Below, in pieces: positions 1-64,000 of a stretch of DNA of 64,000 nt (its first letter is position 1; each line of letters opens with the position of its first letter). Origin of the DNA: Dipteris shenzhenensis (lineage: Eukaryota); the NCBI GenBank assembly GCA_047967505.1, contig CM106538.1; one strand, given 5' to 3'. The position numbers and the translations under genes are program-made. The notes under the pieces are model-generated. The model made no database searches and was not told where the DNA came from. It saw nothing but the letters and a program-made list of their open reading frames with translations.

Positions 1-3000
1 GCTCGGTACTCTGCCTCTGTAGATGAAAGGGCCACTGTGGGTTGCTTCTTACTTAGCCAAGAGATGGCACTAGATGCAAGTAAGAAACAATACCCTGTTG
101 TTGATCTCCTGGTGTCAGCATCACGCGCCCAATCACTGTCACAGAACCCGCCTAGTTCAATGCCTTTGGTATAGGTGATCTCGTAGGTGCAAGTACCCTT
201 TAGATACCTCAGCACTCGTAAACCTGCATCCCAATGACTCTTCCTAGGAGAAGCTGAGAACTGGCATAATCGCCCAACTGCATAACAAATATCAGGTCGA
301 GTATTGGTAAGGTCAACCAAACTTCCTACCAATTGTCAGTACAAAGGAGTATCGACCGGCTGAGATGTGTCGTGAACACTTAGCTTGAGCCCGACCTCCA
401 TGGGAGTTACTGCTGTCCTGCAATCCTCCATCTGAAATCTCTTTAGAAGTTCTCTGCAATATTTCTCTGTGAAATGAAGATCCTGTCTTTGGCCTGCTTT
501 ACTTCTATCCCAAGGAAGTAGTGTAATAACCCAAGGTCAGTCATCTCAAACTCAAACATGAGTAGCATCTTGACCTGAGAAATCTTCTTGACATGGTCAC
601 CTGTCAAGATAAGATCATCAACATAGAGGATGAGTACCAATCGTAACCCCTTCTCAATGAACAAGTAGAGGTTTGCTTCAGAAGGGCTCCGACTTAGCCC
701 TATCTTCAGAAAGAATGCATCAATCCTTTGGTACCAAGCTCTGGGGGCCTGTTTCAGCCTGTATAGCGCCTTCTTCAACCTGCAGACCTTTAATGGGGAC
801 CTTGGATCTTGAAAGCCCGGTGGCTGCTCTACGTATACCTCCAGGGTTCCATTAAGGAATGCGGACTTCATGTCTATTTGAAAAATAGGCCACTGGAATT
901 GGGCAGCAAGGTCAATCACTGTCCGGATAGTAACCATGCGAGCTGTGGGAGCAAAAGTTTCATCAAAATCCATGCCTTCAGTTTGAGCAAACCTTTGACT
1001 ACTAACCTTGCTTTATACTTATCCAAGCTGCTATCTGATTTGTATTTAAGTTTGTATACCCACTTAGTGCCGATGACTTTCCGTCGCGGGGACCTAGCCA
1101 CTAAGTCCCAGGTATTGTTCTTCAGGATAGCATCCATCTCTACTTGCATGGCAGCCTGCCATTCTGGATGGTCCTTTGCCTCCTCGAAGTCCTTGGCTCT
1201 TCAAGCTAAGCCACCAATGCAAAATTCATGGATGGGGTCTTCTGAAGACGTTGGGACCGTCGCAATCCGAAACTGCTACTCTCAGGTATTTCAGTGACCC
1301 GAGAGTCTTCCAATGTCTATAGGTACCGTTGGGGCAACCTCTTCTACTTCTCAGTGGGAGGAGGAACTGGAACTGCTTCTGGAACATCTTGCTCTTCCTC
1401 AGTACCTTGTGGAACATTAGCTTCCGATTTCACCACCTCTTGGATGGTCAAGCTGGGGCGGGGTGGGTTCGGGGGTTGAAAAATCTCCTCCTCCTCAATC
1501 TGAGGCTCCTCCTGGGGTTTAGGTTCCTTTTCCTCGAAGACAACATCCCGATTGATAAGGATCTGCTTCTTTACTGGGTCGAAGAGTCGATAGGCCTTGG
1601 ATTCTTCGCTATACCCAACAAAGATACATTTTCTGCTCTAAGAATCAAGCTTGGTCCTGTCTTCCTTGTGCACATGCGCCCATGCATTAGAACCAAAAAT
1701 GTGAAGAGAGTGATAGAGGGCTTCTTACCATAAAATGCCTCATATGGAATCGTGTCCTTGATGGCCTTCGTCTTGGTCCTATTGAGAATGTGTATGGCTG
1801 TGTTGATTGCTTCACTCCAATAGGCTTTAGAAATGTTCCTACCTTGGAGCATAGCAAGCCCTGTCTCTGTGGTGGTTCTATGCTTCCTCTCGGCTACCCT
1901 GTTTTGCTGAGAAGTATGTGTTGTGGTGAGTTGTCGCTTGATCCCATGCTTGCAACAAAATGTGTTGAACTCATTTGAGGTGAATTCTCCCCCCCTGTCT
2001 GTACAGAATGTCTGGACATCCTCCTCTGTCTCCTTTTCAACTCTGGCCTTCCAGTCTTTAAACTTCTTGAAAGCCTATGACTTTTTGGCCAAGCAATACA
2101 CCTAGGTCATTCTACTGAAATCATCCACAAAGAGAAGTGAGTACCTGGATCCTACCCACGATGCTGTAGACATTGGGCCACAAATGTTGGCATGAACCAA
2201 CTCAAGAGGTTTGCTGGTCCGAAACGAGGCCTCTTGTGGGAACTTGTCCCTGTGCTACTTGCCTTCTAGACAAGCCCTACAGACACCATCCTTGGCTGTA
2301 ATTGGTGGAAGTCCATCAGCCATCTTCGACTTTGACATTTCAGCCAAGGTTCCATAGCTGACGTGACCGAAGCACTCATGCCAAAGTTTGTACTTTTCGT
2401 TGTCTTCATGAACCAACATTGCACTGAGGCGGTACAGTCCGTTCTCTTCAATTCCTTGAGCCACCATCTGTCCATTGCTCTGGATGTCACGGTGACCTTG
2501 CCATCTTAAAAGAGAACTGCCATGTTGTTTTTGTCCATCTGACTTACAAACAGTAGGTTCTTGCAAAGGTTGGGTACATAAAGTACTCCAGAGATATCCT
2601 TCTCCTCACCCGCGGTTGTAATGAAAGGAATACTACCGATGCCCTTCACAGGACACATCCGGCTATCCCCGATAGAAACTTTGGAATCCGGGTGTGTACT
2701 TTCCATGGTTTTGAACCAAGTCTTTATGTTAGACATGTGCTTTGAAGCACCGCTGTCAACATACCAACCCTCTTTTCCTTCACTGACTGCATATGCTGAA
2801 CAATGTTCATTGATTAAAAACAACTGTCCAGTAGTCACATTGGCAGAATCATTCTTAGGCTCTTCTTTGTTCCTGGCTTCTCTCTTCCGCTTTTGATCCA
2901 CCTTCTTCTTTCAGCATTCTTTGGCGGAGTGGCCAAGCTTTTCACAGTAATAGCACTTCATTTTCTTCTTTCGGTCAGCGTCCTCTAACTTCTTGAACTC

Positions 3001-3889
3001 CTTTGGCTTGCCTTTTCCACGCTAGTCCTTGGCCACTAATGCCTTCTCGTCGGTTTGTGTAAAGAGTTTCTCTCGAGCCTCCTCCTGAAGTAGGAGTGGG
3101 CCAAGCTCCTCAAAGGTGATTAGCTTAGTCCGTTGACCCATAGTAACCGTAGTCACAAAACTTTTGAAACTCCGTGGCAACTTGTGGAGTGTGAGCAATG
3201 CCAATTGACTCGAGTCCACCTTCTGACCAACCGCTGCGAGCTGGTCCCGCACAACTTTCACCTTTGTCGGATGGTCATGCACACTATCATCCTCATTCAT
3301 ATCAAGATTATAAAGCTGGTGTTGAATAGTAATGATACAGGTTGTATTATCGGTTTTATACAGCTCCTTCAGTATGGCCCACACCTCTGAAGACGTCTCT
3401 ACCAACTGGATATGAGGAATCACAGCATCTGCTGTTGTGCCAATTAGCATTGCTAAGGCTTGAGCATCCCTCTCCTCCCATGCACTGAATTCATCCGCAT
3501 CTGCTTCAACTAAAACTTCACCTTTTTGTCCACAATGTCCTCCGGCTTCTCCTCGGTCCCAATCACTATCTTCCACAGCTTCCGTGCCAATAGATGGCTT
3601 CGGATCTTGACTTTCTAGATTGGACAGTTCGTCCCATCGAGCTTTCCAGATTCACCAAAATTGGGAATAAATGAAGAAGGAAGATGATTGGAGAAGGAGG
3701 AAGGACAAGCAGTGGGTGTAGAGGCTTCTGAACGTTGATCCATCTCAGTAAATAGCAAACTGAAAAACTGAAGCCAAAAAAGATGTATAGACCTCCTATG
3801 CTAGCCTGAGCTGAAAACAGAATGGCCTTTCTGCCAAGGGACTCCTTCCTTCAGAGAGTGCTTTGATCAAGAAGAGTTGAGAGCCTATG

Positions 3890-3901
3890 GCTCTGATACC
3901 A
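3890..3901 (-). other. tRNA-iMet primer binding site of copia A
   Basis: GCTCTGATACCA on + = TGGTATCAGAGC on -. Confidence 0.95.
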
Positions 3902-4395
3902 TGTTAGAAATCAAGAGGGAATGACTCACTCAAACCTCCACCCAAGATCTCTCCAACTCTTACACACACTCAACTCAGAAATAAATATGGACAGAGAGAG
4001 AGAGAGAGAGAGTATATTCATCCACCAGATGGTGGGCAGAAAAATAGCTCCAAGGGAGCAGTACAAAACACAGCAGACTGCTGGAGAAAACTGATGGACT
4101 CTCTCTCAATGGAGGAGTAGGCCTTTTATAGGCACTGCCCAGGCCCCTTGAGTTGACTGACCAACAGGGTCGGTACCCTGTCTGGTGGCAGACCATATGG
4201 GCCCTAGAAAACTGACCAGGGCCCTGGTTGGGCTGACTTGGCCTGCCACAGGCCCCTATATAAGGGTGCCCTGTGCATCCAGTCTTCTGCGCTGCTGCAG
4301 GAGCCTCATGTGAGGACTAAAGCCCTGTTTTACTTGCTGTTGCAGGCTGCAACCAGCCCGTGTGCTGGTCAGGTGGGCACAATGAGATTCTAACA
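3902..4395 (-). repeat. 5' LTR of copia A (494 bp)
   Basis: Begins TGTTAGAA and ends TTCTAACA (perfect 8-bp terminal inverted repeat); directly abuts the PBS. Confidence 0.9.
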
Positions 4396-5239
4396 ATAAG
4401 TGCATTGGACAAGAAAAAGCTTGGTAGAGTCTCTAGGTATGCTTAAGAAGCCTATCTTGGTGGATGATCCCATTGATCGAGCCTTTATTTGTTTGATGAG
4501 ATAATCAATCATGCCATGGCTTAGTTGAGTCTTTTAGCCAAGCCATAGGATTAGTTAGGTAGCCACCTCAATCCACAATCATGTAGGCCATAGTATAGCT
4601 AAGCATAGTAGTGCCAAGTAACAATACGTGTTAAAAGCATAAAACCTAGCCCAAACTGGCACATAGGAATGTAGATTGACATAGGAGTGTAGATTCACAT
4701 TCCTCAAACTAGCATGTGGGTGGTAGTGTGATTAGAATCGAGCGAAGCTCAAACTTTTTTATGGAGAGTAGATGGCAGATGAATTGTGATCAAAATACAT
4801 GTACTTAGCAACATCTTGTAGCATGTAAGAAGTTGACCAAGAAGAAGGAAGTCTAAGTTTATAGTAGTGAATAGGTGAAAAGCAAATCAAACAAAGCTTG
4901 CTTTATTAGCACTGCCTCCTTAGTGCTATAGTGGAGGATTGAAACTCTTTTGTGAATTTTCACGTTATTTTTTCTAGTCTATTTGGCCTCACACTTTATT
5001 AGCATTGCCTCTTAGGGGGAGTGCTATCGTGGAGAGTAATTGTTTTTTAAATAAGGTTGCATCTTGTTCTTTAAAAAATTAATGAAGTTGCATGTTTCAA
5101 ATTGAAACTTAGGGAGATCATCCAAGAAAAATTCCCTTCTAATAGCCTGATGCCCTTTAAAAAATTGTTTGCTTTCTCTTTTGCATCCAAAAGCGCTTGG
5201 TTTACCACTATATTAAGAGGCAGTGCCCACGCTCACTTC

Positions 5240-6397
5240 TGCACTTTTATTGAAGAAAGCTTACTTTTTCAAATAAAAGATTTCATTTTAAAAATAAACA
5301 AGGGGCTTGAGAAAGGCCAAAATCATCTTGTGGTGCTGACTTGGGAAGGTGTGTTAAAATCCTACTAAAAGGTGAAGGCATATATTAGTGTTGCAAGTAA
5401 AAGGAAAGTGTGTGTGTGGGAGGGGGGGCATGCACATGGGTGTGTTTGTGTGCGTGCGTGCACATGTGTGACATAGGCGCATGCCCATGCATATGCACAT
5501 AGGCATTGTAAGCTCATGGGCATGCTTGTATGCACAAAACTTGAACGAAAACTTCGCACATCTGGGTGTAGAAATAGTGGGCCCATTTCATGATTTTTGG
5601 TTGAGCAATCCTTGCCGATTGTTGTGGCACGATAGCCGCATGATGGTCTGTATGCTTGATTTGAGTTAGTAACTGGACATCCCTGGCCGATTTGATCATG
5701 TCCTCTTGAATGATATCGGTGAAATTTACGCGGCCTTTCTATCGTTTCGGTCATATCGGCATATCGGTCCTAGAATCTGCTCTAAGCCTCACACCTGTGC
5801 ATGCCTTCCTAAAATTATTGGCGGCCTGGCCCAACCCTACGTGGACCACATCAATGCTAAGTGATGATTTTTGGCCCTCACCTATGCGTTATGAAGGATG
5901 CACATTCAGATCTCCGTGTTGCAGATTTTGAACAACTCGCCCACCAAATCCATGTCGATGTGGCAAGGGAGGCGTTCGGTGATTGGCGATCAGTTGTAGC
6001 TCCGTTGTTGCGAGCAGGTGCCCCTGGATGGTGTTATCTCTCAAGATGTCGTAGGTTGCTGTAGTGTGACAACTCTCCCCTTTCCCCTCACCCTTTCATG
6101 TGCACTCTTCACGTCCCGCGTTTCATGAGTGCAACACACACGTTGCAACTCATGAAATGTCACATGAGGGCATGAGCCCATTACTAAACAAGAAGGTACT
6201 CAATGGGAAACCAAGAATGTCTCAAAATGCTTTACTTCCAAAGGTAAACGTATGAGAATGTACGTGTCACTACAGAAATGCCAACGTCGACTGTGAGTGA
6301 GTACCACTTCCCATATACTCACCCCACCTCAATAGAGCTTGAGCTCTTGCTCAAGTGTAAGGGGCGTAGACACAAAAGTCTAGCCTCAAACACGGTT
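5240..6397. repeat. Dispersed ~1.16-kb direct repeat, copy 1 (contains a decayed copia gag-like stretch on -)
   Basis: Colinear with 46891-48064 (shared AAAGGCCAAAATCATCTTGTGGTGCTGACTTGGGAAGG ... CTCAAACACGGTT). Minus-strand translation LEQELKLY...ILIRLPLEVKHFETFLVSH...VTFHEL resembles copia gag. Confidence 0.85.
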
Positions 6398-6869
6398 GAT
6401 GTGAATGAGTGACCACAAACACACGCAAAAGCCTAACCTCCATTCGGGAACGCTCTGAATGAGTGGCCGGCCACACACCCACTATGCTACTCATCTTCAA
6501 CTTCAAAACTTCACCTTCTCCTCATAACGGGGGGGCATTACAATGAAAGAATGACTCAAGTTGAGGGGAATTTCTTGTTAAACACACTAGCTAGAATATT
6601 TACAAAGAACACCTTTTGGCACAAACCTGTTTTGAATAGAAGCCCAAGTTCATGCCACACACAAATCTTTCTTTGGAGCATAAGTCTTGATGAGGGGGAT
6701 TAAAATCCATACACAACCAAGAGTAGATCCTCCTTGCCAAAACTTCCACCCCATAAGTAGTGTTACATCTGAATGAGCTGTTACCGCACCTGGCTAAAAT
6801 TTCCAACACACCCAAAGAAAATATTCACAAGCACGCCCCAACGGTGAGTTCACTATCACTGGAGCACCG

Positions 6870-9800
6870 ATGACGAGGTTCAGTGCTTCAAATAGTGAGA
6901 CATTATGGAGCCTGTTTTGTCGGATCTGCTTTGAAGTACCTGCGTTACCCAATGCTACGCCAAGCCAGTCTTTTTTCATTTGAACATTCTAGTTGGAGTT
7001 CACTTGTAATAGTTGGTACGATGATGAGTGTAAGGCCTTACACCGTCAACTCAGATTCGAAACCAAAAACAGTCTTCCGAGCACACTAGATACGCTACAT
7101 GAATACCGTAGACTGGTATGGAGGAAGAAACTAGACTTTATTCGTTGAAACGAGGAGGAGCTACTGAACATTTTGTTTAGTAACAACTCTAAGGACTTTT
7201 GGTGGAGATTTGTAGAAGGACGGTCCCCTCCGCCACTCACTGACACCCAGATCTGGTTTGATTATGCATGCACACTTTATGACATCCCAAATTAGCCAGT
7301 CCCTAGCCTCTCACACATGCCTCATCCTACATCCTGCACCCTCTTCACTAGAGGAGGGGTAAAGGATGCTGTAATGAAACTTCATAATCGTCGAGCGAAG
7401 GATCATGAGGGACTATGCACCGAGTTCATTGCATATGGGATTAACCTCCTAGCCCCGATCTTAGCAAAGCTTTTTAATGAAGCGGTTTGTTTGGGATTTC
7501 CACACACTTGGACCATTAATACTATCTCACCCATCCAAAAGGCAGGGGATCACATGAGCTCAGAGAACTACAGGACCATTATGATTGGACATGTCATGTC
7601 CAAGATTTATGCATCAGTACTTGACTCCGAGGTTAGCAAACTCACAGAGTGTCAAGGACTCAGCGCAGCAGGACAGGCCAGATTTCGGTGTGATCATGGA
7701 ACCATGGACCACATTATGATGCTCAGATGTATCATCGAGGAGGCGAGGTCACGGAAGCAGAGGGTTTATTGTTGCTTTGTGGATTTTTGCAAGGCATTTG
7801 ACATGATCCCGAGAGCCCCCCTCATATGGTGCCTACAGGAATTGGGTTATGACCAGGAGATCATTGGGCTATCATGGCACTTTACGAGAGAGTTTCTTGC
7901 AGAGTTCGGGTAGGATCCGGGTGGACAGACGAGATCATGAGTACGATCCAGGTCAAAGAAGGGTGTCCTTTGTCGCCTACCTTGTTTGGCCTCTACATTG
8001 GCGAGCTTGAGATAGTGATGCAGACACAGGGGGGTGTAAGTTGCTCTCTTGCAGGCACGCTGATCCAAATTTTGCTCTATGCAAATGACGTGGCTCTCTT
8101 GTCTTCCTCAGCAAAGGGGCTTCAGAGACACCTAGATGCACTACAGTCCTTTTGTGAGTCTCATGATTTGAAGGTCAACGTGGGTAAAACCAAGGTCATG
8201 ATCTTCAATACATCTCGAGCCATCATGCATCAGGAGCAGTTCACATTTGCGGGGTCATCTGTTGAGATAGTTTCATCATACACTTATCTTGGGGTTATCT
8301 TCTCCGGATCGAGCTTCACTATGAGACCGGCGATGTAGGCACGCTTGAGTAGAGGGTATGCCTCATTGGCCAGGCTAGAGAGGCAGTGCTTCCGCTCACA
8401 CTTTCAGGATCCACACACCAAGGGGTTTCTTTTTTACTCCTTGGCTCGCCCAGCGGGGATGTACAGCAGTCCTTGTTGGGGGCCAGACTTGTCGGATACA
8501 GAGTGGGCCCGTGTGGAGTAGCTACAAGTTCTCATGCTATCATAGATGATTCGTGGTAAGTCATCCGTTCCTCACCAGATCATTCAGGCTGAGTTTGGGT
8601 CACCCCCTTTACAGCTAGATGCTGCATTTCAGGTCATCACATATCTGTACCGAGTTAGGGAATATGGGAATTATACCTCAGGGCATAGCAGGCTACCATG
8701 GATAGCTCTATCCTCTTCTATGGCACTTGCAGCAGGAGGAGATTAGAGGTGCTAGTATGCACATACAGAGAGATGGTTTGAGCGACTAGGGCTCCACATG
8801 GATAGACTACCTCCCTTCCAGTATAGCATGGATGCTCCGTTCTCTCCCCTCTTATCACACGAGGTCAACCAGGTTATCCGTGAGGATCTACTACAGCTAC
8901 ACACTTTTCGGACCTGGTTGGAACCGAGTGAACTCCCAGTGAAGCTTAGCTTCTATAGAGATCACTTCTTACATATCACAGCGAAGGGTTTCATTGACCC
9001 ACCAGGATACACACAGATTCACCTACCCCACTCGATGAGGATCTCTCTTGGGCAGTTCCGGGTCTCTTCACACAGACTTCGTATTGAGAGCGGTAGAGCA
9101 GAGCGACTACCCAGGGAGCGGTGCATATGCACACTATGTGACATACAGGAGGTTGACAGAGGAGCATTTCATCTTCAGGTGTCCTGTGTACTATGAGATC
9201 CGAGGATGTTTCCACTGCCTCTTCAGAGATAGTTATGGGATTTTAGCCCATTTCCTCTCCTACCCAGACCAGCGGTGTTTGGCAGGTTTCATTCATGAGG
9301 CACTTAGACACCACGAGAGGATACTCCGAGCATGGAGACAGGAGTAGACTTCTTCCTCGGTTGATCGCTCTTAGAGCTCTATCACAGAGTTCTTTCAGCT
9401 AGATCACATGGACCCCAATGAGATGAGGCCTCGACATGACCGTGACCTGAAGCCCGTGACTCGATAGCTCAGACAGAGGGTCGACACACAGATCACACTT
9501 GGAGACACCCCCTCCTTGTTTAGAGTTGGAGCCCGACTGATGGGGGTCACAGTAGCCCTGGTTAGACATAGAGCTACGACCAGGAGACGTGCCAGGACCG
9601 CACCTCTGAGTGGCTGACAACACTCTATTGCCGACTTCATGCCTCCATTGCCTCATCCATCCTGATATCTTGCTGTTGCTGGGGATGGTGATGATATTGA
9701 TGATGATGCTGAGATTGATATATAGTCGACCATCGACATGACTATGTTGTACTTAGGACTTAGTACTGCCATTCTGCATTTTTTGCATTTTGCATTTTGC

Positions 9801-9924
9801 ATTGGTATGGACGCTCGTTTAGTAGCTCCACTACCACAGCTCATTGTATCAGGATTTTCACAGTCTCATAGACCCATCGGTCTTCCGAAGACTTTAATAA
9901 ACTTTCTTTCTTTCTTACTTTCTT
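6870..9924 (+). mobile_element. 5'-truncated RTE/RTEX-like non-LTR retrotransposon (decayed ORF2)
   Basis: SWYDDEC linker, RT motifs (NYRTI, CFVDFCKAFD, EGCPLSPTLF, LLYANDVAL, YTYLG), C-terminal RVSSHRLRIESGR..C.LC..EEHFIFRCPVY zinc finger, AATAAA then (TTTC)n tail. The 5' boundary is approximate. Confidence 0.88.
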
Positions 9925-11720
9925 GTGTTCACAATCATTTCCATTCTTGTTTCTACATGTGGTATAAGAGCTAGTCGACTCAGCCCACCTCCTTCCCACT
10001 CTCTTACGTGCTCCCATCGCAATCATGTCACGGAGAAGAAGGTTCCATCGCTTGGTGACTTTGTTTCAGCTCACCCACATCGTGTGAGAGGGAGAACTCA
10101 ACTTTCTGCCAAAATCACCAAGCGAGTTTGCCCTACAAAGTTCTCCCTCTCACACGACGTAAGCCCTACAACAGTCATAAAATCCGTACACTGTATGGAT
10201 TTTTTGCCTCACCACTAGTCCCTCTTGGGCCCCTTGAATATGTCGTACAATAGTTGTACACTGTACGGACTGCTATTGTATAGTCCGTAAACTGTACGGA
10301 CTGCTTAATAGTCCCACATAGCTCGCCATTTGCAGCTCGATAGCCCACCTTAGAGCCTCAACACTCAGCTCCACCTCTAGATGCTCTTGCCTACCATTTG
10401 GGCAGCAGGTGCTTGCATTTGATTCCCATTCAGCTCTCCTCGACCCTCACTTCATGCTCGATGCATTCTTCTCCTGAAGCCTCGCCATTTGCAGCCCATT
10501 TTGCCTCTACATTGCATCGACCTGTGTCTTGCAAGGTGCATTGCACATGTGACATTGCTTTGTGATAGTTTTGGGTTGCATTTCAATTTGCATAGTGTTC
10601 CACAGGTGTCTTGCGACTTGCATTGCATAGGTGACATTGCAATTTCAGCTTGGGAGTTGTGCATTTCAAGGCCAAGGATTGGTTGAAGGTGTATGCACAT
10701 TTTGGATGCTTTTTGAGCAAGTTTTTCCATTGCATCGTGAGCCAGTGATTGGCTGAGATTCAAGACAGTTTTGGGGCAGATTTTGGTTGCATTTGAGCTA
10801 GTGTTTGGCATTGCAATTTGAGCCAATGCTTGGCTGTGTTTGAGGACAAATTTTGGGATATATTTTTTGCACTTGTTTGCATTTTGTGTCCAAGGAAGGG
10901 ATTGTGATTGAGCAGAGTTTTTGGAATAGTTTTGCTATCATTTCCTTTGCAGATATCTTTGCAAGTATTTTGGAGCTGTTATTATGTCGCTCTGTGACAA
11001 TTTTGGGACCATGTCTGAGGCAGATAAGTTGGATGGACCCAACTATACCATTTGGTCTTTTATGCTAAAAAAATATCTTGGTTGGCAAAGGATTGTGGGA
11101 CATTGTGAGTGGAGATGAGACTAGGCCTAGTGGCGCCAGCTCTAGTGCATCCTCTACTACAACCGTACTCTAGGTTGTGCTCCCATTCAAGCTACTACTG
11201 GCATTTAGCCTCCCACGAAGGATCAGAAGCAATTTGATCGTAGAAATTCCCATGCACTATTCTTGGTTGCATTGAATGTCAAGAGACATATCTGGAGGAC
11301 TCTTGCAGGAATGCAAAGGATGCTTGGGATAGGCTATCCACCATGTACAATGTCAAGAACAAAGCACGCACCATTGCCTTGATAAATCAGCTCAATGACA
11401 AAGATGTAAGAGGATCAGATGGTCACTGAGCATATTGCACATCTCACTGATCTTAGGGATCAACTTGCCAATGTTGATGAGGAGATTGATGACAAGAAAA
11501 TAATCTCAATCACTCTCAATAGTTTGGTTGAATCCTTTGGCACTTTTGTCACTTCATTGACCATCATGTTCAAGGCAGCTCCATTGTAAGAGCTGGTTGG
11601 TTTGCTCTTACAAGAAGACGAGAGAACCTCTACCTTTGCCCGTTCCAAAGGCCAGGGTGCCTGCCACTCATGAGAAAGCAAAGTTTCAACCCAAGGGGCA
11701 AGGACACCCAAGAAGTGCTA
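9925..11720 (+). mobile_element. Copia remnant D: LTR tail, PBS, ~1-kb leader, decayed gag
   Basis: ...TTCTACA then TGGTATAAGAGC (PBS with 1 mismatch, 9960-9971). Gag-like KLDGPNYTIWSFML...GLWDIVSGDE...LRDQLANVDEEIDDKKIISITLNSL at ~11020-11630. Confidence 0.8.
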
Positions 11721-11879
11721 AAATGTATCATATACATCATTCTTCTACCAAATCGGATATACCCATATGTACTTTGTAGCAACATCAATAAATGTCACAA
11801 AGTAAGAGGTGCCACCCAGTGAAACGGTAGGCATAGGCCTACAAACTGCACTATGAACCAACTGCAATGGCTCAACATA

Positions 11880-14800
11880 CCTCTCACTGACTGTTTTCCT
11901 CACAAAAGAGGATCTGACTGCTGATCATCATCACAATCATGACATAAAATTTGAGAGACATCCATAACAGGAATGTATCTCAATGTTGTAAGGGCTTCCA
12001 TACTTGCAGTAGACATATGTCCAAGTTTGGCATACCATAAACTAACTGATGGCTGCTTACTAATCATAAGCATCTTATCATGGACACCTGATACATGCAA
12101 TGCATAAGAGAATCCAACCCATGATCCCCTAGCCATAACCAGATTGCCTCTAGCAATCTTCCATGCATGATCACCCAAAGAGACATGATAACCTGCCTCA
12201 ACCAACTGTCCAGTACTGATCTTGCTCGTAGCAAGTCCTGGCATATGTCTAACCCTCTGTAGAATAAGAATAGAGCCACTAGGCATAACAAGGTGGATAT
12301 CCCCATAACCATAGACATCCATAGAATGATCAATGCCCATCAAACCACTCTCCACAATGCATTCCTGATATGCACTGAACCATGACCTATGAGGGGTCAT
12401 ATGACATGAAGCACATGGATCTAACATCCAATCACCGAGAATGGGTACATCAGTGGCCAAGAAGGAGGTGTCAGACATAGACAAAAGAATGCCTTCATTA
12501 CTGCTACTGTCAGTGGAAACCCTGGCATCCACGCCTTGAAGCTCATCATGCTTCTTCTCCTTCTTCCTATCATTCTTAACCTTGCTCTTGGAATTCCCCC
12601 TTGAACATGACTTGTTTCTACCAATTGATCTACTTTTGGAGTGCATATCAAGGCTGTATTTCAGCACATCAGGGCATTTCAACCCATCATGCTGTAACAT
12701 AACACTATCATGGTCATACATCTGGCATACGCATGGCAATCTACACCTTGTACACCATCATGTACCTACAAGTAGACTGACTTCGAGAGTGATGACTGAA
12801 TGATAGAGCATGCTTGCTCATCCATGTCATCCCAATCACTCTGTTTAATGCTATTAGGCTTGACACCTTTGCATTGAATGGGCTTATGCTGCCTCTTCTG
12901 CACTAACACATCATAAATCTGCTCTTTCCAATACTGAAAGTTTGATCCATCCAACCTCTCAATATCAAAGAGAGCACTACCAGTTGTAGATGCCATATCT
13001 GTGGCACAATAGCTCACAACCAAAGAGCAGTATAGTGCAATAGGCAACCCAAATGACCAAAAAATATAGTGTTGTCCAAACCAATCAGGTCTCCGAATAA
13101 ACTGGCTGATCCAATGCTCAAAAGCACTCAGCCATAAAGAGGCATAAACAAGAATATATGCAGCCCAGTAACCTGCAAATGCCTGGCAATCCAAGTAGGA
13201 AATGCACTGAACCAAATGAGAAATGCCTGCTCAACCAATGGCAATAGGAGCCCAGCTCAACTATCCATAAACATCAATGTGGCATCCACCAATGCAAATC
13301 CATAATGCATCGAAATGGCATTTACTGCATCACCAATGCATCACCTCAAGCGCGCAATCCTTTGGCAACAAAATCAAGCATTCACCACTTGCCAAATGTG
13401 CCAAAGTGACTTGCCAAAATGCCAATAATGCCCTTGGACTGAAGTGAGATCCCAATCACTTTCTGTAATTTACTGTGAGTTCCCAATTCACTGTTGCGCA
13501 AGAGAAATTCCTACAACAATACCTCAAAGCCACTTTGGGCAAGATAACATGCTATCCTTGTCTTTGAACAGCGATATCTTTTCACTGAAAGACCGGATGC
13601 CAAAGCTGTAAACAGAAAAGTTGTAGCTGGTAGAAAGATCTACAACTTGTCAGTTGACCTCAAGAGCCAAATCCTTGTGGATTGTCAGATATTCTCACCT
13701 GAAAAATAGCTTCCTGCACATTGGTTACAAATAGACAGTAGACTACAACTTTTTGTGGTTTTGCAGAGGCTGTAACTCCTGCAACTTATACCAAATCAAC
13801 TTGCTTCCAAAAGCAAAGTTGTAGTATGTTCTGTGTACTACAACTTTCCAGTTCGGCATAAAGTGCAATTCCGCACCAGAAAATAGATATTCAGTCCTGA
13901 AAATGACTATTTTGTCATTAAAAAAACAACAGCAGCTTCCTTGTATGTTTGCTGCCCTTTACAACATTCATCTGCTCCGGAAAAACAGCCCAAAAAATGA
14001 TCAAAATACATCCAGCAGATCACCTCATATGTCAACTACAACACCAGCAAAATGGCAAGTACAATGCCCAACCAAATCAGCCCCGAGAATGCTCACAGAT
14101 CAGCGATAAAATAGCCCAAAAGCACTGGACTAATGAGCACACACAGCTCAGCAGTAGGCTGCAACCAATTGCTCAGTGCACAAGCACAAAAATGCCAAAA
14201 CTCCACTATGCAAATCCCGTAAAAAACAAGTAAAATGTCCTGCAAACGCCTCAAGATCAGCGTGTCTGGCAGCTCAAAGAGCACAAATGCAATCATTGGC
14301 AATCCCCCAGGCATCCAACTGCATCAAACATGCAATCCAGAGGCTCCCCAATAGCTCCCAGATGAGCTAGAGACAATGGTAAAGAACTATGCCAAGACTG
14401 GAACCTGCAAGTGCCAAGAATGGCTATGGCGCCAAAATAAGACCCAAATCTGCCGGGAAGAAACCTCAATGTGAGGTTATAGGTAGCACAATTGCAAATT
14501 TTTAGGAAGCCTGGCATCAACGGAATCGCAATCGGAGGACTGTGCGAACTCCACCACAAGTTGCATATGCAGCTCTCCAGCGCTCCTTCACGGTCTCCTA
14601 CACCAAAGAAGTTGCTCACCAACCGACTCCTGGCTCACAGAATAGCAGCAGCAATTGCTCTTGACGCCTATCTACTAGCTGCCCATGACACCTAAATAGC
14701 TGCCATTAAGCTCCTTATGACCTTAGCAGCTCCAATGAGCTCCAAGGTGCCCTCGGCTACACGGGTGATAGCAAATGACCGGCTCCATCAACCTCACAGC

Positions 14801-15355
14801 AAAGCAATGGACTTTACAGCCTTGCCTTCAAGCAATTCGCCTCCTTCAACGAAGCACACAGCATGGGCTTCGATGCTTCCAGCATTCACACAACAAAGAA
14901 CCCGACTGCTCACAACGGATGTACCAAAACTCCCAGCTGCTCCATAGTTGCCGTGATTCTTCCAACTCAGCTAGCAGCGTTAAGTGCCTTCATAGACCCG
15001 GCTAGCAAGCCTCTCTCCATCGATTAAGGCAAGGCCAACAAGATGCTTCGTCCAACCGATCGGATTACAGCAGCTAACGTCTACGGACCTCCAAGCACCA
15101 GTAGTCGAGATAACAGTACCGCCTCCTTCCTTATCCACCACGGCTACAACAACTGTAGCAATCAGTCGCTCCACAAGCTCAATGGCCAGCAGCTCTGATA
15201 CCAGTTGAGGGGGAAGAGCAGAGCACTCAGGAAGGGATAAGAAGATACCAAAAGTGGTGGAGCAAAAGCTACTCCAGCTTATTCCTCTATCATATATATA
15301 TGAGTATATATGGGCACTGTACAAGTGGGTGGGCACACTGCCCTTTACCCCAACA
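11880..15355 (-). mobile_element. Copia B (Tnt1/Tork-like), 5' half: short LTR, PBS, ~2.2-kb leader, internally deleted gag, protease, GAG-pre-integrase
   Basis: FDIERLDGSNFQYWKEQIYDVLVQK (gag N-terminus), DWMLDPCASCHMTPHRSWF (protease), LWYAKLGHMS. PBS GCTCTGATACCA at 15192-15203. Confidence 0.88.
15204..15355 (-). repeat. Short (~150 bp) 5' LTR of copia B
   Basis: Abuts the PBS and ends CCCCAACA. Same architecture as the 172-bp LTR at 37010-37181 (TATATAT...TGTACA...GGCACA.TG.CCTTTA.CCCC..CA). Confidence 0.7.
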
Positions 15356-15705
15356 TGGGGGTCGATAGGCCACCGACCACACGATAGAACCATTCGGCCC
15401 ACAGCCATCCAAGATCATCTAGGACTCCAAACGGGCCCCGCAACCCGAGAGTGGGCTGCCCCGAGAAAAGCTCCGTCTACCCTCAATGCGGTCAATCATG
15501 GGATGCCTTCCTGCACTTGCATGTAGCCTAGTTGGTAGTGTGCCAACTCCGTCTAGCCATCAGGCCACACATGGCCCCCATCTAGTGTAAACCAGGACCT
15601 ACCGAATAACCGAGCTACTCAAATGCCTTCCATATGGGGGGGCTTACAAGTAGAGTTAGCTGATTCCCGCGTAGTTACACGAGAGTGGAGCATTGATATC
15701 TAACA
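15356..15705 (-). repeat. Displaced half of a copia C-family LTR
   Basis: Colinear with ~52645-53039 (ATAGGCCACCGACCACACGATAGAA ... GGAGCATTGATATCTAACA) with small deletions; followed by GGTAG. Confidence 0.9.
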
Positions 15706-16719
15706 GGTAGAACAGTGCGTCACACGATGGGCGAGGTTGAGGTGACGCGGGGGCGAGGACGTGTCCCATGGGCACTGAGGGAGGGTGAGGTGCATTGAGT
15801 GGCGGTGCGACCATACATGATGCACGACGCAGAGGCGCATCGGGCGGGCGCATCGGGCGACGAGGAGGACAAGGCCGATATGGGCAACACATCAAGGAAT
15901 GTAGTATGGTCTTGAGACAGCAATGCGAAAGTAACTACTTTTTAAAAGGGGTTTACAGAACTAGGCCAGATGTGGTCTACAAAACACAAGAGGTGGAACT
16001 CTTGAGAAGAAATCCAAAGGGAGTTTGGCCTTTCTATTCATGGTGGCCTCCTTGATCAGGAAACACCGCTCATTATGGGAGGGTAATATCCAGTAGAAGG
16101 GAGGGAATGTCCTTATCTACTATAAAGAGTTTAGCTAAGGAGCCTCTTCCCATTTGCTGCCTATCCCTACTCCTTTTGAAGACATTGAAGGTCATATACA
16201 TAGGGTCCTAAACACTAGGTGGAAAAAATAGGATAGTCAAAGCTGCTGGAAGTCTAAATTTCTCAAGGTTTGGTTAAAGAAGATCCATGAGAAAATGTCA
16301 GCCCTTCTCTGGTTGATCCTTCACAGAAAGTGGTTTGGACTAATGCCAGAGGTTTACATATTGGCAAGGGGATGGAAGTCTCATTAGACTATGTTTTTGA
16401 CATGTGCCATGTTGTTCTTGCAATCTGTGTAGGAGCTACTTTTTTGGGCCTTGTGATCAATTAACTTCATTGTGGGTTTTGCCTGAAGGTTGTTCGAGCC
16501 CAATAAGCTTTTGGTGCAATCTAGAGCACTTTTTGTCGTAGTCATGAAATCTGGAGGAATTTGATAATACATTATACAAACTCTTAAAATGAGGAGAATG
16601 GGCGAAGAGGTTTATAGCAATTAGGATCTAGGAAAGGCTTCTAAGCTAGAAGTGATAAGAAAAAAGAAATAGGAAAATAAAGAGAAGAGGATGGGTGGGA
16701 GTTAGATAGTTAATCTCTT

Positions 16720-16966
16720 TGTTAATAAGGGAATGTGGAAAATCTCTGTGTTAATAAGGGAATGTGGAAAAAAGCTTTGAGGGTCATAAGAAACTCCTCC
16801 AAACCCCTATTGGTTTCATCACCTTCACAAGAAACTCATCCAAACCCCTATTGGGCGTTAGTAAGGGAATGTGGAAAAAGGCCTTGAGAGTCGCAAGAAA
16901 CTCATCCAAACCCCTATTGGAAAAAAGCCTTAAGGTTCACAAGAAACTCATCCAAACCCTTGTTGG
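16720..16966. repeat. Interleaved short tandem repeats
   Basis: GTTA(A/G)TAAGGGAATGTGGAAAA x3 and AAGAAACTC(A/C)TCCAAACCC(C/T)T(A/G)TTGG x4. Confidence 0.85.
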
Positions 16967-17189
16967 TTGAATACATACTCTAGAGTTGTTTGTGTAGAAC
17001 CACTTGTTGTTCCATGTGTCATGACCTTGCTGAATTAAGTCCTAAGCCAGTTCCCTATTTTGTTTTGGTTGCTGTTGCTACTGATCCTAAGTGGTATATT
17101 GGCTTTTCGTGAGGTTAGTAGCATTCTCTTGATCAAGGAACCATGGGACTAATGTAGGTGTTGATGTTGATCCTTTGCTAGCGATTGGT

Positions 17190-17430
17190 GCATCTTGATG
17201 GGATGATTTGTCACCAAACAACCCTCGATGAGTGTCTGGGATCCAACATTTACCAAGCACGGAGGCTCCCGTTAAGGTACTTGCAGAAACTACAAAAAAC
17301 TTGCAAGGCACAAGGTAATTGTCCAGGGAAACATTCAACATTAAAGACCAATAACCTTAATAGAGGTACCTTCTATGGATTGAATTTTAGAAACACATAC
17401 TTCAAAGTGTACCTGGCCAAGATGCTTTAA
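17190..17430 (-). pseudogene. Probable Ty3/gypsy aspartic protease remnant
   Basis: KIQSIEGTSIKVIG / LNVSLDNYLVPCKFFVV...VLGKCW matches the retropepsin C-terminal pattern (ILGxxW). Confidence 0.45.
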
Positions 17431-17462
17431 TGTCTCTCAAGAGATGAGGTTGTGGCTTGCTT

Positions 17463-18254
17463 GATTATCCTACACATAGTAGCTTCACGCCACTAGCTTT
17501 TTAACCAAGTGCAATGACCAATTATGTGAATCAACGGTTCCTCTCATACTAAGTTGGATGACTATTGCAGCACTGCTGCTCATCAGTAGGGTAAAAATAA
17601 CCTATCTCATGACGGTCTAAACCCAGCTCATATTCCCTATTGGTAGGTGAACAATCCAACACTTGGTGCATAGGAAGAGCTGACATCGAAGGATAAAAAA
17701 GCAATGTTGCTATGAACGCTTGGCTGCCTCAAGCCAGTTATCCCTATGGTAACTTTTCTGACACCTCTAGCTTCAAATTCTAAAACACCAAAGGATTGAT
17801 AGGCCATGCTTTCATAGTTTGTATTCATACTGAAAATCAAAATCAAATGAGCTTTTACTCTTTTGTTCCACATGAGATTTTTTTCTCGTTGATCTCATCT
17901 TAGGACACCTGCGTTATATTTTAATAGATGTGCCACCCTAGCCAACAAACTCCCCACCTGACAATGTCTTCTGCCTAGATCGGCACACGGAATTTCCTTA
18001 AGACCAGAAGCAGGAGCCAAGCTCGACCTCCACCTCACGGAGTAACGAAATGTTAAAAGTAGTGGTATTTCACTTGCATCAGAAACTCCCACTTATTCTA
18101 CACCTCTCAAGTCATTTCACAAAGTCGCGGACTAGAGTCAAAAGCTCAATAGGGTCTTCTTTCCTCGTTGATTCTTCCAAGTCCATTCCCTTGGTTGTGG
18201 TTTCGCCAAATAGTAGATAGGGACATTGGGAAACTTGTTAATCCATTCATGCGT

Positions 18255-18290
<36 letters not shown>

Positions 18291-18925
18291 GGAGAGTCAT
18301 AGTTACCTCCGTTGTTTAACCGCACTTGGTTAAATTTCTTCACTTTGACTTAAAAGCACTGGGCAGAAATCACATTGCGTCAACATCCGCAGGGACCATC
18401 ACAATGCTTTGTTTTAATTAAACAGTCGGATCCCCCTTGTCTATACTAGTTCTGAGGCAGCTGTTCACCACCTAGGGAGGGCCTCCTCGAGGAGCGATGT
18501 TCTACGTCGATTGGCACGCGAAGGTTTGCCCTCGCCACTGGTGTAGCTCAGGCAGACCCTAGATAGCCTCCGGGGTCAGTTCGTAGCCCCTAGAACTAGC
18601 CCTCACAGCCAATCCTTTCCCCAAAGCTACAGATCCATTTTGTCGCCTTCCCTTGCCTACATTGTTCTATTGACCAAAGGATGTTCACCTTGGAGACTTG
18701 ATGCAGTTATGAGTACGATTGGGCATGATCAGTAATTGCTCCTACAAATTTTCACGAGCCATCGGGGTGCATCGGACACCGTGAGACATGCAGTGCTTTA
18801 TTAGTCCGCTAGACCCTATCTCTGAGTGATTCGATTTCAAGATGGGCGGGCTCTTAAAAAGAAAAGAGAACTCTTCTCGGGTCCCCCACTTGCATTTCTA
18901 GATTCGGTCACATTATTGTCCACCA
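17463..18925 (-). pseudogene. Decayed ~1.45-kb fragment of nuclear LSU (25S/26S/28S) rRNA gene
   Basis: Reverse complement of conserved LSU motifs: CATCAGTAGGGTAAAA..AACCT, GGTCTAAACCCAGCTCA, CAAGCCAGTTATCCCT, GGCATTTGGCTACCTTA, CACTGGGCAGAAATCACATTGCGTCAAC, AAAAGAAAAGAGAACTCTT. Many transitions and small deletions. Confidence 0.95.
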
Positions 18926-20299
18926 ATAAACTTAATATAGTTGAGTCATAAGTGCCTAAATTCTTTCTCAAGAATGTGAAAAGTAGAGGAAATGCAAGCT
19001 AAACTTTATTATACCTGATCCCGGACCCACAGAACCTAGTCATCCCCCCTTAGAGCACACAACACATGGGGAAAATAAGTAGAACAATCCTAGATTGAGG
19101 GACTCATATGTCAATATGGGCCCCATTATCCAAATCCGTTCATCCAAAAAAGTGGAACTAGAGACAAACATTCGAAAAACAAACACAACTATGTAGGTTG
19201 AATAAAAAACTCATAAGCATCTAGGTTGAATCAAAAACTTACACAAAGATAAGGTGAAAGTGAGCTTGTGTGTGTGTGTGTGGGGGGGGGGGGCTATGCA
19301 TGCATGCACGCATGTGTCCATGTGTGTGATCCTCAATTCTTCCTTCCAACTTTCCAATCTCTCAAGACCCTACTCAAAGCACTACTAAAACATTGGTCGA
19401 ACATCCCAAGGCAATATAACCATAGGTGGGTAACTTACATGAGAGGTGGAAATTTGAGCTAAATTTAACACAGCTAGGATTGGAGCTACCTTTAGGCTAG
19501 TCACCAAGATCCCAACCCCCTCCCTAGATTACACTCTTCTGTAGCAGAGATGATCATATCAAATGGGGTTCTTGGATTTGGGGTCATTTCTAAGATCTCT
19601 ACATTTCTGATAACCACACCATGCTCCAACTTCTAGATGCCTCTCTTTCTAGATAGAGAGTCAAGATTATGAGCAAGCAGAATCGGTGTGAAATATGCAA
19701 TCAATCTTCTAGTGCAGTTTCCCCTGAATTAAGTTTCCCTTGCCACCTCCTTCACGTCTAATACCATCTATGTCTCACCCACCTGTCCCACCAGCTACTC
19801 ATCCTACACCTGTCAATACATGTTGGGTAGCAATTAGAGTTGTAGCTCCTCCACCACCAGTAGATCAAGCAGGAAATTCTCTTGCCTCAGTTAATGATAT
19901 CCTAGTTTTGATTAGGGGGTGGTTTTTCGACGAGTTTCTTTATAGTGAGTTTGATAGGTTTTTTTAAAAAAAGAGTCAAACATCATTGGTGATAGCAATT
20001 GCAATCATCAAACTTACAATCCATGTAGTCTATTGCAATCAAATGTTCAAACAAAGTTACAAGGTCCCTCTCTTGAGTGTGGTTAAGGGTGCAATGTTTA
20101 AATGAACCCATGTGCTTTCATGTTCCACCATCAATTTCTTTGATCCATTAACATAATTATTTTGAGGACTACAATTCTTGATAGATATAATCCCAAAACT
20201 ACAACCGCATAGCATTTATTATCAAAGGTTAAAAACATCCCCGAACTATGTGCACTATCAATCCTAAGGCAATAGCTAGAAAACCTTTATTAATGTTAG

Positions 20300-20912
20300 G
20301 TGTGGTTGGTGTATCATCATGTAGTCTAACACATGAATGTAGAGAAAGAACATATGCTTGCAAGGCTCAAATGGACCTTGTGTGACAGATGTTGTGTGAA
20401 GCCTTCGCAATTGCATGTTGGTACACTACAAATTCACACTACACTACAGGGTTGGAAGGAAAACTGGTGACCAAGAACTCTTCATTAGCATCCAACTGAT
20501 GTACCAATCCATGGGTTGCATGAAGCTAGCAACCCAAATGAGCAATCGATGCATTCTGCACAAGCCTTGAAATGGAAGAATGTCACTTCATTTTAGATGC
20601 ATTTTTTGTACCTACCATATTTGTGGTGGACACAATACCTCCATTAATGTTGGAAAGATCATGGACACGAAGAATGAAGCCCGATGCATGCAATTTTGTT
20701 GCTTCAAGAGACATCAAGTTTATTCCCCTTTGCATTGGCCATGTCACAGGTCGAGGTGATGCACCAATTATTCTATTACCTGGTGACCATACATTCGAGA
20801 CATCATCTCCATAAAACCAAAAAAATTGTACCTTTTGACCTTGATTGTGCTCCAATCTTCCTTTAAAGCACGCCAAAGCATGGTGCCACATTTTGCACAT
20901 GTTGATTGTCAT
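20300..20912 (-). pseudogene. SWIM zinc-finger-containing fragment (probably transposon-derived)
   Basis: PTCNCEGF...(frameshift)...GPFEPCKHMFFLYIHVL = CxC-x-CxH SWIM pattern at ~20327-20421; upstream Cys/Trp-rich ORF 20583-20912. Confidence 0.6.
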
Positions 20913-22978
20913 TCATTAGCTTTTCACACATGTGACCAATAAGTGAGAGCCATGCTTGACAGTGCACCTTGCTTTGCCTCTCAACCCTGCGTATGGACCA
21001 GAAGACATCTCCTATTTCTTGTTCATGTACCATATTGTCAACAGTACTTGGATTCTACTCTCCTCAAATGTTGGAGGAAGGTGGGGGCCTCTCTCCACTA
21101 TCAAAGGATTCTACTCTAATAGAAGATGCTATAGGTCCTCTTCTAAGATGCGCCACATACTCATATGTCGATAGCTATCATTAATACCCCATCCTTCATT
21201 AATACCCCATCACTAATAATCACATACTCATATCATTAATACCCCATTCTTCACCTAGTCCTTTTTTGTTTCTTGCACTTTCAAGGTCACCAAGGAGATG
21301 TGTAGAGTCATTGCCAACACCTGCAACACCAATTGCAAAATTTGCAAATTTGACTATCTGATGCGAGCTAATATAACTTGACTTGGTCTAACCAATCTAA
21401 TGCAAAATATTTCCAAAAAGGAACCTGACTCAATATGCATTCCTCTTTCATGTTGCTCACACCATGCAATTTTCAATAATGTAATAGCCAAATCCCCAAC
21501 ACAAGCATCGTACAATGATATTTGTCTTATGTAACCCTGCAATGCCAACCAGCTTGCATGTTTGGATTCTAACAAGTTTGTCTTTGGAGTGTTGGCAAGT
21601 CCCTCGGAGCCCATCACCTACAGAGAAGCCAACATCAAATGCATTTGAGAAGACAAAGCTCAGACTCAAATATATGTTATTTACCTAAACCATGAAGTTA
21701 CCCTTTCCTTCCCCTTTTCCTCTACATTGTTCTGTACTCGTGTTGCTAGTCACTCAAATATGTTGTTGTGAGTTCATATGAGCAAGAAAGACATGGATAT
21801 GTTGTGTGTGTACTCAGTTCCATTTTGAACATATGCTTTTTAAAATGTGTATAAATCCACCCCATAGATATTGGACAATAGAATATAAAAATTCCCTTGC
21901 ATATCTAACATGTATTAGTCTCAGTAATAAAGGATTCTTTACACCTTGACCTCAAAATGCATTCACAAAACATTATACACAACTAAGTACTCTTGCCTAT
22001 TAATGCTAGCAGCATCACATGCATAGACAACTTTTGATGGGTCTACAATATTTCCTAAACTAGCTGCAACCTCTTGCAATAGTGCATGTTGTACTACATG
22101 CCAACAGGGATCCCTAAGAATGGAAATAAATTCTCTCTTATGCACTATTCATAAAAGTCCAATAAAAAATATGACATTAGAAAAATACACAACTACATGA
22201 TTGTAAGTAATGCTTCACAAGTAAAAATAGTCCAAAGATACATATGGTGTAGCTTGCACCCTATGCTTCCTTGCTCCACCATCATATGCCGAGCTCTAAA
22301 TTGGTTTCCACAACCTTGTTCCTATGCTTGTAACTGCAAGGGGTTCTTTTTTATTTTCTATAGTCTCCTAGTTAATGTAGCACGTTGTTGTTTGAGGGCT
22401 CCTTGAGGGACCTTGATCTAAGCTTCATTGTGCCTTGACGAGTCATAGTATACTCTAGTGCAACTTCAATATGCAAGGTGCTTTCTCGCAACAGTAACCT
22501 TCTAGTGAAGTGATCAGAGGATTTCAAAAATAGATTCTTGGACCGAAAGTCAAAGGAACAAAGATTTTGAATTAGTACAGGTAGGATACCTTTTTGAAAT
22601 TTGGACTCATATGGGGGTGATGAGACCCTCTATAGGCCTTGTTGGTTCATAATCCATTTTGCTAATCCACTCTTTATGAGGCCCTTATTGAGTTAAAAAT
22701 TTCCCTAATGATGACATAAAATTATTTATTAATATGTAAGATACAATATAGAAGTTAAATAGTGATAGAAAATGTTGAGCATATGTGCTACTTCTAAGTT
22801 CTTGAATTATGTTGCGTATGTAAGAGACAATATAATATGCAAACAATATAATAGGCTACTTCTAAGCTCTTGAATATTTTTTGAGTGTTATCCCATGAAG
22901 CCTTTGTTACATCATTCTTCTATATAACCTTTTATACATATAAAGATATTCTCTATTCTTTGAAAGTTTTAGATAAGC

Positions 22979-23020
<42 letters not shown>

Positions 23021-23435
23021 TTTAATTAAATCTTGTTATTGTGTGGATATGCACAAATGAGTACAATTATAGAAATGATTTAATTTAATGGATAACATTG
23101 GAAAGGGGGAGGACAAAAGTGATCCCCATGAATAACAATCGGGAGAAATTTTAGCTCATTATATAATTGAAATGAGGAGGTAGAAGTGAGACCATGGTAA
23201 AATGACAAGAAAAAAGAGACAAACTATGACAAAAATATCCTTCAATGAAGTACATAGGTGTTGCAAATAAACACATGCACCAAAGTATGAGCACTCTCAA
23301 CCAAAAAATGTGTCCTATGTGTAGAAATGGGTATCCAAATCTTTGTGGCAATGCCCATAGTCTAGGAAGGACAAAAATTTGAGCACCATTTTGGGAGGTC
23401 TATTGGTAGAGGGTTGTTATGGGAGAGGGAAGACC

Positions 23436-23522
23436 ATTAATAATATCTTGGATTATGCCACAATAATCACCCATGGCTCCATTGGCTCCCTCAAAGCTAG
23501 CAATGACTCCACAATCTTGTGT
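23436..23522 (-). pseudogene. CACTA/En-Spm transposase DUF4216-like fragment (second copy 60231-60317 +)
   Basis: TQDCGVIASFEGANGAMGDYCGIIQDII resembles the TQxSGV...YYGxIxxII motif of CACTA TnpD-associated DUF4216. Confidence 0.55.
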
Positions 23523-23581
23523 AGGAACTAGAAGAGGATGTGTGCACCCGTCATGGAGGCAATGTTTTCAGAATCCACAGT

Positions 23582-23712
23582 TATGAAAGTGTGGAAAAAT
23601 GGTAGCAAAGAGAGCATTATAAGCAATACCCAACATGGAAAATACCTATGAAAGTGTGGAAAAATGGTAGCAAAGAGAGCATTATAAGCAATACCCAACA
23701 TGGAAAATACCC
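23582..23712. repeat. 65-bp tandem duplication (also at ~60042-60170)
   Basis: TATGAAAGTGTGGAAAAATGGTAGCAAAGAGAGCATTATAAGCAATACCCAACATGGAAAATACC x2. Confidence 0.95.
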
Positions 23713-24619
23713 TAAGCAGCTTGACAAAAGTCTAACTTGACTCAAAACTCAAGCATTGCTTGTGTCTTAGTCCCACCATTCATGCTTCAAACATCCATGG
23801 ACATTGCCATGGCATGTATTACCTTAACAAATAGAGCTATTCATTGAACCAAGATATTAGCAATATAGAGACTTATGTGCCTCTTCAGTGTTTTGCATAT
23901 ATATATATATATACTTATATATATAGCAAGGTGGGCAACTAGACACAAAGGAGAAGCTCTAATAAAAGATGAGCAGATGCAAACACAACAAAGATCCTTG
24001 GATAAAAAATCTATCTCTACACATTAACAAAGTGTTTGCTCTACGGTCTGGCTAACAGCAGCCTCCCGGTGATTCTTACAAGTTTATCTCTCAAGATCTC
24101 TACCTTTCAATCTCATACTTATATTGCTCTGTCTACCTCTTGAGATAGGTGGAGTTTGGACATTTCAATGAAAGTGAGTGGGGATGTTTATGCCGCCTAA
24201 TGAAGGAGTGGAAGGATTATAATTTATTAGAAATACCATTTTTTCATTCTGTCATCTTCCTGTCCATACTGCCGGATAGAGGTAACTATAATTTGCTAGA
24301 GTAGTTGGATGTAAACTTGCCTTAACAATGAATATGTTATTATCACACTTCAATGCTTTCATTCATAATCAATCCTTTATGGTTTTAGCCATTAAATTAG
24401 GCAAAATAAGATAAGACACCCTTTACGTGTGTGTAAAACTCAATATCTTAAATTTATAAGAGGGTCAAAGTGAGCTTGAATTGGATGTGGATGTACCAAA
24501 GTGAATGCTTTTTATGTGCTCAAGCTACATACCCACGAGAGCAAGTTGTGCTCAAGCTACATAACTAGAAACTCACTCATTAGTGGTCTACTACAAGTGC
24601 TTTCTAACATAAAGCACAC

Positions 24620-25510
24620 AATTGGATGGAAGCACTTCCTTTAAAGTTGGGGTGAAGTAATAGATCTTTAAAATTGAAAGAGGAGCCTGATGGTGTTGAG
24701 AACTAGAGTGGTATCATGCTAATACATGGGGTATGATCCACTTAGAGAAGGATGTGGATGCTTCATTAAAATTGTGCCATCCCGTGATCGTTCCTATCAT
24801 AGCAATAATGATGCTTCTCATAACGAACAACGGACCCATTAACAAAACTAGGCAGCCGAGACACCAATGTCAAGACACATCCAAAACTTCTTCCAATGTG
24901 AGTGTATCTACCAACAATAAGTTTTGCCCAAGCTATAAGAGGAGAGCTGCCAAGAAACATAGGGTGCACCGGTGCTTTCCAATCATCATGTAGTACATAC
25001 CATAGTAGAGCGTGGGCACTGTAGATAGCAGCAATAGAACCCAATGCAATAACACCAATGATATCCTCTCTAAAGGCTGAGGAACGTTGGGTCTTTGGGA
25101 GGAAATCCAATGTGAGAATTGGGTAGGATTTGTGTGGATTAGTAGAGGGCTTTGATAGTGACTGCATCCAAACCAATTCAGGGTCACAAAGATAATCATC
25201 AAAATGCTCACATATGCGGTGATGGCTTCCATAGAACTGAAGTCCTGATGTTGTGCCATCCATATTTCCACGATGCCCAACACATTGCCAATAGCTTGTA
25301 GGCCAATGATGAGCATTTTGAACATGCTCTTGTGGTGTAGGAAGCACAATTGCTTGTGCTTGGGAGCCAATCCTGGAACAAATAGCGCGTGTTTGCCTTC
25401 CAAGGAGAGTTTCCAAAAACTCCAACTCAGTTGAGACTCGACGGTTTGTTGTTGTAAGGCTGGTTCAATAGTTTGTAATGTGGTTCAAGGTGGCAACATT
25501 TCTGCCATAT
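24620..25510 (-). pseudogene. Unidentified decayed coding-like segment with hydrophobic stretches (weak MtN3/SWEET-like resemblance)
   Basis: Overlapping 219-aa and 156-aa ORFs. Scattered motifs IGNV..QDFSSM..YV, GSSPL, GPLFVMRSII and HDTTLVLN.I.LLFQF fall in different frames. The copy at ~58250-59110 (+) has additional disruptions. Confidence 0.3.
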
Positions 25511-26245
25511 TTCAAGAGGGTTCAATTCCTTCATGCTTTGATCACTGACGATCGTAGACCATACCCGTGGGAACACTGGATGCTTGCAGCACTTCGATAT
25601 AAGTAGGGTGTCAAACTGATGAGTTCAATTGCAAAATTTTAAAGATGTGCCATCACAAGATCTCTACTTCCATGACATGCTAATACTCCTAGAAACTTGG
25701 AGCAATGGCAAGAAAGTTGTTACGCTGGTAAATAGTTGAGGTTCGATATCGGGTGCCCATCCCCGACTGGAGGTTAAAAAGAGGGAGAAGGTGTAGAGCG
25801 CTGCCATGAGGGTTGCTACAAGAGATCTAGGCAAGAGATCTAGGCAGCTGCAAGGAGGCCAACCCCACAGTATAATAAGCAGGCATGTCAACACTCGCAT
25901 TCATTCTCGCATTCATCGCCACCGCTATTTTTCAACTTCCCTCCGTCCTTGAGCTTATGAAATGAGGGTGGTGGCAAGGAGAGTCGCTGCTAGGCTCAGC
26001 CAGTTGCATAATTTAATAAGCGTCCAAGTTGCGTGCAGATTGGAAAAGCATTGGCATTGCAAGTCTACATGCAATTGCTACTGTGAATCACACCTCCATG
26101 CTAGTGGTGTATCCAAGGTTGGGCTATGTAAGCCTCCAACCTCGTTTCTGGGCTCTATCATTCCTCCATCTACGGCCTCATCTCATCCCAAGCCCCCTCT
26201 CTCTTTCCATGTAGCCCCTTCTCTCACTCAACAGGTATCCCCTAG

Positions 26246-26288
<43 letters not shown>

Positions 26289-26995
26289 CTGCTCAGTCAT
26301 GACAACACATCTCTCTTTTGCTTCGCTAGTTGTGCGCATGTGTGTGGGTTCTATCCCAGTCCCTTAACACAAAATTGTTTTTTCTTAAATATTCGTAGAC
26401 CTCAATATGTCACACTCCTAGGCTCAAAGTTTCTCCAATGACAAAAGAGTGACAAAAGAAAAGGATCAAAGTAAAAGGCTACGCAACTCAAACACTTAAG
26501 ATTTACAGTCTGATATCTTAGAAAAAGCTATCCTACGTGCAAACTTAGCCCAATCAAGAGTAAGATGTTTCTACAATATTCTACACAAATACACACACCG
26601 AATGCAAGGACGAAAGTAAAAAGCTTTTATGATTTGATGCAAAGATTGAACACTCAAGATTTAAATTTTAATATGGACCTAGAAAAATATGGGTTAGGCC
26701 AATCAAGAGCAAGATGTTGCTTGAATATTCTAAACAAACACACACAATGAATGTCAAAGCTTGAGAAAGAGAAAGACCCAAGTCAGAAGTTTATATGTTA
26801 TACTAACACATTTCCTTTTGAGTTTGAACCAAGCAATAGTACTTTTCAATTAAGAATCAAAAAAGTGGAAGGAAAATAGAACCAAGAAGAACAAAAGTGG
26901 TGGGCTAATAGAGTGTGGGATAAGATAAGGACTTTTAAGGCCATCAAAGCAAGGGGAGGAATCACTTTTAAGAATGTGCTAGGAGTCGTTGTATT

Positions 26996-27780
26996 TTAGA
27001 AGATAGCACTTTTATTCCTTTTAATATAGGTCCTATTGGGTAAATATAATATACCATTGCAATATAACCCTTTAACTCCGTCCATTGCACTCGCTCCATG
27101 CGGCATGGGTAGCAATTTTAACGCAACGTTTTCGTTGTACATTGTCGAAACTTCCATCAACTTCTCCACTATGGTTGAATTGTACAACACTTCATGAAGC
27201 AATCGATGATGTCCCCTAGAAGACTTGATGTACGACAACATGCTAATGACTGCTTGAGGATCCTCCATTGCAGCTATTGTATCACTGTCATCATCGATCA
27301 GTACCATGCCATGGCCTCCTAATGGTTGTTCAACATGGCTTGAACTTGGCCTCGAGCTCAGGCTTCTTGGGCTAGCCGCGAGATCTATTGTGGGTGTAGC
27401 TTGTGCAATGGCTGCCTTCCCTTGTGCTCGGAATGATGGGTCCAACTCGCATGGTCTCTACCTCAAATTGGCTAGACTTTGGGTGAGATCTATTGTGGGT
27501 GGAGTGTGGGCAGGTGCACTCTTTCCTCTCTCCAGCACATAGTCATGCGACAACTACGTGTTCAGCATGTACAACTGCCCCAATCCACCCGCCTGAATGA
27601 CTTCCACTTGCATACTCTGTAGGCGGCTATTTACATGTGTGATGGCCATCACACGAATGCCCTTGCCTATCACGGGGTCATCCTCACTTAGCACAACGGT
27701 TCCACCATTTGCATATCATATCATTGGCTTTGACGAGAGGGACTTCAAATAGATCTGTACTTTGTTGAGGTTGCTAGACT
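26996..27780 (-). pseudogene. Fragment of a putative DNA-transposon-associated protein
   Basis: VEKLMEVSTMYNENVALKLLPMPHGASAMDGV resembles, from memory, the V..LP..F.GDV.FELPP...MDGM motif of repetitive moss/fern SWIM-linked proteins; not verified. Confidence 0.35.
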
Positions 27781-28963
27781 CTGCACCAGTTGGGCCGGAC
27801 AATGAGAGAGAGAGAGAGAGAGAGAGAGTTGGGACACCAACTCAATATGTAATATGTAAATATCGTCATCAAAAATCTAGGGTATGGGGAGACAAGATCC
27901 ATTGTATAATATGCATAGATTTCCTTTAAAATTTTCAAATATGCAAGGAAAAAATATTAAAATTCCATGTCCCCCCTCCCACAAAATATAAGGTATATAT
28001 GTTGAAAAATATGCAAGATTTTAAGATTTGTACATATTTTTCATAATATGTGAGGCCCAAGGGGGGGGTCTTTTGGATGAGGGGGGGGGAACAAAAAATA
28101 GAGTAAATTATGAAAACCCATCTCCTTTCAAATTAATGTAACCTCTTTATGTGCTGCCCAAATTTTAAGGTGTAAAGACATATTTGAAGCTCTTTAAGTG
28201 TAGAACACAACCATGTTAATTTAAATACTTTCTACTCATGGCATACTGTTAAATTCATATCATACTCAAGATTTTGATAGGTTTTTTACTAAAGGGAGTT
28301 GGCGCCCCAGGGAGAGAGAGAGGTGTAAGATAGGGGGGGGGAGAGAGATGGACAAAGAGCTAGGGTATGGAGGAGTTGAGAGAGAATGAGAGCTTGAGAG
28401 AGATGTGTGTGTGTGTGGGGGGGGGGGGGGGGGGGGGGGGGGGTCTTTATATAGTTGATGTCTGACAAATAGCATTCTATGAGTATTTAATGCAAGAATA
28501 GGTGTAAGGGTGAAGATGCCATTTTTTGTAATTGTTTGTTGTCAAATATTTTAAAAAACAGCTATACCAAAAAACAATAAAAGCTTTTAAAAACCCTCAA
28601 AAAATGAGCATCTTGGCTTTTGGCATAGGATCGCAATTATGCAACAGTTAGAAAGTATAGGTGATTCGTGTGAAAGGCAAGCAAGCCTACAGAAAAACAT
28701 AAAAACTAGTAAAAATTACATAGAATTTTTGCCAAAGAGTAAAACAGCCATAACTTTTTCGTAGCAACTCCGATTTCCAAACTTTTTTAAGGAAAATCGA
28801 CTGCATAACAAGATCTCCCACAAATTTCAAAAAGATTACTTTTTGGAACATTGGCCAAATTCGGAGTGGAAGGCCCTCAAAAAGGACGATCTTTGCTAGG
28901 GGGTAAAAAAATTAGTGAAAATTATTTCATTTTTGGACTTTTCTGAAAAACAAATTTGGGATG

Positions 28964-29035
28964 AAAATAACAAAAAAAAGGGCAAAGTTGACGCCCACAC
29001 GAGGGCGCCAACTTTGTCCTTTTTTTTGTTATTTT
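28964..29035. repeat. Palindrome 1 (33-bp arms, 6-nt loop)
   Basis: AAAATAACAAAAAAAAGGGCAAAGTTGACGCCC-acacga-GGGCGCCAACTTTGTCCTTTTTTTTGTTATTTT; 2 mismatches. Confidence 0.95.
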
Positions 29036-29078
29036 TATTTAAAAAAATTTTCAACTTTAGAATTTTCTTTTAACAAAT

Positions 29079-29168
29079 AAATCTCCAAAAAAAGGGTGAA
29101 GTTGGCACCCAGAGGAGGGCACCGGTGCCCTGCTCTAGGTGCCAACTTCACCCTTTTTTTGGAGATTT
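29079..29168. repeat. Palindrome 2 (45-bp arms, no loop)
   Basis: AAATCTCCAAAAAAAGGGTGAAGTTGGCACCCAGAGGAGGGCACC|GGTGCCCTGCTCTAGGTGCCAACTTCACCCTTTTTTTGGAGATTT; 2 mismatches. Confidence 0.95.
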
Positions 29169-29363
29169 TTAAAAAAATTATTTACAAAATTTTTATTTAA
29201 AAAAAACTTTTTTTAAAAGAAAAATTGCTTAAAAACGGGCCATGTTTGGTGGAGCCAAAAAGTGTTTTTTTTTTTAACAAGCTTTTAAAAAAATTAAAAA
29301 AACATGCTTTTGGGAAAAGCTACACCCCCCAATGATACTCACTTTGTGAGTGAGCTATCAAGG

Positions 29364-29414
<51 letters not shown>

Positions 29415-29552
29415 GCTCGAGAAAGGCCTCTATCTTTCCCCCCTATCTTTCTCTTTTTTGTCTTGTAATGAGGGTTTTTGTGCCATGAATGTAGGTCTTG
29501 CAAACCCTAACTTTGTACCGTATCCTCAATCCGCATCCTAGCAAGAATGGCA

Positions 29553-30760
29553 TCACCTGCATTCAAGTGAGATGACATCGTCATCTTGTATGATGACAAA
29601 TACGATCCCGTGGCTCGGGCGCGCATTCGTCAGACACATGAGTCGGAAGGCATTGTTGCTTTGTAAAAAGTGATGCAGTGGAGTAACTGCACCATCAATA
29701 AAAACTAGCTGTTTTTTGCCCTTGTGATTCTTCTTAATATAAGCTGGCAGCCGGAATTTTGGAATCACAAGGTCAAAAACTTGTTGTAACCAAGGATGAA
29801 AAGAATCCAAAGAAAAAGGAACATCTGCATCCTGAACAGAAATAGACTCTGGCACGATCATCACAGACGAAGGAGCTGGATCAACATCAGTACCATCTGA
29901 AGAAGCCGCATCAAATAAATCATGACTCATCGTTTCAGCTTCACTCCAAGTATCAACCTGAGATAAAACATGTCCCGCATCCTGTATAATCCCCTCTTCA
30001 AGAGGAACATCCATATCCTGAGGAGGAGACTATTGGTGCTCAACACAAGACTGAGCCTGAGCCTCTTTAGCAGCAGCAAGATTGGGTCTGTGATTTATCT
30101 ACCTTCCTCTAGTAATGCTTCGGAGCAGTGAATGAAGGCTTATCTAGTGAAACCATAGTAGAGACCCGAGGAGAAGGGGGAGTAATCTTGACTGCTAAGG
30201 AAGGAGCAGGAGGAGTGGTCTTGGAAGCAGAAGGACAAGCACGTGCAAAATGACCAACCTGGCAGCACCGATAACAGACTGTAGGAAAAGAGGCAAAATG
30301 CAACCAAATGTGCATGGGATGGGCAAAACCCAGATCAAGATCCAAAGTAGAAGGCACTGGCTGCATCATATCGAATATCCGGAGTGGCCTGCAAAAACTC
30401 CTATCTCGGAACATGAAGAGGCCTCCCCAAGAGCGCTGCAAGGGTAGAAAGATGCTGAAGAAGAGGAACAGGCAGTGCTTTGAGGGTGATCCATACCAGG
30501 CAATGAGTCAAAAGAGAAGCTGCCGAATCAAAAAGAGGATCCCAGGGCATGACATAAGCAAATAAACCTACCCCAGGAACCCCAGCACAACTGACAAGGT
30601 GATCCACCACCTCCGTCGAAGAACAGTGGGCATAATAAAACCCTTTGCCCATAAAGACAAAGGAGGAAATGACATCCACACCCACGGCAGCTTCAGCCTA
30701 ACGACGAAGGTGAGCTGCAGAAAGAACCCTGGGTTAGATATGGTAGGTGTATGTGACCTC
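29553..30760 (-). mobile_element. L1-type LINE ORF1 remnant (DUF4283 + CCHC zinc knuckle)
   Basis: MGKGFYY...VMPWDPLFD...VWITLKALP...LAALLGRPL, then CYRCCQVGHFARACP and a Pro/Ser-rich tail; frameshifted; no ORF2 seen. Confidence 0.85.
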
Positions 30761-30914
30761 ACCTGTAATGTCAATGAGATTCCCTCACTTGACATCACAT
30801 GTGATGTGTGTGTGTGGGAACAGAGGCTACCTTTGCCTAAGGAGGCACCCTTGTACTTGCAAATCATCAATCAATCATATTCAGTTGTTGCCTGCTCCTA
30901 TTGTCCATTGTTCT

Positions 30915-31790
30915 CTCGCCTCACTCACTACGGATCTCCATCGGATAGTTTCAGGTATCATCACACCGCCTCCGCATAGAGAGCGGCAGAGCAGAGGGGA
31001 TCCCTAGGGAGCATCGCATATGCATATTGTGCGACTGTCAGGAGGTTGAGTCGGAGGAGCATTTTATTTTCAAGTGCCCAGTGTACTACGAGATCCGAGG
31101 TCGCTACCCATCATCTCTTCAAAGACGGCTCCAAGCCCCTTTCCAGATTCCTCGCCTACCCAGATCAGAGATGCCTCGCGGCCTTCATTCACGAGGGGGT
31201 CCGACACAGAGAGTACTTACTCAGGCGAGGGGGCTTGGCGACACCATCAAACACCTCTCAGAGTAGGATCACAGAGTTCTTCCCATCGAGTGACATTGAT
31301 CGTCCAGTCTCTAACCGCAGTCTCTAGCCGCAGACGTGACAGAGACCCCAACCCGATGACCACATCACAACACACGAGAGATCGAGGGGACACACAGATC
31401 ACTCTGGGGGACCTCCCGTCATTGTTTAGACCCGGGATATGTCCCATGGGAGTCACGGTGGCTCTGGTCTTGCTCAAGCCTCCTCTAGGAGACCGAGATG
31501 CATGAGACCCCTTGACGGACGCCAGTGCCCCATCACGGGCTATGCACCAGCCAAGGCGACATGACATACAGAGCATTACGTTCCGCTCTAGTCTTTTTTC
31601 TTTTCAAAGTCATACCCAGATGTATTTGATTATGTATGATCAGACTTAGGATTCAGCACGGGTGATGATGCTCATTTTAGTAGCTCCACCCTTACTGGGA
31701 TTTGTATCAGGTTTTCTTTCAGTCTCATAGACCCATCGGTCTTCCGAAGACTCTAATAAAATTTCTTTCTTTCTTTCTTTCTTTCTTTCT
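30915..31790 (+). mobile_element. Short 5'-truncated copy of the RTE/RTEX-like LINE
   Basis: Homologous to ~9025-9924 (CILCDCQEVESEEHFIFKCPVYYEIRG); near-identical 3' end CAGTCTCATAGACCCATCGGTCTTCCGAAGACT, AATAAA, (TTTC)n. Confidence 0.9.
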
Positions 31791-33209
31791 CCTTGTTGCA
31801 TTGCTTACTTACCATGTGATCTCATGATCTTCTGGAAATAAGCTGACTATGAAATAGCAAATTATTTGAAAAAATGTTAATCTTTTTTGAGGGGGGACAA
31901 TTAGATGCAAGGGCTCCTCGCAAAGTATGAAAAGGAAATCTTCAATAGGAAGTCTCATTTCTTCAAAGGTACAATTACTCCCAACTCGTGATATCATGTG
32001 TATGCAAATATACACTTAGTATTGTAAACAATATTGTGATTCCTAAACAGCATTTTTCATATTCTAGCTGCATTTTTCATACTTCCAGTATGCGTGGCCA
32101 CACTGATATATAATTACTCACCTTCCTTTAATTGCAAATTGGCAAATTGTCCAAATCTCTTTGAGCCTAACAAAATACAAAATGAACCCATTAGAGCAAT
32201 TGCCAGAGCTGGCAACTTCATCCAAGATCTCATTAACTTGGACCAACAAGACCCGTGGTAGTCATATCCAAGTTGGGACTCTACAAGGGAAGAAGAATAG
32301 TAAAGTGGAGAGAAAATGGAGGAAGGATGAGACTTCATCAAAAGCTCATAAAGGTCAAGGTAACATTCCCTCTTCTCTTGCACAACTATGTCTTCATCAA
32401 CAACCACTTTGATAGGATGAATGATTGCTTCAATGCTTGAGTCGACACACGATAAACTGGTGAATTTGTTATTTTCTTTGTTAAGCACACCTCTCAACTG
32501 TAGCTTCAAAACCAAATGTGATATTCCTATTAACAACTCAGTATCAACACTTGAGGCCTCACCACCAACCAAGACCACCTTTTTCTCAAAAGCCCAATAT
32601 GAGTGCATCATAGGGATGTTTTCCAAGAAGTCATCTCCCACCTCCTTGGTGGACAATGTGCCTAAGAATACATTTCCCTTGTCTTCGACTATTAGTGGAT
32701 TTGAAAGAATATCTAAGGTGACATGGCCATCAAGGCCTATCACAAGCTCTAGGAGTGATACCCCTTGAAGTGACAATCTACGCTTCACATTACCAGGTGG
32801 TGGTTAAACTATTCCTAGAGATATATAATCAAATTCTGAGGAACACTTCTTGATTTACTTCCTAAAAGCTCAAAACAGTGAGCTTTGTAACTGAAAAAAG
32901 TAGGGTATGGACACAAGGGTAGAGTATGGACAAGGAGAAGCAGGACCTTCCACTCTCCCCATAGGAATCACATCCAACAAAGAGAAGGAGTTCCTAGTGA
33001 GCCATAATACTTCTAAAGATAAGGGGAAGAGGGTGATAAATTACACACTATAGGAGACAATGGCTGGAAATTTAGATTTAGACCCTTACATTTTCTGAAT
33101 TGATGTGGATAGCCTCGTATTTCCATGAATCTTCACCTAGAAAATCAAGTAATCTAAAGAGCAACCAAAGGAGGTTGATTCTTTGGTTATGATTCCTGTC
33201 ATCGACACA

Positions 33210-33585
33210 CCTGTAGTGGATGAAGAAGTGCCAGTTTTCACTATTAAAGTCAAGAAGCAAACTATACAAGGTGTGATTGTTAATGCTTGTTCGCGATTTA
33301 ACGCGATTTAACACTATTGCTGAAGATATTGCAAAACGGTTGAAGTTTAAGACATTCAATCCATCTCCATTTTGAGTGTGAATGGTAGATCAACGACCGC
33401 TTGATCCCAAAGGCATGCTATAGGATGTTGTTATTTTTGTAGGAGGTAGTTTTTACACAATTAGTTCTATTGTTATTTCCATGGATCAAAATGCCTATCC
33501 TATTCCATTAGGCCGCAATTGGCTTAAGAGTGCAAAGGCACTATATGATTGGGGATCAGAAGAAATGATCATCAAGACAAAAAGT
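33210..33585 (+). pseudogene. Ty3/gypsy aspartic protease remnant
   Basis: VPVFTIKVKKQTIQGVIVNACSRFN (decayed VLVDxGSxxN)...MVDQRPLDPKGML...YPIPLGRNWLKSAKALYDWG; stops and a 10-bp duplication frameshift. Confidence 0.8.
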
Positions 33586-33679
33586 AAAGATGTGTGCATT
33601 CTCACTAACCCTTAGAAAGTATCAAGCAATTATTAGCCTAAAGATTTGGAAGTTGCAGATCCATTTCCCCAAGATGTGG

Positions 33680-36600
33680 AGTCATGCTTATGTTGTGGGT
33701 AGCTTGTTGGCCAAGGAGATTAGACAAAAGTTTATGGATGGCAACAAGCAGGATGCACCCTTAAAATGTGCAAAGGGGCAAATCACAATTTAGGGGGAAT
33801 TCTCAAGAAAGAGGGAAGTCTCGTAGCAAATCCAGGGCATGGAACATTGAGTGTTACCATTATGGTAAGAAGGGACACATGAAAAAGGATTGCTACAAGA
33901 CGAAAAGAGAGCAAAAGGATAAGAAAAAGAATGCAAATTGGGGTGCAAATAAGGAAGAGAGTCCAAGGGAGGACAAAAGAAAAGTGAAGATTGAGGAGAT
34001 CAATGTAGTCACTACTAATAATGACAATGACATTCTTTACATATCTAGTCTACCTACAGAGTTGCTTACCACTTCTGATGATGCATATTCCCAAGATTGG
34101 ATTTTGGATTTTGGTGCTTCATTTCATGTTACTCCCCATTGGGAATGGTTCTCCACTTATGACAGTGGAAAGGCAGGTTGTGCACATCTTGGAAATAACT
34201 ATGCATGTGACATGGTCGGAGCGGGTGACATAAAGTTTTCTTTTGCAAATAGGTCTACATTTGTTTTGAAAAATGTGATACATGTGCCTAAGCTAACCAA
34301 AAGTCTTATTTCAGTGGGTTAGCTAGATGACATTGGCTTTCATACCATCTTTGGTTTTCAAAGTTGGAAAATTCAAAAGGACTCTATGCTTTTGGCCAGG
34401 GGTGCCAAGTGTGGGACATTGTATCCCTTACATGTATCAGGGGTTGGGTGTCTAATCATGTTGTTGCCATAACTGAGCAGCCAAGTACTTCCTTGTGGCA
34501 TTGTAGGTTTGGCCATATGAGCCCGGATGGAATGAAACTCTTATGTCATTTGGGTTATGTACCGCATTTGAGTTTTTCTGACTTTGAATTTTGTGAGCAC
34601 TATCTCTATGGGAAGAAGACTAAATCAGCCCATAAAAGAAGGGGAAAGAAAGAGCTAGAAAGCTGGACTTGTTGCATTCAAATGTATGTGGTCCCATGCC
34701 TACATGGTCATTAGGCAGGGCTCTATGTGACATTCATTGATGATGTAGCTAGGAAAGTGTGGGCTTCTGCTATTGCTCAGAAGAGTGATTGTTCCAAATA
34801 TTTCAAAAATGGTTGGCTTTGGTTGAAAATCACTCAGGTAGAATGCTTAAATGCCTATGGACTGATAATGGTGGAGAGTATATCTCTCATGACTTTCAGC
34901 ATTTTTGTGATACACATGGGATCAAGAGGGAGCTCATGGCCCCTCATACTCTAGAGAAAAATCCAGTTGCAAAAAAGGTGAACTGAACCATTCAGGAAAG
35001 GTTACAATGTATGCTTTCTAATGCTAGTCTATCTGGTGGTTTTTGGGCTGAGGCAATGAAGAATGCAGTGCATGTGATCACTAAATCACCTAGTAAGAGT
35101 TTGGATGGTGGTATTCCTAAAGCAGCATGGAGTGGCAAGAAGACCCCTTACTCTCATTTGCATATATTTGGGTGTGAGGCATATGCACATGTGCCAAAAG
35201 AGCTTCAAAAGAAGCTAGATCCTATGTCTAGGAAATGCTTCTTTCTGTGTTATGGTGAAAGTGGAGAGATGGGTTATCGTCTCTGGGATACAGAAGCAAA
35301 GAAGTTCATATGCAGCCATGATGTGGTCTTCAATGAGAAGAAGATGCATAAGACACCCATGAGGGATGTGGAAATGAGGAGAGTCACTTTCCAGGATGAG
35401 AATCCACCTGCATATGTTGATAGACAACAAGTTTTCCATTCATCACATGTGCAAAAAATGGTGCAACTAGGTACTCCCATAGGTACACAATCAAGGGCAG
35501 ATGATTGATCATATATTGGTGGAAATGATGAGCCAAATGTAACTGATTTGCAGGCGAGACAGCAAGCTGAAATTCCCTTAAGAGGATCAGCCAGAGTGTC
35601 TAGACCGCCTGATAGATTTGTTCCAGGTGGCATTGACTATGTGATGCTTACTAATTGTGGGGAGCCTTCTTGCTATAGAGAGGCTATGATGCATGAGGAT
35701 AAGTGCAAGTGGGACAATTAGTATGCAATCAAAGATGAGTTCACTCGTGAAAAATAAAACGTGGGATTTGGTTTCTTTGCCACATGGAAAGAAAGCATTG
35801 CCATGTAAGTGGGTCTACAAGATGGTCACAGGTGATGATGTGCCTAAGTACAAGGCCCATTTGGTTGCTAAAGGGTTCAAGCAAGAGAAGGGTGTGGACT
35901 TTGATGAGATCTTCTCTCCGGTATGACCACACTTAGGTGTGTACTTGGACTTGTGGTAGCAGAGGATATGGAGCTCAAGATAGCTTTCTTGCATGGGATC
36001 TCTAGATGGATCTCAAGATAGCTTTCTTGCATGGGATCTACATGAGGAAATTTACATGGTGCAGCTGAAAGGCTTTGAAGAAAAGGGCAAAGAGAATTTG
36101 GTTTGCAAGCTGAAAAAGATTTTCTATGGCCTTAAGCAAGTGCCTAGAGAATGGTATCAGAAGTTTGATGCTTTCATTCGGTCCCAGGGTTTCAAAAGGA
36201 TCACTGCCTCTACACTAAAAAGGCTCAGGATAATAGCCTGGTACTCCTGGCACTTTATGTGGATGATATGCAAAATTGGCTAGCAAGAATACCTATGAGC
36301 TAGATGCATTAAAGGCCAAGTTATATGAGGCCTTTGACATGCAGGATTTGGGACTTACAAGTCATATTCTTGGTATGCACATCATGCATGATCGGAGTAG
36401 CAAACCCCTCTTATTTCATAGAAGGAGTATGCTACAAATGTATTGCATGTTTTCAATATGGAGGGGGGGAAGGCAATGAGTACTCCTTTGGATTTCACAG
36501 AAGGAGTATGCTACAAAAGCATTTCAATATGGAGGGGGAGAAGGCAGTGAGTACTCCATTGCCTCCATATGTGAAATTGAGTTAGGTAGATAGTCCCAAA

Positions 36601-37009
36601 TCAAATGAGGAGATGGCCATGATGACTAAGGTTTCTTATGCATCAACGGTTGGGAGACTTATGTATGCTATGATAGCTACTAGACCGGACATTGCATTTG
36701 CAGTGGGTGTTGTTAGCCGCGGTACATGGCCAATCCAAAAAAGAGACATTGGGAGGTAGTTAAGTGCATCATGAGGTACATGAAGGGTACCAAGGAGATG
36801 TGTATTTGCTTTGGTAGAGGAGAGATGCATGTACTTGGGTACAAATATTCAAACTATGTACTTGGGTACAAAGATTTAGACTATGTAGGGCATGTGGATC
36901 ACAAGAGATCCACTTCTGGTTATGTGTTCATGTTTGCAGGTGGTGTAGTGTCGTGGATGTCTCGTGCACAAAAGTGTGCTGCTTTGTCTACCACAGAGGC
37001 CGATTATGT
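33680..37009 (+). mobile_element. Copia E (Tnt1/Tork-like), decayed gag end to RNaseH, no LTRs
   Basis: CYHYGKKGHMKKDC knuckle, DWILDFGASFHVTPH protease, integrase, KNKTWDLV RT; RNaseH cut at STTEADYV. Same family as F. Confidence 0.92.
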
Positions 37010-37181
37010 TGTGAGAGTACTCTCTACAGAAGCAAGAATGGAAGAAGGAGAGAGAGAGATAGAGAGCCACACAAGTTTGGTGGGTGTAGAACCACCCTAA
37101 TCTTCTTTTTCATTCATTTATATATGTGTTTGAGTATTGTACATAACTGCGGTAAAGGCACAGTGACCTTTAACCCCCACA
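37010..37181 (-). repeat. 3' LTR of copia F (172 bp), PPT at 37182-37192
   Basis: TGTG...CACA termini; ACCTCCCACTT on + = PPT AAGTGGGAGGT on -; lies just downstream of pol. Confidence 0.8.
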
Positions 37182-37273
37182 ACCTCCCACTTAAAGGACA
37201 ATGTGCCTTTAAGGGAGAACAACCAGTGAGCATACTATCCAATGCCCATCAATACACGACAATACTCAAACCG

Positions 37274-40117
37274 CTAACTAGGTAGACTCTTCGTCAGCAT
37301 ATCTGCAGGGTTATCATCTGTATGAACCTTGACAAGCTCTATGCGCTTGTCCTCAAGTACCTCCCTGATGAAATGGTACTTGATCTCAATGTGTTTGGTC
37401 TTTGCATGAAAGACTGGATTCCGTGCTAGCTGAATAGCACTCATGGAATCACTATGCAATGTCGGTACACCTGTATGAATCCCCAAATCTCCCACTAGCC
37501 GATCAAGCCATATAGCCTCCTTGCAACCCTCTGTGGCTGCAACATACTCAGCCTCTATGGTAGACAAAGCAACGCACTTCTGTGCGCGAGACATCCATGA
37601 CACTGCACCACCTGCAAAGGTGAACACATAACCAGAATTGGATCTCCTACTATCCACATGCCCTGCATAGTCTGAATCTGTGTACCCAAGTACACGCATG
37701 TCTCCTTTACCAAAGCAAATGCACATCTCCTTGGTACCCTTCATGTACCTCATGATGCACTTAACTGCCTCCCAATGCCTCTTTCCTGGATTAGCCATAT
37801 ACCGGCTAACAACGCCCACTGCAAATGCAATGTCTGGTCTAGTAGCTATCATAGCATACATAAGACTCCCAACCGCTGATGTACAAGGAACCTTGGCCAT
37901 CATGGCCCTCTCCTCATCTGATTTGGGACTATCTGTATGACTCAGTTTCACATATGGATGCAATGGAGTACTCACTGCCTTCCCCCCCTCCATATTGAAA
38001 TGCTGCAATACTTTTGTAACATACTCTTTTTGTGAAAGCCAAAGGAGTTTCCTACTTCGATCACGCGTGATGCGCATACCAAGAATATGACCTGCAAATC
38101 CCAAATCCTTCATATCAAAGGCCTCATGCAACTTGGCCTTTAATGCATCTAGCTCATAAGTATTCTTGCTAGCCAATAGCATATCATCCACATATAGTGC
38201 CAGGATTATCAGGCTACTATCCTTAGCCCTTTTAGTGTAGAGGCAGTGATCAATTTCACTCCTTCTAAAACCCTGGGACCAAATGAAAGCATCAAACTTC
38301 TGATACCATTCTCTAGGCGCTTGCTTAAGACCATAGAGACTCTTCTTCAGCTTGCAAACTAAATGCTCTTTGCCCTTTTCTTCAAAGCCTTCCGGCTGCA
38401 CCATGTAAATTTTCTCATGCAAATCCCCATGCAAGAAAGCTGTCTTGACATCCATCTGCATAAGCTCCATATCCTCTAATGCCACTAGTCCAAGCATGCA
38501 TCTAAGTGTGGTCATCTTCACAACCGGAGAGAATATCTCATCAAAGTCCACACCCTTCTCTTGCTTGAACCCTTTAGCAACCAAACGGGCCTTGTACCTA
38601 GGCACATCATCACCTGTGACCTTCATTTTGTAGACCCATTTACATGGCAATGCTTTCTTTCCATGTGGCAAAGAAACCAAGTCCCAAGTCTTATTCTTCA
38701 TAAGTGAACTCATCTCTGATTGCATAGCATACTCCCACTTGCGTTGATCCCCACGCATCATAGCCTCTCTGTAGCAAGAAGGCTCCCCGCAATCAGTAAG
38801 CATCACATAGTCTACCCCTGGAACAAACCTATCAGGTGGTCTAGACACTCTAGATGATCTTCTCAATGGCATTTCAGCTTGCTGTCCCACCTGCATATCA
38901 GCCACATTTGGCTCATCATTTCCACCAATAGATGATCCATCATCTACCCTTGATTGTATACCTCTGGGAGTACTTGGTGGTACCATTTCTTGTACATTTG
39001 GTGCATGGACAGCTTGCTGTCTATCAACATATGCAGGTGGATTCACATCCTGGAAAGTGATTCTCCTCATTTCCACATCCCTCATTGGTGCCTTATGCAT
39101 CTTCTTCTCATTGAAGACTACATCATGGCTGTGTATGATCTTCTTTGCTTCTGGATCCCAGAGACGATAGCCCATCTCTCCACTTTCACCATAACCCAGA
39201 AAGATGCATTTCCTAGACTTAGGATCTAGCTTCTTTCGAAGCTCTTTTGGCACATGTGCATATGCCTCACACCCAAATATACGCAAATGAGAGTAAGAGG
39301 GCTTCTTGCCACTCCATGCCTCTTCAGGAATACCACCATCCAAACTCTTACTAGGTGATCTATTGATCACATGCACTGTAGTCTTCATTGCCTCAGCCCA
39401 AAAACCACCAGAAAGACTTGCATTAGAAAGCATGCATTGCAACCTTTCTTGAATGGTACGGTTCATCTTTTCTGCAACTGGATTTTGCTCTGGAGTACGA
39501 GGGGATGTGAGCTCCCTCTTAATCCCACGTTTATGACAGAAATGCTGAAAGTCATGAGAGAGATACTCTCCACCATTGTCAGTTCGTAGGCATTTAAGCG
39601 TTCTACCTGACTGATTCTCAACCAAGGCCAGCCATTTCTGAAATACCTGGAACACATCACTCTTCCGAGCTATAGCATAAGCCCACACTTTCCTAGTTGC
39701 ATCATCAATGAATGTCACATAGTATTCAGCCCCGCCTAATGACCGTGTAGGCATGGGACCACATACGTCTGAATGCACCAAATCAAGCATTTCAAACTCT
39801 TTCTTTCCCCTTCTTTTATGGGCTGATTTAGTCTGCTTCCCATAGAGACAATGCTCACAAAATTCAAAATCAGAGAAACTCAAATGCAGTACATAACCCA
39901 AATGGCATAAGAGTTTCATTCCATTCTGGCTCATGTGCCCCAACCTGCAATGCCACAAAGAAGTGCTTGAAGAGGCTTTACAAGGCTGAAAAATGATGTG
40001 CACGATGCCGTGAGATAGCCGAATAGGCTTTACAATGGTGGCATGTGTGTGTGAAATCAAATGATATCTGCCCACTGAACCAATCTGCAATGCCTCTGTA
40101 CTCTGAAGTCTGCTCAC
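37274..40117 (-). CDS. Copia F pol (GAG-pre-integrase, integrase, RT, RNaseH), open for ~900 codons; N-terminal ~50 aa unrelated
   Basis: LWHCRLGH, CEHC, integrase D/D/E (VHSDVCG, RTDNGGE, AEKMNRT), YVDD, RNaseH (YTDSD, EAEY, HSDSMSA, NPADMLTK). Homology to copia E starts at ~39968. A TAG appears to cut about 13 codons (RFEYCRVLMGIG* follows). Confidence 0.93.
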   Translation of the reverse strand: MSRLQSTEALQIGSVGRYHLISHTHATIVKPIRLSHGIVHIIFQPCKASSSTSLWHCRLGHMSQNGMKLLCHLGYVLHLSFSDFEFCEHCLYGKQTKSAHKRRGKKEFEMLDLVHSDVCGPMPTRSLGGAEYYVTFIDDATRKVWAYAIARKSDVFQVFQKWLALVENQSGRTLKCLRTDNGGEYLSHDFQHFCHKRGIKRELTSPRTPEQNPVAEKMNRTIQERLQCMLSNASLSGGFWAEAMKTTVHVINRSPSKSLDGGIPEEAWSGKKPSYSHLRIFGCEAYAHVPKELRKKLDPKSRKCIFLGYGESGEMGYRLWDPEAKKIIHSHDVVFNEKKMHKAPMRDVEMRRITFQDVNPPAYVDRQQAVHAPNVQEMVPPSTPRGIQSRVDDGSSIGGNDEPNVADMQVGQQAEMPLRRSSRVSRPPDRFVPGVDYVMLTDCGEPSCYREAMMRGDQRKWEYAMQSEMSSLMKNKTWDLVSLPHGKKALPCKWVYKMKVTGDDVPRYKARLVAKGFKQEKGVDFDEIFSPVVKMTTLRCMLGLVALEDMELMQMDVKTAFLHGDLHEKIYMVQPEGFEEKGKEHLVCKLKKSLYGLKQAPREWYQKFDAFIWSQGFRRSEIDHCLYTKRAKDSSLIILALYVDDMLLASKNTYELDALKAKLHEAFDMKDLGFAGHILGMRITRDRSRKLLWLSQKEYVTKVLQHFNMEGGKAVSTPLHPYVKLSHTDSPKSDEERAMMAKVPCTSAVGSLMYAMIATRPDIAFAVGVVSRYMANPGKRHWEAVKCIMRYMKGTKEMCICFGKGDMRVLGYTDSDYAGHVDSRRSNSGYVFTFAGGAVSWMSRAQKCVALSTIEAEYVAATEGCKEAIWLDRLVGDLGIHTGVPTLHSDSMSAIQLARNPVFHAKTKHIEIKYHFIREVLEDKRIELVKVHTDDNPADMLTKSLPS

Positions 40118-40781
40118 TGAACTGATGAACGGAAGGTTTCAGGTAATGTAATGATGTGAAATCGGATGTGAGCGTATGGACTGACTCCGAGTAGGTACTA
40201 GTCGGGAATTTCGGGCATGGCTTAGATTGGCAACTTGGGGAATTCAAAGCGTCCCCTCTATGGCAATCTAGTCTACTCTGATCTAGATCTAAACCAACCG
40301 TCGATCGATGAAAGAGCAGCAAATAATTCCTTTTCTTTTGTTCTTTTTAAGTGCTGGGTCAGATGCGTCGATGTAGAGGCAAATGTGCGTGAAGGAAGTG
40401 GTTTTGTCGGCGAGGCTCAAATGTGAGTGTAACTTGCGCCGAAATGTGCACGTGATGTAACGAGCGCGTAGAGCACGAAAAATCGAGCGACTTTCCTTTT
40501 TGGATCACCCTCAAATTCTTCCTGGATCAAGAGATATGACTTGATCTAGGTGGAGGGGCAAAAGGAGTGTAAATGGTGCTCAATGATGATGTGTCACTGT
40601 GAGTCACATGCAGTGATGATGTGGCACTGTGCTTAGCAAGAGGTGTGCCAGTGAAGCTCTGTGCTGAGGTGGCAGGAGTGTGCACATGCAGTGTGTGCAC
40701 AGTGTGCCTGGCAAGGGACTGTGCCTGCAGAGGGTCAGTGCTGACTGGACTGCTGAGGTGGCACAAATGATGTCAGCAGGG

Positions 40782-40947
40782 TGACGTGGCAATGCTGACG
40801 TGGCACAGGTGACGTGGCATATGTGACGTGGCTGATGACGTGGCACAGGTGACATGGCAATGGTGACATGGCAGAGGATAAGACAGGTACACGTGGCACA
40901 TCCGGGTGCCTGATGACATGGCAATTGGAGATAAGGTTGCCACGTGT
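40782..40947. promoter_or_regulatory. Cluster of G-box/ABRE-like (ACGTGGC) and I-box-like (GATAAG) motifs
   Basis: TGACGTGGC x5, TGACATGGC x3, ACACGTGGC x2 (one inverted), GATAAG x2 in 166 bp. Function is not shown. Confidence 0.55.
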
Positions 40948-41085
40948 TTGGTTTCTAGGATCGACGGAATCTTCTCAAGATGCCGACGGAATCTCAGGAT
41001 TCCGTCCGTCGTCTCTCCCGTTTAGTTGCAGAAGCTAAAGGCGAGCGGAAATACTGAAAAGATCTTTCAGGTCAACACAGTTCCG

Positions 41086-41225
41086 ATGAAGACCTGGCCT
41101 GAGTTGGTAGGATTGTCAGGTGAGGAAGCCAAAGCGATGATCTTGGCAGAAAATCCTCATTTCCAAGTTGTATTACTGCTCGAGGGCTCCTTTGTAACTT
41201 TCGTCGTGAGCGTGTTCGTGTCTTC
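41086..41225 (+). pseudogene. Potato inhibitor I family serine protease inhibitor fragment
   Basis: MKTWPELVGLSGEEAKAMILAENPHFQVVLLLEGSFVT, then frameshifted FRRERVRVF; matches the WPELVG...VT.D.R.DRVR.F signature. Confidence 0.9.
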
Positions 41226-41488
41226 CTTGCCCCACAGGAGTCTGAGACGTTAACCCATCCATGATCCTCCCATGGAAACAGCGGCAACTTGCAACTTGCA
41301 GAGGGTGAAGTTCCCGATGACAAGCCGCCCAGGGCAGGGCGGCATTTGCACTGTACAGCGAAGGCACCTCGGGTTTATGAGTAAGGCCGGCTTTCACATT
41401 CCTTGCTACAAAAAATGGCAGAAGCTTGGAGGTCCGTCGCTGTACGTGGGAATCGACCAATGGTTCGAGGAGATTCCTCTGCTCAGCT

Positions 41489-41730
41489 ATGGTGCACGTT
41501 AGCTTCTATCGCAATTATGGAAAAACATTTTTAAAAAAAACCGCGCAGGCCGTATGAGAAAGAGCGTCTGGACGCAGAGTTGAAGCTAGTTGGAGAGTAG
41601 GGTCTCCAAAATAAGCGCGAACTGTGGAGAGTGCAATATGCGCTTAGTCGTATGCGTAACAATGCTCGATTACGTCCTGGCTTTGACGGTCGAGAACTTC
41701 TTGGAGCATCGTCTACAGACCTTAGTATAT
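41489..41730 (+). pseudogene. RPS9: 40S ribosomal protein S9 (uS4) fragment, internally deleted
   Basis: [57 protein letters not shown] joined to DYVLALTVENFLEHRLQTLVY; frameshift, a stop and a deletion of roughly 35-40 codons. Confidence 0.95.
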
Positions 41731-42399
41731 TCGTTGCGGCTTTTCTGTCGTCGAGGCGTTGCGTGGCCAGAGAGCTTAGGCTCTCGTTGAATAGTGCAGT
41801 TCGTTGGAGCATGCACGCTGCCTTGCTTTGGAGAAGCTTCACTGAGAGCGTGGCTCGGCTTGTAGACGGGCCAAGCTCTTTGGTGCGTTAGCTATGAAGC
41901 TTGGGAGAAGGTCATTTGGAGAGCCTCATCCATGGCACAGCTTGGTGGCAGTCCGTAAAGGTCGCTGCAGCTGGTAGAGCGCTTGGGGACCTTGGAGCGT
42001 GTTGGAGATGGCAGAGTCGTGCTTGCTGAGCGTGAAGAAGAGATTCTCTCAAGAAAACCTTACAGAAACTTAGAGGCTCAGAAATGAACCTTTCTCTCTC
42101 ACAAAACCTTACAAGATCTCTGAAAAGACTAAGATCCAGATCTCTCTTTCTCTCATAAACAAGGAATACTCTCTTTCTCAAGCAATGAAATCTTGCAAAG
42201 AACTCAAAGAAAGAATAATGGACGGAGCTGTCCTAGAATGAGCAAAGGAGATTAACGGAAATCTCTCAATCTCTCATGGACGGAAACTTCTCTCAACGGA
42301 AGTGAAGGGAAGGATCTCACAATCACTCAAGAGAACTCTCAATCTCACAATCTCTCTCACACTCTCAAGAAACTCAATGTCTCAGCGGAAGACAAGGAA

Positions 42400-42668
42400 G
42401 CTCTGATACCATGACAAAATATGAAGAGGGGAGAGGAGAAGAGTGGAGATGAGGAGAGAGGGCACAGCTAGAGAGCACACCACAAATGACTAACTGTACA
42501 CTAGAATTAGTTGAAAAAATAGAATATATACAAACCCTTTTAGGGTTAGGGTTAGGGGATCTAACCCTTTCCTTTATAGCACTTTATAAGGTTAGTGCTA
42601 TGCACATATGATCACGTGATGGTGCTATGCACACATGATCACATGATGTTGAGCGTGAACTCTCAACA
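42400..42668 (-). mobile_element. PBS (42400-42411) and 257-bp 5' LTR (42412-42668) of element G
   Basis: GCTCTGATACCA directly followed by TGACAAAA...TCTCAACA. Contains TTTAGGGTTAGGGTTAGGG and a 27-bp tandem repeat. No matching LTR in the window. Confidence 0.8.
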
Positions 42669-44388
42669 GTTCCCTACGCTGTTCATGTTTCATGGACAAT
42701 TTGGCAATTAGAAAGTCCTCATCTTGACCAATTCAAGAGTTTAGAGGACATAATCTCCATCAACGCAGCCAAGAGAGCTCAGCTCACACTCCACCACGGA
42801 AAAGGTGGACCCAAAGGCAGGATTCACAAGCCAGAGTGTCAAGAGTAAGAAGAAGGCAAATGAAGCTACTTTGAAGATCTCCAATTGGGTAGATAGCAGG
42901 ACTCTCCAAGTCGCTGCACACAGGCAGGCAGTGAACGTCATTCTAGCTGCTCACTGGTGGCACCAGTTTGAAGTTCAATCCAATTACAGCAAGTAGGGGT
43001 TGGATCTCACTATTCCAGGAATCTGTTGCAAGTACATAGCAGGCATTTAGGATGCACATTCCAGGAGTCTGTTGCAAGTACAACCCTGCAGCCAGACGTT
43101 GCAGCAGCTCAGTATATTTCTCGAAATATGGGTCAAAATTTCACAACTGGATGCTTCCGCAGAGTTCCTAGTACTGCAGCCAACCACTGTCTTTGGATGC
43201 TTAGTGGTGATCTGGTTCACTGCTCCTATCGCTGCCTCAAACTAAGCTTAGCTCGTGGAGTGTCAGTGGCCTCACATGGGGAGCCCCTTTGTATAGGTGA
43301 GGAGGGACTCAGTCTGTCCCCCCCAAACCAACTGGCCAACTGGCCTTCTCACAGACTGGCCCGTAAACAGCCGACCGGCAGACCCTATGCTCTGTCAAAA
43401 TGCTGACTGCTCTGTGGGTTTGACAAGCCCACAGACTGCCCTCTTTGGCCCATCCAAGATAGGCCCCATATATAGGCCCTTGGCTGGTGTCCATCTGCCC
43501 CAGCATCGGCCGATTTTATGCCACTATGCTGGCATTTGTCCGCAGCCCATATGGGCTCATTAGATCCCCATCCTCTGGTGCAGATCTGCCAGCCTCTCCA
43601 GTTGGATCTTGCTGCCTATGTGGCAGCCCATCTTGTCCTCTTTTCTACACATTCTATGCTGCTCACATGTCAGCCTACACGCTGTCCACATGGCAGCCTC
43701 TCTTGATGCTACAATCTTCCCACTAAGCTGCCCACATGTTGGCCCTTTAGCTGTCCACATGGAAGCCCTTGTATGTGGCGTGCATATCTCATGCCCACAT
43801 GGCTATCTCAAATGCCGTCCCCCATTCTATAGGGGCACCATGTCCCAATGCTCATCATTTGGTCCCTCTACGCCAACACCCCTAGTTATTGTCACGCTCT
43901 GGACCCGCATTGACCCAAAGACATAACCACTCCATTTACTCAGGAACACATTGAGAAGGCTGTTGGAATCTTGTTCAGATGCCTACATACATTGCGTCTT
44001 TATGTCTAGCTCTCCATAATCCTTGAACTTCATAAATCAAACAGAACACAGGTACCTACACTTCACCATCATTCAATTGCACTATCAATATCCATCACAA
44101 ACGCACTAGGTACACAAGACACCCAGGTATAACTAGTAGGTACATCCAATTGTCAACACTTGAAGCTAGGAACAAGCTAGAGTGCAAAGTACCATAGGTC
44201 ATCGATAACTAGCACGATCTGCAATCACAATCCTCTAGAAACTTTGGACCCTCGAATTTGTGACGGCTGTCTTTTCAATAGACTTCGAACTTCCAAGTTA
44301 GTTGGTGATTCTTGTGTCACAAAGTTTAGCAACTCTATGAGAAGGATGGCCTTGAGAGAGGATAAAAGATCTCTTGGGAGAAGGGATC

Positions 44389-44389
<1 letters not shown>

Positions 44390-44476
<87 letters not shown>
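44390..44476. repeat. Compound (TG)n(AG)n microsatellite
   Basis: Read directly. Other (GA/TC)n tracts at ~22983, 26248, 27804, 29367, 57482 and 60740; poly-G at ~28417-28443. Confidence 0.95.
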
Positions 44477-44480
<4 letters not shown>

Positions 44481-45473
44481 TCCCCTATCTTACAATGTTA
44501 AAATTTGATGCTCTTGGGGTAGTGCTCTTGGATTGCATTCCAATAAGACACGTTTAGTTGTCAAATCTTGCATTCTTAGATTCTAATACATATTTTACGC
44601 CTACACTTGAGCACATATTTTATATATTTCTTTGATTAAAAAAAAACCACCTCGTGAAGCAAAGAAAGATGTGATATATTTCTTTGATTACAAAAAGAAC
44701 CTCATGAAGCAAAAGATACATGTTTACTCACACATCAACCTCATGGCTAATGTCACCTAAAGATAGATTCTCATGTATGAGTGACATCTTTTATTCCATG
44801 CATACTCTTTCATGCCATGACGCAAATTTCTTTAGGTAATGCCTTGAAAGGTTGGTTGTCAAGTTTGCTTTCTTTCATTACAATCCTCATTTGTCCTTAA
44901 ACCTCCAAGTTCTCCTACTTTGTAAAAACAACTCAATCAGATTCCATACGCTCCATTACGAAAACCAACATGGAACATACCATCCTAGGTTCTCGCTTGG
45001 TATAGGGGTCTTTCATAGATACTACACTCTCTTCTAATTTAGCGAGACCAAATGAAATCAATCCTCTACCGTCACTCATTGTCACTTAAATATACTCATT
45101 GCCAAAAACTTATTGTTATTTAAATGTGCTCGTGCCAACAAGTTTGCCTCTTCATGTAAGCGACATACACCGTATAATTGTTATAGTAAGGATTGCATGA
45201 AAATTACACATCAAGTTTTACTCTCTACAATAAGAGCTCCCAATGACATAGTGTTCATAATCATTTGCTTTGCAATGCATAGCCTTGCATTCATAAGTAC
45301 AATAAAGTTCTAAACTTGTGAATGGGGCTTGTCTTTCATCTTGGTCTTAACATTTTCTAAATGTAACTAAATTATTCAAAATGTTTTACTCAAAGAACAA
45401 TTTTAAAATTTTTGGAAGCTATTCAATTATCTACATTCATGTAAAAGAAACTCCTCTTAATGGAAGAAATATT

Positions 45474-46885
45474 TGTTGGAGAGTGGGAGAGAAGATGAAC
45501 ATCATGGAGAAGAGTGTGGAAACCAAATGGTAAAATGTTCCATTGAGTTGAGAGGAAGTCCTCTCTTTTATAGAATGGGAGAGAGGATGGCCTAAATCAA
45601 TGGCACCTCTCCTACATCAAAGTAGACCAGAACTCTGAACGCACTTGACTGAACCTAAGTCACCCTCCTTCTCGCAAGGAGTCTATGGCACTAAGTGTGC
45701 CTCGTTTACATACACACACGCAACCATATGATTGCTAGTGGATGCACACATACACCTAGTAAGCCCTTGATCACACATATCTCAACATACCTCCCCTCAA
45801 GGGTTTGCCTCATGCTATGTCAAGGATACATCTAGTCACATAGTTTCTCATGCCATCTCTTGGTGGTCAAGGATAAATCTATGGCTAAGATCTCATGCTA
45901 GCAAAGGTGCCCAAGGGTCAAGGTTTACAAAAATGGGATAGATCAAACACATATCACATGGCCTACATCTTATGGTGACCAGAGGTGATTTACAAAACAC
46001 AAAACACATGACATTCTTTTGGAGTACTATTCCAGGGAGAGAATCTAAAAAATTGACCAAGTGATGATAAATAAAGTTCAAAAGACAAAGTGCTCAAAAA
46101 GCATAGTCTTTATCTTCTACCGCAAAGTTTGATTCTTCATTTGTTGATGGAGTTCTCTCTTCAGCTTGATTTTCCATGTTTTTCATTATAAAACTTCTTT
46201 GAATGATTGTTCTTGTCACAAAAAGTGCAAGGATGGATTTTGTAGCAATCTTTTCAAGATGATTGGTCTTTTCACAATGCTTGCATGCCTTGTACTTGCT
46301 CTTTGATGAAAACTTTACTGTAAGTGCTTGTGTGTGCACTTCACCCATTCTTGAAATGTTCTTTCTCTCTTCCTCTTATAGAGCATTGATGATGCCCTCT
46401 AGTGTGGGTTGAAGAAGATTCTTCAAGGTAGTCAGAACATAATCATAGTCTTGAGGCATACTCTTCAAGAGCACAACCATAACATCATCTTCAGTAATTG
46501 GAGAGTTGATTGAGACCAATTGTGTCATAAGGCTCCTCAAAGTACTAACATGAGCGGCAACATTGCCTCCATCCATCTTAGGTTCAAAGAACTTAATTTT
46601 CAAATTCAACTTAGAAGTATGAGAGCTAGTACCAAATAACACATCGAACTTCTGCTAGGCCTCAAGAGGGGATTCCAAATCTGAAATATGATGCACATAA
46701 TTATCTCACAAACCTAATGCAATAATTGCATAAGCTTTCTCTAGCCTTTTAGCATCTGTAGGTGTAGTTGAAGAAGAGTCACTTGCTTTCCCCTTACCTT
46801 TGGTTGTGGTGGATTCACCTTCTTGAGATGATTGATTCCTTGACTTGAGAAAGTCCCACAAATTCTCTTTCATAAGCACAAAGTC
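45474..46885 (-). mobile_element. Gag-only copia-derived element H: decayed gag, PPT, 3' LTR (45474-45787)
   Basis: TGTTG...CAACA termini; PPT TTGAGGGGAGGTA on - at 45788-45800; gag MDGGNVAAHVSTLRSLMTQL...LLKSMPQDYDYVLTTL and CKHCEKTNH knuckle at 46094-46860; no pol recognised in between. Confidence 0.75.
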
Positions 46886-46890
46886 GCTTG

Positions 46891-48064
46891 TGCACTCTTG
46901 TTGAAGAAAGCTTATTTTTTCAAATAAAGGTTTTCATTTTAGAAATAAAAAAGGGGCTTGAGAAAGGCCAAAATCATCTTGTGGTGCTGACTTGGGAAGG
47001 TGTGTTAAAATCCTACTAAAAGGTCAAGGCATAGTATTAGTGTTGCAAGTAAAAGGAAAGTGTGTGTGTGTGGGGGGGGGGGGGTGCAAGCAAATGGTTG
47101 TGTTTGTGTGCGTGTGTGCACATGTGTGACATAGTTACATGCCCAAGCATATGCACATAGGCATTGTAAGCTCATGGGCATGCTTGTATGCACAAAACTT
47201 GAATGAAAACTTCACACATCTAGGTGTAGAAGTAGTGGGCCTAGTTCATGATTTGTGGCTGAGCAATCCTTACTGATTGTTGTGGCACTATAGCCGCATG
47301 ATGGTCTGTATGCTTGATTTGAGCTAGTAATTGGACCACCCTAGCCGATCTGATCATATCCTCCTGAATGATATCGGTGAAATTTACATGGCCTTTGTTT
47401 CATTTGCGGTCATATCGACATATCGGTCCCACAATCTTCTCTAAGCCTTGCACCTATGCATACCTTCCTGAAATTATTGGCAGGCCCAACCTTGCGCGGA
47501 CCACATCAATGCTGAAGTGATGATTTTTGGCCCTCCCCTATGCGTTATGAAGGATGCACATTCGGGTCCCCATGTTGACAATTTTGAACAACTCACCCAT
47601 CAAATCAATGTCAATGTGACAAGGGAGGCGTTCAGCGATTGGCTATAGCTCGTTGTTCTTATGAGCAGGTGCCCTTGAATGGTGTCATCTCTCAAGATGT
47701 CGTAGGTCGCTACAGTGTGAAGACTCTCACCTTTCCCCTCTCCCTTTCACATGTGCTCTTCCCATCCCACGTTTCATGTTCAAGTGAGTGCATCACACAT
47801 GTTGCATGCAACTCATGGAACATCACACAAGGGCATGAGCATGTTACTAAACAAGAAGGTACTCAATGGGAAAGCAAGAACGTCTCAAAATGCTTTACTT
47901 CCAAAGGTAAAATATGAGAACGCACAATGTGTCTCACTATAGAAATGCCAACGTCGACTATGATTGAGCACCACTTCCCATATACTCACCCCATCTCAAT
48001 AGAGCTTGAGCTCCTACTCAAGCGTAAGGGGCGTAGACACAAAAGTTTAGCCTCAAACACGGTT
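46891..48064. repeat. Dispersed ~1.17-kb direct repeat, copy 2
   Basis: Colinear with 5240-6397. Confidence 0.85.
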
Positions 48065-48829
48065 CACGTGTCTTGCACCATGGTACCAATCCAACGTAGC
48101 ATGCCGCTCCAAGTCTCGGATCTCATTTCAACTTGGACCTATTCCTCCTGAAAGCCCAACTTGTTCATCATAACCCGGCCTCGTCCCTTGGCACCACATC
48201 GTCCGCTAGCTCGAGGCATCATCCCATCATCTTTCACCTTCTAGTCTTTAACGTAACTATAGGTCACCGTACAACCCGACCTGTGCACCAAAGCCCTATT
48301 CATCACGACGTTGTTCTGCGCCGATGTCTCTTTCTTTTGCACCTAGTTCGCTGCCTGTTCCCTTGTGACCCACCTGGCCACCTTCTCATGGCACTGAACT
48401 TGCCCGATCTCTGTGCACCTATAAACAAGTTTGCGTCCTCTTGGGCCCAAACTGTTCCACTTCGCAGCGCGCCTCGTTGCATGCGCAACCTTCCCACAGT
48501 CATGCCACGTCGTTGCGCATTGTACCTTTGTTCTTCAACTGATATATCATACTTAAGAGCTTGAACATCAACATTTGGGCTCATCTCGCCCAACGCATCG
48601 TCCGATCCTAGGCCTTGCTCGCCCACCTGCTTGCCCGGTTGCACTAGCCCACTTGGGCTCACCTTGCCCTTTTCATTCACTTGCTTTTGTTCCCTGTGGC
48701 CTTGCTCGCCGCTCTACACATGTTCCTTGTGTCTCGTCTTGCCACTTTGCTATGCATCCAAACAGCCCCGCGCGCCGTTTCCCACAAGCTCCTTGCGGCT
48801 CATCTCGCTGCCCTAACTCGGTTCCACAC

Positions 48830-49160
48830 GGCCTTGCTCGCTGCCTCTGATACCATCCACCATGCAACCCGTCTTGCTGCCCTCGTGCCCTCTAGCACAC
48901 CTTGGTCCATTCTTGCCTTTCACGACATCCATACCCTGGGACTTGATTTGATATGGACTTGGTACAACCGCACTGCTCAATCCACCTTCAATCATGCAAC
49001 CTTGCTCGCTGCCTCTAATACCATCAACCTTGCAGCCTGTCTTGCTGCCCTAGTGCCCTCCGACACACCTCAGCCCACTCTCTTGCCTGTCATGGCATCC
49101 ATAGCCTGGAACTTGATTTGATATGGCGTTGTACAACTTCACTGCCCAATCCACCTTGTT
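48830..49160. repeat. ~170-bp tandem duplication
   Basis: CCTTGCTCGCTGCCTCT(G/A)ATACCATC...ACTTGATTTGATATGG...CAATCCACCTT x2. Confidence 0.85.
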
Positions 49161-49939
49161 CCACACCGCTTTCCACACTATCATCCGAGGCACACCTGCC
49201 CGTCTTGGCCACATGCCACAACTCCCCTTGAGCCCGCTTCCTTGGTCACTTCTTTTGAGCGCTCAGCACTCCACGTTACCCGCTTCTTCACAACCTGCTT
49301 GTCGATCATCTAAGCGAGGCTGCTTTGTGCTAGACCATGACTTGGCACCTTTGCATTCTTGTCCACCACACTTGCAGCTTCCCGTTTCAGTGCAACCATT
49401 CCCTTGTACCTTGAAGCCCCACCAAAGAGGATGGCCTTGAAGCCCCACCAAAGAGGATGGCCAATCCTTGGGCTAATAGGAGCAATCAAGAAGTTCTTCT
49501 CCACATGAGTCGGATCCAAATGAGTCAGATCCATTGAGCTCTTCCTCATTTGAGGCTTCCCTTTTCGTTCACTGTCTGGATCATCTGCCGCTTCCAACTC
49601 TTCCTTCAGGTACACACCATAGACCAACTTAAATACAACAAAGAACTCACGGTGCCACCTCGTCGTTCCATCTTCTGTTTTGAACATATGAACCAACTTC
49701 TGAAGGTGGCCCATGTCCTTGTTGATCAGCACGTTCACCCAGTCTAGAGCCGTTTTCAGCATCTGCACCACCCTCCGCGTGACGGATTCATCACTTGTAT
49801 CATCTAGGAGACCTAGACCCATTCGCTTTGCCTTGGCCATGCCAAACCAGTAACTTGATCCTGGACCACCATCTCTCAAGTTTGCTGGCAACCACACAGG
49901 GTGGTAGCTCCATTCATCCACGAACTGCTCTAAACAATC

Positions 49940-51325
49940 ATGGAAAGGGGGGTAGACACATGCGCGCAAGAGGGAGGGGGGTGGGGGGCAAGGGGGGGAG
50001 GGCATGCGCGCAAAGGGGGTGAGGGGTTGCGCATGCCCGCACGGGGGAAGGGGGGGGATGTGCGCATGCACGCAAGAGGGAGGGGGTGGGGGGCGGGTGC
50101 GCATGTGCGAAGGTGGGGGGGGCAAGGGGAGAAGGGGAGGGAGGTGTGCACATGTGCAAGAGGGGGGAGGCACATGCACGCAAGGTGGGGGGGGCGAACA
50201 TGTGTGCAATAGGGTGCACATGCACGCAAGAGTTTTGGGGGGGGGAGCATGGGGGGAGGGGGGGCATGCACACAAGGTGGTGTGTGTGGGGGGGGGGGGG
50301 GGGGAGGGCATGTGTGCAAGGGGTGGGGGGTGCCCACGCATGCAAGTCGGGGGGTGCGCATGCATGCAAGAGGGCAGGGGGCCATGGGGACAAACAAGCG
50401 GGGGGGAGGGTACCCATGTACGCAAGAGGGAGGGGGGTGGGGGGGTGGCACACGCGCATGGAGGAGGGGGATGCGAGGTGCACATGCATGCAGGGGGGGG
50501 CATGGGGACAAGGGGGGGTGTGGGTGCGCATGCATGTAAGGTGGGGGAGGGGCATATGTGCAAGGGGGGGTGCGCACAAGTGCAAGAGTGGGGGCGCATC
50601 CTTGCAAGGTGGGGGGCATGGGGAGAATGGGGGAGGGGTGCGCATGCACGCAAGGTGGGGGGCATGTGTGCAAGGGGGAGGGGGGTGCGCATGTGCACAG
50701 GGAGGGGGCTTCGCATGCACGCACGGAGGAGGGGGGTGTGCCTACACACAAGGGTGGGGGTGCACATGTGCGCAAGGGGGGGGGCATGCATGCAGGGGGG
50801 CGTACTCGCTCAAAGTGGGGGGAGCATGTGTACAAGGGGGGGTGGGTGTGCATGTGTGCAAGAGGGGGGGTTGTGCATGCGTGCATGGAGGAGGGGGTGC
50901 GCACACATGTAAGAGGGGAGTGCGCATGCGCACAAGACTTGGGGGGCGGGGGAGGGACGGGGAGAAGAGGGGGGGTGCGCACAAGGAGGGTGGAATGGGG
51001 ATAGGGGGGGGAGATGAGTGCAAGGGGGCGAGGTGCGCGTGCGCACAAGGTGGGTGGGTGGGGGTACACATGCGTGCAAGAGGTGGGGAGGGATGCATGT
51101 ACACACACATGCAATAGGGGGGTTTGGGGGGGGCATGTGTGCCACGGGGTTTCGCATGCGTGCAAGGAGGGGGGGCATGGGGGAGGCAGACTGGGACAAG
51201 GGGAGGGGGGTGCATATGCATGCAAGGGGGGACGGGTGGGGGAGGTTGCATATGTGCTCAAGGGGGAGGGGGGGGTGGGGACAAAGGGGGGGGTGCATAC
51301 GTGCAAGGAAGGGGGGGCACGCAAG
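49940..51325 (+). repeat. G-rich degenerate satellite (~20-30-bp unit: G-run + TGCGCATGCACGCAA-like core)
   Basis: Dozens of G4-G10 runs alternating with purine/pyrimidine cores (GCATGC, TGCGCA, TGCACA); extreme G/C strand skew. Confidence 0.92.
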
Positions 51326-52317
51326 CTCAGGCATGGAAGAGCAAGGAATGGTGTCCGAGGTCAAGGGAAAATGGATGTTCGAGATAAGTAGGTTACAAAA
51401 AACCGATGCTCTCACATGAAGAGGATGTCGTGCCATTGCAGCGGTTCAAGAATCGTCTCGATCCAAGTTCATATGCAAAAGTTATGACCTCTCAAAGTCG
51501 AGGGTTTGGGCGATGCACGGGAGGTCAGGTGTGCCGGAGGGGTGTCTGGGCTGACGCAAGAGTTCAAGGCATGCCGAGGAAGTGCGATCAAGAGGGGATG
51601 GCGATGCGTCGGAGGTCGGGATGGGGGCAAATCGGGAGAAGGCGAGGTGGAGGGTGATGTGGGGTGTGTTTGGCAGCAATGTGATTGGGGACGACATAGA
51701 TACACGAGGGCAAGGTTGGGGGCGATGCGAGGAGAGGGGCGCATCAAGCAATGGTGCATGTAGCACCGGAGGCAGGGTGGGCGATGGTGTAGTTGAGCAT
51801 GGCACAAGGGGTGGGGCAACCGCGCTGCAGGGACATCGAAGATAGGCACGATTGAGGGTGATGCGAGTGGCACGGGTGATAGAGCAGGAACGTTGGCGAC
51901 GATGCAGGTGACATGGTGGGGCATGGGCGAAGTCGGGGCGACATGAGTAGCACGGGCTGCATCCAACAATAAGAGAGGGGTGAGGCATGTCAGGCTATAG
52001 TAGCGAGACCAGGGAGGATGCAGGGTAGGGGCGTGATGGGCGTACGAGGGCTTGGGCAATCGGGTGACGCAAGTGGTATAGCGCTATGCACAGAGGCGAG
52101 GCCGAGGCAACAAGGGGAACGGTGCATCGACAAGGGATGGGGTGGGTCACACAAGCACTGAGGGAGGGGTGCTAGGCAGGACTCTATGATGTGCGGAGGG
52201 GGGGTGTGTCGAGCAACGGTGAGGCCGAAGGCGGTGCGAGTGGCACAGCAAGCAGGCATGGGTGATGCAAGCGGCAGGGGCACAATGCGTCGAGTTATCA
52301 AGGGTGAGGGGGGGTAG

Positions 52318-53039
52318 TGTAAGAAAATAATACAACGTCTGTGCTCAATAGATAACAGGATCTCGTACGCAAGAGAGAAAAACAGATAGTATGGAGAATC
52401 AAATATTTTATATTACTGTAGAACTGATACAATAGATGGCGCTGCCTCCCAACCGTGTGCTCCTGTGAAAGAAGCTTCGATGGCAAGCTGGAAACAGTAG
52501 AGGACAGAGGCTGGATGCTAAGGAATCAAGGTTGCTGTAGCCAATGATAAAACGGGCTTCACGGGCTTGCTCTTATATAGCCACCAGTCGTAGTCAGTTA
52601 GACCCAATTAGGTAACCGACCCAGTCTGCCCAAAATGGTCGACTAGGGGTCGGTCCTGAAATAGGCCACCGACCACACGATAGAATTGGTGCACAAAATA
52701 GAGCAACTAACCGACGACGTTCGGCCCACAGCCATCCGGGATCATCTGGGACTCCAAACGGGCCTTGCAACCCGAGAGTGGGGGCTACCTCGAGAAAAGC
52801 TCTATCTACCCTCAATGCGGTCAGTCATGAGATGCCTTCCCGCACTTGCATGTAGCCTAGTTGACAGTGTGCCAACTTCGTCCAGCCATCAGGCCACACA
52901 TGGGCCCCATCTGGTGTTCAAACTAGGACCTACCGGATAACCGAGCTACTCAAATGCCTTCTCCTCATATGGGGGGCTTACAAGTAGAGTTAGCTGGTTC
53001 CCACATAGTTACACAAGAGTGGAGCATTGATATCTAACA
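52318..53039 (-). repeat. 3' LTR of copia C (722 bp)
   Basis: TGTAAGA...TCTAACA; left flank GGTAG; followed by C8-TCAA (PPT on -). Confidence 0.92.
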
Positions 53040-56000
53040 CCCCCCCTCAATGTCCACCAGCAAGTGAACTTACTTTTTTGGTCCAATGCCAAGTTGATGA
53101 AGATGCCTCTCTAGCAAGTCTCTTCCAAGAGCCTTCATGAAGATGTCCGCAGCATTCTCTGTAGTCAAACAGTACACCAAGTCGACCTCTCCATCCATGA
53201 TGAGCTCGCGTACAAAGTGATATTGAATCTCAATGTCTTTTGTGTGAGCGTGGAACACAGGGTTCTTTGCAATCGCCATGCAACTCTGATTGTCACATGA
53301 TAACTGCGTAGGCTTGTTCTGCACTACATCCATGTCCCCTAAAATCCTTCTCAACCACACTGCCTCGCAAGAAGCAAAGCATGTGATTTGTACTCGGCCT
53401 CGGTAGAAGAAAGAGCAACTGTGGGTTGCTTCCGACTGACCCATGACATAGCTCCAGATCCAAGTGAGAAACAATAGCCTGTCACTGATCTCCTGCTGTC
53501 CACGTCTCCTGCCCAATCCGAGTCACAGAATCCGGTCAAGATGTTGCCCTTGGTATAGGTGATGTCATAATCAAGTGTGCCTTTGATGTATTTCAGCACC
53601 CACATCCCTGCCCTCCAATGGTTCTCCCGGGGCTTATTGGAAAACCTGCTTAGTACACCAGTCGCAAAACTGATGTCCGGCCGTGTGTTGCACAAGTAAA
53701 TCAAGCTGCCCACAAGTCTTCTATACTTCGCTTCATCCACTGGTGGTGAAGAATCCTCGTTTGAGAGCTTCACGTCAACCTCCATAAGGGTACCAACTAT
53801 CTTGCACTCAGCCATGTCAAATGCCTTCAGTGTCTCTCCAGCATACTTCAGCTGTGAAATGAAGATCTGTTTCGGCTCCTAACAAACTTCAATCCCCAAA
53901 CAGAAGTGCATCAGTCCGAGGTCTGTCATTTCAAACTCTCTTCCTAGCAAATGTTTCGTCTGCGAGATCTTCTCTTCATGGTTCCCTGTTATGACAAGGT
54001 CGTCCACATAAAGGACCACGATCATACATCTGCCTCCTTCTCTGAAGATATACAAATTTGCATCTGATGGGCTCCTCCTGAACCCGTTTTGTAGAAAGTA
54101 GGCATCAATTCACTGGTACCACGCTCGTGGGGACTGTTTCAGCCTGTAAAGTGCCTTCTTCAGTTTACAGACTTTACCTTCTGAACCGGGGATCATAAAA
54201 CCTGGTGGTTGTTCCACGTATACCTCCTCCTTGAGATCCCCATTCAGAAAGGTGGATTTTACATCCATCTAAAACACGGGCCAACTTCCCTGGGCAGCTA
54301 AAGCCAAAACACTGCGAATTGTGGTTAGTCGAGCTGTGGGAGCAAAAGTATCCTGATAATCAAAACCATATACCTGTGCGAATCCTTTTGCCACAAGCCG
54401 AGCCTTGTACTTATCCAACGTGCCATCGGACTTGTACTTGGTTTTGTACACCCACTTGGTGCCCATTACCTTATGTTTTGGTGGTCAATCCACAAGGTTC
54501 CATGTGTTGTTCTTCATTATGGAGCCATACTCTGACTGCATAGCCTCCATCCACCTATCATCACCTTGTGCCTCTTCAAGACACTTGGGTTCATTAGCAC
54601 GGATCAGCTCTGTCATCAATGCGTAGTTGACCAAGTGTTCTTGCGCCCTTCTTTGCTCCTCTAATCTCTTGGACCGGCGGTGTTCGGATGGTTCCTCCTC
54701 AATGGCTGGAGGTTCTCTGCCATCCAAAAGCTGCTTTACCCACTTCGGGAATGGCCGTTGCCATTGTGGTTCTACAGGCTCTTCTTCATCTTCTTTATCT
54801 TGAATCCTCCCAAGCACCGTTGGGGGAGTTCGGTCTACTGTTGGTGGTGGTACTTGATGGATATCCTGGTCCTGGTTGTCTGGGAAGGAACCATCCTCCT
54901 CCAATTGATGCGGCTATTCTGAGAAGACCACATCACGACTTACTATTACCTTCTTGGTAATAGGGTTATAGAGACGATAACCCTTCGCCTCTTCACTGTA
55001 GCCCAAGAAAATACACTTTCGGCTCTTCGGTTCCCATTTGGTTCTGGTAGCATCAGGGACATGCACAAAACAGTCACATCCAAAAACTCTGAAATCTGCA
55101 GCTGAAGGTTTCTTACCAAAAAAGGCTTGCAGTGGAGTCATCCCATTCACAGCCTTCGTGTAGCTATGATTTAGAATGTAAACTGCAGTGTTACATGCTT
55201 TAGCCTAGAAAGTCTTTGGCAAATCTTTCCCTTTCATCATACTCCTGCCCATTTCACAGATGACGCGCATCTTGCATTTTGCTACTCCATTTTGCTGTGA
55301 TGTATGTGGCGGGGTTTCTGCCTCTTGATCCCATGACTTTTCCAGTAACTTTCGAATTTAGTTGATGTAAACTCTCCACCTCTATCTGATCTCAATTTCT
55401 CCCTGATTCTTTCTCGACCATTACATGCCATTCCTTGAACCTACTAAAAGCCTCGTCTTTAGTCTTCAAGAAGTATATCCATATCCTTCTACTGTAGTCA
55501 TCGATCAATGTCATGAAGTAGTAGGAACCACCCAAAGCTTCTGTCTCCATCTTTCCGCAGAGGTCCGTGTGAACGAGCTCTAAAGAAGCCTTTGCCCTGC
55601 TTGCCTCTTTAGGAAAGGGATGCCGATGCTGCTTGCCCATCATGCAAGCTTCACATACATCAGGCAAATCTGAAATTTCTGATAGGTCTGCAATCATTCC
55701 ACTTTTATGCATCTCCTTCAAAGAACTAAGGTTTAGATGACCAAACCTCTCATGCCACAGCTTAGTGTTCTTCATATCGGCTCGAGCACTAAAAGTTGAG
55801 AGTTCATAACTATTGTTGCACCGTGTACCTTTACCAATGACCTTCCCTTGAAGATCCAGAATCTGTGCACCATTCTTATCGAATTGAACTTTGAGGTCCC
55901 GATCCATAATCGTAGAAATGGACAACAAGTTCCTCTTGATATCTGGCACATAAAGAACATTGGACAACTGTTTTACGACTCCATCTGACTTAAGAGCAAT

Positions 56001-56870
56001 CGTACCTTTTCCTTTTGCTGGACATTTTGCATCATTGCCGACTGCTACCAGGATATCATTCCCTATCGACTATAGAGAGGTATACCAATCCTTCCGACTG
56101 GTCATGTGGCATGATGCACCACTGTTAATAATCCAAGGTTCATCCGCAGGTACATGAACTGCCTCCGTGCAAATCTCCTCAATTGCTACGAATAGCTCTA
56201 CTGGTATTGCCTGCGCACTGTTGCTAAACTCTCTCTTTACTTCGTTCTTCTCATCTGCAATCTTCTTCTAACACTCATTCTGCTTGTGCCTAACCTTGTT
56301 GCAATAGAAGCACTTGATCTTCTTCTTTCTCTTTTTATTATCAGAAGAAGATGGGTTACTAGAGTCCTTACCCTTACCTTTCTTTGATCCGGTCCAGAAA
56401 GCCGACAGTCCTCGTCTTTTGATCTCCTCCTCCAAAAGCATCGCGCTGAAATCCTCAAAGTTGAGGGGAGGATTTCTGTTCTGCGTATTCAACGTCGTAA
56501 CACGACCATCGTACTTTGGTGGGAGAATCCGTATGTACCTTCGTGCTAGATTCTCGCTGGTGATGGTGATGCCAATCGTAGTCATCTGCTGATCACACAG
56601 ATTCTTCACCCTGGTGATGAACTTCTCTACCGCTTCAAACTCAGACAATTTTTCATTCGCGAGTTGAGTCTCCAGATTCTAAATCCGCGTTTGATTCGTG
56701 GTCTTATACTGATTTTTCAAGACCATCCATGCCTCCTCTGCCGTGGTGACATGTTGAATTAACGCCATGAAGGAATCACTCACACTGCAGACAATGGCAT
56801 CTCTCACAATTTGCTCGCAAACAGAAACACACTACCAAATCTTCTTGCTAGAGCCCAAGCTCTGATACCA

Positions 56871-57174
56871 TGTAAGAAAATAATACAATGTCTGTGCTCA
56901 ACAGATAAAAGGAACTCGTACGCAAGAGAGAAAAATAGATAGTATGGAGAATCAAAAATTTGATTACTATAGAACTAATATAATAGATGGCGCTACCTCC
57001 CAACCGTGCACTCCTATGAAAGAAGCTTCGATGGCAAGCTGGAAACAGTAGAGGACGGAGGCTGGATGCTAAGGAATCAGGGTTGCTGTAGCCAGTGATA
57101 AAGTGGGCTTCATGGGCTTGCTCTTATATAGCCACCAGTCATAGTTGGTTAGACCCAATTGGGTGACTGACCCA
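56871..57174 (-). repeat. Truncated 5' LTR of copia C
   Basis: About 90% identical by eye to 52318-52623, then homology stops abruptly. Confidence 0.92.
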
Positions 57175-57254
57175 AGGAATCAGGTTTTCTTGGGACAATT
57201 ATTGCTCCAACCTTACAATTTTTTCAGAGCCTCATTACGACAATCTATGTATGT

Positions 57255-57478
57255 GTCTGAGTTGCATAGCCTTTTACTTTGATCCTTTTCTTTTGTCACT
57301 CTTTTGTTATTGGAGAAACTTTGAGCCTAGGGGTGTGACATATTGAGGTCTACGAATATTTAAGAAAAAACAATTTTGTGTTAAGGGACTGGGATTGAAC
57401 CCACACACATGCGCACAACTAGCGGAGCGAAAGAGAGATGCATTGTCATGACCGAGCAGTGGTGAGAGATAGAGAGAG

Positions 57479-57516
<38 letters not shown>

Positions 57517-60500
57517 CTGGGGGATACCTGTTGAGTGAGAGAAGGGGATACATGGAAAGAGAGAGGGGGCTTGGGATGAGATGAGGCTGCAGATGGAGGA
57601 ATGATAGAGCCCAGAAATGAGGTTGGAGGCTTACATAGCCCAACCTTGGATACACCACCAGCATGGAGGTGTGATTCACAGTAGGAATTGCGTATAGACT
57701 TGCAATGCCAATGCTTTTCCAATCTGCATGCAACTTGGACACTTATTAAATTATGCAACTGGCTGAGCCTAGTAGCGACTCTCCTTGCCACCACCCACAT
57801 TTCATAAGCTCGAGGAGCAGAGGGAAGTTGAAAAACAATGGCGGCGACAAATGCGAGAATGAATGTGAGTGTTGACATGCCTGCTTATTATACTGTGGGG
57901 TTGGCCTCCTTGCAACTGCCTAGATCTCTTGTAGCAACCCTCATGGCAGCGCTCTACACCTTCTCCCTCTTTTTAACCTCCAGTTGGGGATGGGCACCCG
58001 ATATCGAACCTCGACTGTTTGCCAATGTGACAACAACTTTCTTGCCATTGCTCCAAGTTTCTAGGAGTATTAGGCATGTCATGGAAGTAGAGATCTTGTG
58101 ACGGCACATCTTTAAAATTTTGCAATTGAACTCATCAGTTTGACACCCTACTTATATCGAAGTGCTGCAAGCATCCAGTGTTCCCACAGGTATGGTCTAT
58201 GATCTCATCGTCAGTGATCAAAGCATGAAGGAATTGAACCCTCTTGAAATATGGCAGAAATGTTGCCACCTTGAACCACATTACAAACTATTGAACCAGC
58301 CTTACAACAACAAATCGTCGAGTCTCAAGTGAGTTGGAGTTTTTGGAAACTCTCCTTGGAAGGCAAACACACGCTGTTTGTTCCAGGATTGGCTCCCAAG
58401 CACAAGCAATTGTGCTTCCTACACCACAAGAGTATGTTCAAAATGCTCATCATTGGCCTACAAGCTGTTGGCAACGTGTTGCGCATCGTGGAAATATGGA
58501 TGCCACAACATCAGGACTTCAGTTCTATGGAAGCCATCACCGCATATGTGAGCATTTTGATGATCATCTTTGTGACCCTGAATTGGTTTGGATGCAGTCA
58601 CTATCAAAGCCCTCTACTAATCGACACAAATCCTACCCAATTCTCACACTAGATTTCCTCCCAAAGACCCAATGTTCCTCAGCCTTCAGAGAGGATATCA
58701 TTGTGTTATTGCATTGGGTTCTATTGCTGCTATCTTCAGTGCCCACGCTCTACTATGGTATGTACTACATGATGATTGGAAAGCACCGGTGCACCCTATG
58801 TTTCCTGGCAGCTCTCCTCTTATAGCTTGGGCAAAACTTATTGTTGGTAGCTACACTCACATTGGAAGAAGTTTTGGATGTGTCTCAATGTTGGTGTCTC
58901 GGCTGCCCTAGTTTTGTTAATGGGTCCGTTGTTCGTTATGAGAAGCATCATTATTGCTGTGATAGGAATGATCATGGGATGGCACAATTTTAATGAAGCA
59001 TCCACATCCTCCTCTAAGTGGATCATACCCCATGTATTAGCATGATACCACTCTAGTTGTCAACGCCATCAGGCTCCTCTTTCAATTTTAAAGATCTATT
59101 ACTTCACCCCAACTTTAAAGGAAGTGCTTCCATCCAATTGTGCGCTTTATGTTAGAAAGCACTTGTAGTAGACCACTAATGAGTGAGTTTCTAGTTATGT
59201 AGCTTGAGCACAACTTGCTCTTGTGGGTATGTAGCTTGAGCACATAAAAAGCATTCACTTTGGTACATCCACATCCAATTCAAGCTCACTTTGACCCTCT
59301 TATAAATTTAAGATATTTTTACACACATGTAAAGGGTGTCTTATCACATTTTGCCTAATTTAATGGCTAAAACCATAAAGGATAGATTATGAATGAAAGC
59401 ATTCAAGTGTAATAACATATTCATTGTTAAGGCAAGTTTACATCCAACTACTCTAGCAAATATAGTTACCTCTATCCGGCAGTATGGACAGGAAGATGAC
59501 AGAATGAAAAAATGGTATTTCTAATAAATTATAGTCCTTCCACTCCTTCATTAGGCGGCATAAACATCCCTACTCACTTTCATTGAAATGTCCAAACTCC
59601 ACCTATCTCAAGAAGTAGAAAGAGCAATATAAGTATGAGATTGAAAGGTAGAGATCTCGACGAGAGATAAACTTGTAAGAATCACTGGGAGGCTGCTGTT
59701 AGCCAGACCATAGAGCAAACACTTTGTTAATGTGTAGAGATAGATTTTTTATCCAAGGATCTTTGTTGTGTTTGCATCTGCTCATCTTTTATTAGAGCTT
59801 CTCCTTTGTGTTCTAGTTGCCCACCTTGCTATATATATAAGTATATATATATATATACAAAACACTGAAGAGGCACATAAGTCTCTATTTTGCTAATATC
59901 TTGGTTCAATGAATAGCTCTATTTGTTAAGGTAATACATGCCATGGCAATGTCCATGGATGTTTGAAGCATGAATGGTGGGACTAAGACACGAGCAATGC
60001 TTGAGTTTTGAGTCAAGTTAGACTTTTGTCAAGCTGCTTAGGGTATTTTCCATGTTGGGTATTGCTTATAATGCTCTCTTTGCTACCATTTTTCCACACT
60101 TTCATAGGTATTTTCCATGTTGGGTATTGCTTATAATGCTCTCTTTGCTACCATTTTTCCACACTTTCATAGCTGTGGATTCTGAAATCGTTGCTTCCAC
60201 GACGGGTGCACACATCCTCTTCTAGTTCCTACACAAGATTATGGAGTCATTGCTAGCTTTGAGGGAGCCAATGGAGCCATGGATGATTATTGTGGCATAA
60301 TCCAAGATATTATTAATGGTCTTCCCTCTCTCCCACAACAACCCTCTACCAATAGACCTCCCAAAATGGTGCTCAAATTTTTGTCCTTCCTAGATTATGG
60401 GAATTGCCACAAAGATTTGGATACCCATTTCTACACATAGGGCACATTTTTTGGTTGAGAGTGCTCATACTTTGGTGCATGCGTTTATTTGCAACACCTA

Positions 60501-60736
60501 TGTACTTCATTGAAGGATCTTTTTGTCATAGTTTGTCTCTTTTTCCTTGTCATTTTACCACGGTCTCACTTCTACCTCCTCATTTCAATTATATAATGAG
60601 CTAAAATTTCTCCCGATTGTTATTCATGGGGATCACTTTTGTCCTCCCCCTTTCCAATGTTATCCATTAACTTAAATCATTTCTATAATTGTACTCATTT
60701 GTGCATATCCACACAATAACAAGATTTAATTAAAGC

Positions 60737-60790
<54 letters not shown>

Positions 60791-61947
60791 GCTTATCTAA
60801 TACTTTCAAAGAATAGAGAATATCTTTATATGTATAAAAGGTTATATAGAAGAATGATGTAACAAAGGCTTCATGGGATAACACTCAAAAAATATTCAAG
60901 AGCTTAGAAGTAGCCTATTTTATTGTTTGCATATTATATTGTCTCTTACATACGACATATATGCTCAACATAATTCAAGAACTTAGAAGTAGCACATATG
61001 CTCAACATTTGCTATCACTATTTAACTTCTATATTGTATCTTATATATTAATAAATAATTTTATGTCATCATTAGGGAAATTTTTAACTCAATAAGGGCC
61101 TCACAAAGAGTGGATTAGCAAAATGGATTATGAAAAAACAAGGCCTATAGAGGGTCTAATCACCCCCATATGAGTCCAAATTTCAAAAAGGTATCCTACC
61201 TGTACTAATTCAAAATCTTTGTTCCTTTGATTTTCGGTCCAAGAATCTATTTTTGAATTCCTCTGATCACTTCACTAGAAGGTTACTATTGCAAGAAAGC
61301 ACCTTTCATATTGAAGTTGCACCAGAGTATACTATGACTCGTCAAGGCACAATGAAGCTTAGATCAAGGTCCCTCAAGGAGCCCTCAAACAACAACGTGC
61401 TACATTAACTAGGAGACTATAGAAAATAAAAAAGAACCCCTTGTGGTTACAAGCATAGGAACAAGGTTGTGGAAACCAATTTAGAGCTCAGCATATGATG
61501 GTGGAGCAAGGAAGCATAGGGTGCAAGCTACACCATATGTATCTTTGGACTATTTTTACTTATGAAGCATTACTTACAATCATGTAGTTGTGTATTTTTC
61601 TAATGTCATATTTTTTATAGGACTTTTATGAATAGTGCATAAGAGAGAATTTATTTCCATTCTTAGGGATCCCTGTTGGCATGTAGTACAACATGCACTA
61701 TTGTAAGAGGTTGCAGCTAATTTAGGGAATATTGTGGACCCATCAAAAGTTGTCTGTGCATGTGATGCTACTAGCATTAGTAGGCAAGAGTACTTAGTTG
61801 TGTATAATGTTTTGTAAATGCATTTTGAGGTCAAGGTGTAAAGAATCCTTTATTACTGAGACTAATACATGTTAGAAATGCAAGGGAAATTTTATATTCT
61901 ATTGTCGAATATCTATGGGGTGGACTTATACACATTTAAAAAAGCAT
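57255..61947 (-). repeat. 4.66-kb inverted duplication, arm 2
   Basis: Reverse complement of 21832-26494; ORF pairs 23151-23351/60404-60604, 24766-25425/58334-58825 and 25962-26441/57381-57878. Confidence 0.95.
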
Positions 61948-62200
61948 GATGTTGGAAGAGGTACAAATAAGATGAAAGTATTTATACTCTTGCCTACTAA
62001 TGCTGCTAGCATTAGTAGGCAAGAGTACTTAGTTGTGTATAATGTTTTGTAAATGCATTTTGAGGTCAAGGTGTAAAGAATCCTTTGCTGTAGAGACTAA
62101 TATATGTTAGAAATGCAAGGGAAAAAAATATATATTGTCCAATATCTATGGGGTTGATTTATACACATTTTAAAATGCATGATATTGGAAGGCACAAATA
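61770..62200. repeat. ~235-bp tandem duplication with a 20-bp-arm hairpin at the junction (61985-62027)
   Basis: CTAGCATTAGTAGGCAAGAGTACTTAGTTGTG... at 61771 and 62006; TACTCTTGCCTACTAATGCT-gct-AGCATTAGTAGGCAAGAGTA. Confidence 0.9.
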
Positions 62201-62594
62201 AGACAAAAGGATGAGAGAGCAAAAAAGGAAGGTGCACAAGGTACCGAGGCAAAGCAAGGACCAAGCACCTTTGAGTACATGAAACATAACTTTGCATGTA
62301 TGCAAGGTCCAAGCAACAATGGTAGAGTTTTATAGCATGAAAGCAAAAACTGTCTGTAGACTTCATAGCATGGGATTGCATCAACACTTATGACATTCAA
62401 AATGGTTCTTCTTATTAAAAGTGTTATCAACCATGAAAGAAAATGTTTAAAAATAGTTCACCCGTATGTTAAAAAACCCAAGTGTCATTTATGACATTCA
62501 AAATTGTTCTTGCAACCATCCTGTAGTTCCTAGAGATTTTGCCCATACTTCCATCCCCTTCCCTTCAACCACTAAGAGGTATCTAATAGTTTTA

Positions 62595-62950
62595 TAGAAC
62601 ACTTGAGATATCATCACCTCCTAATACAAAACCATTATTACTATTTGTAGAACACTTGAGATATCATCACCTCTTAATACAAGACCATTCTTACTATTTG
62701 TAGAACACTTGAGATATCATCACTCCTTCCCTTCAGCCACTAAGAGGTACGTAATACTTTTGTAGAACACTTGAACCATTCTTACTATTTGTAGAACACT
62801 TGAGATATCATCACCTTTTAACACAAAACCATTCTTACCGTTTGTATAACACTTGAGATATCATCACCTCTTAATATAAGACCATTCTTAGTATTTGTAG
62901 ATCACTTTAGATATCATCGCCTCTTAATACAAGACCATTCTTACTATTTG
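62595..62950. repeat. 53-bp minisatellite (~6-7 units, two rearranged)
   Basis: Consensus TAGAACACTTGAGATATCATCACCTCTTAATACAAGACCATTCTTACTATTTG. Confidence 0.93.
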
Positions 62951-63017
62951 AGAGATTAATGGATTAAAGGTTTGAAGCTCATAGGAGACGAAGGAAGAGA
63001 AAGTCGGTTTCGACATG

Positions 63018-63167
63018 AGGACAATAAAACTAATTGGAATATTTTGACTTATGTATTATACCTTTTTGAAGACTATGAATTTTAGTCAGTTTCAACATTA
63101 GGATGATAAAACTAATTAGAATATTTTGACTTATGTATTATATATTTTTGAAGACTATGAATTTTAA
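63018..63167. repeat. ~82-bp tandem duplication
   Basis: ATAAAACTAATT(G/A)GAATATTTTGACTTATGTATTATA..TTTTTGAAGACTATGAATTTTA x2. Confidence 0.9.
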
Positions 63168-64000
63168 TGAGGAGAGGCATGCACACTACTTAGTAAATAC
63201 ACTAGTACTACTACTAGCCTACGGCTATTAAGCCTAGTAGCACCAGTGTGATTTTGAGCCTTGTATCACCCTTTTAATAATTTTCTTTCATCGTTAGTGC
63301 AATAGAAATTATTCCTTCTATCAGAAGAATCTTGCCAAATTTATTCAAAGTGATGATTTTGTAGTCTACAGCCACTATCCTCTGACTCTCAAAAATATAT
63401 TAAATGTGAGCACCCATTTATCTTGTTTGATCAACCCTAGACTATGCTACGATAGGACGTTACTAGAACAAAAAAAATATGAATTGATATGGCAATGTTC
63501 GGTGTGAAATAACCAAATTAAGGATTTAATAAGAAAGAAAACAATCAGAATCAATAGGCTATTCAATGGCTCAAATCTGCACATAAATTATAATGTGCCT
63601 CCCAACTCTTATGCATTCTAGCTCCTCATGTTTGATAAGAATGCAAACAATAATGAAATCACATTATCTTTAGTTTCAAAGTAAGCAAAGCACCAAAAAT
63701 AAATGCAAACGTATTGGATGAGGAATAAATAGGTATAGATATAGATAGACCTATATATATGCATTCATAGATATAATGATGATTAAAGTTGGACGGTCAT
63801 AATAATATTATGTGTACTATCATTGGGATTAGGACTACTATTGGTAATATTGTATTTAGTAGTAGGAGAATTACCATTAAGGAACACTCAAATAAAATTA
63901 CTAATGGTGGTGATAAAACTACCACTAGTAGTTTGGTAATTACCCCTAACATCTACAACAAATATTTGATGGGTAGCTAGTATTAGGTCAAAAGGCCCCA

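What the first reader, a model, noticed from the sequence alone, without database searches (positions are those of the whole stretch)
39970..42668. Gene-capturing ('pack'-like) LTR element carrying several unrelated host-gene fragments in antisense
Seen: downstream of a 257-bp LTR and iMet PBS (minus strand) there is no gag or protease. Instead ~650 bp holds a potato inhibitor I fragment (41086-41225), an unidentified 260-bp piece and an RPS9 fragment (41489-41730) packed end to end. All are antisense to the element and none shows an intron. RPS9 has an internal deletion at a GCTCGA junction. Known: LTR retrotransposons can capture mRNA by RT template switching. Inference: a non-autonomous LTR family serially acquired cDNA pieces, and its transcript would be antisense to housekeeping and defence genes, so it could yield trans-acting siRNAs.
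Basis: partly seen in the sequence, partly recalled or inferred. Interest (0 to 1): 0.8.

Follow-up and report, generated by a model that had tools for sequence, protein, structure and literature searches.

The report
Retrocopied gene scraps beside truncated LTR
Decayed, reverse-transcribed pieces of a ribosomal-protein mRNA and a protease-inhibitor mRNA lie stitched together inside the stump of a plant LTR retrotransposon, which is a common kind of genomic debris rather than a shown gene-carrying mobile family.

Summary
The observation largely holds. On the minus strand there is a 257-bp LTR (42412-42668, TG..CA) and a tRNA-Met primer site (42400-42411). No gag or protease follows before 39970. 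On the plus strand lie a potato-inhibitor-I piece (Pfam 3.3e-11) and an RPS9 piece (residues 1-60 and 94-118). The "unidentified 260 bp" is mostly (41228-41422) the 5' leader and start codon of the same inhibitor mRNA. It is placed after the coding piece instead of before it, and the two are joined by a 6-base overlap. So the cargo is two genes in three pieces, a template-switch patchwork of transcripts, now decayed by a frameshift, a stop and deletions.

The LTR has no partner in the 64-kb window, and no 3' LTR or target-site duplication was found. At 39969|39970 the region abuts a 5'-truncated, unrelated copia pol with a different 170-bp LTR. No second copy of the cargo or its junctions appeared in the three contig-kept runs laid (X1, X2, X7). 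The LTR and a neighbouring repeat (39970-~40950) are multi-copy. Antisense cargo contradicts the standard capture model. siRNA function is untested. Gene-fragment capture by plant TEs is well known, so interest is low to moderate.

The parts
42412..42668 (-). LTR-B: 257-bp long terminal repeat with TG..CA ends. It holds (TTAGGG)x3 and a 27-bp x2 repeat. It belongs to a multi-copy family.
   Evidence: Sequence read; repeats. Runs X1, X2 and X7 cover it at summed depths of 124-1045. Their flanks diverge at 42668, and a match stops at 42412.
42400..42411 (-). Primer-binding site TGGTATCAGAGC (tRNA-Met type).
   Evidence: the same 12-mer is given as the tRNA-Met PBS of copia families in PMC3852365.
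41729..42399 (-). Non-coding interior. The TGAGAG/CTCTCA-rich leader-like part runs 42399 to ~42030. A stretch of unknown origin covers ~42030-41729. There is no gag.
   Evidence: No Pfam hit in its frames. Almost no depth in X1, X2 and X7 between 41820 and 42303.
41489..41728 (+). RPS9 (uS4) retrocopy piece covering residues 1-60 and 94-118. About 33 codons are lost at 41668|41669. There is a frameshift in the A-run at about 41529-41541 and a TAG stop at 41598-41600.
   Evidence: PDB chains of plant uS4; transcript contigs and RNA reads run on into the missing part after 41668 and go on past 41728..
41423..41488 (.). 66 bases not assigned to any source.
   Evidence: No contig of X1, X2 or X7 laid on it, by the depth arithmetic. 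No Rfam hit.
41228..41422 (+). Inhibitor mRNA piece A: 5' untranslated leader plus ATG (41415) and 5 more bases.
   Evidence: record 14 of X2: 1 other letter in 195. In the transcript it lies 83 letters upstream of piece B.
41033..41233 (+). Inhibitor mRNA piece B: coding part of a potato-inhibitor-I protein. It has a 7-base deletion after 41196, is cut short at 41233, and overlaps piece A by TGCCCC (41228-41233).
   Evidence: Pfam PF00280 at 3.3e-11. record 14: 8 other letters and a 7-letter insert in the transcript..
40951..41032 (.). About 82 bases not assigned to any source.
   Evidence: No depth beyond record 14 in that bin. No Pfam or Rfam hit.
39970..40950 (.). R2: unclassified multi-copy repeat with a 14-bp ACGT-core tandem array (40780-40873). 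Other copies continue past 39970.
   Evidence: array; depth in X1, X2 and X7, a loose end at 39970 in X1, and array-length joints in X2. No Pfam hit.
37274..39969 (-). Copia-A: 5'-truncated Ty1/copia pol (pre-integrase, integrase, RT, RNase H) in one open frame. It is joined bluntly to R2 at 39969|39970.
   Evidence: 954-aa frame. (RVT_2 2.9e-75, rve, gag_pre-integrs, SH3). (homology to the + strand copy stops at 39969). (X7 copies run on differently after 39969).
37012..37192 (-). Copia-A polypurine tract (37183-37192) and its 170-bp 3' LTR (37012-37181). This LTR is unlike LTR-B.
   Evidence: no meaningful alignment to LTR-B. The PPT resembles those tabulated in PMC3852365.

Best explanation
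This is a single, decayed chimeric retrocopy. Reverse transcriptase copied abundant cell mRNAs and hopped between templates at short overlaps. It copied RPS9 from codon 118 back to the start, skipping about 33 codons. It then copied the inhibitor mRNA from its third codon back into the 5' leader. It then copied the same mRNA species again, from mid-coding region back towards the start. The resulting patchwork sits where gag and protease should be, behind the 5' LTR, primer site and leader of a copia-type element (LTR-B family). That makes it an LTR-retrotransposon-associated retroposition of the Bs1 / 'LTR-mediated retroposition' kind. The copy has since lost its 3' part. A rearrangement joined it at 39969|39970 to an unrelated, 5'-truncated copia. 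The cargo has also picked up a stop, frameshifts and mostly C-to-T type changes.

Shown: the parts, their transcript origin, the out-of-order join and the truncation.

Inferred: that the hopping happened during this element's own replication. Because the cargo is antisense, that would require the growing strand to be the element's plus strand. Nothing shows that the copy ever moved again or that it makes small RNA.
For: 1. Pfam and PDB matches identify the two genes.
2. A transcript-like contig of run X2 (850 letters, depth 860) holds 41228-41422 and 41033-41233 in the opposite order, with 83 letters between them. In the window the two pieces overlap by TGCCCC.
3. From the ATG at 41415, the 8 + 83 + 53 bases to the ATG at 41086 total 144, a multiple of three. 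This fits piece A being the true mRNA start (inference).
4. RNA reads of X21 and contigs of X2 continue into the missing RPS9 part after 41668. The window resumes at a shared (G)CTCG.
5. All three pieces point the same way, and every hop fits one growing strand.
6. No gag or protease lies between the primer site and 39970.
7. The sources are abundant RNAs in X2, with RPS9 at depth about 8000 and the inhibitor at 860.
8. Of the 9 listed letter differences to X2 within the cargo, 7 have T or A in the window where the transcript has C or G. This is as expected for decay of a silenced copy.
9. Published cases have the same features: partial mRNAs replacing internal ORFs, a median 6-bp microsimilarity, and multi-gene chimeras (PMC5131818, passages). 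Bs1 is described in the review PMC13317346 (passages).
Against: 1. The cargo is antisense to the LTR. The published model, a switch between co-packaged RNAs during first-strand synthesis, gives sense cargo.
2. Only one LTR-B is present. There is no 3' LTR, polypurine tract or target-site duplication for it.
3. The junctions between element sequence and cargo (41728|41729 and 41032|41033) cannot be checked for overlap, because the neighbouring 600 and 82 bases have no known source.
4. The window's interior at 41820-42303 is not seen in other LTR-B copies in X1, X2 or X7. It is therefore unclear that it is element sequence at all.
5. Intron loss is not shown.
6. X2 is only guessed to be RNA and may be a sister species.
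Confidence: 0.45

Rival explanations
1. Later filler. The patchwork of cDNA pieces (possibly including the R2 piece) was made by stray reverse transcriptase or a repair polymerase. It was then stitched into a chromosome break between two already integrated, truncated elements (the LTR-B stump and copia-A). On this reading the LTR is only a neighbour.
For: - Orientation is free under this model, so antisense cargo needs no special pleading.
- The locus is demonstrably rearranged. There is a blunt join at 39969|39970, a tail-to-tail copia pair broken at 37011|37012, and no matching target-site duplications.
- All identified filler sources (RPS9, the inhibitor, R2) are abundant in run X2.
- The interior at 41820-42303 is absent from other LTR-B copies.
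Against: - About 1.7-2.3 kb is long for filler DNA (recalled, not tested).
- The position exactly where gag should be, and the same direction for all pieces, fit capture inside a particle at least as well.
- No empty site is available.
Confidence: 0.3
2. A non-autonomous LTR family carries this cargo, has moved with it, and its transcripts give antisense or small RNAs against RPS9 and inhibitor genes.
For: - The LTR-B family is multi-copy and close to this copy. X1 contigs differ by 1-2 letters in 110-187.
- LTR-B and R2 are strongly represented in the presumed RNA run X2.
- siRNA cross-talk between captured fragments and donor genes is described for maize (bioRxiv 10.1101/777037, abstract in listing). 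It is also described for gymnosperms (PMC13477047, abstract and passages).
Against: - There is no depth at all on 40973-42182 in the DNA runs X1 and X7. In X2 only the parent transcripts cover the cargo, and no contig bridges a cargo junction.
- This copy lacks a 3' LTR.
- No small-RNA data were seen.
Confidence: 0.1
3. The cargo belongs to another carrier. R2, with its tandem array, is the end of a DNA transposon (Pack-type or Helitron) or of a plus-strand retroelement that carried the gene pieces in sense. LTR-B merely landed or was joined next to it.
For: - R2 is an independent multi-copy repeat with subterminal-like 14-bp repeats, directly left of the cargo.
- The cargo would then be in sense.
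Against: - No terminal inverted repeats or target-site duplication flank the cargo.
- R2 is cut at 39970, and no LTR/PBS-like end lies at ~40950 (sequence read).
- The out-of-order mRNA pieces argue for an RNA route, which is not typical of Pack-type capture.
Confidence: 0.1
4. Assembly artefact: cDNA or chimeric reads mis-joined into the assembly.
For: No run laid spans the cargo junctions.
Against: The pieces carry pseudogene-type decay relative to transcripts: a stop, a 7-base and an approximately 99-base deletion, an A-run frameshift, and 1-8 substitutions per piece. Fresh cDNA contamination would not show this.
Confidence: 0.05

Closest known systems
Bs1 of maize, an LTR retroelement with transduced pieces of three host genes (described in review PMC13317346, passages seen)
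   Same: A gag-poor LTR element interior that holds partial, intronless-looking pieces of unlinked host genes. More than one capture event or switch is involved.
   Different: Bs1 is bounded by two LTRs, its cargo forms a sense hybrid ORF, and it is expressed. Here there is one LTR, the cargo is antisense, no ORF survives and no expression is shown.
LTR-mediated retroposition by microsimilarity-guided template switching (Tan et al. 2016, PMC5131818, passages seen)
   Same: Partial mRNAs replace internal ORFs, about 6-bp overlaps occur at switch points, and chimeras of two or more parent genes form.
   Different: The model needs both LTRs and gives cargo in the element's sense. Here the overlaps could be checked only at the two cargo-internal joins, not at the element-cargo joins.
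Complex or chimeric LTR elements made by abnormal template switching (Sabot and Schulman 2007, PMC1950507, abstract seen)
   Same: Two different LTR families (LTR-B at the 5' side, LTR-A at the 3' side) lie on one strand with a shared interior.
   Different: The flanks give no common target-site duplication (GGAAC upstream, TAATC or CAACA downstream). A single integrated complex element is therefore rejected here.
Genome-wide gene-fragment capture by plant TEs and donor-gene siRNA cross-talk (PMC13477047, abstract and passages; rice and sorghum PMC3726574, title and abstract in listing only; maize bioRxiv 10.1101/777037, abstract in listing)
   Same: A host exon fragment lies inside a TE in a TE-rich plant genome. 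The idea that TE silencing may spill over to donor genes is also shared.
   Different: Those are surveys. No small-RNA or methylation evidence exists for this locus.

Membership tests
Ty1/copia-type LTR retrotransposon (for the LTR-B unit) | LTR with TG..CA ends followed by a tRNA primer-binding site | tested here: met
   42412-42668 runs from TGTTGAG to TTTTGTCA, followed by TGGTATCAGAGC. The terminus is confirmed by diverging flanks. The PBS identity comes from PMC3852365.
Ty1/copia-type LTR retrotransposon (for the LTR-B unit) | Second, matching LTR with a polypurine tract | tested here: not met
   BLASTN of 39970-42668 against the 64-kb window gives only the self hit. The window self-comparison shows no partner. 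The nearby 170-bp LTR-A does not align.
Ty1/copia-type LTR retrotransposon (for the LTR-B unit) | Target-site duplication | tested here: not met
   The right flank is GTTCC. No matching 5-mer lies at any candidate left end, whether 39970 or 37012.
Ty1/copia-type LTR retrotransposon (for the LTR-B unit) | gag and pol behind the leader | tested here: not met
   None of the 61 frames hit gag or protease. The pol at 37274-39969 belongs to another family, because homology and copies break at 39969.
LTR-mediated retroposition chimera (Bs1 type) | Partial host mRNA in place of internal ORFs | tested here: met
LTR-mediated retroposition chimera (Bs1 type) | Short overlaps at switch points | tested here: inconclusive
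   A 6-base overlap (TGCCCC) lies at the piece B/A join. A 4-5 base overlap (G)CTCG lies at the RPS9 deletion, with the right-hand parent sequence inferred. The element-cargo joins cannot be tested.
LTR-mediated retroposition chimera (Bs1 type) | Cargo flanked on both sides by the same element, in the element's sense | tested here: not met
   The cargo is antisense. The left side is R2 followed by an unrelated copia.
LTR-mediated retroposition chimera (Bs1 type) | Loss of parental introns | not testable with these tools
   No genome is held. Only colinearity with transcripts is shown.
LTR-mediated retroposition chimera (Bs1 type) | Secondary copies (moved again) | tested here: inconclusive
   None appears in X1, X2 or X7. 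X1 holds only 1.95 million letters, and X7 matches are mostly under 95% alike.
LINE-type processed pseudogene | 3' poly(A) tail and target-site duplication | tested here: not met
   No A-run follows 41728 or ~42030, and there are no flanking direct repeats.
Pack-type DNA transposon or Helitron cargo | Terminal inverted repeats with a target-site duplication, or Helitron ends, around the cargo | tested here: not met
   No inverted repeat pair brackets 40950-42400.
Potato inhibitor I family (PF00280) | Domain match above the curated cut-off | tested here: met
   44.1 bits against 24.5, covering profile positions 3-40 of 64. The C-terminal part is lost to a 7-base deletion and the cut at 41233.
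Ribosomal protein uS4/S9 (eukaryotic) | Sequence match to solved plant uS4 chains | tested here: met
   Three colinear pieces match at E 0.002, 7e-6 and 2.9e-6. The piece is not a working gene, given the stop, the frameshift and the deletion.

The most novel reading that the evidence does not exclude
The antisense layout is not an accident. The pieces were captured while the element's plus DNA strand was being made. The growing strand (LTR, primer site, leader) left the minus-strand cDNA and copied cell mRNAs inside the particle. That gives an element whose own transcript is born antisense to RPS9 and to a defence protease inhibitor. If such copies were amplified, they would be a ready source of trans-acting small RNAs against housekeeping and defence genes.
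Probability: 0.08. Interest if true: 0.6.

Novelty: new member of a known kind. Interest (0 to 1): 0.27.

Why it matters
If the plain reading holds, this is one more example of a very common process. A 2026 survey reports about 400,000 TE-borne gene fragments per gymnosperm genome (PMC13477047, abstract). The locus matters mainly for annotation. The RPS9 and inhibitor pieces are pseudogene scraps and should not be called as genes.

It is a neat small record of template hopping, because one mRNA was copied twice and out of order across a 6-base overlap. Only the antisense placement is unusual. If that placement proved to be the product of plus-strand capture and to recur in a family, it would add a route by which LTR elements make antisense RNA to host genes.

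Tried and rejected
- **No whole genome.** None is held for this window, so the decisive genome-wide copy search could not be run.
- **Earlier findings of the scan.** None by place, by relatives or by words.
- **Sequencing-run search.** No run holds half or more of the stretch's words; the best share was 0.22. No RNA holder is listed for the stretch.
- **Protein search with the 75-aa inhibitor frame.** No candidate shared three 5-residue words. Only proteins of 41-132 aa were searched, so this says nothing about novelty.
- **Metagenome scan with the 20-mer across the PBS and LTR end.** It returned 67 loci. BLASTN of window 37000-43500 against all 67 gave 0 hits at E 1e-5. They share only the common copia PBS motif and are of no use for this family.
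- **Rfam and ARAGORN.** Rfam on 39900-42750 gave 0 matches at E up to 1. ARAGORN on 36000-44000 gave 0 tRNA genes. The unassigned 66- and 82-base spacers are therefore not recognisable small RNAs.
- **Idea: 42668 to 37012 is one integrated complex element (LTR-B ... LTR-A).** Rejected. The LTRs do not align and the flanks give no common duplication.
- **Idea: 40951-41032 is a displaced piece of the leader.** The only match is 13 of 14 bases (40963-40976 against 42279-42292), with an E-value of 5.5. Not significant.
- **Two contig joints that link R2 to the LTR (40051 to 42412 in X2; 40632 to 42439 in X7).** Each comes from one contig with only 24-29 letters on the short side. They are too weak to show that R2 is the LTR-B family's interior. 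The similar R2:LTR depth ratios in X1 and X7 (about 0.2-0.45) are only suggestive.
- **Rice retrogene paper (PMC1533979).** Not held.
- **Rice/sorghum capture paper (PMC3726574).** A term search found 0 occurrences of 'orientation', 'antisense', 'opposite' or 'intron'.
- **Supplements.** None were opened. The supplementary data sets of PMC5131818 may state cargo orientation case by case.

Full report
**Setting**

The window is plant-like and packed with retrotransposons. Pfam finds Ty1/copia gag, protease-barrel, integrase and RVT_2 pieces at many places, plus RVT_1. No whole genome is held for it, so everything below rests on three sources: the 64-kb window, public runs laid on it, and profile and literature searches.

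**Anatomy on the minus strand**

- A 257-bp LTR (LTR-B) runs from 42668 to 42412, starting TGTTGAG and ending TTTTGTCA.
- The next 12 bases, 42411-42400, are TGGTATCAGAGC. This is the primer site complementary to tRNA-Met that PMC3852365 tabulates for nine Jatropha copia families (passages).
- LTR-B is a real, multi-copy repeat with a true terminus. In the laid runs, contigs of X1, X2 and X7 cover 42304-42666 at summed depths of 42-1430.
- One X1 contig and four X7 contigs match up to 42668 and then run on into unlike, mutually different sequence. One X7 contig's match ends exactly at 42412.
- X1 contigs differ from the window's LTR by 1-2 letters in 110-187. This copy is therefore close to the family's common form.
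- Behind the primer site comes a TGAGAG-rich, non-coding, leader-like stretch.
- Of 61 stop-to-stop frames of 30 aa or more across 39832-42845 on both strands, none hits gag or protease. The only meaningful hit is the inhibitor.

**The cargo, on the plus strand**

*The inhibitor piece.*
- Frame 41026-41250 hits the potato inhibitor I family: PF00280, E 3.3e-11, 44.1 bits against a cut-off of 24.5, profile positions 3-40 of 64.

*The RPS9 piece.*
- Three colinear frames match solved plant uS4/S9 chains.
  - 41489 onward matches residues 1-16 (E 0.002).
  - 41601-41668 matches residues 37-60 (E 7e-6).
  - 41669-41728 matches residues 93/94-118 (E 2.9e-6).
- The piece is broken in three ways.
  - An A-run at about 41529-41541 shifts the frame.
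  - 41598-41600 is a TAG stop.
  - About 33 codons are missing at 41668|41669.
- RNA-seq reads of run X21 (10 reads) and contigs of X2 match up to 41668 and then continue into what reads as the missing part of RPS9.
- X2 contigs also continue past 41728 into more RPS9.
- The window's join reads GCTCG|A. The shared (G)CTCG on both sides is partly my inference, because I saw only the left-hand parent sequence.

- One X2 contig (record 14, 850 letters, depth 860) matches 41228-41422 with 1 other letter in 195.
- The same contig matches 41033-41233 with 8 other letters, and it carries a 7-letter insert after 41196.
- In the contig the first block lies upstream of the second, with 83 letters between them (tables 5 and 8).
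- Restoring the 7 letters puts the reading frame back on the inhibitor family's pattern. After 41233 the contig goes on into what reads as the family's C-terminal end (my reading of the loose end).
- Block 41228-41422 ends 8 bases after an ATG at 41415. The sum 8 + 83 + 53 is 144 bases to the ATG at 41086, a multiple of three. Block A is therefore most simply the mRNA's 5' leader and true start.
- In the window the two blocks are swapped and overlap by six bases, TGCCCC at 41228-41233.
- The cargo is thus two genes in three pieces spanning 41033-41728 (696 bp). It also includes a 66-base spacer (41423-41488) and about 82 bases (40951-41032) that I could not assign. Neither shows an Rfam family.

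**Is it RNA-derived?**

- X2 is only guessed to be RNA. Its profile fits a transcriptome (my inference): RPS9 at about 8000, the inhibitor at 860, and almost nothing on the copia pol.
- X21 is a declared RNA-seq run.
- The pieces are colinear with transcripts, begin or end at non-splice-like positions, are partial, all point the same way, and are joined at short overlaps.
- These are the published hallmarks of reverse-transcriptase template switching: partial mRNAs, a median 6-bp microsimilarity and multi-gene chimeras (PMC5131818, passages).
- Intron loss itself could not be tested, because the parent gene structures are not available.
- Of the 9 letter differences to X2 listed inside the cargo, 7 have T or A in the window where the transcript has C or G. 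The table was truncated, so these are only the listed ones. That bias, together with the stop and the deletions, argues for an old, decaying genomic copy and against contamination.

**What bounds it**

*The left side.*
- 39970-~40950 (R2) is a different multi-copy repeat. X1, X2 and X7 all cover it.
- R2 carries a 14-bp ACGT-core tandem array whose length varies among copies in X2 (joints).
- An X1 copy of R2 continues leftward past 39970 into sequence unlike the window.

*The join at 39969|39970.*
- Here R2 meets a Ty1/copia pol on the same strand as LTR-B.
- The pol is a 954-aa open frame with pre-integrase, integrase, SH3, and RVT_2 at 2.9e-75.
- Its homology to a decayed plus-strand sister copy (33.7-37.0 kb, 84-87% identical) stops exactly at 39969.
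- X7 copies of this copia run on differently after 39969.

*The copia's own 3' end.*
- The copia has its own polypurine tract (37183-37192) and a 170-bp LTR (37012-37181), confirmed.
- That LTR does not align with LTR-B.

*No partner for LTR-B.*
- LTR-B has no partner anywhere in the window.
- No target-site duplication pairs 42669-42673 with either candidate left end.
- The stretch is therefore the 5' stump of one element, followed by cargo, a foreign repeat, and then a truncated second element. It is not a bounded 'pack' element.

**Copies elsewhere**

- In the DNA runs X1 and X7 there is no depth at all on 40973-42182.
- In X2 that span is covered only by the parent transcripts, in their own arrangement.
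- No contig in these three runs bridges 41233/41228, 41668|41669 or 41728|41729.
- This is weak evidence. X1 holds 1.95 million letters, so only high-copy repeats are assembled. X7 matches are mostly under 95% alike, so it is probably a relative. Contigs also drop rare variants.
- The window's interior at 41820-42303 is likewise absent from other LTR-B copies. Where an X1 contig ends at 42331, however, its 34 extra letters still look homologous, with an indel (my reading).

**Mechanism**

- Every hop fits one DNA strand growing from right to left on the map and complementary to the mRNAs:
  - RPS9 from codon 118 to codon 94;
  - a skip to codon 60, then on to the start;
  - the inhibitor mRNA from codon 3 back into its leader;
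  - a jump back to the inhibitor's mid-coding region, then on towards its start.
- That growing strand is the window's minus strand, which is the sense strand of LTR-B.
- In the standard model, the first (minus) DNA strand switches between co-packaged RNAs, so the cargo ends up in the element's sense (PMC5131818, model passage).
- Antisense cargo therefore needs one of two things. Either capture occurred while the plus strand was being made, or the patchwork was made elsewhere and placed here later, for example as filler at the break that also produced the 39969|39970 join.
- I cannot separate these two routes. I put capture during this element's replication at about 0.4-0.45 and later insertion or filler at about 0.3.
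- That the pieces are a reverse-transcribed template-switch patchwork I hold at about 0.85.

**Comparison with what is known**

- Bs1 of maize carries pieces of three host genes (review PMC13317346, passages).
- The review PMC13317346 cites a study reporting 1343 transduced sequences in sorghum LTR elements (passage). For that study itself (PMC3726574) I saw only the title and abstract in a listing, and a term search that found nothing on orientation.
- Pepper NLR retroduplication is reported in PMC5664825 (listing only).
- A 2026 survey counts about 400,000 TE-borne gene fragments per gymnosperm genome and discusses silencing conflicts with donor genes (PMC13477047, abstract and passages).
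- The siRNA idea is likewise in print for maize (bioRxiv 10.1101/777037, abstract in listing).
- This locus is thus a new instance of a known kind. The out-of-order double use of one mRNA, and the antisense placement, are its only unusual traits.

**Verdict**

The cDNA patchwork next to an LTR holds up. The family, the serial capture of several genes and the siRNA role do not.
- Interest is low to moderate.

Noticed in passing
window 33700-37011 (+) and 37012-39969 (-): Two copies of one copia family lie tail to tail. The plus copy is decayed by many stops and is cut inside RNase H at 37011. The minus copy keeps a 954-aa open pol frame plus its PPT and a 170-bp LTR. They are 84-87% identical. 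The rest of the plus copy is not in the window.
   Followed up: partly
window 42540-42557 and 42595-42648: LTR-B contains three telomere-like TTAGGG units and a 27-bp unit repeated twice.
   Followed up: no
window 40780-40873 (array), 40560-40950 (wider): A 14-bp tandem array with a TGACGTGGCA-like ACGT core (6.9 copies) lies inside the multi-copy repeat R2. Contigs of run X2 show copies with different array lengths. It looks like a stack of bZIP/G-box-type sites (recalled, not tested).
   Followed up: partly
window 39970-40730 and 42304-42666 versus 39400-39969: In run X2 (guessed RNA), R2 and LTR-B reach summed depths of 476-3205, while the copia pol next door has 0-60. R2 and LTR-B may be transcribed, or may belong together, but this is unresolved.
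   Followed up: partly
window 52318-57174: An apparently complete small copia on the minus strand has 306-bp LTRs that are 91% identical (52318-52623 and 56871-57174). Pieces of gag, protease-barrel, integrase and SH3 lie between them.
   Followed up: no
window 21828-26498 and 57250-61953: A 4.7-kb inverted repeat at 95% identity. No Pfam hit in its frames of 90 aa or more.
   Followed up: no
window 49300-51450: A GC-rich block (GC 0.64, strong GC skew) has long open frames on both strands (up to 499 aa) and internal direct repeats. No Pfam hit.
   Followed up: no
window 5233-6403 and 46884-48070: A 1.2-kb direct repeat at 87% identity. Each copy lies upstream of a minus-strand copia gag (3025-3651 and 46379-46654). 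These are probably LTRs of a third copia family.
   Followed up: no
loci L001-L067: The 20-mer spanning the tRNA-Met primer site and the LTR end occurs exactly in 67 metagenome contigs that share nothing else with window 37000-43500. The motif is generic to many plant copia elements that contaminate metagenomes.
   Followed up: yes
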